Assembly (NCBI RefSeq): GCF_001306055.1
Contig: NZ_LGHJ01000006.1
Coordinates: 1 to 32,000, forward strand
DNA: 32,000 nt
Origin: Bellilinea caldifistulae
GTDB lineage: Bacteria; Chloroflexota; Anaerolineae; Anaerolineales; Anaerolineaceae
Reading direction: 5' to 3'
In this document: positions 1 through 32,000 of the stretch, one piece after another
How positions within the stretch are numbered: position 1 is the first letter of the stretch
Layout: every line of letters starts with the position of its first letter
Position numbers and translations under genes: made by a program
Notes under the pieces: generated by a model
What the model was told of the DNA's origin: nothing
The model's input: the letters and a program-made list of their open reading frames with translations, nothing else
The model's database searches: none

Positions 1-145
1 GCCGAATTAACTTGCGGGTGTAGTGTTTCCACTCGATCAATTCATTCAATTTCCGCAAAAAATGATCGGCTGCTACAACTTGGTCGTACAGATAGTCCCC
101 AAAAAATGATCCTTTGCCGGTTTCTTCAAAACGCTGCTTTTCCAT
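1..145 (-). mobile_element. IS5/IS1182-type DDE transposase gene, first 48 codons only (runs off the left edge of the window)
   Basis: Hand translation of the minus strand from the ATG at 143-145 gives MEKQRFEETGKGSFFGDYLYDQVVAADHFLRKLNELIEWKHYTRKLIR. The FFGD-x-YD-x-VV-x2-DHFLRKL block matches the InsH-N/DUF772 N-terminal signature of IS5/IS1182-family transposases. It is absent from the ORF track because it is truncated by the window edge. Confidence 0.55.
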
Positions 146-210
146 CCCGCTGATCTCCAAAGTGGTTTGGTTCGATTGTATTAAGGTTTTCCCCTTTTCG
201 TCAATCCCAG

Positions 211-510
211 TTATTTGTTTTTCAACAATCTCCTGGACGGGTTGTTGACATCGCGGGTCAGGTAGTGGAATTCCAGCGGCTGACCATGGAATCTTTCCAC
301 ATTCTCCGCGGGGCGTTCACCCAACCCCGGTGAGTAGCCTTTCTGAAGGACGATTTGACGGCTTCGGGCAGGGAAGGGGATGTCGAAGCGAATTTCCTCC
401 ACCTGAATAAAGCGGGCGATCTGCGGTCTGTCAGGCGCATCTAACATTTCAAGGCGTAATCCAACGCCGCGTTGTGCATCCACCCAGACCCGATAGCGGT
501 CACTTTGCAA
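211..510 (-). CDS. hypothetical protein, 99 aa (possibly a headless remnant of a LolA/RseB-like domain)
   Basis: ORF with a TTG start. The YRVWVDAQRGVGLRLEMLD...IRFDIPFP pattern resembles the C-terminal half of LolA/RseB/DUF4367-type proteins. An in-frame stop about 15 codons upstream of the start leaves no room for the N-terminal half. There is no SD. Confidence 0.3.
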   Translation of the reverse strand: MQSDRYRVWVDAQRGVGLRLEMLDAPDRPQIARFIQVEEIRFDIPFPARSRQIVLQKGYSPGLGERPAENVERFHGQPLEFHYLTRDVNNPSRRLLKNK

Positions 511-597
511 GTTAAGTAGTTTCTTTGAAAAAGTATTCCTCCATGAAGCGAATCTAAATCAGACAAAAACACCCTTAATTGCATCTCAAAACCCTGA

Positions 598-603
598 TAT
601 AAT
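598..603 (+). promoter_or_regulatory. -10 box TATAAT, 7 nt upstream of the miaB ATG (leaderless-type promoter)
   Basis: The sequence reads gaTATAATttggcgcATG. There is no SD between the box and the start codon. TTAATT lies 17 nt upstream as a weak -35. Confidence 0.4.
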
Positions 604-610
604 TTGGCGC

Positions 611-1933
611 ATGAAATACTACATCTGGACGGAAGGTTGTCAGATGAACGTGGCCGACTCACAGCGGGTGGCTTCGGCGCTGGAACACCTCGGTTATCAC
701 AGCGCATCGCGCGCCGAAGAGGCTGACGTGATCGTGTTGAATACCTGTGTGGTGCGCCAGTCCGCCGAAGATAAAGCTTACGGCCGGCTCAGTTCACTGC
801 GCCCGATCAAAAAGCAGCGCCCCGATCTGGTGATTAACCTGATGGGCTGTCTGGTGGGGGTCAAGGGCAACCCCAAGGTGGCCGAGCGCTTCCCGTATGT
901 GGATGTCTTTTCGCCGCCTTCTGACCCGCGCCCGCTGGTGGAGTACCTGCTGCGCCGCGATGGGCGCGATCTGGAACAGGCCGAGGTCGCCCTGCGTTAC
1001 GCACTCCAGGACGAAGACCTGACCCTGCCGGCCGAAGAACGCGGCAATCTGGTTTCGGCTTTCATCCCGGTGGTGTACGGCTGCTCGCATGCCTGCACCT
1101 TCTGCATCATCCCCTACCGGCGCGGGGTGGAAAAAAGCCGCCCGCCGCAGGAAATTTTGAACGAAGCCCGCGCGCTGGTGGCGCAGGGTGTCAAAGAAAT
1201 TACCCTGCTGGGGCAGATTGTCGACCGCTACGGCAAGGACAATCCCGACTACCCCACCCTGAGCGGGTTGCTCCGCCGGCTACAACAAATTGAAGGGCTG
1301 GAGCGCATCCGCTTCCTCACCTCGCACCCCAACTGGATGACCGATGACCTGCTGGATGCGGTTGCCGAACTGCCCAAGGTCATGCCGCACATCGAAGTGC
1401 CGGTGCAGGCCGGCGACGACGAGGTGCTGGCCAACATGCGCCGCGGTTATACCGCCGAGCAGTACCGCCGGCTGGTGGAGAAAATCCGCGCCCGCATCCC
1501 CGGCGTTTCCATCGCCACCGATGTGATTGTCGGCTTCCCCGGCGAGAGCGAAGCCCAGTTCCAGCACACCTACGACCTGCTGGCGGAGTTGAAACTGGAT
1601 GTGGCGCATCTGGCGCGCTACTCGCCGCGCGAAGGCACGGTTTCGGCGCGCCGCATGGCCGATGATGTGCCGGACGAGGAAAAATGGCGGCGTTTCCGCC
1701 TGCTGGAAGAATTGCAGGAGACGATTGCCGCCGAAATCCACGCTGCCTACCTCGGCAAGACGGTGGATGTATTGTTCGAAGAACCGGTACGCGGGCGCTG
1801 GAAGGGACGCACCCCCACCAATAAACTGGTCTTTGTCGAAAGTGAAGCCGACCTGCGGGGTAAGATCCTGCCGGTGGAAATCACCTGGACGGGACCGTGG
1901 TCCATGCAGGGACGCCTGACTCAACCGGCATGA
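611..1933 (+). CDS. miaB: tRNA-i6A37 methylthiotransferase MiaB (radical SAM)
   Basis: 440 aa. The N-terminal MKYYIWTEGCQMNVADS is the UPF0004/MTTase domain. CSHACTFC is the radical-SAM CxxxCxxC motif. A C-terminal TRAM-like region is present. Confidence 0.93.
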   Translation: MKYYIWTEGCQMNVADSQRVASALEHLGYHSASRAEEADVIVLNTCVVRQSAEDKAYGRLSSLRPIKKQRPDLVINLMGCLVGVKGNPKVAERFPYVDVFSPPSDPRPLVEYLLRRDGRDLEQAEVALRYALQDEDLTLPAEERGNLVSAFIPVVYGCSHACTFCIIPYRRGVEKSRPPQEILNEARALVAQGVKEITLLGQIVDRYGKDNPDYPTLSGLLRRLQQIEGLERIRFLTSHPNWMTDDLLDAVAELPKVMPHIEVPVQAGDDEVLANMRRGYTAEQYRRLVEKIRARIPGVSIATDVIVGFPGESEAQFQHTYDLLAELKLDVAHLARYSPREGTVSARRMADDVPDEEKWRRFRLLEELQETIAAEIHAAYLGKTVDVLFEEPVRGRWKGRTPTNKLVFVESEADLRGKILPVEITWTGPWSMQGRLTQPA

Positions 1934-2661
1934 AGCGCGTATTTCCGCTTTTGCTGGGCGGGGCGGTGATTGCCGGACTGGTGGTGGGTTATTTCTGGTT
2001 TCTGAATCCGCGCCGCACGGCCAATCGCACCACCCGTGTGGTACAGTTCATCCGTAACCCGCAGAATTATGCCGACTGGATGGTGCGCGCCGGTACACGC
2101 TGCGAGGGCGCTCCGTTTGCCTTCCCCACCGATGGTTATATCGGTTTTTTGTGGGATGATTCGTTCCGCCCCGGCCACCGCCACACCGGCCTGGATATTT
2201 TCGGCGGCACCCCACCGGGGCAGACGCCGGTGTACGCTGCCTACGACGGCTACCTGACCCGCCTTTCGGACTGGAAATCCACCGTCATCATCCGCATCCC
2301 GCAAGACCCGCTCCAACCAGGCCGTCAAATCTGGACGTATTACACCCATCTGGCGGACGAACAGGGCAATTCCCAGATTGCGCCGCAATTTCCGCCCGGC
2401 ACGAGCGAGGTGTTTGTCGAGCAGGGCACTTTGCTGGGCTTTCAGGGCAATTTTTCTGGCACGCCCGGCGCGCCGGTAGGGGTGCATCTGCATTTTTCGA
2501 TTGTCAAAGATGACGGGCAGGGTCACTTCCTCAACGAACTGGAGATTGGTAACACCTTCGACCCATCCCCCTACTTCAACCTGCGCCTGAACGCCAACGA
2601 CAATCCGCCTGTGCCGCAAGTGTGCGAACCAGCGGATGGGCAGGTAAAGGAGCAGCCATGA
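1930..2661 (+). CDS. M23 family metallopeptidase, membrane-anchored
   Basis: HRHTGLDIF (HxxxD) and HLHFSI (HxH) motifs. N-terminal TM helix FPLLLGGAVIAGLVVGYFWF. I chose the ATG at 1930 because it overlaps the miaB stop as ATGA (translational coupling); the track ORF begins at 1897. Confidence 0.85.
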   Translation: MKRVFPLLLGGAVIAGLVVGYFWFLNPRRTANRTTRVVQFIRNPQNYADWMVRAGTRCEGAPFAFPTDGYIGFLWDDSFRPGHRHTGLDIFGGTPPGQTPVYAAYDGYLTRLSDWKSTVIIRIPQDPLQPGRQIWTYYTHLADEQGNSQIAPQFPPGTSEVFVEQGTLLGFQGNFSGTPGAPVGVHLHFSIVKDDGQGHFLNELEIGNTFDPSPYFNLRLNANDNPPVPQVCEPADGQVKEQP

Positions 2662-3278
2662 ACCGTAAAAATGGATCCGTCCCCCCACGGGTAGCCCTGG
2701 TTTGCGGAGCCGGCCGTGACCCCGGCCGCGCGATTGCCCTCCGTCTGGCGGCTGCCGGCTGGCAGATTGCCGCCCATGATTTACAGCCCCTGCATCTGGA
2801 AGAGTTGAAGCAGGAGATCGAGCAAATCGGTTCGGTCTGCCGCACCTACGTGGGGGATACCGGCAAGGGGCTGGCAGCCCGGGCGCTGATTGACGATGTT
2901 CTCCATGATTGGGAGCGGCTGGATGTTTTGATGTATTGCCTGCAAGCTGCTCCTTCTGCCGATTTGCTGATGCTGGACGAGTGGGACTGGCAGCGCGCGC
3001 TTGAAATCAACCTGAGCGCGCCGTTTTTGCTGGCGCAGGCTGCCGTGGCGGTGATGCGTGAGCAGAAAGGCGGGGGAGGAGTTTTCTTCGTCACCCAGCC
3101 CCAACTGGCACGGTCTTCTCTGCCGCTGGCAGCCGCCCAGGCCGGAATTAGCGGGCTGGTGGAAGCCATCGCTTCCGGGCTGCTGGCGTATAATATTCAT
3201 AGTGCTGTGTTTGCCGCCGCTCAGGACAACCTTGAAACGATTGTTCAACAGGTGCTTCGGCGCGTTGAGACGGATTAA
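2658..3278 (+). CDS. SDR-fold (Rossmann) protein, catalytic Tyr/Lys apparently absent
   Basis: ALVCGAGRDPGRAIALRLAAAG is the dinucleotide-binding turn, and the overall layout is SDR-like. The ATG at 2658 overlaps the M23 stop (ATGA). The region aligning to YxxxK reads PLAAAQAG. Confidence 0.65.
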   Translation: MNRKNGSVPPRVALVCGAGRDPGRAIALRLAAAGWQIAAHDLQPLHLEELKQEIEQIGSVCRTYVGDTGKGLAARALIDDVLHDWERLDVLMYCLQAAPSADLLMLDEWDWQRALEINLSAPFLLAQAAVAVMREQKGGGGVFFVTQPQLARSSLPLAAAQAGISGLVEAIASGLLAYNIHSAVFAAAQDNLETIVQQVLRRVETD

Positions 3279-3320
3279 TGGCGGAGATACAGCCCATCCC
3301 ACCGAACGGGGGAGGCTGCC

Positions 3321-4121
3321 ATGCCACTTTCCTATCGTGAACTGGTGCAGGGATTACAGCGGCTGGGGCTGCCAGCCGGTAAACCGGTGATTGCCCATGC
3401 CTCGTTGAAGTCGTTTGGGGAGGTACGCGGCGGGGCCGAAACGCTGCTGGGTGCCCTGCTCGGCGTCTTCCCGCATCTGATGATGCCCACCCACACTTAC
3501 CAGACCATGCTGATTCCGGAAGAAGGCCCGGCCGATAATGCCATCCAATACGGCAGCGGGCGCGATCAAAACGCCATGGCGGTTTTCTTCACCCCCGACC
3601 TGCCGGCCGACCCGCTGATGGGCATCCTGCCGGAGGTGCTCCGTAAACACCCGCAGGCAAAGCGTTCAACTCATCCGATCCTTTCGTTTGCCGGAGTGGG
3701 CGTGGATGAGACGCTTACCACTCAAACGCTGGCCGAACCGTTGGCGCCCATCCGGGTTTTGAACGAAGAAGAGGGCTGGGTGCTGCTGCTGGGGGTGGAT
3801 CACACCGTCAATACCAGCATCCATTACGCCGAAAAACTGGCCGGGCGGCGGCAATTCGTGCGTTGGGCGCTGACTCCCGGCGGCGTGGTGGAGTGTCCGG
3901 GTTTTCCGGGCTGTTCGCTGGGGTTTGAAAAAGCCGCCCCGCTGCTGCAAGCCGTCACCCGCGAGACTATGATCGGAACGGCACGGGTGCGCGCTTTACC
4001 TTTGACCGAGATGACCGGCCTGCTGGTGGCCGCCTTGCAGGAAGACCCGCTGGCGTTTTTGTGCGATGACCCGACCTGCGAACGCTGTGCCGCAACGCGG
4101 CAGGCTTTGGCAAGAGAGTAA
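3321..4121 (+). CDS. AAC(3)-family aminoglycoside N-acetyltransferase-like protein
   Basis: 266 aa. LGLPAGKPVIAHASLKSFG...GGAETLLGAL and HTVNTSIHYAE match the Antibiotic_NAT (AAC(3)) family pattern. Confidence 0.8.
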   Translation: MPLSYRELVQGLQRLGLPAGKPVIAHASLKSFGEVRGGAETLLGALLGVFPHLMMPTHTYQTMLIPEEGPADNAIQYGSGRDQNAMAVFFTPDLPADPLMGILPEVLRKHPQAKRSTHPILSFAGVGVDETLTTQTLAEPLAPIRVLNEEEGWVLLLGVDHTVNTSIHYAEKLAGRRQFVRWALTPGGVVECPGFPGCSLGFEKAAPLLQAVTRETMIGTARVRALPLTEMTGLLVAALQEDPLAFLCDDPTCERCAATRQALARE

Positions 4122-4129
4122 GGTTACAG

Positions 4130-4166
4130 GGCAATCTCCCCCGCCATGGCTGTGGGGGAGATTGCC
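4130..4166. repeat. perfect 13-bp inverted repeat GGCAATCTCCCCC-N11-GGGGGAGATTGCC (GGGAGATTGCC repeat family; possible 3' hairpin of the AAC(3)-like gene)
   Basis: Read directly from the sequence, 9 nt after the TAA at 4119-4121. The right arm continues GCGCTGGCTG, as in the units of the 23.7 kb array. No T-tract follows. Confidence 0.6.
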
Positions 4167-4283
4167 GCGCTGGCTGAGACGATTTCCTCAAATCGTTGAA
4201 AATCCTCATCCGCAGGCGGGGTTGTGTTAGAATTAGAGACGGCTGCCCGGCAGCCGCAAAAAATCCCTCTGTTTAGGTGAACC

Positions 4284-5564
4284 ATGCCTGCAAACGCATT
4301 TGAAGAACTCCAATGGCGCGGGCTGGTCTTTGATTGTATCGAAGGCGTCCAGAACCTGCTTGCCACCCAGACCGTCACCGTCTATAACGGTTTTGATGTG
4401 ACCGCCGATAGCCTGCACATCGGTCACCTTGTGCCGTTGCTGGCGCTGGCGCGCTTGCAGCGTTACGGTCATCACCCGATTGCGGTGGCGGGCGGCGGCA
4501 CGACCATGATCGGCGATCCGAGCGGCAAGAGCAGCGAACGCCCGCTACTTTCGCGTCAGCAGATCGAAGAAAACGCCGAAGCCATCAAGGGGCAGCTGGC
4601 GCGTTTTCTGGATTTCGACTCCAAAACCAACCCGGCCCGGCTGGTCAACAACGCCGACTGGCTGCTGCCTCTCAACCTGATTGACTTCCTGCGGGACATT
4701 GGCAAGCATTTCACCGTCAATTACATGATTGCCAAGGACTCGGTGCGCGCCCGGCTGGAGCGCGAAGAGGGCATTTCTTTCACCGAGTTCAGTTACATGC
4801 TCCTGCAATCCTACGACTTTCTGCACCTGTACCGCACCTACGGCTGCCTGCTGCAAACCGGTGGCTCGGATCAGTGGGGAAACATTACCGCCGGGGTGGA
4901 GTTGATTCGCCGTGTAACCGGCGGGACGGCCTATGGACTGGTTTACCCGCTCATCACCAAAGCCGATGGCAGTAAATTCGGCAAGACCGAAAGCGGTGCG
5001 GTCTGGCTTGACCCCCGGCGCACCTCGCCCTACCGCTTCTACCAGTTCTGGCTGAACACGGATGACCGCGACGTGATTCACTACCTGAAAGTGTTTACTT
5101 TCCTGACCCAGCCGGAAATCGAGGAATTGCAGCACGCGCTGGAAGAAAAACCCGAACAGCGCGATGCCCAGCGTACGCTGGCGCGGGTGATGACCGGCAT
5201 GCTGCACGGCGAAACTGCCCTGGCGCGCGCTGAACAGGCTGCACAGGTGTTGTTTGGCGGCGCGGTGGAGGGGCTTTCGGCCGCGGAGATTGAGGATATC
5301 TTTGCCGATGTCCCCTCAGCACGCTTGAACAAAGACCAGTTCAGCGGGACAGGCCTGAATATCGTAGATTTACTGGTTGGCAGCGGGATGATGAAATCCA
5401 GGGGTGAAGCCCGCCGCGCCATCGGTGAGGGCGGAATTTACCTGAACAATCATCGTGTTGCCGAAAGTGAACGTCTGGTGACCGTCAATGATCTGCTGGA
5501 AGGTCGTTTCCTCATCCTGCGGCGCGGTAAAAAGACCTACTTTTTGGTGGAAGTGGTCGGATAG
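4284..5564 (+). CDS. tyrS: tyrosine--tRNA ligase
   Basis: HIGH motif ([10 protein letters not shown]), KMSKS-type motif (KFGKT) and a C-terminal S4 domain. 426 aa. Confidence 0.95.
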
Positions 5565-5606
5565 AACCCCGCTCAAAACCAGTTTTCGGGGCGAGATTAA
5601 CCGCAT

Positions 5607-5751
5607 ATCCGTCGCCGCAAGCGAGCGAGGCAATCTCCCGCAAAGCCGTTACAGAGGCTGGCTGGGAGATGTCCACCTGCACTGCACCAAGCGCAGTGCG
5701 GTACAGGTGTCGCTCCGCTCGGCATGACATTAAACGCTAATCCGTCGCCGC
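5607..5751. repeat. interspersed copy of the GGGAGATTGCC/CACCTGCAC element, bracketed by a 12-bp perfect direct repeat ATCCGTCGCCGC
   Basis: 5621-5727 aligns in inverted orientation to 23653-23766, sharing GCGAGCG-GGCAATCTCCC-CAAAGCC ... TCCACCTGCACTGCACCAAGCGCAG-GCGGT-CAGGTG...GCTCGGCATG. The direct repeats are at 5607-5618 and 5740-5751. Confidence 0.6.
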
Positions 5752-5781
5752 GAGCCGCCGTCAGGCGGCGTGGCGGTTTTT
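5745..5781 (+). terminator. rho-independent terminator (plus strand), between convergent tyrS and the DinB-like gene
   Basis: Stem GCCGCC-gtca-GGCGGC is extended by TCGCC/GGCGG and immediately followed by TTTTT (5777-5781). Confidence 0.65.
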
Positions 5782-6504
5782 CTAACCCAATTCGCGCGTG
5801 CCGGAAAGCAGTTTTTGAATGTGGGCGATGTGATCGCGTTCGTGCCACGCAGCGCGGCGCAGCAGTTTACGCGGGCTCCAAAATTCGCCGTCCTTGCCCA
5901 CCACTTTCACTTCACCTTCCAGCGTCGGCAGCGTTTCCACCAGTCTGCGGCGCACCGCATCCAACTGCTCAAACACATCCTCCGGCAACTCGCGTCGGCT
6001 GATGCCGGCCAGCCCCAGGCGGTCGAGGTACCACCATTCGGCTTTGGCAACATGCCCCAGCACCCCGCGGATGCTCCAGCGTTCACCGGGGTAAGGCCGG
6101 TCAAGAATGGTGTCGGATAGGCCTTCTACCAGTTTGAGCAGGTCGGCGCGACTGAAGGAGAGGATATCCAGCCCGCGGCGCACTTCCAGCCGGGTGAGCG
6201 GCTTCCAGTCGTAGCGGAACCAGGCGTTGACCGAATAACGCCCGTCCGGCTTGACATCGAAGTTTTCGTCAATTTCGTACACTTCCCACACATCCACCAG
6301 CCGCACATCCACATCATGCACATCGTCGAGCCACGATTGGGCGGTGTGACTGGCAATCCAGCGTTTATATTCCAGAAATGCCAGCGCCATATTCATGACG
6401 GCCTCACTGCTTTCTGTGCCGTAGGCAAAACAACCGGGATGTTCCAGCGCCCATGCCAGCGAGCGGTTTTCAACATTGTTTTCCAGTCCAACCAGAATGT
6501 GCAT
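5782..6504 (-). CDS. DinB-family (DinB_2-like) protein
   Basis: 240 aa. The C-terminal half has a DinB-like four-helix pattern with His residues (GHVAKAEWWY ... ERDHIAHIQKLL). GGAGG SD upstream, and a TATAAT at 6540-6545 on the minus strand. Confidence 0.7.
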   Translation of the reverse strand: MHILVGLENNVENRSLAWALEHPGCFAYGTESSEAVMNMALAFLEYKRWIASHTAQSWLDDVHDVDVRLVDVWEVYEIDENFDVKPDGRYSVNAWFRYDWKPLTRLEVRRGLDILSFSRADLLKLVEGLSDTILDRPYPGERWSIRGVLGHVAKAEWWYLDRLGLAGISRRELPEDVFEQLDAVRRRLVETLPTLEGEVKVVGKDGEFWSPRKLLRRAAWHERDHIAHIQKLLSGTRELG

Positions 6505-6595
6505 GAGTTTTCCTCCGCCTTCAAGTTGAGATTACCCCTATTATAGCAACTTGTTTGACCAGGATTCGGTTAAAAATCCTTTGAGAGGAATGGGG

Positions 6596-6636
6596 AAAAA
6601 TAAAACACCCGGCCGGGGATGCTGCACGGGTGTTTT
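6596..6636 (-). terminator. rho-independent terminator of the CHRD gene
   Basis: The minus strand reads AAAACACCCG-N15-CGGGTGTTTT followed by ATTTTTCCCC, about 20 nt after the CHRD stop. Confidence 0.75.
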
Positions 6637-6658
6637 GGGGTGGGGAATTGGAGAATGT

Positions 6659-7171
6659 TTAAGGTTCCAGCAATTGACCACGCTCTTCGCCCATCGGGTT
6701 GAGGGCTGTGTGAACATTGACATAAATCAGTCCGCTGCGCAGGTAGTTGTTGAACTGCGCGCCGGTTACGCCGGCGGCCATCAACTGCGCCGGGCCGATC
6801 ACGCCGGTGATGTACAGGTTGCCGTCGGCATCGTAGGTGCAATCACCCACCACCGAAGGCGCAGGCGAACCGCACAGGCTGATGAAAATCGGTGCGGTCT
6901 GGGTTGCATCCGCCGGGGCATGCAGGTGAACACCGGTTGCCGGGCCGGAAAGCCGGCGCCCAATCACGGTGAAATTAAAACTGCCGTCCATGTTGGAGAC
7001 CACCACAGCCGAACCGCGTGCCGTCGAACCAACCACTTCGTGGAGTTCATTGTCCGGTGAAAGGCTGGCTCGAAAGACCTGCTTGCGGGCTATCGCCGCG
7101 CCGCCGGGCAGCGCCAAAGCAACCGCAACCAGTAAGACAACCGCCAGTAAAAACCATTTTTGGAAACGCAT
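6659..7171 (-). CDS. secreted CHRD domain-containing protein
   Basis: Signal peptide MRFQKWFLLAVVLLVAVALA. GVHLHAPA...APIF and YVNVHTALNPMGEERGQL are the CHRD-domain hallmarks. Confidence 0.8.
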   Translation of the reverse strand: MRFQKWFLLAVVLLVAVALALPGGAAIARKQVFRASLSPDNELHEVVGSTARGSAVVVSNMDGSFNFTVIGRRLSGPATGVHLHAPADATQTAPIFISLCGSPAPSVVGDCTYDADGNLYITGVIGPAQLMAAGVTGAQFNNYLRSGLIYVNVHTALNPMGEERGQLLEP

Positions 7172-7349
7172 GCAAATACCTCCTGGGAAAAAAGAAAGGG
7201 GAAAAACAACGTCCTAAAATTGATTGTACTGCGGAAAATTCAGAAATCAATTACCTTTTTAGTCAATAATATTATAACTTTATTTGAATCAATCCCCGCG
7301 GCTTTGTTTCGTCATCAATCCAAAACCTCACTCCTGCCCTTTGGCCTGC

Positions 7350-7355
7350 TATAAT
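7350..7355 (+). promoter_or_regulatory. -10 box TATAAT, 8 nt upstream of the LCP gene ATG (leaderless-type promoter)
   Basis: The sequence reads gcTATAATtcagaaagATG, with no properly spaced SD. Confidence 0.4.
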
Positions 7356-7363
7356 TCAGAAAG

Positions 7364-8587
7364 ATGTTGTCCTTTTCTTTCTTCCTGCGCCGCAAAGCCG
7401 CCCTGCTGATGATGGTGCTGCTGCTGGCTGGCTGTGTGAGTCCTCCTACCAGATTGACGGCTACCCCCTCGGCAACCGCTTCGCCGCTGCCCGTTCAACC
7501 GCCTTCGGCGACGGCTACCTTGCCGGGTTTCCGCACACCGCGGGCGGTTTTCCCCACCCCGCGCCTGACGCCGATCACCCCCATCCCGCCGCCGCTTTCC
7601 CAAATCCGCCTGCCGGTGGAGGTGCGCACGCTGGTGCTGGTGGGGCTGGATTACAGCACCCCCTACGCTGGGCGCGGGGATGCTGTTGCGCTGGTGTTTT
7701 ATCAACCGCGGCTTGGGCGCGCCAGTGTCCTTTCTCTGCCGCCGGACTTGTTCGTCTACATTCCCGGGTATACCATGCAGCGCCTCAACACGGCTTATGC
7801 TGTTGGCGGGGTGCGGATGCTGGCCGATACCCTGGAATACAACTTTGGCGTGCGCCCGGACGATTACGTAATCGTGCGGCTGGAAGCCCTGGTTTACTTC
7901 ATTGACGATTTGGGCGGGCTGGAAGTGACCGTTGCCGAAAAGATGCCCGAAATCTGCAACGATATACCGCCCGGCCGTCACCTGCTGGACGGCGATCAGG
8001 TGATGTGTTACCTGCGTTATCGCATCGGTCAGGATGAAGAAAACCGCAACCTGCGCCAGCAGGAAATCCTGCGTCTGATTGTTCAGCGCATGGTTTCCGG
8101 CGGAACACTCGTGCGCCTGCCCGAACTGTATCAAAATTACCGCAACAGCGTTGAAAGCAGCCTGACCCTGCCGGACTTGCAAGTCTTAATCCCCTTCGCC
8201 CTGCGGTTGGGGGATGCCAGTCATCTCGGTTTTTTCCGTTTGGGCAAGGATGATCTGGAAACGTGGGAAATCCCGCAGGCGCTCAAACCGGTGGTTTTTT
8301 TGCCAAAGCCGGAGCGGGTGGCGGTTCAGGTGCAATCCGCGATTGATTTTGTGCTGACTCCCGTGCCGAACACCGACCGTCTGCTGACCCTGGAATACGA
8401 ACTGACCATCAGCCCGACTCCGACCAACACCCGCACGCCCACCCTCACCCCGACGATTACACCAACCCCCGTCTTCACCCAGACGCTGACCCCCACCACC
8501 AGCCTGACGCCAACCCCGACCGGCAGCATCACCCCCACCGGTTCGATCACTGTATCGCCCAGCGTTACCCCCACCCCAACCCCGTGA
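7364..8587 (+). CDS. LCP (LytR-CpsA-Psr) family lipoprotein with Thr/Pro-rich C-terminal tail
   Basis: Lipobox LLAGC. The LCP core reads LVGLDYS...GRGDAVALVF...SLPPDLFVYIPG...RLNTAY..GG...L....FGV..DDYV.V. The last ~60 aa are a TPTPT-type low-complexity tail. Confidence 0.85.
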   Translation: MLSFSFFLRRKAALLMMVLLLAGCVSPPTRLTATPSATASPLPVQPPSATATLPGFRTPRAVFPTPRLTPITPIPPPLSQIRLPVEVRTLVLVGLDYSTPYAGRGDAVALVFYQPRLGRASVLSLPPDLFVYIPGYTMQRLNTAYAVGGVRMLADTLEYNFGVRPDDYVIVRLEALVYFIDDLGGLEVTVAEKMPEICNDIPPGRHLLDGDQVMCYLRYRIGQDEENRNLRQQEILRLIVQRMVSGGTLVRLPELYQNYRNSVESSLTLPDLQVLIPFALRLGDASHLGFFRLGKDDLETWEIPQALKPVVFLPKPERVAVQVQSAIDFVLTPVPNTDRLLTLEYELTISPTPTNTRTPTLTPTITPTPVFTQTLTPTTSLTPTPTGSITPTGSITVSPSVTPTPTP

Positions 8588-8722
8588 GTCTTTTCGTTTT
8601 GGAAAGGTATCCGGTGGGGGTGTTCGTAAACCTTGTGCTTTATGATAAACTAATCCAAGACGGAGTCATCCATCCCATAGCCTTGGCACATTCTGTGCAG
8701 GGAGAGCAGTGAGTAAGTCAAC

Positions 8723-10606
8723 ATGAAACGGCTGGCGGTGTTGGGGATGATTGTATTGCTTGCCGGTGGGCTGTTTACAGCCGCACTCCCTGCGCCTGCG
8801 CCGGTACTCGCCGAAGAAACGACACCCGAAGCGCCCAAACGCCTGACCACCCTCCAAATCAACTTTGAACGCCACGAGTGGTGGCTGGTGCGCTGGAAAA
8901 ATAACGAGATCACCTGCCGTTTTCTGGTGGAACACGAAGGCCTGCCGATTGCCGATGAGATTCGCGTGTGGTGTGGGACGACCCTCTACAACGAATGGCT
9001 GGCCACCAAACCCTGTGCGCTTACCTCACCGGATCAGTCCCTGCAATCCTGCCCCGGTTTGTACCTGTTTCACTTTACCAGTTATCCGGCCAGCAAAGAA
9101 GTCAATGTGGAACTACCCCTGCCGGCGGTGTGGGTCAGTGTGACCGGTTGTACCCCCCAGCCGCCCGGTAATCGTTGCGAAAGTCTGCCTCAATTGCTGC
9201 TGACCGGCGAAGAGCCGCTGCCTAATGAGACCATCATCAGCATTCAGGGAACGCTCAACGGCAATCCTTTTGTTTGCAATGGGGATGCCTGTGCCATTCC
9301 CTTGCAGCCAACCGGTCAGGGAGGGGTGACGGTCGAGTTTTGGGCCGACTCGAGCTTTGGCGATTCCAGCCCAAAATTCAGCGCCTTGGTGCGGGTCATT
9401 CCGCAGGGAGATTTTATGTCGCCGGAGGGAGTTTCCACGGACAAACCGCTCTACTACGTGGATGTGTTGAGCAGTCAGTGGCGCGGCGGTGCGCTGGCTT
9501 CCTGTTCCGATATCTGGGGATCGTTTCCGCCGATTGGCGGGCCGGCCCCGTGGCTGACCACGCCGCAAGACCCGCAGGAATTGTACTCGGCAGTCAGCCT
9601 GTATTATCTGGCGGGGATGCTGATTGCCAACGGCGAAGTGGACGCCAGCGAATGCCGCGATGGCGGACTGGCAACCCCGTTGACCGCCAGCGAATGCGGT
9701 GTGCGCGCAGCGTATGAGCAGGTGGTGGCCTGGCAAAACCGCTTCGATGAGGAAATCTGGAATGTGGCGCAGGATACGGGTGTGCCGGCTCAACTGCTGA
9801 AAAACATTTTCAGCCGCGAAAGCCAGTTCTGGCCGGGCATCTACCGCAATTACAAAGAAGCCGGTCTTGGACAGTTGACCGAAAAAGGCGCCGATACGGT
9901 CTTGTTGTGGAATCCGAGTTTCTTTGACCAGTTCTGTCCGCTGGTGCTGCACCAGAGTCGTTGTGATCTCGGTTTCGGTAATATCAAGGAAGATGAGCGG
10001 GCGCTGCTGCGGGGTGCCCTGGTGGGCAAGGTCAACGCTGCCTGTGCCGACTGCCCGGCGGGGATTGACCTTTCACAGGCGCATTTCAGCATCCGCGTGT
10101 TTGCTGAGGGGATGATCGGCAACTGCGAGCAGGTGGGGCGGGTTTTGAACAACCTGACCGGCAAGACGGCCGGTTCGGTGGCGACCTATGAAGACCTGTG
10201 GCGGTTTACGCTGGTCAATTACAACGCCGGGCCGGGCTGTCTGGCTACGGCGGTGCGCAAAGCGCTCAGTTTGGGTCAGCCGTTAACCTGGCAGAATGTT
10301 TCGGCTCAGTTGGAGCCAGCCTGTCAGGGCGCGATCAAGTACGTCAACGACATCAGCCAAAAGTTGAGCGGGGTTCAGCCTACGCCGACTTCGTGGGTGT
10401 ACCCCGGTCAGCCGCCGCCGCAGGCCACCGTAGTTACCCTGCCGCCGGGTGTCACCCCCGTGCTTCAGCCGACTCTGCCACCGGGGGCAACCCCCCAACC
10501 GGGTGCGACGCCTCAGCCCGGCTACCCGCCACCGCAAGCCACCCCGGTTGAAGGCTATCCCTATCCCGTCCAGCCCACCCCCACGTTTTACAACCCCTAC
10601 CCTTAA
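8723..10606 (+). CDS. secreted lytic transglycosylase (SLT-like) domain protein with Cys-rich N-terminal region and Pro-rich tail
   Basis: Signal peptide present. FSRESQFWP...AGLGQLTEKG and LVNYNAGPG resemble the SLT catalytic E-S, GLMQ and AYNAG motifs. 627 aa. Confidence 0.72.
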   Translation: MKRLAVLGMIVLLAGGLFTAALPAPAPVLAEETTPEAPKRLTTLQINFERHEWWLVRWKNNEITCRFLVEHEGLPIADEIRVWCGTTLYNEWLATKPCALTSPDQSLQSCPGLYLFHFTSYPASKEVNVELPLPAVWVSVTGCTPQPPGNRCESLPQLLLTGEEPLPNETIISIQGTLNGNPFVCNGDACAIPLQPTGQGGVTVEFWADSSFGDSSPKFSALVRVIPQGDFMSPEGVSTDKPLYYVDVLSSQWRGGALASCSDIWGSFPPIGGPAPWLTTPQDPQELYSAVSLYYLAGMLIANGEVDASECRDGGLATPLTASECGVRAAYEQVVAWQNRFDEEIWNVAQDTGVPAQLLKNIFSRESQFWPGIYRNYKEAGLGQLTEKGADTVLLWNPSFFDQFCPLVLHQSRCDLGFGNIKEDERALLRGALVGKVNAACADCPAGIDLSQAHFSIRVFAEGMIGNCEQVGRVLNNLTGKTAGSVATYEDLWRFTLVNYNAGPGCLATAVRKALSLGQPLTWQNVSAQLEPACQGAIKYVNDISQKLSGVQPTPTSWVYPGQPPPQATVVTLPPGVTPVLQPTLPPGATPQPGATPQPGYPPPQATPVEGYPYPVQPTPTFYNPYP

Positions 10607-10636
10607 TCGCTTAACGCCGGAAAGAAAGGGCGCAAT

Positions 10637-10673
10637 GGGATTGAAAAAATTTTCATTATTTCAATCCCTTTTC
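10637..10673 (+). terminator. rho-independent terminator of the SLT-like gene
   Basis: GGGATTGAAA-N12-TTTCAATCCC followed by TTTT. Confidence 0.7.
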
Positions 10674-10685
10674 AGCGGTTAGCAG

Positions 10686-10691
10686 TATAAT
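10686..10691 (+). promoter_or_regulatory. -10 box TATAAT, 8 nt upstream of the GNAT gene ATG (leaderless-type promoter)
   Basis: The sequence reads agTATAATctcaacttATG, with no SD. Confidence 0.4.
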
Positions 10692-10699
10692 CTCAACTT

Positions 10700-11269
10700 A
10701 TGAAACACGAATCTCTATCGGATGACATCCTGTTGCTCGAAACAGAACGGCTGGTTTTACGCCCGCTCCAAACGAAGGACGCCGCCGGTTTGCTGGCGTT
10801 ATACGCCATCCCCGAAGTGACCGAATTTACCGATATTCCCACCATGCAAGAAGAATCGGAAGCCCTCCGCTGGATTGAGGAACTGAATGCCATGCGCCGC
10901 GCCGGTCAGGGCTTGCGCTGGGGGGTGTTTGACCGCGAGAGCGGCGGGTTAATCGGAACGTGCGGTTTTCACCACTGGGATCAGTCTCGCCGGCGGGCCG
11001 AGATCAGTTACGACCTCAGCCCAAAATGGTGGGGACAGGGCTACATGCGCGAGGCGCTGCAAGCCGTACTGCAATTCGGCTTTGACCGACTCAACCTGCA
11101 CCGCATCGAAGCGCTGGTTGACCCGCGCGATACCCGCTCGCAAAACCTGCTCTACGGACTGGGCTTCAAGTTAGAGGGCGTCCTGCGTGACCACGACTTG
11201 ATCAAAGACCATTTTCAGGATGACATGGTCTTTGCGTTGTTAGAGGGGGAGTGGAAGAAACAGGCTTGA
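10700..11269 (+). CDS. GNAT family N-acetyltransferase (RimJ/RimL-like)
   Basis: 189 aa. The ETERLVLRPL start, the WGQGY(M)REA acetyl-CoA loop and LHRIEALVDPRDTRSQNLL are typical of Acetyltransf_3. Confidence 0.9.
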   Translation: MKHESLSDDILLLETERLVLRPLQTKDAAGLLALYAIPEVTEFTDIPTMQEESEALRWIEELNAMRRAGQGLRWGVFDRESGGLIGTCGFHHWDQSRRRAEISYDLSPKWWGQGYMREALQAVLQFGFDRLNLHRIEALVDPRDTRSQNLLYGLGFKLEGVLRDHDLIKDHFQDDMVFALLEGEWKKQA

Positions 11270-11272
11270 AAA

Positions 11273-12214
11273 TTACTCGCTAACGGGCTGAAAACGGCTG
11301 CCTAACTCCGCCTGAATTTCCTGCTGGTGGGCGAAAATAAAATCCCAAAAGACGGCTGCGGCGCTGCTGAGCGGATTGAGCCGGTGGCGAGTCATGTAAA
11401 TTTGCTGTTCAAGATGAACGCCGCGTATGGACACAGTGCGTACATCCGGCAGGATCAGGTTTTGCAGCACCATCTGAGAAACAAAACCCACCCCCACGCC
11501 ACGCTGAACGGCAACCGCAATCGCCTCTGAATTGCCCATGCGCAGCACCAGCGCTAATTCGTGGATGTTGATGCCGTGCCTCGCCAGCGTTTCTTTGACT
11601 ACGCGGAAAGTGCCGGCGCACTCCTCGCGCAGGATGAAGCGTTCGTTTTTAAGTTCCTCCACTTCGATTTCCCCGCGCCTCGCCCACGGGTGATTCGCCG
11701 GCACGATCAGGTGAATGGGGTCGGTTATGAAGGGGCGGAATTCGTAGTGGTGATCGAACTCGTCAATACTGCTGGAAAAGGCAAAATGGGCTTCCCCTTT
11801 CTCCAGCATCTCCAGCGCACCTATTCGACTCATCACCAGGCACTGAGCGCTGACCCGCGGATAATGGCGTAAAAAGTCACTCACCACCACCGGCAGGACG
11901 TACTTGCCCGGGGTGGTGCTGCAGGCAATCGTTAAAAAGCCGCTGATCTGCCCGCGGCTGGCATCCACCACCTCGCGCGCCCGCAGGTTGAGGGTGACCA
12001 GCTGGCGGGCAACCGGTAAGAAACTTTCACCCGTCTGGCTTAGCTGTAACCTTCGCCCGCTGCGCACGAATAAAGCCTCGCCCAATTGATTTTCTAACGC
12101 CTGAATGGTTTGGGTGACGGCGGGCTGGGAGAGATTCAGTTTTTTGGCTGCCTGAGAAAAGTTGAGCGTTTCGGCAGCCACGATAAAAACGCGCAACTGG
12201 TGGGGGTCAAACAT
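11273..12214 (-). CDS. LysR family transcriptional regulator
   Basis: N-terminal wHTH FSQAAKKLNLSQPAVTQTIQALENQLG plus a LysR substrate-binding domain. Divergent from the cytochrome/rhodanese genes. Confidence 0.92.
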   Translation of the reverse strand: MFDPHQLRVFIVAAETLNFSQAAKKLNLSQPAVTQTIQALENQLGEALFVRSGRRLQLSQTGESFLPVARQLVTLNLRAREVVDASRGQISGFLTIACSTTPGKYVLPVVVSDFLRHYPRVSAQCLVMSRIGALEMLEKGEAHFAFSSSIDEFDHHYEFRPFITDPIHLIVPANHPWARRGEIEVEELKNERFILREECAGTFRVVKETLARHGINIHELALVLRMGNSEAIAVAVQRGVGVGFVSQMVLQNLILPDVRTVSIRGVHLEQQIYMTRHRLNPLSSAAAVFWDFIFAHQQEIQAELGSRFQPVSE

Positions 12215-12227
12215 GACATACTCTCTT

Positions 12228-12245
12228 TTTATAAGGAAAACTTAT
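12228..12245. promoter_or_regulatory. LysR-type box (ATAAG-N5-CTTAT, fits T-N11-A); TTTATAAGGAA motif repeated at 12319-12329
   Basis: Palindrome at 12231-12245, just downstream of a minus-strand TAGAAT (12249-12254), which is a typical autoregulation position. The 11-nt motif TTTATAAGGAA recurs next to a plus-strand TAGAAT (12314-12319). Confidence 0.4.
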
Positions 12246-12274
12246 CCAATTCTATCATGAGTTCCAATGATGGA

Positions 12275-12292
12275 TTGTGACAATATTCACTA
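12275..12292. promoter_or_regulatory. Rex/CRP-FNR-like palindrome TTGTGAC-AATA-TTCACTA upstream of the cytochrome gene
   Basis: Matches 12 of 14 specified positions of the Rex operator consensus as I recall it (TTGTGAA-N4-TTCACAA). It also fits TGTGA-N6-TCAC(A). It is centred about 42 nt upstream of the transcription start predicted from the TAGAAT at 12314-12319. Confidence 0.4.
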
Positions 12293-12356
12293 ACTGACAG
12301 ATTAAACAAACCTTAGAATTTATAAGGAAGTGTATTCCCCGTAAAAGGAGCAAATT

Positions 12357-12608
12357 ATGGGAAAATTACGCATCTGGCTTGGATTGCTGGCAGGGTTCTT
12401 GATTCTGCTGGCGGGCTGTGCGCGGGCTACTCAGCCGGCCCCAACCGCCACCAGTGAGGTCCCTGCCCGGCCGACCGCTCCTGCTGCAACCGCCACCTCC
12501 CAGCCGCAGGTCAATTACTGCGTCGAATGCCACACCGACAAAGACCGCCTGATTCAAACGGCTAAACCGGAGGAAGAGGTCATCGAAGAATCGGAAGGGG
12601 CTGGCTGA
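12357..12608 (+). CDS. N-terminal segment of a multihaem c-type cytochrome lipoprotein (signal peptide, lipobox, 1 CxxCH), ending at an in-frame TGA
   Basis: AAGGAG SD 7 nt upstream. Lipobox LLAGC and one haem motif CVECH. It is in the same frame as 12618-13721 and separated from it only by TGA plus 3 sense codons. Confidence 0.7.
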   Translation: MGKLRIWLGLLAGFLILLAGCARATQPAPTATSEVPARPTAPAATATSQPQVNYCVECHTDKDRLIQTAKPEEEVIEESEGAG

Positions 12609-12617
12609 GGGGGCGAA

Positions 12618-13721
12618 GTGGCTCCGTTGGAGCCTTGGGAGAAAGTTTTAGTTAGCGCCAGTTTTCTGGAAAGTACGCACGGACAGTTTACCTGCGTGCA
12701 GTGCCATGGCGGAACCCAATCACCCGACAAGGACACTGCCCATACTAATCTGATTGCTAACCCCTACACCGACAGTGTCGGCCGCTGCGACCGCTGCCAC
12801 GCCGAAATCATGGCCACCTTCCCGGATAGTCTGCATGCCTCACTGTCGGGCTACCCGGTTGCCATGCAATCGCGCAGCGTACCGGAAAACCACCCCGCCC
12901 TGCAGGAAGCCTACAACAATCACTGCTCGAAATGCCACAGTTCCTGCACCGATTGTCACATTACCCAACCGCAGCACCTCGGCGGCGGCTTTCTGGATGG
13001 TCATAATTTTGTCAAAACACCGCCGATGACGCGTACCTGTACGGCCTGCCACGGCACGCGGGTGGGAGATGAGTACCTCGGCAAGCACGAGGATATCCCT
13101 GGCGATGTCCACTTCCGGGTTGGGCGGATGAACTGCGTTGCCTGCCACAGCGGCGAGTCGCTCCACAACACCCCGGCGGATGCGCGCGGCAACCGCTACT
13201 GGGGCGAGCAGTCACCGGCCTGCACCACCTGCCACACCACGGTTGGGCAAAAAGACGACCCCATCTTGCAGCATACCATCCACGGGGAAAAATTATCCTG
13301 TCAGGTGTGTCATTCGGTCAGTTACACCTCCTGCGATGGCTGTCATGTGGCCATCAGTGATAAGACCGGCCAGCCGTTCTTCCGCACCGAAGCCACCTAC
13401 CTGACCTTCTTTATCGGTAAAAATCCCCTGGATAACCAAAACCGCCCCTACGAGTATGTGCCGCTGCGGCATGTGCCGGTTGCCCCGACCAGTTTTGAGT
13501 ACTACGGCGAAAATCTGCTGCCCAATTTTGATTTGCGTCCGACGTGGATGTACGCTACCCCCCATAACATCCAGCGCAAGACGCCTCAAAATCAGTCCTG
13601 CAACAGTTGTCATGGAAATGCGGCTATTTTCCTGACGGCTGATAAGGTCAAACCGGAGGAGTTGAACGCCAACCAGCGGGTGATTGTGGAAGAGATACCC
13701 GCTCCCATTCCGGGACAATAA
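12618..13721 (+). CDS. decahaem c-type cytochrome segment (10 CxxCH), no signal peptide of its own
   Basis: Haem motifs CVQCH, CDRCH, CSKCH, CTDCH, CTACH, CVACH, CTTCH, CQVCH, CDGCH, CNSCH. The nominal GTG start has no SD or export signal. It is most parsimoniously the continuation of 12357-12608 (454 residues in total). Confidence 0.8.
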   Translation: MAPLEPWEKVLVSASFLESTHGQFTCVQCHGGTQSPDKDTAHTNLIANPYTDSVGRCDRCHAEIMATFPDSLHASLSGYPVAMQSRSVPENHPALQEAYNNHCSKCHSSCTDCHITQPQHLGGGFLDGHNFVKTPPMTRTCTACHGTRVGDEYLGKHEDIPGDVHFRVGRMNCVACHSGESLHNTPADARGNRYWGEQSPACTTCHTTVGQKDDPILQHTIHGEKLSCQVCHSVSYTSCDGCHVAISDKTGQPFFRTEATYLTFFIGKNPLDNQNRPYEYVPLRHVPVAPTSFEYYGENLLPNFDLRPTWMYATPHNIQRKTPQNQSCNSCHGNAAIFLTADKVKPEELNANQRVIVEEIPAPIPGQ

Positions 13722-13748
13722 AAACTATTTTAGTGAGAGGAAAGAAAG

Positions 13749-15482
13749 ATGAACCGAAAAATTGCTTTACCGCTAATTCTCATCATCATCCTGAGTATGC
13801 TGCTGGGCGCCTGTGCCCCGGCGGCTACCCCCACTGCCGCGCCGGTGGTTGAACCGACCACCCCACCGGTTGTCGAGCCCACCGCGGTACCCACCGCCGA
13901 ACCGCAGCCCGAACTGGATATTCTCGCGCTGTGGAGCGGTCTGGTAGCCGAACTGCCGGCTGAAAAGGGTTATGGCACCGTCAGCGCCACAAAACTGAAT
14001 GAGGATCTGGCTGATAATCCGCCCTTCCTTTTGGATGTGCGCGAAGCTGCCGAAGTAGAAAAGGACGGCTACATTGAAGGGGCTGTGAATATCCCAATTC
14101 GCCAGTTGTTGCAGAATCTGGATAAATTGCCGGCGATGGACAAGCCGATTGTGATCTACTGCGCTTCCGGCCATCGCGGCGGATACGCGCTGGCTGCCCT
14201 GAAACTGCTGGGCTATCAGAATGTGCGCAATCTGGGCGGCGGTTTGGGCGCCTGGAAGAAAGCCGAACTGCCGGTGGTTACCGGCTCACTGCCTGCCGCC
14301 CCGGCCGCCGGTAGCATGCCGCAAATCAAAGATCAGGCGCTTTTTGACCTGCTCAACGACTGGCTGAGCAACCTGCCGGAGGGCTTCCGCACCGTCAAAG
14401 CGGACAAACTGAACAGCGACCTGGCGGATGGTAAAAAGGTCTTTTTGCTGGATGTGCGCAACAAAGCCGAGGTCGAAAAGAACGGTTTTATTGGCGGCAG
14501 CACCCACATTCCCTTTGAGGAATTATTTGCCAAACTGGATCAACTACCCGCCAAAGATGCCGAGATTGTGATCTACTGTGCATCCGGCCACCGCGGGGCG
14601 ATTGCTCAAATGGGGCTTGCCCTGCTGGGTTATGAAAAAGTCGTTAACCTGGGGGGCGGCCTGAATGCCTGGAAGGCAGCCGGTTTTGCCGTGGAAGGCG
14701 TGGTGGACTGGAACGCCCTGTGGGGCGATTTCCTGACCAACTTACCCGGGGACTTTTACACCATCTCGGCTACCAAACTCAATGAACAGCTGGCTGATAA
14801 ACCGCCTTTCCTGCTGGATGTGCGTGAAACTGCCGAACTGGAAAAAGATGGTTATATCGAAGGGGCTGTTCACATTCCCGTCCGCCAGCTGCTGGATAAT
14901 CTGGACAAACTGCCGGCGCAGGATCAGCCAATTGTGATCTACTGCGCCTCCGGCCATCGCGGGGCGTTTGCGCTGGCGGCTTTGCGCTTCCTTGGTTATA
15001 CCAATGTAGTCAATCTGGGCGGTGGCCTGAACGCCTGGAAGAAAGCCGAATTACCGGTTGTGACCGGCTCGCTGCCGGCAGAGCCACCCGCCGCTACTGC
15101 TCCGGCGGTGGATGCCCTGCGGCTGGAGGGACTGAAAGCCTTCTTCGCCGGTCTGCCGGAAGGTTTTGGCACCATCAAAGCGGCCGACCTGAATGCCGCG
15201 CTTGGCGAAGCCAGCAAACCATTCGTTTTGGATGTCCGTACCGAAAAAGAATGGAACGAGGAAGGTTACATTGAAGGTTCAGTACTGATTCCGATCAACC
15301 AGTTGTGGGGACGGCTGGCGGAACTGCCCGGCAAGGATGCCCGTATCGTCGTGCTGTGCAAATCCGGTCATCGCGGTGCGCTGGCGATGATGGCGTTGCG
15401 CATGAATGGCTACACGGATGTGGTCAATCTGGGCGGGGGGTTGAACGCCTGGGCGGCCGCCGAACTGCCGCTGGTGAAGTAA
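13749..15482 (+). CDS. exported lipoprotein with four tandem rhodanese (sulfurtransferase) domains
   Basis: Lipobox LLGAC followed by a Pro/Thr/Val linker. Four rhodanese modules each retain an active-site loop: YCASGHRGG, YCASGHRGA, YCASGHRGA, LCKSGHRGA. GAGAGGAAAG SD upstream. Confidence 0.88.
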   Translation: MNRKIALPLILIIILSMLLGACAPAATPTAAPVVEPTTPPVVEPTAVPTAEPQPELDILALWSGLVAELPAEKGYGTVSATKLNEDLADNPPFLLDVREAAEVEKDGYIEGAVNIPIRQLLQNLDKLPAMDKPIVIYCASGHRGGYALAALKLLGYQNVRNLGGGLGAWKKAELPVVTGSLPAAPAAGSMPQIKDQALFDLLNDWLSNLPEGFRTVKADKLNSDLADGKKVFLLDVRNKAEVEKNGFIGGSTHIPFEELFAKLDQLPAKDAEIVIYCASGHRGAIAQMGLALLGYEKVVNLGGGLNAWKAAGFAVEGVVDWNALWGDFLTNLPGDFYTISATKLNEQLADKPPFLLDVRETAELEKDGYIEGAVHIPVRQLLDNLDKLPAQDQPIVIYCASGHRGAFALAALRFLGYTNVVNLGGGLNAWKKAELPVVTGSLPAEPPAATAPAVDALRLEGLKAFFAGLPEGFGTIKAADLNAALGEASKPFVLDVRTEKEWNEEGYIEGSVLIPINQLWGRLAELPGKDARIVVLCKSGHRGALAMMALRMNGYTDVVNLGGGLNAWAAAELPLVK

Positions 15483-15504
15483 GCGCCTTTATTCGGTACA
15501 CAAT

Positions 15505-15544
15505 ACAGGCAGGTGAGGGAACACCCCCGCCTGCCTGTTTTTTT
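15505..15544 (+). terminator. strong rho-independent terminator ending the cytochrome-rhodanese unit
   Basis: ACAGGCAGG-N16-CCTGCCTGT followed by a T6 run. Confidence 0.85.
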
Positions 15545-15570
15545 CTCGTTGGTTTGGTAGAAGGCTGTAA

Positions 15571-16728
15571 TCAGCCCATTTTCCCCAAAGCGCTCATCAG
15601 CCCACGGTAGCCGCGCTCGCCGCGCAAAACCTCATCCACCTCAATTGCCTCATCCACGCGGTGAGCCTGATGAATTGAACCCGGCCCAAAGACCAGCGTG
15701 GGGATGCCGCGCTCGCCGCCGCTGGCGCTGCCGTTGGTGCAGTAGGGCACGGCAAAGGTCTCGCCCGGCAACCCGGCCGAGCGGAGCGCCTCCACCGCCC
15801 GCCCCACCCATGCCGAAGCCGGGTCGAGCGCCCAGGCCGGGTGAAAGTCGGGCTGGCGCAGTTCTACCCCCGTGTACGTGGTAAAGCCCTCTTCAGGGAT
15901 GACTACCTGCCAGTTGCTCAGGTCGGCCAGATGACGGGTATATTCTTCCAGCAGGCCGGAGATCGTTTCGCCCGGCATCAGCCGCCGGTCATAAACCACT
16001 TCGCAGCGGTAGGGCGTGGTGGAAAGGCTGGGATAAGGCTGCGATTGTACCTGTATGGCGGTCATCAGCCCCTGTCCCAGCAGAGGGTGAGTCGGCAGTG
16101 GCAGGTTGGCAATTCGCTCAATGAGCGCGGCGGCATTTTCGATGGCGTTTTGACCGGCTTCCGGAGCGGAACTGTGGGCGGCTTTGCCGGAGACGGTGAA
16201 GGCCAGCCGTGCCCGACCGCGCTGGGCAATTCCCAGCCGGCAGTCGCTCGGCTCGCCGATGATGACCAGATCGGGCTGGACTGCCTCCAACACAGCCGAG
16301 AAAGCTGCACCTTCCAGCACTTCTTCGCCGAGGCTGGCGGAGAGATAAACTTCCCCGGCCAGGTCATCAGCGGAAAGGCCGGCCAGAGCGAAAGTCATCG
16401 CCGCCAGACTGGCTTTGGTATCGGCTGCGCCGCGCCCCCAAACCCGCCCATCGGACAGTTCGCCGCTGAACGGCGGGAAGCGCCATTCCTGGGGAGAAGT
16501 GGCCGGAACCACATCCAGATGCGCGTCGAACAGTACCCGCAATCCCGAACGGCGGCTGCCGCGTCGCGCGAGGACGTTCCCCAGCCGGTCGGTGTGGACA
16601 TCTTCAAAGCCCAGATCCCGCCAGGTCCGTTCGACCAGCCCGGCAGCGGCTTCTTCCTGACCGCTGAGACTTTCGGCTCGGACCAGTTCCTGCAAAAAGC
16701 GAATGGTTGGGTGATCGGAAAGCGGCAT
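15571..16728 (-). CDS. M20 family metallo-hydrolase (YgeY/ArgE/DapE-like)
   Basis: FDAHLDVVP, GRGAADTK, GEP(S)D..IAQRGR....V.G.AAHSSAPE.G.NAI, DRRL.PGET and TNGS...GIPT.VFGPG...AH..DE blocks. From memory these resemble E. coli YgeY more closely than ArgE. An HMM search is needed to decide. Confidence 0.85.
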   Translation of the reverse strand: MPLSDHPTIRFLQELVRAESLSGQEEAAAGLVERTWRDLGFEDVHTDRLGNVLARRGSRRSGLRVLFDAHLDVVPATSPQEWRFPPFSGELSDGRVWGRGAADTKASLAAMTFALAGLSADDLAGEVYLSASLGEEVLEGAAFSAVLEAVQPDLVIIGEPSDCRLGIAQRGRARLAFTVSGKAAHSSAPEAGQNAIENAAALIERIANLPLPTHPLLGQGLMTAIQVQSQPYPSLSTTPYRCEVVYDRRLMPGETISGLLEEYTRHLADLSNWQVVIPEEGFTTYTGVELRQPDFHPAWALDPASAWVGRAVEALRSAGLPGETFAVPYCTNGSASGGERGIPTLVFGPGSIHQAHRVDEAIEVDEVLRGERGYRGLMSALGKMG

Positions 16729-16759
16729 GGGTTGGTTTCAATGATTCCCGGCGGGAATT

Positions 16760-17380
16760 TTATTTGATTTCGCTGATGTTGCTGATGATATGCCCTACCA
16801 GCCCGTAGGCTTTGGCTTCTTCGGCGCTCATCCAGAAGTTACGGTCGGTATCGCGCTCGATCTTCTCCAACGGCTGGCCGGTCTGACGGGCAAAAATTTC
16901 GTTCAGGCGGCGGCGCATGCGGATGATTTCCTGAGCCTCGATGGCCAGGTCTTGAGCGCTGCCGCGCATCCCGCCCATCGGCTGGTGCAGTAAAAAGCGC
17001 GTGTTGGGCAGCGAGTAGCGCAGTTCCACCGGCGGCGCGGCGTAAATCAACGCACCGGCGCTGGCCACCCACCCCGTGCCGATCACCTTGACGCGCGGGC
17101 GCACGAAGCGAATCATGTCGAAAATCGTATCGCCCGATTCGACATGCCCGCCCTGCGAGTTGATGATGATCTTGATGTCCTCGTCCGAAAGTTCGGAAAG
17201 CAGCAATAACTGCTGGGTAACCCGCTCGGCCATCTTCTGGTTGATTTCGCCAAAAATCAAAATCGTGCGGGTTTTGAGGAATTTTTCCTGAATATCCAGA
17301 CGCGGTTCGCCTACCGGACGGGATTCATTTTCGGGTTTTTCTTCGGGCATTTCTTCGGGTTCGGTTTCGAACATGGTCAT
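16760..17380 (-). CDS. clpP: ATP-dependent Clp protease proteolytic subunit with acidic N-terminal extension
   Basis: INSQGG, GWVASAGA (catalytic Ser), LLHQPMGG (His) and ERDTDRNFWMSAEEAKAYGLV (Asp region). About 30 Glu/Pro-rich extra residues at the N-terminus. GAGGGAG SD, and a TATAAT at 17417-17422 on the minus strand. Confidence 0.88.
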   Translation of the reverse strand: MTMFETEPEEMPEEKPENESRPVGEPRLDIQEKFLKTRTILIFGEINQKMAERVTQQLLLLSELSDEDIKIIINSQGGHVESGDTIFDMIRFVRPRVKVIGTGWVASAGALIYAAPPVELRYSLPNTRFLLHQPMGGMRGSAQDLAIEAQEIIRMRRRLNEIFARQTGQPLEKIERDTDRNFWMSAEEAKAYGLVGHIISNISEIK

Positions 17381-17425
17381 TACTCCCTCGTATTGGTTGA
17401 ATAGCGTACTGGGTCAATTATAAAC

Positions 17426-17452
17426 CCACCCGCCGGTTCGTCCAGCGGGTGG
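17426..17452 (-). terminator. possible terminator hairpin after the PilZ gene
   Basis: The minus strand reads CCACCCGC-N11-GCGGGTGG followed by GTTTATAATT. The T-run is weak and overlaps the clpP -10. Confidence 0.45.
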
Positions 17453-17470
17453 TAGAGGGATTGGAGGGGT

Positions 17471-17815
17471 TCAATCCCGAAAGCCGGCCTGTTCAATCAG
17501 CCATTCAATCGTGCGGATATCTTCCTCGCCGACGTTCAGCAATTCGAAGCCGGTATCGTAAAAATCGGGGTTTAAGTCTTTCTGGCACCATTTGCTGTGG
17601 GCTTGAAAGAGCAATTCTTTTTTACCGGCAATCTGATAAGGCAGCAGCAGCCGCAGGTTGTACAGGCGGCCCACTTCCAGCGGCTGTTCGCTGATTACCA
17701 TCATCCCCGCCGGGGTGATATCCACCAGATGCCCCAGCATGGAATGACTGTCCTGATCGAATACCAGCAGGTAATAGATGATGTGCCGCCGCTTCAGTTT
17801 TCTGCGCTCTTCCAT
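17471..17815 (-). CDS. PilZ domain-containing protein
   Basis: 114 aa. ERRKLKRR (RxxxR-type) near the N-terminus and DITPAGMMV (D-x-S/T-x-x-G) fit the c-di-GMP-binding PilZ motifs. Confidence 0.72.
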   Translation of the reverse strand: MEERRKLKRRHIIYYLLVFDQDSHSMLGHLVDITPAGMMVISEQPLEVGRLYNLRLLLPYQIAGKKELLFQAHSKWCQKDLNPDFYDTGFELLNVGEEDIRTIEWLIEQAGFRD

Positions 17816-17942
17816 CTCAACAATCTCCCGGGTGCTAACGGGCTTGCCTTTGGACTTGTTTAGAGTATAGTAGATTCAGGGTGTCTCTGCAATCCGAAAT
17901 CCGCTACCGATTTTCCCTTGTGATAGGTGGTGTTTCCTGCCA

Positions 17943-19085
17943 ATGACTTTTATCCAGCAAATTGATCTGTCCTGCCGTGCAGAAGTGGAAAAATTTTTGC
18001 AATTACCGTACCGGTTGTATCGGGCTGTGCCGCAGTGGGTGCCGCCGGTGCAGTCTGATATCCGCCGGATGCTTGAACCGCACCGACACCCGTTTTACCG
18101 CCACTCACAGGCGGCTTTTTTCCTGGCCTGCCGCCAGAAGCAGGGGCCGGCAGTGGCGCGCCTGGCAGTCTTATTTCACCGCCCCTACAATCAGCACAAC
18201 CATGAACGGACTGCGTTTTTCTACCTGTTTGAGGCTGAAGATGATCCGGAGGTGGTACGAGCCCTGTTCGCTGCTGGCGAAACATGGGCGCTGAAACAAG
18301 GAGCCGACCGGCTGATTGGGCCGAAGGGCTTTTCTCCGTTGGATGCCATGGGGGTGCTGGTCCAAGGCTTTGAGCATCGCCCGGCTTTTGGCATCCCTTA
18401 CAATTTGCCGTATTACCCCGCTTTGCTGGAAGCCTGCGGCTTTCAGCCGCGGGAGGATATCCTCTCCGGCTATTTAAGCGGGAAAGCAGAATTTCCCTCC
18501 AAAATTCATCAGATTGCCGAGAGGGTGATTCAAAAGCGCGGTTTTCGCATTGCGCAGCTGCATAGCCGCGCCGACCTGCGCCGGCTGATTCCGCGTCTGA
18601 GTGAAATGTACAACCGGGCAATTATGGACACACCCGGCAATGCGCCGATTGACTCGGCCGAGATCGAGGACATCCTGCGGCAGGTCCTCTTCTTTGCAAA
18701 TCTGAAACTGATTAAAATCCTGCTCAAGGATGAGCAACCAATCGGCTTTTTGCTGGCTTATCCGGATATTTCGGCAGCCTTGCAACGTACCGGCGGGCGT
18801 TTATTGCCATTAGGCTGGCTGGACTGGTGGCTGGAACTGAAACGCACCCGCTGGTTGAATATCAATGGGATGGGCATTGTGGAGGAATACCGCGGACTGG
18901 GCGGTACGGCCGTTCTATTCAGCGAAATGCACAAGAGTATTCAGGGCGGGTGCTTTCAGCATGTGGAAATTGTGCAGATTGGCGCAGAAAATCAACGCAT
19001 GCTGCGCGAACTGCGTGATATAGGAGTGGATTTTTACAAGGCTCACCGCCTCTATGGCAAGCAAATTGGCGGCAACATCCGCTAA
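17943..19085 (+). CDS. GNAT-fold N-acetyltransferase-like protein (380 aa)
   Basis: The N-terminal FLQLPYRLYRAVPQWVPPVQSDIRRML..HRHPFY.H..AAFFLA pattern is one I recognise from a family of ~380-aa GNAT-like proteins. The C-terminal GMGIVEEYRGLGGTAVLF is an acetyl-CoA loop. Confidence 0.65.
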   Translation: MTFIQQIDLSCRAEVEKFLQLPYRLYRAVPQWVPPVQSDIRRMLEPHRHPFYRHSQAAFFLACRQKQGPAVARLAVLFHRPYNQHNHERTAFFYLFEAEDDPEVVRALFAAGETWALKQGADRLIGPKGFSPLDAMGVLVQGFEHRPAFGIPYNLPYYPALLEACGFQPREDILSGYLSGKAEFPSKIHQIAERVIQKRGFRIAQLHSRADLRRLIPRLSEMYNRAIMDTPGNAPIDSAEIEDILRQVLFFANLKLIKILLKDEQPIGFLLAYPDISAALQRTGGRLLPLGWLDWWLELKRTRWLNINGMGIVEEYRGLGGTAVLFSEMHKSIQGGCFQHVEIVQIGAENQRMLRELRDIGVDFYKAHRLYGKQIGGNIR

Positions 19086-19270
19086 TGTGGATGGGAAGAA
19101 AAAACCTGTTCCCACAGGCGCTGCCGCGCAAAGAAACAACCATCTCTACCCTTTGCTCCTCTGCACCTGAGGGTAGAACGTCGCTATTTTTCAGTACGCC
19201 AAAATTCTGGTACACTTGCAAGGAGCATTCCTGTTCCGTTCACCCCTATCCCGATTAAAAAGGAGTCCGC

Positions 19271-20962
19271 ATGTTCCGTGAATTAAAGAACCCGCCTGCT
19301 GATTTTCTCGACTGGAAGTGGGAAAAATTTGAGCCGTACGCCCGCGATCTCATCGAACGTCCGCTGACGGCTGCGACGGTGGATGAGTGGCTGCGCGACT
19401 GGTCCGATTTGGGCGATGCGCTGGAAGAATTGTTCAGCCGTTTGAATGTTGCCGTCACCGTCAACACGGCCGATGAAGAAGCCGAAGCCCGCTTTCGGGC
19501 GGCGCTGGACGAGATTTACCCGCAAGCGATGGCCGCCGACCAGAAACTGAAAGCCCGCCTGTTACAAAGCGGCCTCAAACCGGCGCGTTTTGAGATCCCC
19601 CTACGCAATTACCGCGACGACGCCGAATTGTTCCGCGAGGAAAACCTGCCCCTGCTTTCGGAAGAGCAAAAACTGGGGCTGGAATACGATCAGATTGCCG
19701 GCAAGCAGACCGTGGAATGGGACGGCAAAGAAGTTACCCTGACCCAGTTACGCCCGGTTTATCAGGAAACCGACCGTACCCGGCGCGAGCAGGCCTGGCG
19801 GCTGGCGGCCGAGCGTCAACTGGCTGACCGTGAGGCATTCAACGACCTGTGGGTGCGCTTCTTCAAACTGCGCCAGCAGATTGCTGCCAACGCCGGCAAG
19901 CCCGATTTCCGCGCCTACCGCTGGGTGCAGTTCCATCGTCACGATTACTCCCCCGCCGATTGCCAGACCTTCCGGGATGCGATTGAACAGGTGATTGTGC
20001 CGATAGCCGCTAAAATTTACGAAAAACGCCGCCGCCAGTTGGGCTTAACCAGCCTGCGCCCGTGGGATCTGGATGTTGACCCGCAGGGACTGCCGCCGCT
20101 GCGCCCCTACCAGACGATTGACGAGTTGAAACACAAGACATCCGCAGTTTTCCATGCGGTGGATGATACGCTGGGTGGTTACTTCGACACGATGATTCGC
20201 GAAAACCTGCTGGATTTGGAAAACCGCAAGAACAAAGCCCCCGGCGGCTACTGCACCGCCTTCCCCATTCAGCAGCGCCCGTTTATTTTTATGAACGCCG
20301 TCGGTTTGCATGACGATGTACAAACCCTGCTGCACGAAGGCGGCCATTCATTCCATGTCTTTGAAGCCGCCAGCCTTCCGTTGGGGCAATTGCGCGGCTC
20401 ACCCATCGAATTTGCCGAGGTGGCTTCGATGGGCATGGAGTTTCTGGCCGGGCCTTATCTCAGCCAGCAGCACGGCGGTTTTTACAGCGAAGCAGACGCC
20501 CGGCGTGCTTTCGATGAGCATCTGGAGCGCAGCCTGCTGTTCTGGCCTTACATGGCAGTGGTGGATGGTTTTCAGCACTGGGCTTACACCCATCCGGAAG
20601 ATGCGCTCAACCCGGCCGCCTGTGATGAAGCCTGGGATGCCCTCTGGCAGCGTTTCATGGTCGGCGTGGACTGGAGCGGGTTGGAGGATGTCCGCCGGAC
20701 GGGCTGGCACCGTAAACTACACATCTTCCAGATTCCGTTTTATTATGTGGAGTACGGGCTGGCTCAGCTGGGCGCCGGGCAGGTCTGGCGCAACGCGCTC
20801 AACGATCAGGCTGCGGCGGTAAGCGCCTACCGCAGCGCGCTGGCGCTGGGCAATTCGGTTGGCCTGCCGCAGTTGTTTTCCGCCGCCGGGGCGCGCTTTG
20901 CCTTCGATGCCGCCACGCTCGGCAGTGTAGCCCAATTGATGGCCGAACGCCTGGAACTTTGA
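19271..20962 (+). CDS. M3 family oligoendopeptidase (PepF-like)
   Basis: HEGGHSFH zinc motif (HExxH). 563 aa with an M3B-like layout. AAGGAG SD 6 nt upstream. Confidence 0.9.
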   Translation: MFRELKNPPADFLDWKWEKFEPYARDLIERPLTAATVDEWLRDWSDLGDALEELFSRLNVAVTVNTADEEAEARFRAALDEIYPQAMAADQKLKARLLQSGLKPARFEIPLRNYRDDAELFREENLPLLSEEQKLGLEYDQIAGKQTVEWDGKEVTLTQLRPVYQETDRTRREQAWRLAAERQLADREAFNDLWVRFFKLRQQIAANAGKPDFRAYRWVQFHRHDYSPADCQTFRDAIEQVIVPIAAKIYEKRRRQLGLTSLRPWDLDVDPQGLPPLRPYQTIDELKHKTSAVFHAVDDTLGGYFDTMIRENLLDLENRKNKAPGGYCTAFPIQQRPFIFMNAVGLHDDVQTLLHEGGHSFHVFEAASLPLGQLRGSPIEFAEVASMGMEFLAGPYLSQQHGGFYSEADARRAFDEHLERSLLFWPYMAVVDGFQHWAYTHPEDALNPAACDEAWDALWQRFMVGVDWSGLEDVRRTGWHRKLHIFQIPFYYVEYGLAQLGAGQVWRNALNDQAAAVSAYRSALALGNSVGLPQLFSAAGARFAFDAATLGSVAQLMAERLEL

Positions 20963-20976
20963 GTTAGGTTCTTGAT

Positions 20977-21013
20977 ACCTCCCCCAAAATTACCCCACAA
21001 TTTTGGGGGAGGT
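20977..21013. repeat. perfect 15-bp inverted repeat ACCTCCCCCAAAATT-N7-AATTTTGGGGGAGGT after the M3 peptidase gene
   Basis: Read directly, 14 nt after the stop. No T-tract follows. It shares CTCCCCCAAA with the interspersed repeat family. Confidence 0.6.
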
Positions 21014-21135
21014 AGCGCAGGGGGAATGAGCAAAAAACCGTCAATCATCCGCCCATTCGGGGATTTCTTTCCATTCCATATCGCTGGCGGGCAGTGATAC
21101 AATAAGATGGATACCCCCCTTGACAGGAGGTCGTT

Positions 21136-22149
21136 TTGGCTAACACCCTTAAAATCGCCGTTCCCATGGCCGGGCTGGGCAGCCGCATGCGCCCGCACAC
21201 CTGGAGCAAACCCAAACCGCTGATTGCCATTGCCGGCAAAACCGTGCTGGATTACGTGCTGGAGCAGTTCAACAGCCTGCCCAAATCCCTGGAGGTGGAA
21301 TACATCTTCATCATCGGCCCGAACCAACGCGAGCAGGTCGAGGCGCACATGCGCCAGAATCATCCCGAAAAGAAAGCCCACTATGTCATTCAGGAAGTGA
21401 TGCGCGGGCAGTCGGATGCGCTTTATCTGGCGCGCGAGTACCTGCATGGCCCGATGCTGATGGCTTTTTCAGATACGCTGATTGAAACCGACCTTTCGCG
21501 GCTGGATCAGGTGGAAGAGGACGGGCTGGCGTGGGTCAAGCCGGTGGAGGACCCGCGCCGTTTCGGCGTGGCAGTGGTGGATGAGCAGGGCTGGATCACC
21601 CGTCTGGTGGAAAAGCCGCAGGACTTCAGCAACAATCTGGTGGTGGTCGGCTTTTACTACTTCAAGCGCGCCGAGGATTTGCTCTCGGCAATTGAGGAGC
21701 AGTTTTCCCGTAACCTGACCCTGAAAAACGAGTTCTTTCTGGCGGATGCGGTCAACATCCTGCTGGAGCGTGGCGCGCGCATGCGCACGCGTCAGGTGGA
21801 AGTCTGGCTGGACGCCGGTATCCCCGACGCGGTGCTGGAAACCAACCGCTACCTGCTCGATCATGGCTACGACAATTCCGCAACCGCCGCCGAGCGCCCG
21901 CAGGTGACGGTCGTGCCGCCGGTTTTCATCCATCCGGAGGCGCAGATTCGCCGGGCAGTGGTCGGGCCGCACGTGTCCATCGGTAAGGATTGCGTGCTGG
22001 AGGATGTCATCATCCAGAACAGCATTGTGGACGAGGCCGCCCGTCTGCAAAACAAGGTGATCAGCGACTCGCTCATCGGCCGGCAGGTGGTGGTGGAGGG
22101 CAAACCCGCCCGCCTGAACGTGGGGGATAACTCATGGCTGAAGGAATGA
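21136..22149 (+). CDS. sugar-phosphate nucleotidyltransferase with C-terminal left-handed beta-helix domain
   Basis: The GLGSRMRP....KPKPL signature sits at the N-terminus, and hexapeptide-repeat-like sequence at the C-terminus. The TTG start is supported by a GGAGG SD 5 nt upstream. Confidence 0.85.
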   Translation: MANTLKIAVPMAGLGSRMRPHTWSKPKPLIAIAGKTVLDYVLEQFNSLPKSLEVEYIFIIGPNQREQVEAHMRQNHPEKKAHYVIQEVMRGQSDALYLAREYLHGPMLMAFSDTLIETDLSRLDQVEEDGLAWVKPVEDPRRFGVAVVDEQGWITRLVEKPQDFSNNLVVVGFYYFKRAEDLLSAIEEQFSRNLTLKNEFFLADAVNILLERGARMRTRQVEVWLDAGIPDAVLETNRYLLDHGYDNSATAAERPQVTVVPPVFIHPEAQIRRAVVGPHVSIGKDCVLEDVIIQNSIVDEAARLQNKVISDSLIGRQVVVEGKPARLNVGDNSWLKE

Positions 22150-22358
22150 GCGATCCGGTCGAGTGCCATTCGGGGTATGAGTATGCCGAACGGCCGGTAG
22201 CCTTGCATTGGGAGGGCGAACGGCTGGAAATTGAAGCCATCGAGGCCGAATGGCGCATTCCCGGCGGTAAGCGCTTCCGCGTGCGGGTCAAAGACGGTCG
22301 GGTGTTCGAGCTGTTTTACGGCGAGTTGTACGACGAGTGGCGCATCCACGCCGTTTGA
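22146..22358 (+). CDS. small hypothetical protein (70 aa), translationally coupled to the nucleotidyltransferase
   Basis: The ATG at 22146 overlaps the upstream stop as ATGA; the track ORF starts 12 nt earlier. The sequence is non-repetitive and mixed-charge (MSDPVECHSGYEYAERPVALHWEGERLEIEAIEAEWRIPGGKRFRVRVKDGRVFELFY...). I recognise no family. Confidence 0.5.
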   Translation: MSDPVECHSGYEYAERPVALHWEGERLEIEAIEAEWRIPGGKRFRVRVKDGRVFELFYGELYDEWRIHAV

Positions 22359-22438
22359 TGGAAAATTTCTCAATGACGAGGACTGGAAAAAGAACGTTGT
22401 CCCAATCAAACCCTCTCCATTCCCAACAAGGAGTCACC

Positions 22439-23602
22439 ATGCGCGAAACCTATCTTTCTCAGCGAGTTTCCTCACTCAAACCCTCCGGCATCCGCCGCTT
22501 TTTTGATATTGCGGCGACCATGCAGGATGTCATTTCGCTGGGAATCGGCGAACCGGACTTCGACACGCCGCGGCCGGTAGTGGAGGCGGGCATCCGCTCC
22601 CTGCAGCAGGGGCGCACCCACTACACCTCCAACGCCGGCACCATCGAACTGCGCCGCGCGCTGACGGCAAATCTGGAACGCTTATACGGGGTGCAGTACG
22701 ACCCGGTCAACGAGGTGGTGATCACCGTCGGCGGTTCGGAAGCGCTCTACCTGACCGCCACCGCCCTGCTCGACCCCGGCGACGAGGTCATCATCCCTAC
22801 GCCGTGTTTTGTGTCCTATCAGGCCGAGGTGTTTCTGGCGGGCGGTGTGCCGGTGGAAATCCCCTGCCGCATGGAAGATAATTTCGATGTTGACCCCGCC
22901 CGCATCGAGGCAGCCGTCACCCCGCGCACCAAAGCCATCCTGCTGGGTTTTCCCAATAACCCCACCGGGGCGGTAGCCACCCGCGAACGTCTGCTGGAAA
23001 TTGCCCGGATTGCCGAGAAATACGACCTGATTGTGATTTCGGACGAGATTTACGACCGGCTGGTGTACGGCGGCCACCGACATGTGTGCTTCCCGACCCT
23101 GCCGAACATGCGCGGACGCACCGTTCTGCTGGGCGGTTTTTCCAAGGATTATGCCATGACCGGCTGGCGGATCGGTTATGCCTGTGCGACTGCCCCGATC
23201 TTGCAGGGATTGCTGCGCGTGCACCAGTACACGGTCATGTCGGCTCCCACTATCGCGCAGGATGCGGCGGTGGTGGCCATTCAGGACGAGGATGAGTCGG
23301 TCATGGCAATGGTCGAGGAATACGACCGCCGCCGGCGGATGCTGGTGCCGGAACTCAACCGCATTGGTCTGCCCACTTTTGAACCCAAAGGGGCATTTTA
23401 CGCGTTCCCCAAAGTCAGCGTGACCGGGCTGGATGATGAGACTTTTGCCACGCGTCTGCTTCAAGAGGAAAAGGTGGCAATTGTGCCGGGGCATTCGTTT
23501 GGGGCGGGAGGTGAGGGCTTTTGCCGTATCTCATACGCAACCGCTTACGAGAAGATCGAGGAAGCCCTGCGGCGCATCGAGCGCTTTGTCAACCGGCTGT
23601 AA
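22439..23602 (+). CDS. pyridoxal-phosphate-dependent aminotransferase, class I/II (aspartate aminotransferase-like)
   Basis: The LKPSGIRRFFD start, N.PTG, and SKDYAMTGWRIGY (PLP lysine). I chose the ATG at 22439 with an AAGGAG SD; the track ORF starts at 22337. Confidence 0.9.
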   Translation: MRETYLSQRVSSLKPSGIRRFFDIAATMQDVISLGIGEPDFDTPRPVVEAGIRSLQQGRTHYTSNAGTIELRRALTANLERLYGVQYDPVNEVVITVGGSEALYLTATALLDPGDEVIIPTPCFVSYQAEVFLAGGVPVEIPCRMEDNFDVDPARIEAAVTPRTKAILLGFPNNPTGAVATRERLLEIARIAEKYDLIVISDEIYDRLVYGGHRHVCFPTLPNMRGRTVLLGGFSKDYAMTGWRIGYACATAPILQGLLRVHQYTVMSAPTIAQDAAVVAIQDEDESVMAMVEEYDRRRRMLVPELNRIGLPTFEPKGAFYAFPKVSVTGLDDETFATRLLQEEKVAIVPGHSFGAGGEGFCRISYATAYEKIEEALRRIERFVNRL

Positions 23603-23639
23603 GTCTTCGCATTTATGTTCAACCTGTTCAGGGTGGTGT

Positions 23640-23742
23640 TTACGATGTGGATGGCATGCCGAGCGTCAGCAACACCTGCACCGCCCTGCGCTTGGTGCAG
23701 TGCAGGTGGATATTTTCCGCCGTGCCTCCGCCAAGGCTTTGG
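23640..23742. repeat. interspersed-element copy (CACCTGCAC hairpin module) leading into the tandem array
   Basis: Inverted-orientation homologue of 5621-5727. It carries the hairpin CACCTGCAC(23673-23681)-N18-GTGCAGGTG(23700-23708). Confidence 0.6.
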
Positions 23743-24274
23743 GGGAGATTGCCGCGCTCGCTGCGCTTGCTCGCAATGAAGTAAACCCCTTAATGTCACC
23801 CCGAACGGAGTGAGGGGTCTCCCCGCCGGTCTTGTGGGAGATTGCCACGCTCGCTGCGCTTGCTCGCAATGAAGTAAACCCCTTAATGTCACCCCGAACG
23901 GAGTGAGGGGTCTCCCCGCCGGCTCTGCGGGAGATTGCCGCGCTCGCTGCGCTCGCTTGCAATGACGTAAACCCCTTAATGTCACCCCGAACGGAGTGAG
24001 GGGTCTCCCCGCCGGTCTTGTGGGAGATTGCCGTCCTCGCTAGCGCTTGCTCGCAATAACGTAAACCCCTTAATGTCACCCCGAACGGAGTGAGGGGTCT
24101 CCCCGCCGGTCTTGTGGGAGATTGCCGCGCTCGCTAGCGCTCGCTCGCAATGAAGTAAACCCCTTAATGTCACCCCGAACGGAGTGAGGGGTCTCCCCGC
24201 CGGCTCTGCGGGAGATTGCCGTCCTCGCTAGCGCTTGCTCGCAGTAACTGACGTAAACCGGTTGATGTCTCCCC
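23743..24274. repeat. tandem array of a 93-94 bp non-coding unit, 5 full copies plus 1 partial
   Basis: Units start at 23743, 23836, 23929, 24022, 24116 and 24210, each beginning GGGAGATTGCC. A ~49-nt block GTAAACCCCTTAATGTCACCCCGAACGGAGTGAGGGGTCTCCCCGCCGG is invariant in the five full units. The few SNPs and a 1-nt indel all lie in the other half. The array ends at a T6 tract (24275-24280). Confidence 0.9.
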
Positions 24275-24385
24275 TTTTTTGCCATGTAGCGGGGTTGCCA
24301 CCAGTGAAATTTTTTGCAATGAAATTGCAATGAAAAACCCGCCAATTTTAATAAATTTCTAAGAATTTCATGCTATATTAAAAGT

Positions 24386-24424
24386 GTCAATCGCCTGGGT
24401 GCCCCCCTCACCCCGGCGATTGAC
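24386..24424 (-). terminator. possible terminator hairpin of the CBS-NuoEF-PAS-PP2C operon
   Basis: The minus strand reads GTCAATCGCC-N19-GGCGATTGAC followed by ACTTTTAAT, starting 14 nt after the phosphatase stop. Confidence 0.5.
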
Positions 24425-24437
24425 GCTTTAGAGGGGG

Positions 24438-25604
24438 TTAGCAATACTCGATCTGCACGTCTTTGTTATACGATTGCAACACTTCGGCGATCCGTTCGAT
24501 CAGATAACGGCGGATCGAAATGTTGCGCGGTAGCAGCGGGTTTTGATAGACCGGATTGATGGACTGGCCGACCAGAAAGTAAATCGCATCGGCGTTGAGC
24601 ATTTCACGGGTCAGCAGGTAGGCCCCATTTTCATCCGGGGCAAGATTTTCCAGCGAGCCTTTGCTGGCGCGCAGCAGCTCGAGCGCGGCCGCCATCGTCA
24701 AAATCCCTTCGGTGACCAGATCAATGCCCGGCAGGCGGCCGATGGCGGGGATGTCCGCCCGCATCGTTTCCAGGCGTGTTTCCACACTGGTTTTCAGAAA
24801 GCTGGCAACGATATTGGCCGTCGTTCCGCCGCAGACGGCTTTACGGCCCTCGAACGCCAGCAGACGGTCTACATACACATAGTCATGCCCATCATCAATC
24901 GGCGGCCCGCTGAAGATCATCAACGCGTTGCGTTTGCGCGCCAGAATGCCCACAAAGGTTGAATCGTCACCCGGCCGAAAGCCATATAAACGGTAGGTGG
25001 TGCTCATCACACTGTTGACCACCGTGTGAGCGGCATATACCGGCCGGGCATAGACTTCATCCTGAATGTAACGGGCGATGTTCTCCCAGCCCCAGCCGAA
25101 GTTCATGGTTGTGCCCAAACCGGCGTACAGCACCCCGTCACTGACCAGTCCCAAAAAGTCGCCCAGTTCCAGCTGTCCGCGGTAGAGGGTAATTTTTTTA
25201 TTGAGTATCTTTTGTTGTTCCATCTCCAGCGCCGTACAAACGCCGTTTTTGAAGTAAAACGGCGGTGGGTTGTCGAAATTGATGATGCGGAATGAATAAT
25301 CGTGATGATCCACCGTCAGAATGGTAAAGGTGGCGTAGGCAATCCGCCGCTCGCGGTCTACCGGCAAGGTGCGGATGACCGTGTCAATCACCTCGCGCAG
25401 GGCGGCTTCCTCGCGCAGCATGGTGATGATGATCTCGGTGGTCAGCGTGGCGAGGATGCTGGCTTTCACCCCGCTGCTTAGACCGTCTGAAACGACAATC
25501 GTGGTGCGTTCTGGGGTTTTGAGGGTGCGCACCTGATCGCCGCACAGTTCTTCACCGGCTTTGTTGAGCTGTTTTTGAAAAATATCGAGGAAGATGCCGT
25601 TCAT
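24438..25604 (-). CDS. SpoIIE/PP2C-family protein phosphatase with uncharacterised C-terminal half
   Basis: N-terminal GEELCGDQV...VVSDGLSSGVKASILATL...YATFTIL...LVSDGVLYAG resembles the SpoIIE-type phosphatases encoded next to sensory [FeFe]-hydrogenases in Firmicutes. The start overlaps the PAS gene stop (ATGA). Confidence 0.8.
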   Translation of the reverse strand: MNGIFLDIFQKQLNKAGEELCGDQVRTLKTPERTTIVVSDGLSSGVKASILATLTTEIIITMLREEAALREVIDTVIRTLPVDRERRIAYATFTILTVDHHDYSFRIINFDNPPPFYFKNGVCTALEMEQQKILNKKITLYRGQLELGDFLGLVSDGVLYAGLGTTMNFGWGWENIARYIQDEVYARPVYAAHTVVNSVMSTTYRLYGFRPGDDSTFVGILARKRNALMIFSGPPIDDGHDYVYVDRLLAFEGRKAVCGGTTANIVASFLKTSVETRLETMRADIPAIGRLPGIDLVTEGILTMAAALELLRASKGSLENLAPDENGAYLLTREMLNADAIYFLVGQSINPVYQNPLLPRNISIRRYLIERIAEVLQSYNKDVQIEYC

Positions 25605-26095
25605 CCCTGTTCTTTTTCGACCAGTTCCAGCAGTTTCAGCAGGCTGACTTTGGTTTCGGCGGTGGTTTCGCCCAGCAAGCCGGCAATCTTCTGAGCCACG
25701 CTCATCTGCTTATCCACCACGGCATGAACTTTGAGGATGGTTTCGCGGCGCAGGTTTTGCATTTCGCTGCGCTGTTTCCACTCGTGGGTCAGGTCTACCA
25801 TGATGCCGGCTACCACCCCTTCCTCACGCACCGGAAAGATGACCTTGCGGACATACAGGTCGTATTGCGGGTACTCGCGCTCGATGCCCACCATTGCCTG
25901 CCCGCTCTGCCACACCTGCTGAAAATGGCTGACATCTTCCAGCACCTCGGCGGCATTCCGTCCGATCAAATCTTGCGGTTCGGCGCGGAACATACGGCAA
26001 AACGCCGGATTGACCACCTGAATGATCATCTGCGGCGTCATCACCACCAGCCCGTTCGGGTCGTAATCCCATAACAATTCCCACAGCGATTTCAT
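25601..26095 (-). CDS. stand-alone PAS domain protein with C-terminal helical tail
   Basis: LWDYDPNGLVVMTPQMIIQVVNPAFCRMFRAEPQDLIGRNAAEVL is a canonical PAS start. 164 aa with no kinase or output domain. The start overlaps the ferredoxin stop (ATGA). Confidence 0.75.
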   Translation of the reverse strand: MKSLWELLWDYDPNGLVVMTPQMIIQVVNPAFCRMFRAEPQDLIGRNAAEVLEDVSHFQQVWQSGQAMVGIEREYPQYDLYVRKVIFPVREEGVVAGIMVDLTHEWKQRSEMQNLRRETILKVHAVVDKQMSVAQKIAGLLGETTAETKVSLLKLLELVEKEQG

Positions 26096-26364
26096 GACTC
26101 GGCAACTCCCACTTTGCTCAACACCTCACGGATGAATTTTTCGCGCACATTGCGGCGGTTGATGTCCAGGATGGAGTCTTCGTCGAATTTCAGCACAATC
26201 GCGCGCGCACAGGTGCCCAGGCAAAAGGCTCCCTTCAATTCCAGCCGATCCTGCAAGCCGTATTCTTCGATCAGGCTTTGCAGAACGGGCAGAATTTCAA
26301 ACACGCCGGCCTGATGACAGGCTGACCCCATACAAACATGCAATACGGTTTTGGGTGTGTCCAT
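26092..26364 (-). CDS. thioredoxin-like [2Fe-2S] ferredoxin
   Basis: The C-x4-C (CMGSAC) ... C-x3-C (CLGTC) spacing is like NuoE/HydC-type [2Fe-2S] domains. The start is ambiguous: ATG at 26364 or GTG at 26397. Confidence 0.72.
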   Translation of the reverse strand: MDTPKTVLHVCMGSACHQAGVFEILPVLQSLIEEYGLQDRLELKGAFCLGTCARAIVLKFDEDSILDINRRNVREKFIREVLSKVGVAES

Positions 26365-26465
26365 GGGTTTGTTCCGCTTATTATACGCCGGGTTCACGGT
26401 TCAAAGGTGGCGGCTGGCAGCCCTCTGCCGACCAGAGATGGCTGCCAGCCTTGCAGGGAGGAGAC

Positions 26466-28118
26466 TTACTGGCCGAGGGCAGCTGCTGCGTTGACTTCTT
26501 CGGACTGCTCACTGCGGCGGATTTTGCTCAGGTACTCGTGACGGAAGTATTTGAGCGAACTCAGCACCGGGTTGGGCGCCGATTTGCCCAATCCGCACAG
26601 GCTGGTGGTTTGCATCATTTCGCACAGGGCTTCCATCTGTTCCAGATCGGCTTCGGTGGCGTTGCCTTCCAAAAACTTGTTGAGGATGTGGTAGATTTTG
26701 ACCGTCCCAATCCGGCATGGCACGCACTTACCGCAGGATTCGTCCATGCTGAATTCCATGAAGTAACGCGCCACACTGACAATATCGGAGGTGTCGTCAA
26801 TCACGATCATCCCGCCCGAACCCATGATCGAACCGAGGCGGGTCAGGTTTTCGTAGTCCACCGGTGTATCCAGCAGCTCTTCGGGAATACAACCGCCCGA
26901 AGGCCCGCCGGTCTGCACGGCCTTGAAGCGGTGTCCGTTCGGCACGCCCCCGCCGATGTCAAAGATGATCTCGCGCAGGGTGATGCCCATTGGCACTTCC
27001 ACCAGGCCGGTGTTGGCAATTTTGCCGGTCAGGGCAAATACTTTGGTGCCTTTGCTCTTTTCGGTGCCGATGGAGGCAAACCACTCTCCGCCATTGCGGA
27101 TGATGGCCGGTACGTTGGCGTAGGTTTCCACGTTGTTGATCAGGGTGGGTTTGCCATCCAGCCCGCTGATGGCCGGGTAAGGCGGGCGCGGGCGCGGCAT
27201 ACCCCGCTCGCCTTCAATGGAACTGATCAGGGCGGTTTCTTCACCGCACACAAATGCGCCGGCTCCCAGGCGGATTTCGACGGAGAAGGAAAAGCCGCTG
27301 CCGTGGATGTTTTCGCCCAAAAAGCCAGCCCGCTCGGCCTGACGGATGGCCGTGCGCAGCCGTTTGACCGCCAGCGGGTATTCGGCACGCACGTACACAA
27401 ACCCGCGGGAGGCGCCGACCGCGTAAGCGGCAATGGCCATACCTTCCAGCACGGCGTGCGGATCGGATTCGATGATCGAACGATCCATGAAGGCGCCGGG
27501 GTCGCCTTCATCGGCATTGCAGATGACGTACTTCAACCCGCCGGGGGCATCGTGGACAATTTGCCACTTGTTGCCGGTGGGAAAACCACCGCCGCCCCGC
27601 CCACGCAAGCCGGACTTTTTGATTTCGTCAATCACCCCTTGCGGACTCATGGCGGTGATCACTTGCAGCAGGGCTTTGTAGCCATCGTGGAGGATGTAAT
27701 CTTCAATTTTTTCGGGGTTAATCACGCCGGAGTTTTCCAGCGTCACCTTGTGCTGGCGGGTGAAGAAGGGTTGATTGGTGTCAATCCGCAGTTCTTCCAC
27801 CGCTTCGCCTTTGAGCAAAGCCCGCAAAATCTGCGGCACGTCCTCAACTTTGACGGTTTTGTAAAGCAGGTTATCCGGTTTGATCGAAACGACCGGGCCG
27901 GCGGCGCACAATCCCATGCAGCCGACTTGCTTGACCAGCACCTTGTCTTCCAAGCCAAGGAATTTGACTTCTTTCTCAAAGGCTGCCAGTACCGCCTGAC
28001 TGTCGGACGATACGCAGCCGGTGCTGCCGCACACGTGGATGATGTGCTGGTAGCGTTCCAATTCTTCGCGCTGTTTGCGGATGATTTCTTCGAGGTTGAT
28101 TTCATTGGTTGTTGTCAT
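26466..28118 (-). CDS. NuoF-type NAD(P)H-binding flavoprotein subunit (FMN, [4Fe-4S]) with N-terminal [2Fe-2S] domain
   Basis: GRGGGGFPTGNKW (FMN/NADH site), ESCGKCVPCRIG...CGLG ([4Fe-4S]), and N-terminal CGSTGC...GCMGLC. No C-terminal 2x[4Fe-4S] ferredoxin domain. 550 aa. Confidence 0.92.
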   Translation of the reverse strand: MTTTNEINLEEIIRKQREELERYQHIIHVCGSTGCVSSDSQAVLAAFEKEVKFLGLEDKVLVKQVGCMGLCAAGPVVSIKPDNLLYKTVKVEDVPQILRALLKGEAVEELRIDTNQPFFTRQHKVTLENSGVINPEKIEDYILHDGYKALLQVITAMSPQGVIDEIKKSGLRGRGGGGFPTGNKWQIVHDAPGGLKYVICNADEGDPGAFMDRSIIESDPHAVLEGMAIAAYAVGASRGFVYVRAEYPLAVKRLRTAIRQAERAGFLGENIHGSGFSFSVEIRLGAGAFVCGEETALISSIEGERGMPRPRPPYPAISGLDGKPTLINNVETYANVPAIIRNGGEWFASIGTEKSKGTKVFALTGKIANTGLVEVPMGITLREIIFDIGGGVPNGHRFKAVQTGGPSGGCIPEELLDTPVDYENLTRLGSIMGSGGMIVIDDTSDIVSVARYFMEFSMDESCGKCVPCRIGTVKIYHILNKFLEGNATEADLEQMEALCEMMQTTSLCGLGKSAPNPVLSSLKYFRHEYLSKIRRSEQSEEVNAAAALGQ

Positions 28119-28659
28119 CGCTCAGCCACTCCTCAATTTTGGCTTTCATTTCTTCCACACTCAACTTGCCGACAATCTGGCCATCCAGAATCATGACCGG
28201 GGCGAGACCGCAAGCGCCCACACAGCGAGCCGCCATGAAGGACAGTTTGTTATCTGGCGTGGTCTGGTTGGGGTCCAGTCCAAAGCGCTCTTTCAGCCAG
28301 TCGGTGATCTGGTCGTTGCCTTTGACATAGCAGGCTGTGCCGGTGCAAAGCACGAGGGTATGCTCGCCGGCGGGTTTGCTCATGAAACCGTGGTAAAAAG
28401 TCACCACGCCGTAGACTTTGGAAAAAGGAACTTTCAACTCGCGGGCAACATAAGCCATGGCGTCATAGTCAATGTAGCCGAAGGAATCCTGGACGACGTG
28501 CAGCACCTCGATCAGCGCGCGCGGGTTGTAGTTGTTCTTTTTCATGGTGGCGGCCACCAGTTTCCAGCGCTTATCGCTCATATCGGGGACGAAGTGCTTG
28601 CAGGTTTCGCGGCTTTTTTCCTGTTCTTTGGTTTCGGTGGTGATGGTTGCGTTTGTCAT
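28102..28659 (-). CDS. NuoE-type [2Fe-2S] subunit
   Basis: CTGTAC...CVGACGLAP motifs. I chose the ATG at 28659 with a GAGAGG SD; the track ORF begins at 28734. The 3' end overlaps the NuoF start by 17 nt. Confidence 0.88.
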   Translation of the reverse strand: MTNATITTETKEQEKSRETCKHFVPDMSDKRWKLVAATMKKNNYNPRALIEVLHVVQDSFGYIDYDAMAYVARELKVPFSKVYGVVTFYHGFMSKPAGEHTLVLCTGTACYVKGNDQITDWLKERFGLDPNQTTPDNKLSFMAARCVGACGLAPVMILDGQIVGKLSVEEMKAKIEEWLSDDNNQ

Positions 28660-28673
28660 GGGTACCTCTCGGA

Positions 28674-29516
28674 TTAGCCTAGGAATTTGTGGACGACGAG
28701 GCGGAACAAATCGGTTTCGGTGATGATGCCGCACAAGTCCTGATCGGAATCCAGCACCGGTAAGGCGTGGATTTTGTTCGCCAGCATCAGGCGGGCGGCT
28801 TCGGTGATGGGCTGCTCCTCGCCGATGGTGATCGGTTTGGTGGTCATGATGAACTGCAAGGGGGTGTTCAGCACCATTTCGGTGACTTCCAGCCGACCCT
28901 GGGTGGTCACCACCGAGGGGGCGGCGCTGAGCAGGTCGGTGCGGGTGACAATGCCGATCAGCAGGCCGTTTTGCAGCACCGGCAGGGCGCGAATGCGTTT
29001 GACCGCCATCATGCGTTGAGCCGCCAGTAGCGTGGTGGTGGGTTCGGCGGTTTGAACATCGGCGGTCATGTACTCGTGAACGCGGATGGTCTCGTTCAGC
29101 AGCGGCACTTCTTCAATCACCACGCGGAAAATGTCGGAGGAGGTTAACATACCCACAAGGTTTTGCTGACGGTCGAGCACTGGCAGAGCGGTGATTTTGT
29201 TTTCCATCAGCACGCGGGCGGCTTTTGCCACCGGCACATCCGGGCGGGTGGTAATCACTCCGGTGGTCATGATTTTATCCATGGTCAGGTTGCCGGCCAT
29301 GCGGTACTGCTCCCACGAATCGCGGATGACGGGGGTCACATCGGCGCGCAGCAGATCGCGCTTGGTGACGATACCCACCAGCCGCCCGCCATCCACAATT
29401 GGCATGGCGCGGATCTGGTGGCGGTTCATGATGCGCAATCCGTCATGCAGGCGGGTAGCCGGGTCGCAGGTGATGGCCGGGCTGGTCATCCAGTGTTGAA
29501 CCAGAGCATGTTTCAT
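28674..29516 (-). CDS. protein made of four CBS domains (two Bateman modules)
   Basis: Four repeats of the M(T)..(V/I)........(A)...M.......LPV(L/V)D....L.GI(V/I)T..DL pattern. GGAGG SD. It is the first gene of the operon. Confidence 0.88.
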   Translation of the reverse strand: MKHALVQHWMTSPAITCDPATRLHDGLRIMNRHQIRAMPIVDGGRLVGIVTKRDLLRADVTPVIRDSWEQYRMAGNLTMDKIMTTGVITTRPDVPVAKAARVLMENKITALPVLDRQQNLVGMLTSSDIFRVVIEEVPLLNETIRVHEYMTADVQTAEPTTTLLAAQRMMAVKRIRALPVLQNGLLIGIVTRTDLLSAAPSVVTTQGRLEVTEMVLNTPLQFIMTTKPITIGEEQPITEAARLMLANKIHALPVLDSDQDLCGIITETDLFRLVVHKFLG

Positions 29517-29601
29517 GCAAATCCTCCAATCGTTGAGTACGCTCTAAGGATACAACCGGGGGCTGGATAAGTCATCCACCCGATTTTGGAAACGGCTTAA
29601 T

Positions 29602-29643
29602 CCAAAATATGGAAATCGTCACGGGGCGATTTCCATATTTTGG
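29602..29643. promoter_or_regulatory. 17-bp perfect inverted repeat CCAAAATATGGAAATCG-N8-CGATTTCCATATTTTGG upstream of the CBS-NuoEF operon
   Basis: Read directly, 86-127 nt upstream of the CBS start. A second nested palindrome ATTTTGGA-N10-TCCAAAAT lies at 29584-29608. No T-tract on either strand. It is a candidate operator, or alternatively a REP-like hairpin. Confidence 0.4.
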
Positions 29644-29875
29644 TTGAGAAAAAGTGTTCTAATTGATCGGCGTTTGGATGAGGTTGTAGCCCCCTGGAAT
29701 CAGGTTGTGCCGGATGCAGTGGGGGCTCAGTTGGCCCTGTGCGGCAAATTGGCCCGCTGTTCACCCAAAGGCGCAAAGCCGCAAGGAGGAATCATGCTCC
29801 AAACCTTTGCGCCCTGGTGTCAAGAGGCGAAAGGCGTAAAGAAACTTTGCTGGTGGTGGGGGAGATTGCTCCCTT

Positions 29876-30535
29876 TCAACTCTGCGTCGTTTTGGGCAGG
29901 GTGATGTAGCCCTTCTGGATGGCGTACAGGGCCGCCTGGGTGCGGCTGTCCAGCTGCAACTTGGCCAGAATGCGGCTGACGTGCGAATGGACGGTGGCTT
30001 TGCTGACCACCATCTTCTCGGCAATTTCCTGATTGCTGAGGCCCTGAGCAATGTAGGCGAGCACTTCTTTTTCCCGTTCGGTGAGCGGGTCTGGCTCAGC
30101 CGGTAGGCGCGGTTGGGTCATCTCGCTGAGCAATTTGCGCGCCACAGCCGGGTGCAGGGAAGATTCGCCGCGATGAACCTGCCGGATGGCGCGCAGCAGG
30201 TCATCCGGATCGGAATCTTTGAGCAGGTAACCGGCTGCGCCGGCTTGCAATGCGGCAAATACCTTATCATCCGTGGAAAAGCTGGTCAGCACCAGCAGAC
30301 GGGCGTTCCCGTCCATTTCCAATATCCGGCGGATGGCCTCGATGCCGTCCATCTGCGGCATGACCAGATCCATCAGCACCACATCCGGGCGCAAAGCGGC
30401 GTACTGGCGCACGGCCTGCTCGCCATCGGAGCATTCGCCCACCACCTGCATCCCTTTTTCGCTTTCCAGCATGGCGCGAATGCCTTTGCGCACCACCGGA
30501 TGATCATCCACCAGCAGTACCCGAATCGTCTCCAT
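29876..30535 (-). CDS. NarL/FixJ-type response regulator (REC + LuxR HTH)
   Basis: IRVLLVDDHPVV...DVVLMDLVMP..DG (REC) and LTEREKEVL..IAQGLSNQEIA....VS..TV..H...I..KL (LuxR HTH). I chose the ATG at 30535 with a GGAGG SD; the track ORF starts at 30583. Confidence 0.92.
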   Translation of the reverse strand: METIRVLLVDDHPVVRKGIRAMLESEKGMQVVGECSDGEQAVRQYAALRPDVVLMDLVMPQMDGIEAIRRILEMDGNARLLVLTSFSTDDKVFAALQAGAAGYLLKDSDPDDLLRAIRQVHRGESSLHPAVARKLLSEMTQPRLPAEPDPLTEREKEVLAYIAQGLSNQEIAEKMVVSKATVHSHVSRILAKLQLDSRTQAALYAIQKGYITLPKTTQS

Positions 30536-32000
30536 AAGGAACCTCCACCAAAATGACCGTTCCTGCGCCGGGGGCGCTTTCAATGCTCAAACGGGCGTTG
30601 ATTTGAGCGGCGCGTTCTTGCATGATTTTCAACCCCATGCCGCTGCTCTGACCACTGCCGGGCACAAACCCGGCTCCGTTATCCGCAATTCGCAGGCGGA
30701 TCAGGCCGGGCTGCTCTTCCAGTCGCACGCTGACCTGTCCGGCGCGGGCGTGTTTTAGGCTGTTGTTGAGGGCTTCCTGAGCGATGCGGTACAGGTTTTC
30801 TTCCAGGCGGCGCGGCAGAGGGGTGTTCAAATTGCTCTGCCATTCGACCTGTGTGCCGGCGCGTTCCTCCACCGATTTCAAGCGGTGAAACAACGCACCG
30901 CTCAAACCAGCCTGTTCCAGCATCGGGGGGCGCAGTTCAAAGATCAGCAGGCGCAGCTCGGTCAGCGCGCTGCGCAGGGTTATGCCGATTTCATCCAGAT
31001 GAGACTGGACCGCCTCCAGATTGCCGCTTTTGATCTGCCTTTCGGCGGCGCGGGTGTACAGCGAGGCGGCATAGAGCGCCTGACTGATCGAATCGTGCAG
31101 GTCGCGCGCCAGCCGGGCGCGTTCTTCGGCGACGGCGGTTTGCTGAATGCGCCGGTACAGGCGGGCATGCTGGATGGCAATGGCAGCCTGGGCCGCAAAC
31201 GAGCGGGCAATCTGCAAGTCGGCTGCGCTCAGGTAACGGCGTTTGTGGTACAGTTCCAGCACGCCGATGGCCTGTCCATCCTCACCCGCCAGCGGCAAAG
31301 CCAGCAGGGCCAGATCGTCAGCGATGAGCGGGGGGTTGGGTGGCAGGTTGACCAGCAGCGGATCGCGGCGGGTGAGCATTTGAACCGGTTGCCAGTCGTC
31401 TTCACCCAGCAGGGGCGGGTTGCCGCTCTGGTGAACCACCGTCAGCCCGGCGGGCGGTTCATGCAGGCGCAGCACACACCCCGAAGCCGAAGTCAACTGC
31501 ATGGCGCCATGGGTGACCAGCGCCAGCACTTCTTTCAATTCGATTTGCTGTAAAATGGCCGCCCCAATTTCCTGCAGGCGGATGGCCTGAAAGACTTGCT
31601 GGGAGGCCAGTTCGTACAGGCGGGCATTATCCAACGCCAGCGCCAGCGAACGCCCCAGCGCTCGAATCAGGCGCAGGCGTTGTTCCGGCAGGTGGATACT
31701 GCTCTGTTCCCAGCCAAGCAGCAGGAATCCCAGCGGCTGAGAGCGATTATGGAGGGTTAGCCCCAGATAGGACCGGCCTTCCAGGTGGTCAAGGATGGAA
31801 GCGCGCAGAGAATGGCGGGCGGTTTCCTCGTTGACCCAGAGTGGATCGAAGCGGCGGTGAAGAGCCTCTGCCAGCAGGTCAGTTGTGGTATCCGGCGAGG
31901 TGGACCAGAAAGCGGCCTTTTCTGGGCGCGAGAAGCGCCCGAGTGCGTACAGCGGGTCGTAGAGGGTGGAATCGCCCTGACGGGCGTAGACCAGCACCTG
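30504..32000 (-). CDS. GAF-domain sensor histidine kinase (HisKA_3/HATPase_c), N-terminus beyond the window
   Basis: H-box ARDLHDSISQ, N-box EALNNSLKHA, and DNGAGF...GMGLKIMQERA, with two GAF-like regions upstream. The ORF is open to the right edge. The 3' end overlaps the response-regulator start by 32 nt. Confidence 0.9.
   Translation of the reverse strand, partial: QVLVYARQGDSTLYDPLYALGRFSRPEKAAFWSTSPDTTTDLLAEALHRRFDPLWVNEETARHSLRASILDHLEGRSYLGLTLHNRSQPLGFLLLGWEQSSIHLPEQRLRLIRALGRSLALALDNARLYELASQQVFQAIRLQEIGAAILQQIELKEVLALVTHGAMQLTSASGCVLRLHEPPAGLTVVHQSGNPPLLGEDDWQPVQMLTRRDPLLVNLPPNPPLIADDLALLALPLAGEDGQAIGVLELYHKRRYLSAADLQIARSFAAQAAIAIQHARLYRRIQQTAVAEERARLARDLHDSISQALYAASLYTRAAERQIKSGNLEAVQSHLDEIGITLRSALTELRLLIFELRPPMLEQAGLSGALFHRLKSVEERAGTQVEWQSNLNTPLPRRLEENLYRIAQEALNNSLKHARAGQVSVRLEEQPGLIRLRIADNGAGFVPGSGQSSGMGLKIMQERAAQINARLSIESAPGAGTVILVEVPYGDDSGTAGG

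Follow-up and report, generated by a model that had tools for sequence, protein, structure and literature searches.

A predicted undecahaem cytochrome selenoprotein paired with a tetra-rhodanese in Bellilinea caldifistulae

Introduction

In Wolinella succinogenes, the polysulfide-sulfur transferase Sud feeds the polysulfide reductase PsrABC. The extHIJKL cluster of Geobacter encodes a rhodanese lipoprotein, ExtH, and a selenocysteine (Sec)-containing cytochrome, ExtKL (PMC5877670). In Geobacter sulfurreducens, the latter (GSU2937-2936; PDB 9wt8) has been renamed MccSep and was shown in August 2026 to act as the polysulfide/selenite reductase required for sulfur respiration, with selenite reduced less well (PMC13510729). 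Sec forms are also catalogued for the OTR-family octahaem cytochromes (TIGR04315) and for a GSU2204-family CXXCH protein (NF041027) (PMC13188914). Anaerolineales genomes encode SelB, and A. thermophila UNI-1 has SelB with no annotated Sec dehydrogenase (PMC4959059).

Here we analyse a 32,000-nucleotide stretch of the Bellilinea caldifistulae genome (the window). A preliminary description had listed a LysR gene, a cytochrome gene with 11 CxxCH motifs, a four-domain rhodanese gene and a terminator, each of which we found in its place among the following features.

11273..12214, − strand: LysR-family regulator, divergent, 313 aa (PF00126 + PF03466)
12231..12245, no strand: candidate LysR-type binding box ATAAG-N5-CTTAT (phylogenetic footprinting)
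12357..13721, + strand: predicted undecahaem c-type cytochrome lipoprotein, 454 residues with UGA as Sec84
12606..12608, + strand: UGA codon, almost certainly read as selenocysteine (U84; motif E-G-A-G-U-G-G)
12620..12634, + strand: SECIS-like hairpin GGCUCC-GUU-GGAGCC, 11 nt past the UGA
13749..15482, + strand: predicted tetra-rhodanese lipoprotein, 577 aa, four PF00581 domains
15505..15545, + strand: intrinsic terminator, 3′ end of the two-gene operon (fold energy and U7)
15571-16728, − strand: M20 gene, YgeY-like, below cut-off (308.7 versus 321 bits)

Results

Comparison with described systems

Like MccSep, the Bellilinea protein would be a multihaem c-type cytochrome that is exported and whose coding frame is interrupted by a UGA for Sec, with a SECIS-like hairpin shortly downstream and Cys-type homologues alongside the Sec types; as with MccSep and ExtH, a rhodanese-family lipoprotein is encoded together with it. 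The cytochrome has 11 haem motifs and is predicted to be a lipoprotein; MccSep has 5 haems and forms a soluble tetramer in the periplasm. Its Sec is N-terminal, 25 residues past haem motif 1 in G-U-G-G, while that of MccSep lies in a C-terminal Ig-like domain in D-G-U-P. The rhodanese, unlike ExtH, has four domains and directly adjoins the cytochrome; the porin (ExtI) and ExtJ of the Geobacter cluster have no counterpart here, and most hosts belong to the Chloroflexota, MccSep being carried by Desulfobacterota or Nitrospirota.

Membership of the MccSep/ExtH families was ruled out, as every model and sequence test failed, the Sec lies in the N-terminal part and no Cys is free. NCBIfam gave no NF040886 match, and MccSep was not among the PDB phmmer matches at E <= 10 although it was in the library. 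The lack of a free Cys also makes an MccSep-type His/Cys-ligated active-site haem, the partner of Sec there, impossible. With no homology to MccSep or ExtH, function cannot be transferred by orthology. The preliminary description had recognised no described pairing of such a cytochrome with a rhodanese; this was overstated, given the precedent of ExtH and ExtKL (PMC5877670, PMC13510729), but since the present proteins lie outside those families this particular module is undescribed. The cytochrome shares with the TIGR04315 and NF041027 families that these are c-type cytochromes with Sec-containing members; neither model matched it at E <= 0.01, and its family is not listed in the 2026 prokaryotic selenoprotein catalogue (PMC13188914).

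The in-frame UGA and its hairpin

A single internal TGA interrupts the cytochrome frame, with one CxxCH upstream and ten downstream. TGA serves as an ordinary stop in 8/20 genes of the window. The preliminary description had seen this codon correctly but treated it as a side remark, whereas it is the central feature of the locus. TGA occupies the homologous codon (G-x-G-U-G-G) in 21 of the 22 close relatives whose DNA was inspected, which represent more than one host type and reach down to 41% identity; it is kept in 16/17 genome loci and in L020, L021, L023, L026 and L027. Elsewhere the position holds Cys (P0032, P0140, P0174, P0181, P0183 and P0206), vicinal CC (P0155 and P0169) or Leu, Val or Trp (P0075, P0085, P0118, P0122, P0128 and P0158). 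In the Cys-type L018 the TGA has become TGT, and L019, one of the Leu/Val/Trp types, shares synteny with a Sec-type relative. Judging from the Leu, Val and Trp replacements, Sec is dispensable in some lineages.

The hairpin, which spans 12618-12636 when weaker pairs are added, was also predicted independently by RNAalifold. Across the 22 aligned sequences, 92.6% of cells were paired, compared with 38-51% when the 3′ arm was slid. At pair 28-40, 17 sequences have GC, 3 have CG and 1 has AU; at pair 27-41, 21 have GC and 1 has AU. The compensatory changes comprise GC to CG in L013, L017 and L026, together with two changes from GC to AU in L027. None of 500 shuffles reached the same covariation score. 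Only 4 of 90 conserved degenerate codons showed zero synonymous variation; these are the consecutive V-A-P-L codons that form the 5′ arm and loop of the hairpin. In the non-Sec relative L019 the hairpin is lost.

Might the TGA instead be a genuine stop, ending a small monohaem lipoprotein gene that precedes a 10-haem gene, either separate or decayed? This is how gene callers universally treat it, with 116 of the 120 best database homologues being gene calls that start just past the TGA site, and a GAGGGGG purine run lies ahead of a GTG at 12618. The downstream open reading frame, with its 10 CxxCH, has no signal peptide although haem attachment needs export, and therefore matures only when fused to the N-terminal lipoprotein signal: the exported 11-haem protein is obtained only by read-through. 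Frame, TGA and hairpin are moreover kept together in 21/22 relatives with compensatory changes, the suppressed synonymous variation is confined to the hairpin, and single-nucleotide Cys and Trp replacements leave the frame open, so that we regard a genuine stop as scarcely credible. The TGA at 12606 is almost certainly a selenocysteine codon, as read from these sequence patterns, and the selenoprotein call for the undecahaem cytochrome is well supported. The apparent stop being a conserved Sec codon, the cytochrome is an uncatalogued selenoprotein.

The two-gene operon and its recurrence

The cytochrome and rhodanese genes are 27 nt apart in the window and have their own Shine-Dalgarno sequences (AGGAG and GAGAGGAAAG). 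Beyond them, a stem at 15505-15538 followed by a U7 run folds at -26.6 kcal/mol (z = -4.6), with an equally good fold in 0/200 shuffles. A simple terminator scan gave no call at this stem, its pairing/loop rules apparently being responsible. A two-gene operon with a divergent LysR-type regulator is the best explanation of this layout.

Gene-neighbourhood conservation across genomes had been set beforehand as a test, and the pair recurs. It was found again in more than 20 independent assemblies, the rhodanese gene lying directly downstream of the cytochrome gene in 20/21 Sec-type relatives and also in the distant Cys-type L028 (35% identity), which has another regulator and other flanks. Three Cys-type homologues (L018, L024 and L025) have no adjoining rhodanese. 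The genes flanking the pair are otherwise unrelated from locus to locus. The gene pairing is thus well supported, and the arrangement is, on this recurrence, not due to chance. Hosts of the cytochrome family are mainly Chloroflexota, and the rhodanese adjoins almost always in Anaerolineae.

Genes for NrfD, NapC, Mo-pterin and FeS proteins are all absent from the window, and relatives' loci likewise have no Mo-pterin gene. The absence of a quinol dehydrogenase, which the preliminary description had reported, thus stands for the window but not for relatives, some of which have a multihaem-cytochrome/FeS/NrfD set adjoining: the LysR gene of L007 and L008 has an overlap with a multihaem-cytochrome gene, after which come Tat-FeS and NrfD genes, and L023 has the same three genes downstream, at about 4 kb. 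The cytochrome gene of L026 is directly followed by one for an FeS protein with a Tat signal.

The rhodanese and the cytochrome

Export signals and lipoboxes predict that both proteins are lipoproteins, anchored to the membrane and extracytoplasmic. In the rhodanese (lipobox LLGA-C22; PF00581 x4, 275.9 bits), all four domains retain the C-x4-R catalytic loop, with catalytic Cys138, Cys277, Cys399 and Cys537 in three IYCASGHRG motifs and one VLCKSGHRG; these motifs and the lipobox are conserved among relatives. Among solved structures, the nearer relatives include 3nta, 4ocg and 3icr (E about 1e-9 to 1e-10), in which rhodanese domains are fused to NADH-dependent persulfide/CoA-disulfide reductases, and 5ve3, in which one is fused to a persulfide dioxygenase. 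In those reductases, as would be the case here, a rhodanese Cys persulfide is passed to a reducing redox active site; they are, however, cytoplasmic flavoenzymes with a Cys/CoA centre, as opposed to a separate exported haem selenoprotein.

LLAG-C21 is the lipobox of the cytochrome, which carries a signal peptide. Its 23 Cys comprise 22 in haem motifs and the lipobox Cys, and this count of all Cys leaves none free in the mature protein. Eleven conserved non-motif His match the 11 haems, which suggests an all-bis-His wire without an obvious open catalytic haem. The wider family forms 143 clusters at 50% identity (E <= 1e-30). No NCBIfam model matched at cut-off. The AF2 model (pLDDT 55) is too poor for placing Sec relative to the haems.

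These properties could fit a general extracellular electron-transfer wire (to Fe(III), humics or other species) in which Sec and rhodanese are merely accessory or protective: the 11 distal His are compatible with it, as are the replacement of Sec by Leu, Val or Trp in some lineages and the best, though weak, family similarities, which link it to decahaem cytochromes of the DmsE/MtrA type and to those of the NrfB type. Conduit-family matches all fall far under cut-off (for example, 31 versus 192 bits), however, and such a wire, which we consider quite unlikely, leaves unexplained both the family-wide upkeep of a costly Sec codon with its SECIS and the catalytic multi-rhodanese as single near-constant partner.

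It is highly improbable, in our estimation, that the protein is an oxidative enzyme for thiosulfate, sulfide or persulfide, resembling TsdA/SoxAX with Sec in place of the haem-ligating Cys and passing electrons into the quinone pool through an NrfD-type module. Complexes of the NrfD family can work in both directions, and in a profile comparison the segment right after Sec is marginally similar to the haem 4-5 region of NrfA (E = 7.5e-4). Sulfur chemistry at a chalcogen atom beside a c-type haem would be shared with TsdA and SoxAX, and the chemistry of these and of MccSep is centred on such a ligand (PMC13510729). TsdA and SoxAX have His/Cys haem ligation, Cys rather than Sec, 2 haems and no need of a rhodanese partner. 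Against an oxidative role, NCBIfam and PDB searches detected no Sox or Tsd homology, the 11 conserved His are enough to ligate every haem, and the hosts are anaerobic fermenters without an evident high-potential acceptor.

The regulator and selenium

A LysR homologue lies directly upstream and divergent in L001-L008, L014, L016 and L019-L022. In L011 and L023 it is found downstream instead, and in L012 it is upstream at a distance of about 3.5 kb; L028 has a MarR regulator in its place. ATAAG-N5-CTTAT, a T-N11-A dyad with invariant arms and a variable spacer in 7/10 aligned intergenic regions, is a candidate LysR-type binding box by phylogenetic footprinting.

The best NCBIfam match of this regulator is NF040786, ‘selenium metabolism-associated LysR’ (216.9 bits, E = 3e-64, below the model's 250-bit cut-off). 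It could point to a selenium-specific module for selenite reduction or extracellular Se(0)/selenide handling, in detoxification or selenium acquisition, with perselenide on the rhodanese and selenium sensed by the regulator. The cytochrome is itself a selenoprotein, so its host is committed to using selenium; selenite is also reduced by MccSep, and the ext cluster was first tied to selenite/tellurite reduction (PMC13510729, PMC5877670). Such a module is rather unlikely, given the sub-threshold LysR score, the MarR regulator of L028, the roughly sevenfold preference of MccSep for polysulfide by Vmax/K0.5 (PMC13510729), and the combination of an 11-haem chain with four catalytic sites on the rhodanese, which resembles a high-flux respiratory device rather than a trace-element system. 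The below-cut-off YgeY-like neighbour, which the preliminary description had taken as a selenium pointer, is found in L001-L004 and missing from more distant loci; being merely local synteny, it is no evidence of selenium handling.

Discussion

We favour, with an evenly balanced degree of confidence, a two-gene operon for a convergent, Sec-dependent extracytoplasmic reductase of persulfide or polysulfide, and possibly of selenite, that receives its sulfur bound to the rhodanese; the substrate is assigned purely by analogy. In this reductase, the rhodanese cysteines would take up sulfane sulfur in persulfide form, from polysulfide or from elemental sulfur, possibly loading selenium likewise, and hand it to the cytochrome. 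The Sec84 selenolate, in its glycine-rich G-x-G-U-G-G loop, would be the sole free chalcogen nucleophile of the mature cytochrome and would attack the bound sulfur to give an Se-S intermediate, which electrons from the 11-haem chain would reduce, freeing sulfide. We infer the hand-over from rhodanese to Sec, the direction in which electrons flow and their donor, which is most likely the quinol pool acting through the multihaem-cytochrome/FeS/NrfD module; this module adjoins the pair in some relatives and would here have to be elsewhere in the genome. That the window has no electron-input module counts against our reading, as do the lineages in which Leu, Val or Trp replaces Sec, the three Cys-type homologues with no rhodanese beside them and the suggested all-bis-His wire. 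So does the description of cultured Anaerolineae as fermenters, for which sulfur compounds are not known to serve as electron acceptors.

With Sud/PsrABC the unit would share a sulfur carrier of rhodanese type that supplies a respiratory reductase outside the cytoplasm. There, electrons come from an NrfD-family membrane subunit via an FeS subunit, and NrfD and FeS genes lie near the pair in L007, L008 and L023; the catalytic subunit is a molybdopterin enzyme in PsrABC but would be a Sec-containing multihaem cytochrome here. The core of the earlier interpretation, an extracytoplasmic sulfur or selenium module of multihaem cytochrome and rhodanese under a LysR regulator, gains strong comparative support from the conservation of both the pairing and the candidate LysR-type box; as a whole, that interpretation is partly supported.

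The likeness to the selenium-dependent polysulfide reductase of Geobacter is best read as convergence, not kinship. The undecahaem cytochrome and tetra-rhodanese make up an undescribed module, to which Geobacter ExtH with MccSep (ExtKL) is the closest known system.

Organization of the locus

The preliminary description had proposed a LysR-controlled, extracytoplasmic sulfur or selenium redox pair: a cytochrome frame with 11 CxxCH motifs and, after a 27-nt gap, a four-domain rhodanese gene, with a divergent lysR gene ahead of them and a terminator behind. Its coordinates and features were borne out by our analysis, and the parts of the locus are listed below.

Features of the cytochrome–rhodanese locus of Bellilinea caldifistulae
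11273–12214, minus strand: gene for a LysR-family regulator
12231–12245, intergenic footprint: candidate LysR-type dyad ATAAG-N5-CTTAT (T-N11-A type)
12276–12291, lysR/cytochrome intergenic region: near-consensus CRP-type palindrome TGTGA-N6-TCACT
12357 (ATG) to 13719–13721 (TAA), plus strand: cytochrome frame with one internal TGA at 12606–12608
12620–12634, plus strand: SECIS-like hairpin GGCUCC-GUU-GGAGCC, 11 nt after the UGA
13749–15482, plus strand: rhodanese gene
15505–15545: terminator with a 14-bp stem and U7 (−26.6 kcal/mol, z = −4.6)

With read-through of the TGA (codon 84), the cytochrome has 454 residues, a signal peptide, a lipobox (LLAG-C21) and one CxxCH motif ahead of the TGA with ten behind it. 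The rhodanese (577 residues, lipobox LLGA-C22) has its own Shine–Dalgarno sequence, and from their signal peptides and lipoboxes both proteins are predicted to be exported lipoproteins. The terminator was overlooked by a generic terminator scan but retrieved by direct folding.

Otherwise the window carries housekeeping genes (miaB, tyrS, clpP, peptidases and others). No gene for a quinol dehydrogenase, molybdoenzyme, FeS protein, tRNA or the Sec machinery was found in these 32 kb, which confirms the missing quinol dehydrogenase of the preliminary description. The M20 peptidase gene that follows (15571–16728, minus strand) scored 308.7 and 206.5 bits with the YgeY models NF009555 and TIGR03526, below the 321-bit cut-off for that selenium metabolism-linked hydrolase, and adjoins the module only in L001–L004 of the relatives' loci (L001–L028). 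This YgeY-like gene and a GNAT gene were rejected as parts of the module, as their synteny is confined to the closest relatives. Upstream, positions 8723–10606 (plus strand) encode a secreted protein of 627 residues with a Pro-rich C-terminal tail, which has no match among Pfam or NCBIfam families. In L001 and L016 it keeps its place upstream of the module, and in L010 a copy with 45% identity directly precedes the cytochrome gene.

A conserved in-frame TGA

Among the best 120 homologues of the cytochrome in a collection of 5.8 billion proteins, 116 were predicted as proteins of about 365 residues that start within a few residues of the motif APLEPWEK, directly past the TGA position, and only four have the N-terminal extension. 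Such starts would suit the rival explanation that the TGA is a genuine stop codon. The open reading frame left behind it, however, holds ten haem-attachment motifs and no signal peptide, and c-type haem attachment needs export.

We read the DNA of relatives at 17 genome loci (45–96% amino-acid identity; all Chloroflexota metagenome-assembled genomes, bar one bin labelled Nitrosomonadaceae) and on five contigs (L020, L021, L023, L026 and L027). A TGA stands at the homologous codon, in the motif G-x-G-U-G-G, at 16 of the 17 loci, with the signal peptide and first CxxCH (C-x-x-C-H-T-D-K) kept in frame upstream, and the five contigs have the same TGA and upstream features. UGA is therefore conserved at one codon, with coding conserved on either side, in 21 of 22 relatives, as expected of a selenoprotein.

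Cysteine homologues are likewise found. Cys fills the Sec position, in a C-G-G or C-C-G-G context, in at least eight more distant clusters: the protein sequence there is CGG in the homologues P0032, P0140, P0174, P0181, P0183 and P0206 and has a vicinal Cys-Cys (CCGG), reminiscent of the thioredoxin-reductase GCUG motif, in P0155 and P0169. In the Cys-type locus L018 TGA is replaced by TGT. Four clusters (P0122, P0128, P0158 and P0233) have Trp there, whose codon TGG is one mutation from TGA, and P0075, P0085 and P0118 have Leu or Val. These Trp, Cys-Cys and Leu/Val replacements suggest that Sec decoding has been lost repeatedly, with differing outcomes.

Genome-wide reassignment of TGA was rejected: the codon ends 8 of the 20 genes in the window and is internal only once, so the recoding is site-specific rather than a variant genetic code. 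SelB has been reported in Anaerolineales, and Anaerolinea thermophila UNI-1 has SelB with no annotated Sec-containing dehydrogenase (PMC4959059). Taken with the hairpin described below, the cytochrome is very probably a selenoprotein, with Sec at residue 84.

A SECIS-like hairpin under selection

RNAalifold independently predicted the hairpin at 12620–12634. In a 22-sequence alignment 92.6% of its paired cells can pair, compared with 38–51% when the 3′ arm is slid by one to three columns. Pair 28–40 is GC in 17 sequences, CG in three and AU in one, while pair 27–41 is GC in 21 and AU in one; the observed covariation score was reached by none of 500 shuffles. At L026 and L027, where APLEP has become PPLEA and TPLEL, the amino acids have changed exactly such that the stem stays intact.

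Codon usage points the same way. Across 90 conserved codon columns of at least four-fold degeneracy the mean codon entropy is 1.39 bits, and only four columns have zero synonymous variation: the consecutive GUG-GCU-CCG-UUG, which form the 5′ arm and loop of the hairpin. The non-Sec locus L019, which shares synteny with the Sec-type L021, has Val and an insertion at the site (GCG-CCC-AUG-GAA-CCU), and the hairpin is lost. A stem-loop with a G in its apical loop (GUU or GAU) and signs of RNA-level selection thus follows the UGA. Its support is comparative and not thermodynamic, as single-sequence folding of the 45 nt after the UGA gave a different minimum-energy structure (z = −0.09). No Rfam family matched the hairpin region, a result that carries no information, as we know of no Rfam model for such a bacterial SECIS hairpin.

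Conserved pairing with a rhodanese

Four PF00581 domains were found in the rhodanese (275.9 bits), each with a catalytic Cys (IYCASGHRG in three, VLCKSGHRG in one). All four domains have the C-x4-R loop, C-[AK]-S-G-H-R, which relatives also keep, and from these motifs the protein is predicted to be catalytically competent.

Conservation of the pair, on which the proposed module depended, holds across relatives. A rhodanese gene lies directly downstream of the cytochrome gene at L001–L011, L013–L017, L020–L023 and L027; L012 and L019, where the contig ends at the cytochrome, were left out of this score. The partners are mostly tetra-rhodanese lipoproteins of 570–587 residues, while those of divergent lineages have two to four domains and an ordinary signal peptide. 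Even the distant members L027 (5980–8086, 41% identity) and L028 (5001–7420, Cys-type, 35% identity) have the rhodanese directly downstream, as a lipoprotein in L028, where a MarR regulator gene is also nearby. Genes for TonB-dependent receptors neighbour both, which points to probable diderm hosts outside Chloroflexota. Pairing as a Sec-specific trait was rejected, since L028 is paired too, though the Cys-type L018, L024 and L025 have no rhodanese directly downstream.

Flanks beyond the module are unrelated from locus to locus; the pair, in most cases together with lysR, accordingly behaves like a unit complete in itself. The pairing is, in our judgement, quite probably functional. Among the nearer solved relatives of the rhodanese domains are fusions with persulfide dioxygenase and with NADH-dependent persulfide/CoA-disulfide reductases, enzymes whose redox site receives the persulfide from a rhodanese.

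Regulation and electron input

A LysR homologue is divergent from and adjacent to the module at L001–L008, L014, L016 and L019–L022, and lies downstream of it at L011 and L023. The arms of the ATAAG-N5-CTTAT dyad are invariant, with a variable spacer, in 7 of 10 intergenic alignments. L001 and L002 also have the CRP-type stretch, as do L003, L004 and L016 with an altered second half-site; the sequence suggests a possible second regulatory input besides LysR. In L023, genes for a HisKA_3 histidine kinase and a GerE-type response regulator (12396–14523) follow lysR downstream of the pair, suggesting extra two-component control in that lineage.

Candidate partners absent from our window are present in relatives. 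At L007 1486–5533 and L008 1370–5518 (minus strand), lysR overlaps the gene for a multihaem cytochrome of about 340 residues, which is followed by genes for a Tat-signal FeS protein (Fer4_11) and NrfD. The same three-gene set lies about 4 kb downstream in L023 (15326–17275). At L026 a Tat-signal FeS gene (2509–2796) comes directly after the cytochrome, here a 17-haem variant, and at L017 a multihaem cytochrome of 302 residues (9066–9974) is encoded after the rhodanese. The multihaem cytochromes of these sets span about 300–400 residues across lineages. The multihaem-cytochrome/FeS/NrfD set, which is of the same classic kind as NrfBCD/PsrBC-type input, is likely to be a quinol-linked electron-input module. 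At L015 (409–5559), the DNA polymerase III alpha gene beside the module holds an intein with a LAGLIDADG homing-endonuclease domain.

Relation to known systems

The closest described system is the ext cluster of Geobacter sulfurreducens, which has a rhodanese-like lipoprotein, ExtH, and a Sec-containing cytochrome, ExtKL (PMC5877670). ExtKL, renamed MccSep, was reported in August 2026 as a five-haem homotetramer in which Sec325 of a C-terminal Ig-like domain acts with the haem-ligating Cys239. It reduces selenite as well as polysulfide, its preferred substrate, and S0 respiration depends on it (PMC13510729). Our proteins are similar in their working on paper but are not members of that system. 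MccSep has five CxxCH motifs, its Sec in the Ig-like domain and a free Cys on the active-site haem, and the cytochrome has none of these: it has 11 CxxCH motifs, and its Sec, at residue 84 of 454, sits 25 residues past haem motif 1 in a Gly-rich acidic linker. As it has no Cys beyond the haem motifs and lipobox, a His/Cys-haem/Sec triad like that of MccSep is impossible. A less likely, rival reading is that the cytochrome would perform oxidative, TsdA-like chemistry.

The ExtKL model NF040886 did not match the cytochrome at E ≤ 0.01, nor did the OTR-family octahaem model TIGR04315, and the MccSep chains 9wt8 and 9wt9, although in the PDB library, were retrieved neither by phmmer at E ≤ 10 nor by the family profile search. 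The rhodanese scored 16.9 bits (E = 0.0024) with the ExtH model NF040901, that of the selenite/tellurite reduction operon rhodanese-like protein, which has a 200-bit cut-off. No NCBIfam model matched at its cut-off. The only cytochromes in the 2026 prokaryotic selenoprotein catalogue are ExtKL, a GSU2204-family protein and the OTR-family octahaem cytochrome (PMC13188914), none of which matches ours. Sequence and profile searches of solved structures gave marginal similarity to NrfA (haem 4–5 region) and cytochrome c7, which was rejected as a family assignment. An AF2 model of the full-length Cys-type P0032 from a 44-sequence alignment had a mean pLDDT of 55.4, as expected without haems, and Foldseek returned no structural relative for it from the PDB.

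A selenium-specific role for the pair is a further rival. The best match of the LysR protein was to the selenium metabolism-associated LysR model NF040786, but at 216.9 bits it was below the 250-bit equivalog cut-off.

The cytochrome family comprises 143 clusters at 50% identity (E ≤ 1e-30), and no description of it emerged from searches of the literature on selenocysteine and selenoproteins in connection with multihaem proteins, Chloroflexota, Anaerolineae or rhodaneses. It is apparently a new and so far uncatalogued selenoprotein family. Relatives are publicly named ‘hypothetical protein’ or, in several JGI records, ‘thiosulfate/3-mercaptopyruvate sulfurtransferase’. The latter name stands on post-TGA cytochrome frames with no rhodanese domain (P0010, P0029, P0050, P0077 and P0112) and may be annotation spill-over from the neighbouring gene.

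A proposed persulfide reductase

We tentatively propose, as a possibility somewhat short of an even chance, that this uncatalogued family, mainly of Anaerolineae, is a new type of persulfide/polysulfide reductase, in which the sole Sec of an 11-haem lipoprotein is the terminal nucleophile and the co-substrate sulfur rides on a dedicated four-site rhodanese, with neither a His/Cys haem nor molybdenum. Cysteines of the rhodanese would carry sulfane sulfur as persulfides; Sec84 would attack this sulfur to form a Se–S species, and electrons from the haem chain, fed from quinol through the multihaem-cytochrome/FeS/NrfD module, would reduce that species and release sulfide. Since the cytochrome lacks a resolving Cys, the second chalcogen would naturally come from the rhodanese thiol, which would explain the tight pairing. 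That the substrate is a chalcogen at all (persulfide or polysulfide, possibly selenite) we hold to be about evenly balanced.

Against such a mechanism, Sec is swapped for Leu, Val or Trp in some lineages, eleven conserved distal His residues suggest that no haem would be open, and cultured Anaerolineae are reported not to respire sulfur compounds. The cytochrome might instead be a generic electron-transfer wire, although it scores 31.4 bits with the DmsE/MtrA decahaem conduit model TIGR03508, against a cut-off of 192 bits. The persulfide reductase mechanism is directly testable, because Sec is the only free chalcogen residue of the mature protein.

Implications

It was not until 2026 that Sec-dependent multihaem reductases were recognised as the basis of bacterial sulfur respiration, and then for Desulfobacterota and Nitrospirota alone. 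The cytochrome/rhodanese unit is a convergent variant of this kind of system: a second, unrelated cytochrome family has come to the same set of parts, a Sec codon with SECIS-like hairpin, haem chain and rhodanese lipoprotein, completed in some relatives by an NrfD-type quinol module. The shared list would indicate convergent chemistry, widen its taxonomic and ecological reach to Chloroflexota and, if the proposal is true, mean that Sec-multihaem-cytochrome/rhodanese systems arose independently at least twice. Of the 120 closest database entries, no fewer than 116 are wrongly annotated as shortened ‘hypothetical proteins’ that start just past the Sec codon, so that present surveys of selenoproteomes and cytochromes miss the family.

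Chloroflexota hosts rank among the most abundant bacteria of sediments and anaerobic digesters, and models usually treat them as fermenters only. If true, our proposal would explain the orphan SelB of A. thermophila and would give the Anaerolineae that abound in digesters, sediments and the subsurface, and that are called ‘obligately fermentative’, a respiratory electron sink in sulfur or, alternatively, selenium.

Follow-up and report, generated by a model that had tools for sequence, protein, structure and literature searches.

The DNA analysed here (the window) is a stretch of 32,000 nucleotides from Bellilinea caldifistulae, and the two halves of the cytochrome gene described below match exactly the B. 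caldifistulae proteins WP_061913057.1 and WP_061913058.1. Conservation around the site under study extends to three gene families alone: a LysR-family regulator, a multihaem cytochrome c with an in-frame TGA, and a lipoprotein with four rhodanese domains. The regulator gene (positions 11273–12214, minus strand; Pfam HTH_1 and LysR_substrate) is divergent from the cytochrome gene (12357–13721, plus strand), and the rhodanese gene (13749–15482, plus strand) follows the latter. In the public records (GenBank and RefSeq) the cytochrome gene is represented by two CDSs, BECAL_00333 and BECAL_00334. The upstream ORF (12357–12608) codes for 83 amino acids and is preceded by a Shine-Dalgarno sequence, AAGGAG (12345–12350, plus strand), located 6 nt 5' of the ATG at 12357. 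It starts with a lipoprotein signal peptide (12357–12419) containing the lipobox LLAG-C21 and carries the haem motif CVECH at residues 55–59 (12519–12533). Counts of haem motifs, lipoboxes and ligands were made on 79 orthologues, and those of the TGA and the gene neighbourhood on 80 loci. A lipobox-like motif (L-A-G-C21) occurs in 73 of the 79 orthologues, the remaining six having near variants of it, and C55, C58 and H59 are invariant.

Beyond the TGA at 12606–12608 the same frame stays open until a TAA at 13719–13721 and encodes ten additional CxxCH motifs (residues 113, 144, 190, 197, 228, 260, 289, 315, 326, and 415; 12693–13613), all of them invariant in the 79 orthologues; Pfam Cytochrome_C7 and Cytochrom_c3_2 match this second half. 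The lipobox, the CVECH motif, the ten further motifs and the continuity of frame across the TGA had been described in a first-pass annotation of this DNA, and all were confirmed from the sequence. Fused through the TGA, the product would comprise 454 residues and 11 haem motifs in total, with a predicted junction peptide ...ESEGAG-X-GGEVAPLEPWEK or, with selenocysteine (Sec), PEEEVIEESEGAG-U-GGEVAPLEPWEK. The codon in question corresponds to residue 84, in the motif E-S-[EK]-G-[VA]-G-U-G-G. In the 79-orthologue alignment Cys21 and position 84 are the only conserved Cys/Sec positions outside the CxxCH motifs, and 12 His and 2 Met residues are invariant outside these motifs. The 11 invariant CxxCH motifs, the spare His and Met residues and the lipoprotein signal peptide identify the product as a multihaem cytochrome c. 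TGA terminates 12 of the 26 other genes of the window; it is therefore an ordinary stop codon elsewhere, as had been stated earlier, and not reassigned genome-wide.

Relatives are encoded in at least 571 GTDB species, and the family as a whole comprises 1042 cluster representatives; the site of the TGA was examined in the best 80, all of which carry it. These 80 orthologous loci belong to 80 distinct GTDB species and show 53–92% identity, with TGA at the identical codon and with tblastn matches covering residues 1–454. In every orthologue a lipoprotein N-terminus lies in frame upstream of the TGA, which bears out the earlier argument that the ten-haem part needs the export signal of the upstream ORF. 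TGA was also found in 6 of 6 more diverged Sec-type clusters. Of 120 metagenome contigs that were retrieved via the downstream hairpin alone (see below), 119 likewise have it. In one close relative (P0032) a Cys codon (TGT) aligns with the UGA, and Cys occupies the aligned site in P0145, P0147, P0149, P0153, P0162, P0182, P0184, P0196 and others as well; Cys is found there in many distant full-length relatives, the surrounding sequence being GxCGG, GECCGG or DGCA. Some relatives have His (P0132), Tyr (P0173), Trp (TGG; P0140) or nothing at this site. Family members carry 11–13 CxxCH motifs. The first-pass annotation had considered a fresh pseudogene as an alternative. Such a pseudogene, or a sequencing error, by which a sense codon became TGA in B. 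caldifistulae, would fit a lone in-frame stop that splits the gene and leaves a second half non-functional alone, and also the two ORFs of the public annotation; but it is contradicted by TGA at the same codon in all these species, diverged clusters and contigs, by strong purifying selection on both halves and by the invariance of all haem motifs. The orthologue survey led us to reject it, and we assign it practically no probability.

Downstream of the TGA, beginning 11 nt after it, lies the hairpin GGCUCC-GUU-GGAGCC (12620–12634, plus strand). It forms part of an invariant block of 17 nt (GUGGCUCCGUUGGAGCC; 12618–12634) in which synonymous sites are included: codons 88–92 (GTG GCT CCG TTG GAG) have zero synonymous entropy and are, besides the TGA codon, the only zero-entropy columns among 145 conserved degenerate codons, four-fold codons elsewhere showing a mean of 1.68 bits and a minimum of 1.02. 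The stem lengthens to 8 bp in about half of the orthologues. In the six diverged Sec-type clusters the spacing of the hairpin is kept and every cell is paired (100%), with the variant stems GCCUCC/GGAGGC, GCCUCA/UGAGGC, GGCGCC/GGCGCU, and GGCUCA/UGAGCC; compensatory substitutions affect 3 of the 6 stem pairs in these clusters, and the covariation score was reached by none of 500 shuffles. The alifold consensus of the region from −15 to +60 around the UGA contains this helix only, and no larger conserved structure was detected there. Conservation of the hairpin is far beyond chance. Its single-sequence folding energy is unremarkable (z = −0.09), and the single-sequence minimum free energy structure is a competing GGGGC/GCUCC fold, which was rejected because it is not conserved. 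The hairpin is lost in two non-Sec relatives without Cys (L083 and L084).

The geometry of the hairpin had been called SECIS-like from the start, and it agrees with all four constraints that Zhang and Gladyshev set in their bSECIS consensus model (summarized in PMC13188914): the apical loop is GUU or GGU, the stem has 6–8 bp, and the UGA–loop spacing is 17 nt. The energy is −9.1 kcal/mol here and ranges from −9.1 to −12.1 kcal/mol in the family. Like the bSECIS of the fdhF type, it is a stem-loop inside the coding sequence, 3' of the UGA, with a 3-nt loop starting with G[U/G]; the loop is a minimal tri-loop, and the bulged U of Escherichia coli fdhF is not evident. Rfam returned no SECIS family match, either for the whole window at gathering threshold or for 12560–12700 at E up to 10, where the sole match, to a miRNA, was attributed to chance.

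The division of the gene recurs in each public record that was looked up, including those of the type strains of B. caldifistulae and Thermanaerothrix daxensis and of the isolate Thermanaerothrix solaris 4228-RoL: a tiny "hypothetical protein" is followed by a "multihaem cytochrome" devoid of a signal peptide. Nearly all top database homologues are cut accordingly to about 365 amino acids and begin just past the TGA. Gene callers probably place the start of the downstream ORF at the GUG because this codon is preceded, 4 nt upstream, by an SD-like GAGGGGG formed by the Gly-Gly codons after the UGA. The GTG start had been described as lacking both a signal peptide and a Shine-Dalgarno sequence; the first part stands, and the second is not strictly true given this G-run. 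Two separate cistrons (of 83 and 367 amino acids) could be envisaged on this basis, with translation stopping at the UGA and re-initiating at the GUG 9 nt downstream, and with the hairpin serving translational coupling: in most members the UGA is followed by an SD-like G-run and then by a GUG/AUG/UUG-type codon, and this is the architecture that all gene callers predict. However, the downstream product would have no signal peptide, though haem c attachment needs export; the ORF is uninterrupted in relatives that have Cys or another residue at the site; the G-run represents invariant Gly-Gly codons that are present in the Cys forms too (CGG); several loci have no in-frame start codon at the supposed start (L087 and L089, for instance, have CTG/TTG Leu there); and the hairpin fits SECIS geometry. 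We therefore regard re-initiation as highly improbable.

In the bacterial Sec pathway, SelB with GTP and Sec-tRNA(Sec) binds the apical loop of the SECIS. The presence of TGA in 80 of 80 species, Cys in distant homologues and the covarying SECIS-like hairpin support the selenocysteine candidacy put forward in the first-pass annotation, and refute a pseudogene or a sequencing error. As judged from the sequence comparisons, the TGA is almost certainly a conserved Sec codon, and the gene very probably encodes one Sec-decoded protein of 454 residues belonging to a conserved and widespread Anaerolineae selenoprotein family, with its members split in two in the public annotations looked at. The UGA could also be read without selenium, if the hairpin helped a suppressor tRNA or a near-cognate one (for Trp, Cys, Arg or Gly) to decode it. 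The one relative with Trp (TGG) at the site, P0140, would agree with this, and so would the absence of Sec machinery from the window and from 1.38 Mb of orthologous flanks. In these flanks, tblastn with E. coli SelA, SelB, and SelD gave no true match, the single "SelB" match (L009) being a false lead that corresponded to IF-2 beside NusA; ARAGORN found no tRNA-Sec, either within the 32-kb window or in the DNA flanking the homologous loci L001–L084; and Pfam revealed no sel genes among the larger ORFs of the window. Against such a read-through, the recurrent substitute in continuous homologues is Cys, which is the signature of Sec sites, the G[U/G] loop and its spacing are as in SelB-dependent SECIS elements, and Anaerolineales relatives encode SelB. 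We know of no precedent in bacteria for conserved, hairpin-driven UGA read-through at such a scale, and consider this reading very unlikely. SelB is reported for Anaerolinea thermophila, which has no annotated Sec dehydrogenase, and for single-cell genomes of Anaerolineales (PMC4959059); the Sec machinery would be expected in B. caldifistulae from this literature on its relatives. For Chloroflexi, a tRNA-Sec of the 8/4 form has been reported.

Directly 3' of the cytochrome gene, the partner gene (13749–15482, plus strand) codes for a lipoprotein with four tandem rhodanese domains (Pfam Rhodanese, four stretches, E 2e-83) and would be co-transcribed with it. All four domains combine the PF00581 fold with an active-site Cys loop, C-x-S-G-H-R-G (CASGHRG three times and CKSGHRG once), at residues 138, 277, 399, and 537. 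In 77 of 80 loci the rhodanese gene immediately follows the cytochrome gene in the same orientation (median gap 36 nt), and 67 of 74 rhodanese homologues have four active-site loops; natural cytochrome–rhodanese fusions are found in P0169, P0173, and P0140. The link to a rhodanese partner, at first flagged as speculative, is thus supported by a conserved operon and by gene fusions. In the Cys-type relative P0162 no rhodanese is found among the neighbours, so that beyond the Sec clade the pairing does not always hold. The best NCBIfam match of the LysR protein, by far, is NF040786, "selenium metabolism-associated LysR" (216.9 bits, E 3e-64), under its curated cutoff of 250. Of the 80 loci, 66 have a LysR homologue at a distance of up to 4 kb, and in 48 of these it is divergent upstream. 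A scan for an operon promoter or terminator gave nothing over the shuffled expectation, and among the genes of the conserved module there is none for a quinol dehydrogenase or another electron donor.

Rhodanese-type sulfur carriers are known to feed extracytoplasmic reductases: in the Sud-Psr system of Wolinella succinogenes such a carrier supplies polysulfide reductase. A second system of this kind includes a selenoprotein. MccSep/ExtKL of Geobacter sulfurreducens (GSU2937-2936) is a Sec-containing multihaem cytochrome c with polysulfide reductase activity (PMC13510729; PDB 9WT8-9WTC), it was characterized only in 2026 as the first Sec multihaem enzyme, and its cluster also encodes the rhodanese-like ExtH (PMC13510729, PMC5877670). 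The two families share several features: an extracytoplasmic multihaem cytochrome c with one Sec at an in-frame UGA, which in each case caused the gene to be annotated as two; a SECIS-like hairpin just 3' of the UGA; the existence of both Sec and Cys forms; and a rhodanese-like lipoprotein encoded nearby (ExtH in Geobacter). In contrast, the Anaerolineae proteins have 11–13 haems instead of five, and their Sec is placed between haems 1 and 2 (residue 84 of 454, in G-U-G-G), whereas that of MccSep lies near the C-terminus, in D-G-U-P within an Ig-like domain. C239, a haem-ligating Cys strictly conserved beside Sec in MccSep, has no conserved counterpart in the Anaerolineae family. The latter consists of lipoproteins of Chloroflexota (Anaerolineae), while MccSep is a soluble periplasmic tetramer of Desulfobacterota or Nitrospirota. 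The Anaerolineae cytochrome is encoded in a compact three-gene module without porin or bc-type partners. Searches against the PDB gave no match to 9WT8 or 9WT9, both present in the library (protein E up to 10, family profile E up to 1), and NF040886, the MccSep/ExtKL family, was not matched at E up to 10. By these comparisons the Anaerolineae family is similar to MccSep/ExtKL in concept and has no detectable sequence similarity to it. A 2026 review lists other cytochrome selenoproteins, the octahaem tetrathionate reductase family (TIGR04315) and the GSU2204 family (NF041027), which share with the present one CxxCH motifs and Sec-containing members; neither appeared among the NCBIfam results at E up to 10. 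Literature searches for a selenoprotein, multihaem or rhodanese family of this kind in Anaerolineae or Chloroflexota found no report of it.

Based on these results, a mechanism can be proposed. While the ribosome stands on the UGA at 12606–12608, SelB-GTP-Sec-tRNA(Sec) would bind the G-first apical loop of the hairpin 11 nt downstream, which would act as a bacterial SECIS, and the UGA would be decoded as Sec. The 454-residue pre-lipoprotein would then be exported, attached by Cys21 to the outside of the cytoplasmic membrane and provided with eleven c-type haems. Sec84 would be the only chalcogen side chain besides those of the haem motifs and the lipid anchor, located in a loop that is rich in glycine and probably mobile, and that separates haem 1 from the ten-haem body. 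The cytochrome is proposed to act together with the co-transcribed four-rhodanese lipoprotein, both genes probably being controlled by the LysR regulator, putatively of the selenium-associated type. The rhodanese cysteines would form persulfides with sulfane sulfur taken from polysulfide, S0 or thiosulfate, or possibly with selenium; Sec84 would attack the captured sulfur to give a Se–S adduct, and electrons arriving through the haem chain would cleave this adduct with release of sulfide. By analogy, we infer that the module carries out redox reactions outside the cytoplasm, with sulfane sulfur, polysulfide or selenium as substrate. It may serve as a polysulfide/sulfane reductase in respiration or as an electron sink, comparable with the Geobacter pair of MccSep and ExtH yet independent of it, a proposal to which we give slightly less than an even chance. 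As in the Sud-Psr and ExtH-ExtKL systems, a protein of rhodanese fold, extracytoplasmic and bearing an active-site Cys, would be combined with a terminal sulfane-sulfur reductase. In contrast to these systems, the rhodanese is a lipid-anchored protein of four tandem domains, and the proposed reductase is a haem/Sec protein, not a molybdoenzyme, that is sometimes fused with the rhodanese (P0169, P0173).

Haems with His/Cys ligation are found in TsdA, SoxA, and DsrJ. Instead of being a free nucleophile on a mobile loop, Sec84 might be the distal axial ligand of a haem (His/Sec). The mature protein has no other free Cys for a ligand role like that of C239 in MccSep (PMC13510729), residues able to bind iron can occupy the site, namely His in P0132 and Tyr in P0173, and haem 1 has no conserved candidate for a distal ligand in its own N-terminal segment. 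On the other hand, the 12 invariant non-motif His and 2 Met suffice for 11 haems (bis-His or His/Met), Trp is also found at the site, and the vicinal CC of some Cys-type relatives (GECCGG) is typical of redox-active dithiols. Counting axial ligands in order to force a His/Sec haem was uninformative because of these spare residues. The Gly-rich flanks and a low-confidence model suggest a flexible exposed loop: the structure model of the Cys-type relative P0032 has a pLDDT of 78 and a pTM of 0.72, with a pLDDT below 50 in the Sec/Cys loop. A Foldseek search of this model against the PDB found nothing below E = 1, and with such a loop and no match the model is therefore silent on the Sec position. 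On balance, ligation of a haem by Sec84 seems unlikely.

The module might alternatively handle selenium, by extracytoplasmic reduction of selenite or tellurite with selenium passed on through rhodanese perselenides. The best match of the LysR protein, to a family associated with selenium metabolism, speaks for it, although the score falls under the cutoff of that family. MccSep reduces selenite too, and the ext cluster was first tied to selenite/tellurite reduction (PMC13510729, PMC5877670), but MccSep favours polysulfide seven-fold. Work cited in PMC5877670 indicates that rhodanese is able to carry selenium. A wire of 11–13 haems and a four-domain rhodanese would nonetheless seem oversized for the acquisition of a trace element, and selenium handling is, like haem ligation by Sec84, a minority possibility in our estimate.

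Anaerolineae, which are among the most abundant bacteria of anaerobic digesters, sediments and the subsurface, are considered to be fermenters. A conserved, Sec-dependent, membrane-anchored 11-haem protein with a dedicated sulfur carrier hints at an overlooked electron sink in these bacteria (polysulfide, S0 or selenium). The combination of Sec, haem chain and rhodanese without detectable sequence similarity to MccSep would mean convergence on Se–S haem chemistry, with a different architecture and no haem-ligating Cys. More tentatively, and with a probability only somewhat above that of the two preceding alternatives, the family could represent a second, independent origin of haem-coupled selenium chemistry, in which a lone selenol on a flexible Gly-rich arm of an 11–13 haem wire, the mature protein having neither a resolving nor a haem-ligating cysteine, either ligates haem or shuttles sulfane sulfur from the rhodanese to the haems. 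Cultured strains exist, so that the claim of a Sec-decoded cytochrome is directly testable. If the reading of a second origin is true and Sec ligates haem, this would be the first natural His/Sec-ligated haem c. If true, it would also mean that "fermentative" Anaerolineae hold an unrecognized selenium-dependent extracytoplasmic sulfur or selenium respiration, and it could explain the retention of Sec machinery in Anaerolineae.

Sequence reading of the interrupted gene confirmed the layout given by the first-pass annotation for both ORFs, the lipobox, the haem motifs, the TGA and the hairpin. On the forward strand, an ATG at 12357, with AAGGAG upstream at 12345–12350, opens an ORF of 83 codons (12357–12608) whose product has a lipoprotein signal peptide (...ILLAG-C21) and a single CVECH motif. 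This frame is interrupted by an in-frame TGA (12606–12608) and continues, with ten further CxxCH motifs, to a TAA at 13719–13721, so that reading through the TGA gives a protein of 454 residues with eleven haem motifs. Since TGA terminates 12 of the 26 other genes of the window, the standard genetic code applies, in agreement with the earlier view that TGA is not reassigned genome-wide. The nominal GTG start of the downstream ORF had been described as lacking a Shine-Dalgarno sequence. This did not strictly hold: an SD-like GAGGGGG lies 4 nt upstream of it, in a G-run after the UGA (UGAGGGGGCGAA, 12606–12620) made of invariant Gly-Gly codons, and probably explains why gene callers open an ORF at this GTG. 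For Bellilinea caldifistulae, GenBank and RefSeq list two separate CDSs, and the two ORFs are exact matches to them: BECAL_00333 (12357–12608; 83 aa, "hypothetical protein", WP_061913057.1) and BECAL_00334 (12618–13721; 367 aa, "multiheme c-type cytochrome", WP_061913058.1). The annotation is split in the same way in Thermanaerothrix solaris 4228-RoL, and in T. daxensis the CDS is likewise truncated to 367 aa. Several orthologues carry the JGI label "thiosulfate/3-mercaptopyruvate sulfurtransferase", probably transferred from rhodanese-fused members.

A protein search gave 1801 matches, and almost all top ones (60–97% identity) were of about 365 aa, aligned only to the C-terminal 80% of the query and began with VAPLEPWEK, directly after the stop. 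The DNA of relatives was taken from GTDB species-representative genomes, in which at least 571 species encode a relative. In the best 80 loci from these species (53–92% identity, all Anaerolineae/Chloroflexota) the codon was TGA in 80 of 80, within the motif E-[SN]-[EKS]-G-[VAT]-G-TGA-G-G-[EDS]-V-A-P-L-E-P-W-E-K, and the first haem motif and the lipoprotein N-terminus were in frame 5' of it. Among metagenome contigs found by the hairpin first (a sample of at least 120), the in-frame TGA was present in 119 of the 120 listed, and an open upstream frame with CxxCH in 115 of the 116 having enough sequence. The remaining contig of the 120 (locus L208) carries a single additional G in the run of Gs that follows the TGA; a homologous locus, L057, has an additional stop in its N-terminal part (about 10230–10275). 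Both look like homopolymer or indel assembly errors rather than biology. Conservation of the TGA and of the upstream frame across orthologues and metagenome contigs excludes a pseudogene or a sequencing error, the alternative initially left standing.

The hairpin GGCUCC-GUU-GGAGCC (12620–12634, forward strand) starts 11 nt 3' of the UGA. Codons 88–92 (GTG GCT CCG TTG GAG) showed no synonymous variation across 79 codon-aligned orthologues; among 145 conserved degenerate columns only these five and the TGA had zero entropy, and four-fold codons elsewhere averaged 1.68 bits (minimum 1.02). The invariant block, GUGGCUCCGUUGGAGCC, folds into this hairpin, and RNAalifold gave no other helix in its consensus. 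Searching 1.84 billion cluster representatives with a profile yielded many more diverged clusters likewise beginning right after the TGA position. All six for which DNA was retrieved showed TGA, then 9 nt, then the called start, and kept the hairpin at unchanged spacing with differing stems (GCCUCC-GUU-GGAGGC, GCCUCA-GGU-UGAGGC, GGCGCC-GUU-GGCGCU and GGCUCA-GGU-UGAGCC). Over ten representatives, standard pairs amounted to 100%, with changes on both sides in three of six pairs; the covariation score of 0.374 (0.101 when shuffled) was attained by none of 500 shuffles, and slid registers collapsed. The published bacterial SECIS model has a loop of 3–9 nt starting with G[G/U], a stem of 4–16 bp, a distance of 16–37 nt from the UGA and an MFE of −7.5 or lower (PMC13188914). 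The hairpin agrees with this model on all four points, with a spacing of 17 nt and an MFE of −9.1 to −12.1, in line with the roughly SECIS-like geometry noted at first. No Rfam SECIS family matched the whole window or 12560–12700, and the single-sequence fold of the window hairpin was not exceptional. From these alignments, the RNA element directly downstream of the TGA is judged to be under selection. Synonymous variation was also lowered, not to zero, at codons GAA78, GAA80, GTT82, GGC83, GGC86 and GAT87 (12588–12617); no conserved pairing was found there that would explain it, and codon context acting on the decoding of the UGA may be the cause.

Relatives with another residue at the site were compared. 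P0032, a close full-length relative, has TGT-Cys beside an intact hairpin, and because the hairpin persists this suggests a recent Sec-to-Cys change. At L082:537–1994 the TGA is replaced by TTA-Leu, one base away, the hairpin is slightly eroded and no rhodanese gene lies downstream; the copy may be in decay or have been re-purposed. In two Cys-less relatives the hairpin is gone at both nucleotide and amino-acid level. Among distant cluster representatives, Cys occupies the aligned site in many independent clusters (DGCGG, GEGCGG, GGGCGG, SCGG, GECCGG, DGCA), a recurrence that, as read from the alignment, is the classical Sec/Cys signature; in others the site is taken by His, Tyr or Trp, or has no counterpart. 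The vicinal Cys-Cys of GECCGG (P0147, P0153 and P0176) is reminiscent of thioredoxin reductases with their Cys-Sec/Cys-Cys redox tails. The orthologue comparison that had been suggested thus returned TGA in the best loci and Cys in distant relatives, and the conserved UGA, the covarying SECIS-type hairpin and the Cys homologues make it highly probable that the TGA encodes selenocysteine, one of the two readings first proposed. Neither tRNA-Sec nor sel genes were found in the window or in the 1.38 Mb of flanks around orthologous loci, where a lone "SelB" match was rejected as IF-2. Unusual tRNA-Sec forms have been reported in the literature for Chloroflexi. SelB has been reported from Anaerolinea thermophila, which has no annotated Sec dehydrogenase, and from single-cell genomes of Anaerolineales (PMC4959059).

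Nearly all orthologues have the lipobox, and the core clade has 11, 12 or 13 haems. Since the only conserved Cys/Sec residues outside CxxCH are the lipid-anchor Cys and Sec, the mature protein has a single free chalcogen residue. It is flanked by an acidic stretch on one side and Gly-Gly on the other, in a segment with pLDDT below 50 in an AlphaFold2 model of a Cys-type homologue (overall pLDDT 78). Foldseek comparison of this model with the PDB gave no structural neighbour, and no solved structure was matched significantly by either the sequence or the family profile. Sec-type relatives outside the core clade (P0126, P0129, P0130, P0124, P0135; L087, L089, L090) are extended at the C-terminus by long stretches that hold additional haem motifs, and a C-terminal transmembrane anchor replaces the lipobox architecture.

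When every ORF lying up to about 8 kb from the site was clustered for 81 loci, no more than three families proved conserved: a rhodanese lipoprotein, a LysR regulator and the cytochrome itself. The rhodanese (about 577 aa) has four domains, each retaining its catalytic Cys loop, and lies immediately 3' of the cytochrome (median gap 36 nt). Its detection by tblastn in 77 of 80 loci (68 of 69 where the flank was long enough) and natural cytochrome-rhodanese fusions (Sec-type P0169; non-Sec P0173 and P0140) substantiate the partnership noticed earlier. LysR is present in 66 of 80 loci, usually divergent upstream. The window copy (11273–12214, reverse strand) has as top NCBIfam match NF040786, "selenium metabolism-associated LysR" (216.9 bits, below the cutoff of 250), and matches NF041036, "multiheme cytochrome-associated LysR", more weakly. 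No electron-input protein was found within the three-family module. In the diverged Sec-type locus L088:1–3258, a further multihaem cytochrome and a ferredoxin-type 4Fe-4S protein come after LysR, on the opposite strand; they could be electron-input partners absent from the Anaerolineae module. The 627-aa secreted protein encoded at 8723–10606 has a Pro-rich C-terminal tail and matches SLT (lytic transglycosylase) weakly; it is found upstream of the module in 8 of 80 loci, with a homologue anywhere in the fetched flank in 13. Elsewhere in the window, a MiaB-like radical-SAM gene (611–1933) and an M23-like ORF (GTG 1897) share 37 nt (1897–1933), and the true start of the latter is probably further downstream.

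The conserved UGA, the conserved and covarying hairpin, the Cys homologues, the four-domain rhodanese operon and the fusions are observed; what the Sec cytochrome does is an informed hypothesis. Going by established bacterial pathways, Sec would be inserted at the UGA in a SelB-dependent manner, and the protein would be exported by the Sec pathway, lipidated and loaded with haem outside the cytoplasm. Tentatively and by analogy, the rhodanese would gather sulfane sulfur in the form of persulfides on its Cys residues, Sec84 of the cytochrome, located on a flexible loop, would receive this sulfur as an Se-S adduct, and the haem chain would supply the electrons that reduce the adduct to sulfide. 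Less probably, Sec would be an axial haem ligand, or the module would serve in selenite or selenium handling; the same system could also run in the oxidative direction.

The nearest counterpart in concept is MccSep/ExtKL of Geobacter sulfurreducens. This periplasmic selenoprotein with five haems was demonstrated in 2026 to act as the polysulfide reductase in S0 respiration; its Sec325 works beside a His/Cys-ligated haem (PMC13510729), and its gene clusters with the rhodanese-like ExtH (PMC13510729, PMC5877670). These ingredients are common to both; however, the Anaerolineae proteins have 11–13 haems instead of five, carry Sec near the N-terminus, lack a haem-ligating Cys, are lipid-anchored and belong to another phylum. 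No sequence similarity to MccSep was found, though it was present in the searched library, and its model NF040886 did not match the window protein; membership of that family was rejected on similarity, model, haem number, Sec place and Cys alike. A 2026 review of prokaryotic selenoproteomes lists as cytochrome selenoproteins only ExtKL, the GSU2204 family and the octahaem tetrathionate-reductase family, with no mention of Chloroflexi, and targeted literature searches returned nothing on an Anaerolineae Sec cytochrome family. These cytochromes apparently represent a so far undescribed selenoprotein family which, without detectable homology to MccSep, resembles it in concept.

Follow-up and report, generated by a model that had tools for sequence, protein, structure and literature searches.

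The locus raises the question of what a diaphorase of the HoxEF type does when it is encoded beside a ferredoxin, a PAS protein and a PP2C phosphatase, with no catalytic partner at hand. In a background sample of 80 loci, hoxUYH or hydA adjoins almost every NuoF/HoxF locus with enough downstream DNA. In the window, meaning the whole stretch of 32,000 nucleotides analysed here, no sizeable ORF encodes a hydrogenase, a formate dehydrogenase, a STAS protein or a Ser/Thr kinase, which bears out an earlier sequence-only reading that had noted the missing catalytic partner and the absence of an RsbW-like kinase or STAS partner. That reading treated the six genes from CBS to phosphatase as one dedicated novel system. 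The explanation that has slightly better than even chances here is that the locus consists of two modules in tandem, the front half of a hox locus that has lost its hydrogenase and a separate Fdx-PAS-PP2C trio, which together may act as a redox sensor. The features concerned are the following.

30504..31997, minus strand: GAF-HisKA_3-HATPase_c histidine kinase (Pfam)
29876..30583, minus strand: LuxR/NarL-type response regulator, Response_reg and GerE (Pfam)
28674..29516, minus strand: CBS protein, four CBS domains in two Bateman modules (Pfam, four CBS stretches, E = 1e-60)
28102..28659, minus strand: HoxE/NuoE-like thioredoxin-like [2Fe-2S] diaphorase subunit (Pfam 2Fe-2S_thioredx)
26466..28118, minus strand: HoxF/NuoF-like NAD(P)H-binding FMN/[4Fe-4S] flavoprotein, 550 aa (Pfam)
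26092..26364, minus strand: small thioredoxin-like [2Fe-2S] ferredoxin, first gene of the trio (Pfam)
25601..26095, minus strand: PAS domain with conserved C-terminal helical tail (Pfam PAS_9, PAS_4, PAS)
24438..25604, minus strand: SpoIIE/PP2C phosphatase, whole gene (Pfam SpoIIE)
24942..25604, minus strand: PP2C/SpoIIE domain of the HfsC-type phosphatase, aa 1-221 (Pfam SpoIIE, aa 31-218)
24438..24941, minus strand: C-terminal alpha/beta domain of the phosphatase, aa 222-388 including the stop codon (family-specific)
24381..24429, minus strand: terminator-like hairpin followed by UUUU, 9 nt past the PP2C stop codon
23739-24243: repeat array, 93 bp x 5.4 copies

The first description holds for the six packed minus-strand genes and their overlaps, for the hairpin and repeat array, and for the two-component system upstream. 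Read from the sequence, the CBS stop codon is separated from the HoxE ATG by a 14-nt gap containing GAGAGG, HoxE and HoxF share 17 nt, and the ferredoxin/PAS and PAS/PP2C junctions are each an ATGA overlap. The hairpin (~24381-24429) folds with a dG of -30.2 kcal/mol (z = -4.06), and none of 200 shuffled sequences folded equally well. At the other end, the kinase is probably deprived of its N-terminus by the window end, and the true start of the response regulator is likely the ATG near 30535. For the ferredoxin, alignment A5 favours the start at 26364 over an alternative GTG at 26397. The same gene order recurs in independent assemblies (L005-L012, with a convergent form in L015), and dN/dS between the window and L006 is 0.03-0.07 for all six genes. 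Chance or an assembly artefact is rejected as the source of the arrangement on account of this recurrence and the low dN/dS.

Comparison with related genomes shows that the kinase, the LuxR-type regulator, the CBS protein, HoxE and HoxF make up the 5' half of the bidirectional [NiFe]-hydrogenase (hox) locus of Anaerolineae. In Anaerolinea thermophila (L086) and Longilinea arvoryzae (L088), the order is HK-RR-CBS-HoxE-HoxF-HoxU-HoxY-HoxH. An orthologous kinase lies upstream of RR-CBS-hoxEF in both of these and in L006, L007, L009, L010, L012, L015 and L087, and upstream of RR-hoxEF in L089, where no CBS gene intervenes; the response regulator is 59-89% identical to regulators at the same position in related loci. 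The two-component system, which the sequence-only reading had placed upstream of the operon, belongs to the conserved hox locus and does not bound it. The CBS protein, found upstream of hoxE in A. thermophila and Longilinea as well, is inherited from the Anaerolineae hox operon and evolves with a dN/dS of 0.069.

The diaphorase proteins are well preserved. The best NCBIfam model for HoxE is HoxE itself, with a score of 217.7 bits, below the cut-off of 224. HoxF carries an N-terminal Trx-like 2Fe-2S domain followed by 51K FMN, SLBB and NADH_4Fe-4S domains; as the sequence-only reading stated, Pfam finds in it no C-terminal 2x[4Fe-4S] domain of the HydB kind, and no hoxU follows downstream. In alignment A3 it keeps its cluster cysteines as well as the motifs GLRGRGGGGFPTG and CNADEGDPGAF; it is 71% identical to the HoxF of A. 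thermophila and 68% to that of Longilinea, and it retains 214 of 222 highly conserved columns, with 8 switched. HoxE and HoxF are under strong purifying selection (dN/dS 0.04-0.07). In a quick NJ distance tree without support values, the hydrogenase-less HoxF sequences form one clade, sister to the hoxUYH-linked HoxF of Anaerolineae. The hoxUYH genes are missing at the locus in at least 10 assemblies of a Bellilinea-centred clade. These observations show that hoxUYH was lost from this position in the ancestor of that clade, while HoxEF was kept intact. It had been proposed that the same genes beside a hydrogenase in relatives would imply a local rearrangement in this genome. Such neighbours do occur: in Anaerolinea and Longilinea CBS-hoxEF adjoins hoxUYH, and in cyanobacteria the trio adjoins hoxH. 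The state without a hydrogenase is nevertheless old, shared by the whole clade and maintained under purifying selection, and is no local accident.

The second module is a widespread, self-contained cassette whose distribution is shown to be separate from that of CBS-HoxEF. Of 73 informative genome loci, 72 carry the trio intact. It immediately follows hoxH in 38 loci (mostly cyanobacteria) and HoxF in 8, comes after [FeFe] hydABC in 1, and in 21 has no hox or hyd genes upstream; 47 of the 72 intact cassettes stand beside hydrogenase operons. In some cyanobacteria pflBA or adhE lies upstream, and hoxW and hyp genes follow the cyanobacterial trio. This distribution shows that the trio is found preferentially at the 3' end of operons for hydrogenases or fermentation. 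In the Bellilinea clade HK-RR-CBS-HoxEF stands upstream of the trio in L006, L007, L009, L010 and L012 and convergent to it in L015. In L087, HK-RR-CBS-HoxEF is followed by neither hoxUYH nor the trio, which weakens an obligatory HoxEF-trio coupling. The six-gene order recurs in relatives, but not as an obligate set: with HoxEF lacking the trio in L087 and many genomes holding the trio alone, neither module strictly requires the other in cis. The idea of a single dedicated system gives way to a hox 5' half joined to a separately distributed cassette.

The resemblance of the trio to genes that accompany sensory [FeFe]-hydrogenases, first drawn as a likeness, proves to be true homology. Each of three distant phosphatase relatives sampled (P0150, P0134, P0241) lies directly downstream of a 575-582-aa HydS-type protein with Fe_hyd_lg_C and FeS domains and, in one case, a faint PAS_8 match. 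At the two loci with readable flanks (P0150 and P0134), a Trx-like ferredoxin and a HydA2-like hydrogenase adjoin the HydS/phosphatase pair. The PAS protein aligns along its full length (aa 13-157) to C-terminal residues 425-568 of HydS (BLASTP, E = 3e-10), and its tail, VAQ-IA-LLGE--AET, is the best conserved stretch (alignment A4). Judged by the match to HydS, the PAS protein is homologous to the C-terminal part of HydS/HfsB but stands alone as a separate protein. In the ferredoxin, C11, C16, C48 and C52 are invariant, also in the ferredoxin of a HydS locus. Since the phosphatase relatives adjoin HydS and the PAS protein matches the C-terminal part of HydS, the trio is shown to be a counterpart, lacking the H-cluster, of the HydS/HfsB-HfsC module of sensory [FeFe]-hydrogenases.

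The phosphatase itself combines a familiar and an unfamiliar part. Its PP2C domain matches structures of SpoIIE, RsbU and RsbX in Foldseek (E = 1e-13 to 1e-10), and the SDG-G-G, SDG and GDD motifs are invariant. The C-terminal part, estimated earlier at ~190 aa, measures about 167 aa and has no Pfam match. Its AF2 model reaches a pLDDT of 90.6, with no PDB fold match at E < 1e-3 and only weak likeness to methylglyoxal-synthase-like and flavodoxin-like folds. A profile of this domain matches about 1060 clusters at 50% identity, every time at the C-terminus of proteins of ~380-400 aa, and Pfam SpoIIE was confirmed in four of five sampled members.

A mechanism can be proposed from these parts. 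The small ferredoxin would report the redox state of carriers handled by the adjoining oxidoreductase. Because that oxidoreductase is an orphan HoxEF diaphorase in the Bellilinea clade, the likeliest electron source of the ferredoxin there would be NAD(P)H via HoxEF, the least certain step of the scheme. By way of its conserved helical tail, the PAS protein may signal this redox state to the PP2C phosphatase, in a switch that would resemble the control of SpoIIE/RsbU-type phosphatases by regulatory domains, a plausible analogy (PMC5468089). The phosphatase, in turn, might dephosphorylate a protein through which hydrogen and fermentative metabolism are tuned. HfsB/HydS and HfsC are regarded as regulatory, and hfs mutants alter adhE expression and fermentation products (PMC5707799, PMC11837493), while the mechanism of HydS signal transduction is unknown (PMC11376134).

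A less likely reading is that the hox operon has been split, with hoxUYH, hoxW and hyp elsewhere in the genome, so that HoxEF joins a normal [NiFe]-hydrogenase in trans and the trio acts as in cyanobacteria. Retention of 214 of 222 HoxF columns under strong purifying selection is what would be expected if HoxU docking persists, hox-type kinase, regulator and CBS genes are kept, and separate hoxEF and hoxUYH clusters exist in Synechococcus elongatus and Anabaena PCC 7120 (PMC3858816). However, none of the 120 top-ranking relatives of A. thermophila HoxH (identity 69% or more) carries a Bellilinea label, in a set where the Longilinea positive control is not visible either; both HoxH contexts inspected are intact hoxEFUYH operons; the 32-kb window holds neither hoxW nor hyp genes; and the loss of hoxUYH from this position is common to the whole clade.

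Less probable still is that the two halves are uncoupled neighbours: the trio would have landed or been left behind hoxF and would sense a general ferredoxin or redox pool, and HoxEF would be an independent NAD(P)H:ferredoxin-type diaphorase or serve an unlinked enzyme. The hoxF-fdx gap, which is 101 nt here and reaches ~210 nt in relatives, might contain a promoter of its own; HoxEF lacks the trio in L087, and the trio stands alone beside unrelated genes in Chloroflexi, Desulfobacterota and Verrucomicrobiota. Against this, the trio is strongly enriched beside hydrogenase operons, it stays by CBS-HoxEF in the clade even after the inversion in L015, and the genes lie on one strand with a single terminator-like hairpin after the last. 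Finally, the absence of the catalytic genes from their ancestral position might suggest that the remaining hox genes are decaying, non-functional leftovers, but a dN/dS of 0.04-0.07 for HoxE, HoxF and CBS, intact cluster cysteines and FMN/NADH motifs, and an arrangement kept across the clade while HoxF identity falls to about 73% effectively refute this. The tandem of two modules is retained as the preferred reading.

Among known systems, the SpoIIE/RsbU/RsbP-type partner-switching phosphatases share the PP2C fold and metal-binding motifs with the window's phosphatase, and a PAS sensor paired with a PP2C phosphatase recalls RsbP. Unlike in those systems, there is no STAS substrate or anti-sigma kinase near the trio, the PAS domain is a separate polypeptide, and the phosphatase has an extra C-terminal alpha/beta domain. 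Closer is the group C HydS/HfsB-HfsC module (Thermoanaerobacterium hfsABCD, Ruminococcus albus HydS, Thermotoga maritima HydS), which has the same phosphatase family with PP2C and family-specific C-terminal domains, the PAS and helical tail that form a separate protein in the window, and a small Trx-like [2Fe-2S] ferredoxin with four invariant cysteines; like the trio, it is tied to hydrogenase and fermentation genes. The window's PAS domain, however, is preceded by neither an H-cluster (Fe_hyd_lg_C) nor a 4-Cys FeS domain, so direct H2 sensing is impossible, and no HydA2-like hydrogenase follows the trio. The trio adjoins [NiFe] Hox genes in Cyanobacteria and Chloroflexi, whereas the three distant sampled loci adjoin an [FeFe]-hydrogenase of HydS type.

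The group 3d HoxEFUYH locus of A. thermophila and Longilinea arvoryzae has orthologues of the kinase, regulator, CBS, HoxE and HoxF genes, arranged as in the window, but the window has Fdx-PAS-PP2C in place of hoxU, hoxY, hoxH and hoxW. The split clusters of Anabaena PCC 7120 and Synechococcus elongatus likewise have hoxEF without adjacent hoxUYH, although hoxUYH is known elsewhere in those genomes and the window's likeness concerns the locus alone (PMC3858816). No paper was found that describes the three genes (Fdx, PAS, PP2C) of cyanobacterial hox clusters. In the hoxEFUYH-Fdx-PAS-PP2C-hoxW-hyp clusters of Phormidium sp. CCY1219, Arthrospira platensis PCC 7345 and Planktothrix, a complete hydrogenase lies upstream of the trio and maturation genes downstream, unlike in the window, but the trio itself is orthologous and in the same order, with identities of 55-59% for PP2C, about 50-58% for PAS and about 45-57% for the ferredoxin.

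The six minus-strand genes that the sequence-only reading placed at 24438-29516 were all recovered at the same positions by the gene list and Pfam. Together with the two-component system, they comprise the following:

CBS protein, minus strand, 280 aa, four CBS domains (Pfam)
HoxE/NuoE-type protein, minus strand, thioredoxin-like [2Fe-2S] protein (Pfam)
26466-28118, minus strand, HoxF/NuoF-type flavoprotein of 550 aa with N-terminal [2Fe-2S], 51K FMN, SLBB, and NADH_4Fe-4S domains (Pfam)
Fdx, minus strand, thioredoxin-like [2Fe-2S] ferredoxin of 90 aa (Pfam)
PAS protein, minus strand, 164 aa, a PAS domain plus a tail and nothing else (Pfam)
SpoIIE/PP2C phosphatase, minus strand, 388 aa, the last ~167 residues without a Pfam family
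30504-31997, GAF-type histidine kinase, ortholog of the hox-locus kinase
29876-30583, LuxR-type response regulator, ortholog of the hox-locus regulator

Read directly from the sequence, hoxE is preceded by a 14-nt gap containing a GAGAGG ribosome-binding site, the HoxE and HoxF reading frames share 17 nt, and ATGA overlaps join both Fdx to PAS and PAS to PP2C. A hairpin followed by UUUU lies just 3' of the PP2C gene (dG -30.2 kcal/mol, z = -4.06); a scan with consensus promoter and terminator patterns performed no better than on shuffled sequence and missed the long-loop hairpin. The closest database proteins belong to Bellilinea, class Anaerolineae, at 95-97% identity. Across all sizeable ORFs of the window, Pfam identifies no hydrogenase (HydA included), formate dehydrogenase, STAS protein, or Ser/Thr kinase, and neither a STAS domain nor a Ser kinase is annotated in the related loci. 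The proposed absence of an H-cluster domain and of an RsbW-like kinase or STAS partner holds for the window.

Several other features of the window were recorded. A tandem array (23739-24243) of a 93-bp unit, in 5.4 copies at 93% identity, separates the aminotransferase gene from the PP2C terminator; the unit shows no significant fold (z = 0.14) and no Rfam match, the whole window being free of Rfam matches, and none of the 171 related loci compared contains it. A CRISPR interpretation was rejected, as spacers are missing, and ORFs called across the array are repeat artefacts. At 11273-15482, a minus-strand LysR-type regulator is divergent from a multihaem cytochrome c gene (c7/c3-like, 367 aa), after which comes the gene for a protein of 577 aa containing four rhodanese domains. 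The cytochrome and the rhodanese protein may form a sulfur or thiosulfate redox pair, unusual in fermentative Anaerolineae. At E <= 1e-5, Pfam assigns no family to two long ORFs, 8723-10606 (627 aa) and 17943-19085 (380 aa).

The front half of the gene set derives from a bidirectional [NiFe]-hydrogenase (Hox, group 3d) locus. The flavoprotein is of the HoxF-type NAD(P)H/FMN class, as indicated by its Pfam domains, intact motifs, placement in the Hox branch of the tree, and identity to its nearest named relatives, HoxF of Anaerolinea thermophila (71%) and of Longilinea arvoryzae (68%). In both species, the gene order is GAF-histidine kinase, LuxR-type response regulator, CBS, HoxE, HoxF, HoxU, HoxY, HoxH; in another Chloroflexi MAG (locus L089) it is the same except that the CBS gene lies downstream, with hoxW next. 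The window carries the orthologous kinase, regulator, CBS, HoxE, and HoxF in identical order, whereas hoxUYH are missing and the Fdx-PAS-PP2C trio follows hoxF instead. Because orthologous genes share their order with Anaerolineae hox loci, the leading CBS gene and the two-component system are inherited hox-locus parts, and the earlier view that the two-component system merely bounds the operon does not survive the synteny. For the small subunit, the best NCBIfam model is the HoxE equivalog, whose score of 217.7 bits falls just short of the 224-bit cut-off; orthology to HoxE is supported by synteny and by 58-59% identity to Anaerolineae HoxE. No tblastn match to HoxU, HoxY, or HoxH was obtained in the window, in the Bellilinea-clade loci L005-L012 and L015, or in the related locus L087.

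The hydrogenase-less state is old and maintained. The arrangement recurs in L005-L012, and also in L015 with its two halves convergent, these being independent assemblies. Locus L087 (6182-11653; HoxF identity 74%) contains kinase, regulator, CBS, HoxE, and HoxF followed by unrelated genes, without hoxUYH and without the trio, so orphan HoxEF exists in the absence of the cassette as well. In a quick neighbour-joining tree without support values, all hydrogenase-less HoxF proteins form one clade, sister to the hoxUYH-linked HoxF of Anaerolineae. An alignment of HoxF sequences indicates that every cluster cysteine and the FMN/NADH motifs are kept. Of 222 columns with a conservation of 90% or more in a set of 53 hoxUYH-linked HoxF proteins, 214 are retained. 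Relative to the Bellilinea-clade locus L006, dN/dS is 0.04-0.07 for CBS, HoxE, and HoxF and 0.03-0.07 for the trio. These several lines (motifs, retained conserved columns, and low dN/dS) show a HoxF that has remained functional, and because of them the interpretation of the hox genes as decaying remnants was rejected.

Eight HoxF positions are switched, all of them at least 90% conserved in the 53 hoxUYH-linked proteins, and a small group falls at residues 179-190, beside a glycine-rich loop. The hydrogenase-less clade shares Y179F near this FMN/NAD(P)H loop, with L183T, T187I, and K190D less uniform, and it also shares V126T, D134N, C457S, and T521S. An effect of these substitutions on nucleotide preference or partner docking is possible.

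Among 80 more distant NuoF/HoxF loci used as background, hoxUYH or hydA lies directly 3' in almost all that have enough downstream DNA, which makes the arrangement of the window unusual. This sample came from a HoxF-anchored metagenome scan whose degenerate patterns were too general; the relatives among the matches listed are at 52-64% identity, so the scan was unsuitable as a census of the genes 3' of HoxF in close relatives. In seven metagenomic [FeFe] hydCBA-type loci (L114, L125, L143, L144, L148, L151, and L168), a sequence weakly resembling HydS (21-27% identity to the reference protein) lies some kilobases 5' of the HydC/HoxE-like gene, in keeping with reports that sensory and bifurcating hydrogenases occur together.

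The back half of the gene set, the trio, is a module of its own. The N-terminal half of the phosphatase adopts a SpoIIE/RsbU/RsbX fold according to Foldseek, with invariant SDG-G-G, SDG, and GDD motifs, and the family retains 55-60% identity between Chloroflexi and cyanobacteria. Its C-terminal domain is modelled as an alpha/beta sandwich (pLDDT 90.6) without a significant match among solved structures: Foldseek returned no PDB hit below E = 1e-3, only generic alpha/beta sandwiches. A sequence-profile match to phosphoheptose isomerase (SIS) in the PDB, at E = 1.4, was taken as noise, and whole-protein Foldseek searches were discarded as a clue to this domain, their matches being dominated by the PP2C half. 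A profile of the C-terminal domain searched against 1.8 billion representative proteins retrieved 1060 clusters, in which it always forms the C-terminus of proteins of ~380-400 aa; a Pfam SpoIIE domain is present in 4/5 sampled members.

Distant members of this family lead to the sensory [FeFe]-hydrogenases. In all three sampled contexts (P0150, P0134, and P0241), the phosphatase directly follows a 575-582-aa HydS-type [FeFe]-hydrogenase with ferredoxin-like, Fe_hyd_lg_C, and FeS domains, and with a faint PAS_8 match in one. Two of the loci, P0150 and P0134, have readable flanks, with a thioredoxin-like small ferredoxin and a HydA2-like hydrogenase adjoining this pair; their layout corresponds to the hfsABCD-type arrangement of Thermoanaerobacterium (PMC11837493, PMC5707799). 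The window phosphatase is 33% identical to P0150 over its full length. Residues 13-157 of the window PAS protein align with residues 425-568 of a HydS of this kind (BLASTP E = 3e-10, 27% identity), the best conserved common stretch being the helical tail VAQ-IA-LLGE--AET. The window ferredoxin is 31% identical to that of the HydS locus L085, with four invariant cysteines. Homology of all three proteins, together with the HydS contexts, bears out the suggested resemblance to sensory [FeFe]-hydrogenase genes; judged from these sequences, the trio corresponds to the HydS/HfsB-HfsC module without its H-cluster. As a putative sensor of H2 or of redox state, HydS/HfsB has a transduction mechanism that is an open question (PMC11376134). 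When hfsA/B are deleted, adhE expression and the yield of ethanol rise, a phenotype that requires hfsC/D (PMC5707799).

A cysteine of the PAS protein, C33 (25997-25999; motif VNPAFC(R/K)MF), is nearly invariant in the stand-alone PAS proteins of the cassette and absent from the single HydS PAS domain compared. Its thiol might be redox-active, or the residue might contact a cofactor.

To assess the distribution of the trio, the phosphatase alignment was used to scan 185,579 species genomes; this yielded 80 loci, which were then searched by tblastn with reference proteins. The full trio is present in 72 of the 73 informative loci, defined as those with at least 900 bp upstream. It directly follows hoxH in 38 loci, mostly labelled cyanobacteria and with no other phylum labelled, in genera including Arthrospira, Planktothrix, Phormidium, and Okeania; the next downstream gene is usually hoxW, with hypA/hypB after it in some. 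These 38 are L001 (9219-11161) and 37 further loci (e.g., L016, L027, and L054), and in many filamentous cyanobacteria the trio is placed directly between hoxH and hoxW/hyp. The trio directly follows HoxF without hoxUYH in eight loci, which constitute the Bellilinea clade, and follows the trimeric [FeFe] hydrogenase HydC-HydB-HydA in one (L077, an Aggregatilineales MAG). In 21 loci, no hox or hyd genes occur within the upstream flank: Coleofasciculus has pflB-pflA upstream, Spirulina and a Pleurocapsales strain have adhE, and sampled loci of Chloroflexi, Desulfobacterota, Syntrophobacter, and Verrucomicrobiota have unrelated neighbours. In L062 (8947-10095; Planktothrix sp. UBA8402), the phosphatase is followed by hoxW and hypA/B; PAS, Fdx, and hox genes are absent from the 8.9 kb upstream, the sole exception among the 73. 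The trio is therefore an autonomous cassette associated with hydrogenase and fermentation genes. No paper joining SpoIIE, PP2C, or PAS genes with hox genes was found in a literature search of incomplete coverage, and the trio is absent from the published hox clusters of Lyngbya, which indicates that the cassette is apparently undescribed. Where it lies behind hox, pfl, or adhE, it may act as a hitherto unrecognised regulator of Hox and of dark fermentation.

Homology and context show the trio as a conserved, translationally coupled unit linked to hydrogen and fermentation genes, with a redox-active ferredoxin, a PAS+tail protein, and a PP2C that looks catalytically competent. In the inferred mechanism, the PAS protein would read the redox state of the ferredoxin, and its tail would relay the signal to the phosphatase, in analogy to the way regulatory domains control SpoIIE/RsbU-type PP2Cs (PMC5468089); the phosphatase would then act on a phosphoprotein. 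In the Bellilinea clade, HoxEF might pass NAD(P)H electrons to the cassette, replacing the H-cluster domain of HydS. This is the least certain step, supported by the persistence of the adjacency even after the rearrangement in L015. A mere juxtaposition of HoxEF and the trio without functional coupling is also possible; obligatory coupling is disfavoured by the HoxEF pair of L087, which lacks the trio, and by the many stand-alone trios.

The main rival to a role of HoxEF with the cassette holds that the hox operon is split and that hoxUYH lie at another genomic site, for which Anabaena PCC 7120 and Synechococcus elongatus provide a precedent (PMC3858816). A query with A. thermophila HoxH gave no Bellilinea-labelled match among those listed, a result to be read with the fact that the expected Longilinea HoxH (79% identical) was likewise not recognisable among the matches; the two inspected contexts of HoxH relatives are intact hox operons. 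The broadest form of the cassette reading is rather unlikely: Fdx-PAS-PP2C would serve as a general, H-cluster-independent link between redox state and protein phosphorylation and would control hydrogenases and enzymes of fermentation across many cyanobacteria, Chloroflexi, and further anaerobes, with orphan HoxEF recruited in the Bellilinea clade in place of the HydS H-cluster domain. If true, this would constitute a flavoprotein-based NAD(P)H sensor acting by Ser/Thr dephosphorylation, a functional analogue of Rex, but post-translational.

As for the proposed six-gene redox-sensing system, its genes and the likeness of the trio to the HydS module stand, but the locus is built from two known kinds of component, a Hox diaphorase and the output module of a HydS-type sensor. 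What is noteworthy is the widespread, apparently undescribed cassette without an H-cluster, above all where it lies behind cyanobacterial hox operons, and the conserved orphan HoxEF. The output half of HydS/HfsB (PAS tail, HfsC-type phosphatase, and small ferredoxin) exists as an independent three-gene unit without a hydrogenase domain, located directly behind the [NiFe] Hox operon in dozens of cyanobacteria, behind pfl or adhE in others, and, in a single clade of Chloroflexi, behind a NAD(P)H diaphorase that is an orphan. The unit offers separable small proteins for the study of HydS signalling and a candidate for the regulation of hydrogen metabolism and fermentation in cyanobacteria, and it raises the question of the role of a conserved HoxEF pair without HoxUYH.

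Compared with known systems, the locus differs from respiratory complex I NuoEF in that no other nuo genes (nuoA-D, G-N) occur in the window; the NCBIfam NuoF and NuoE equivalog scores also fall under their cut-offs. Electron-bifurcating HydABC/Bfu has a HydA/BfuA subunit, and the window encodes no HydA; its HydB carries a C-terminal 2x[4Fe-4S] ferredoxin domain, which the window HoxF lacks, as the sequence-only reading had noted: Pfam detects none, and in the alignment the protein terminates ahead of the domain present in L077 HydB. Partner-switching PP2Cs (RsbU/SpoIIE) have a STAS substrate and a HATPase_c-type Ser kinase, neither of which is encoded with the window phosphatase. HydS/Hfs group C has in common with the window an adjacent HfsC-type PP2C that bears the family-specific C-terminal domain, a small [2Fe-2S] ferredoxin of the thioredoxin-like type, also adjacent, and a PAS domain with a conserved tail, at the C-terminus of the sensor in HydS and matched by the window PAS protein. 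The HydS sensor contains an H-cluster domain (Fe_hyd_lg_C), whereas the PAS protein and the window as a whole do not; what is new relative to HydS is a sensor made up of the PAS+tail part alone.
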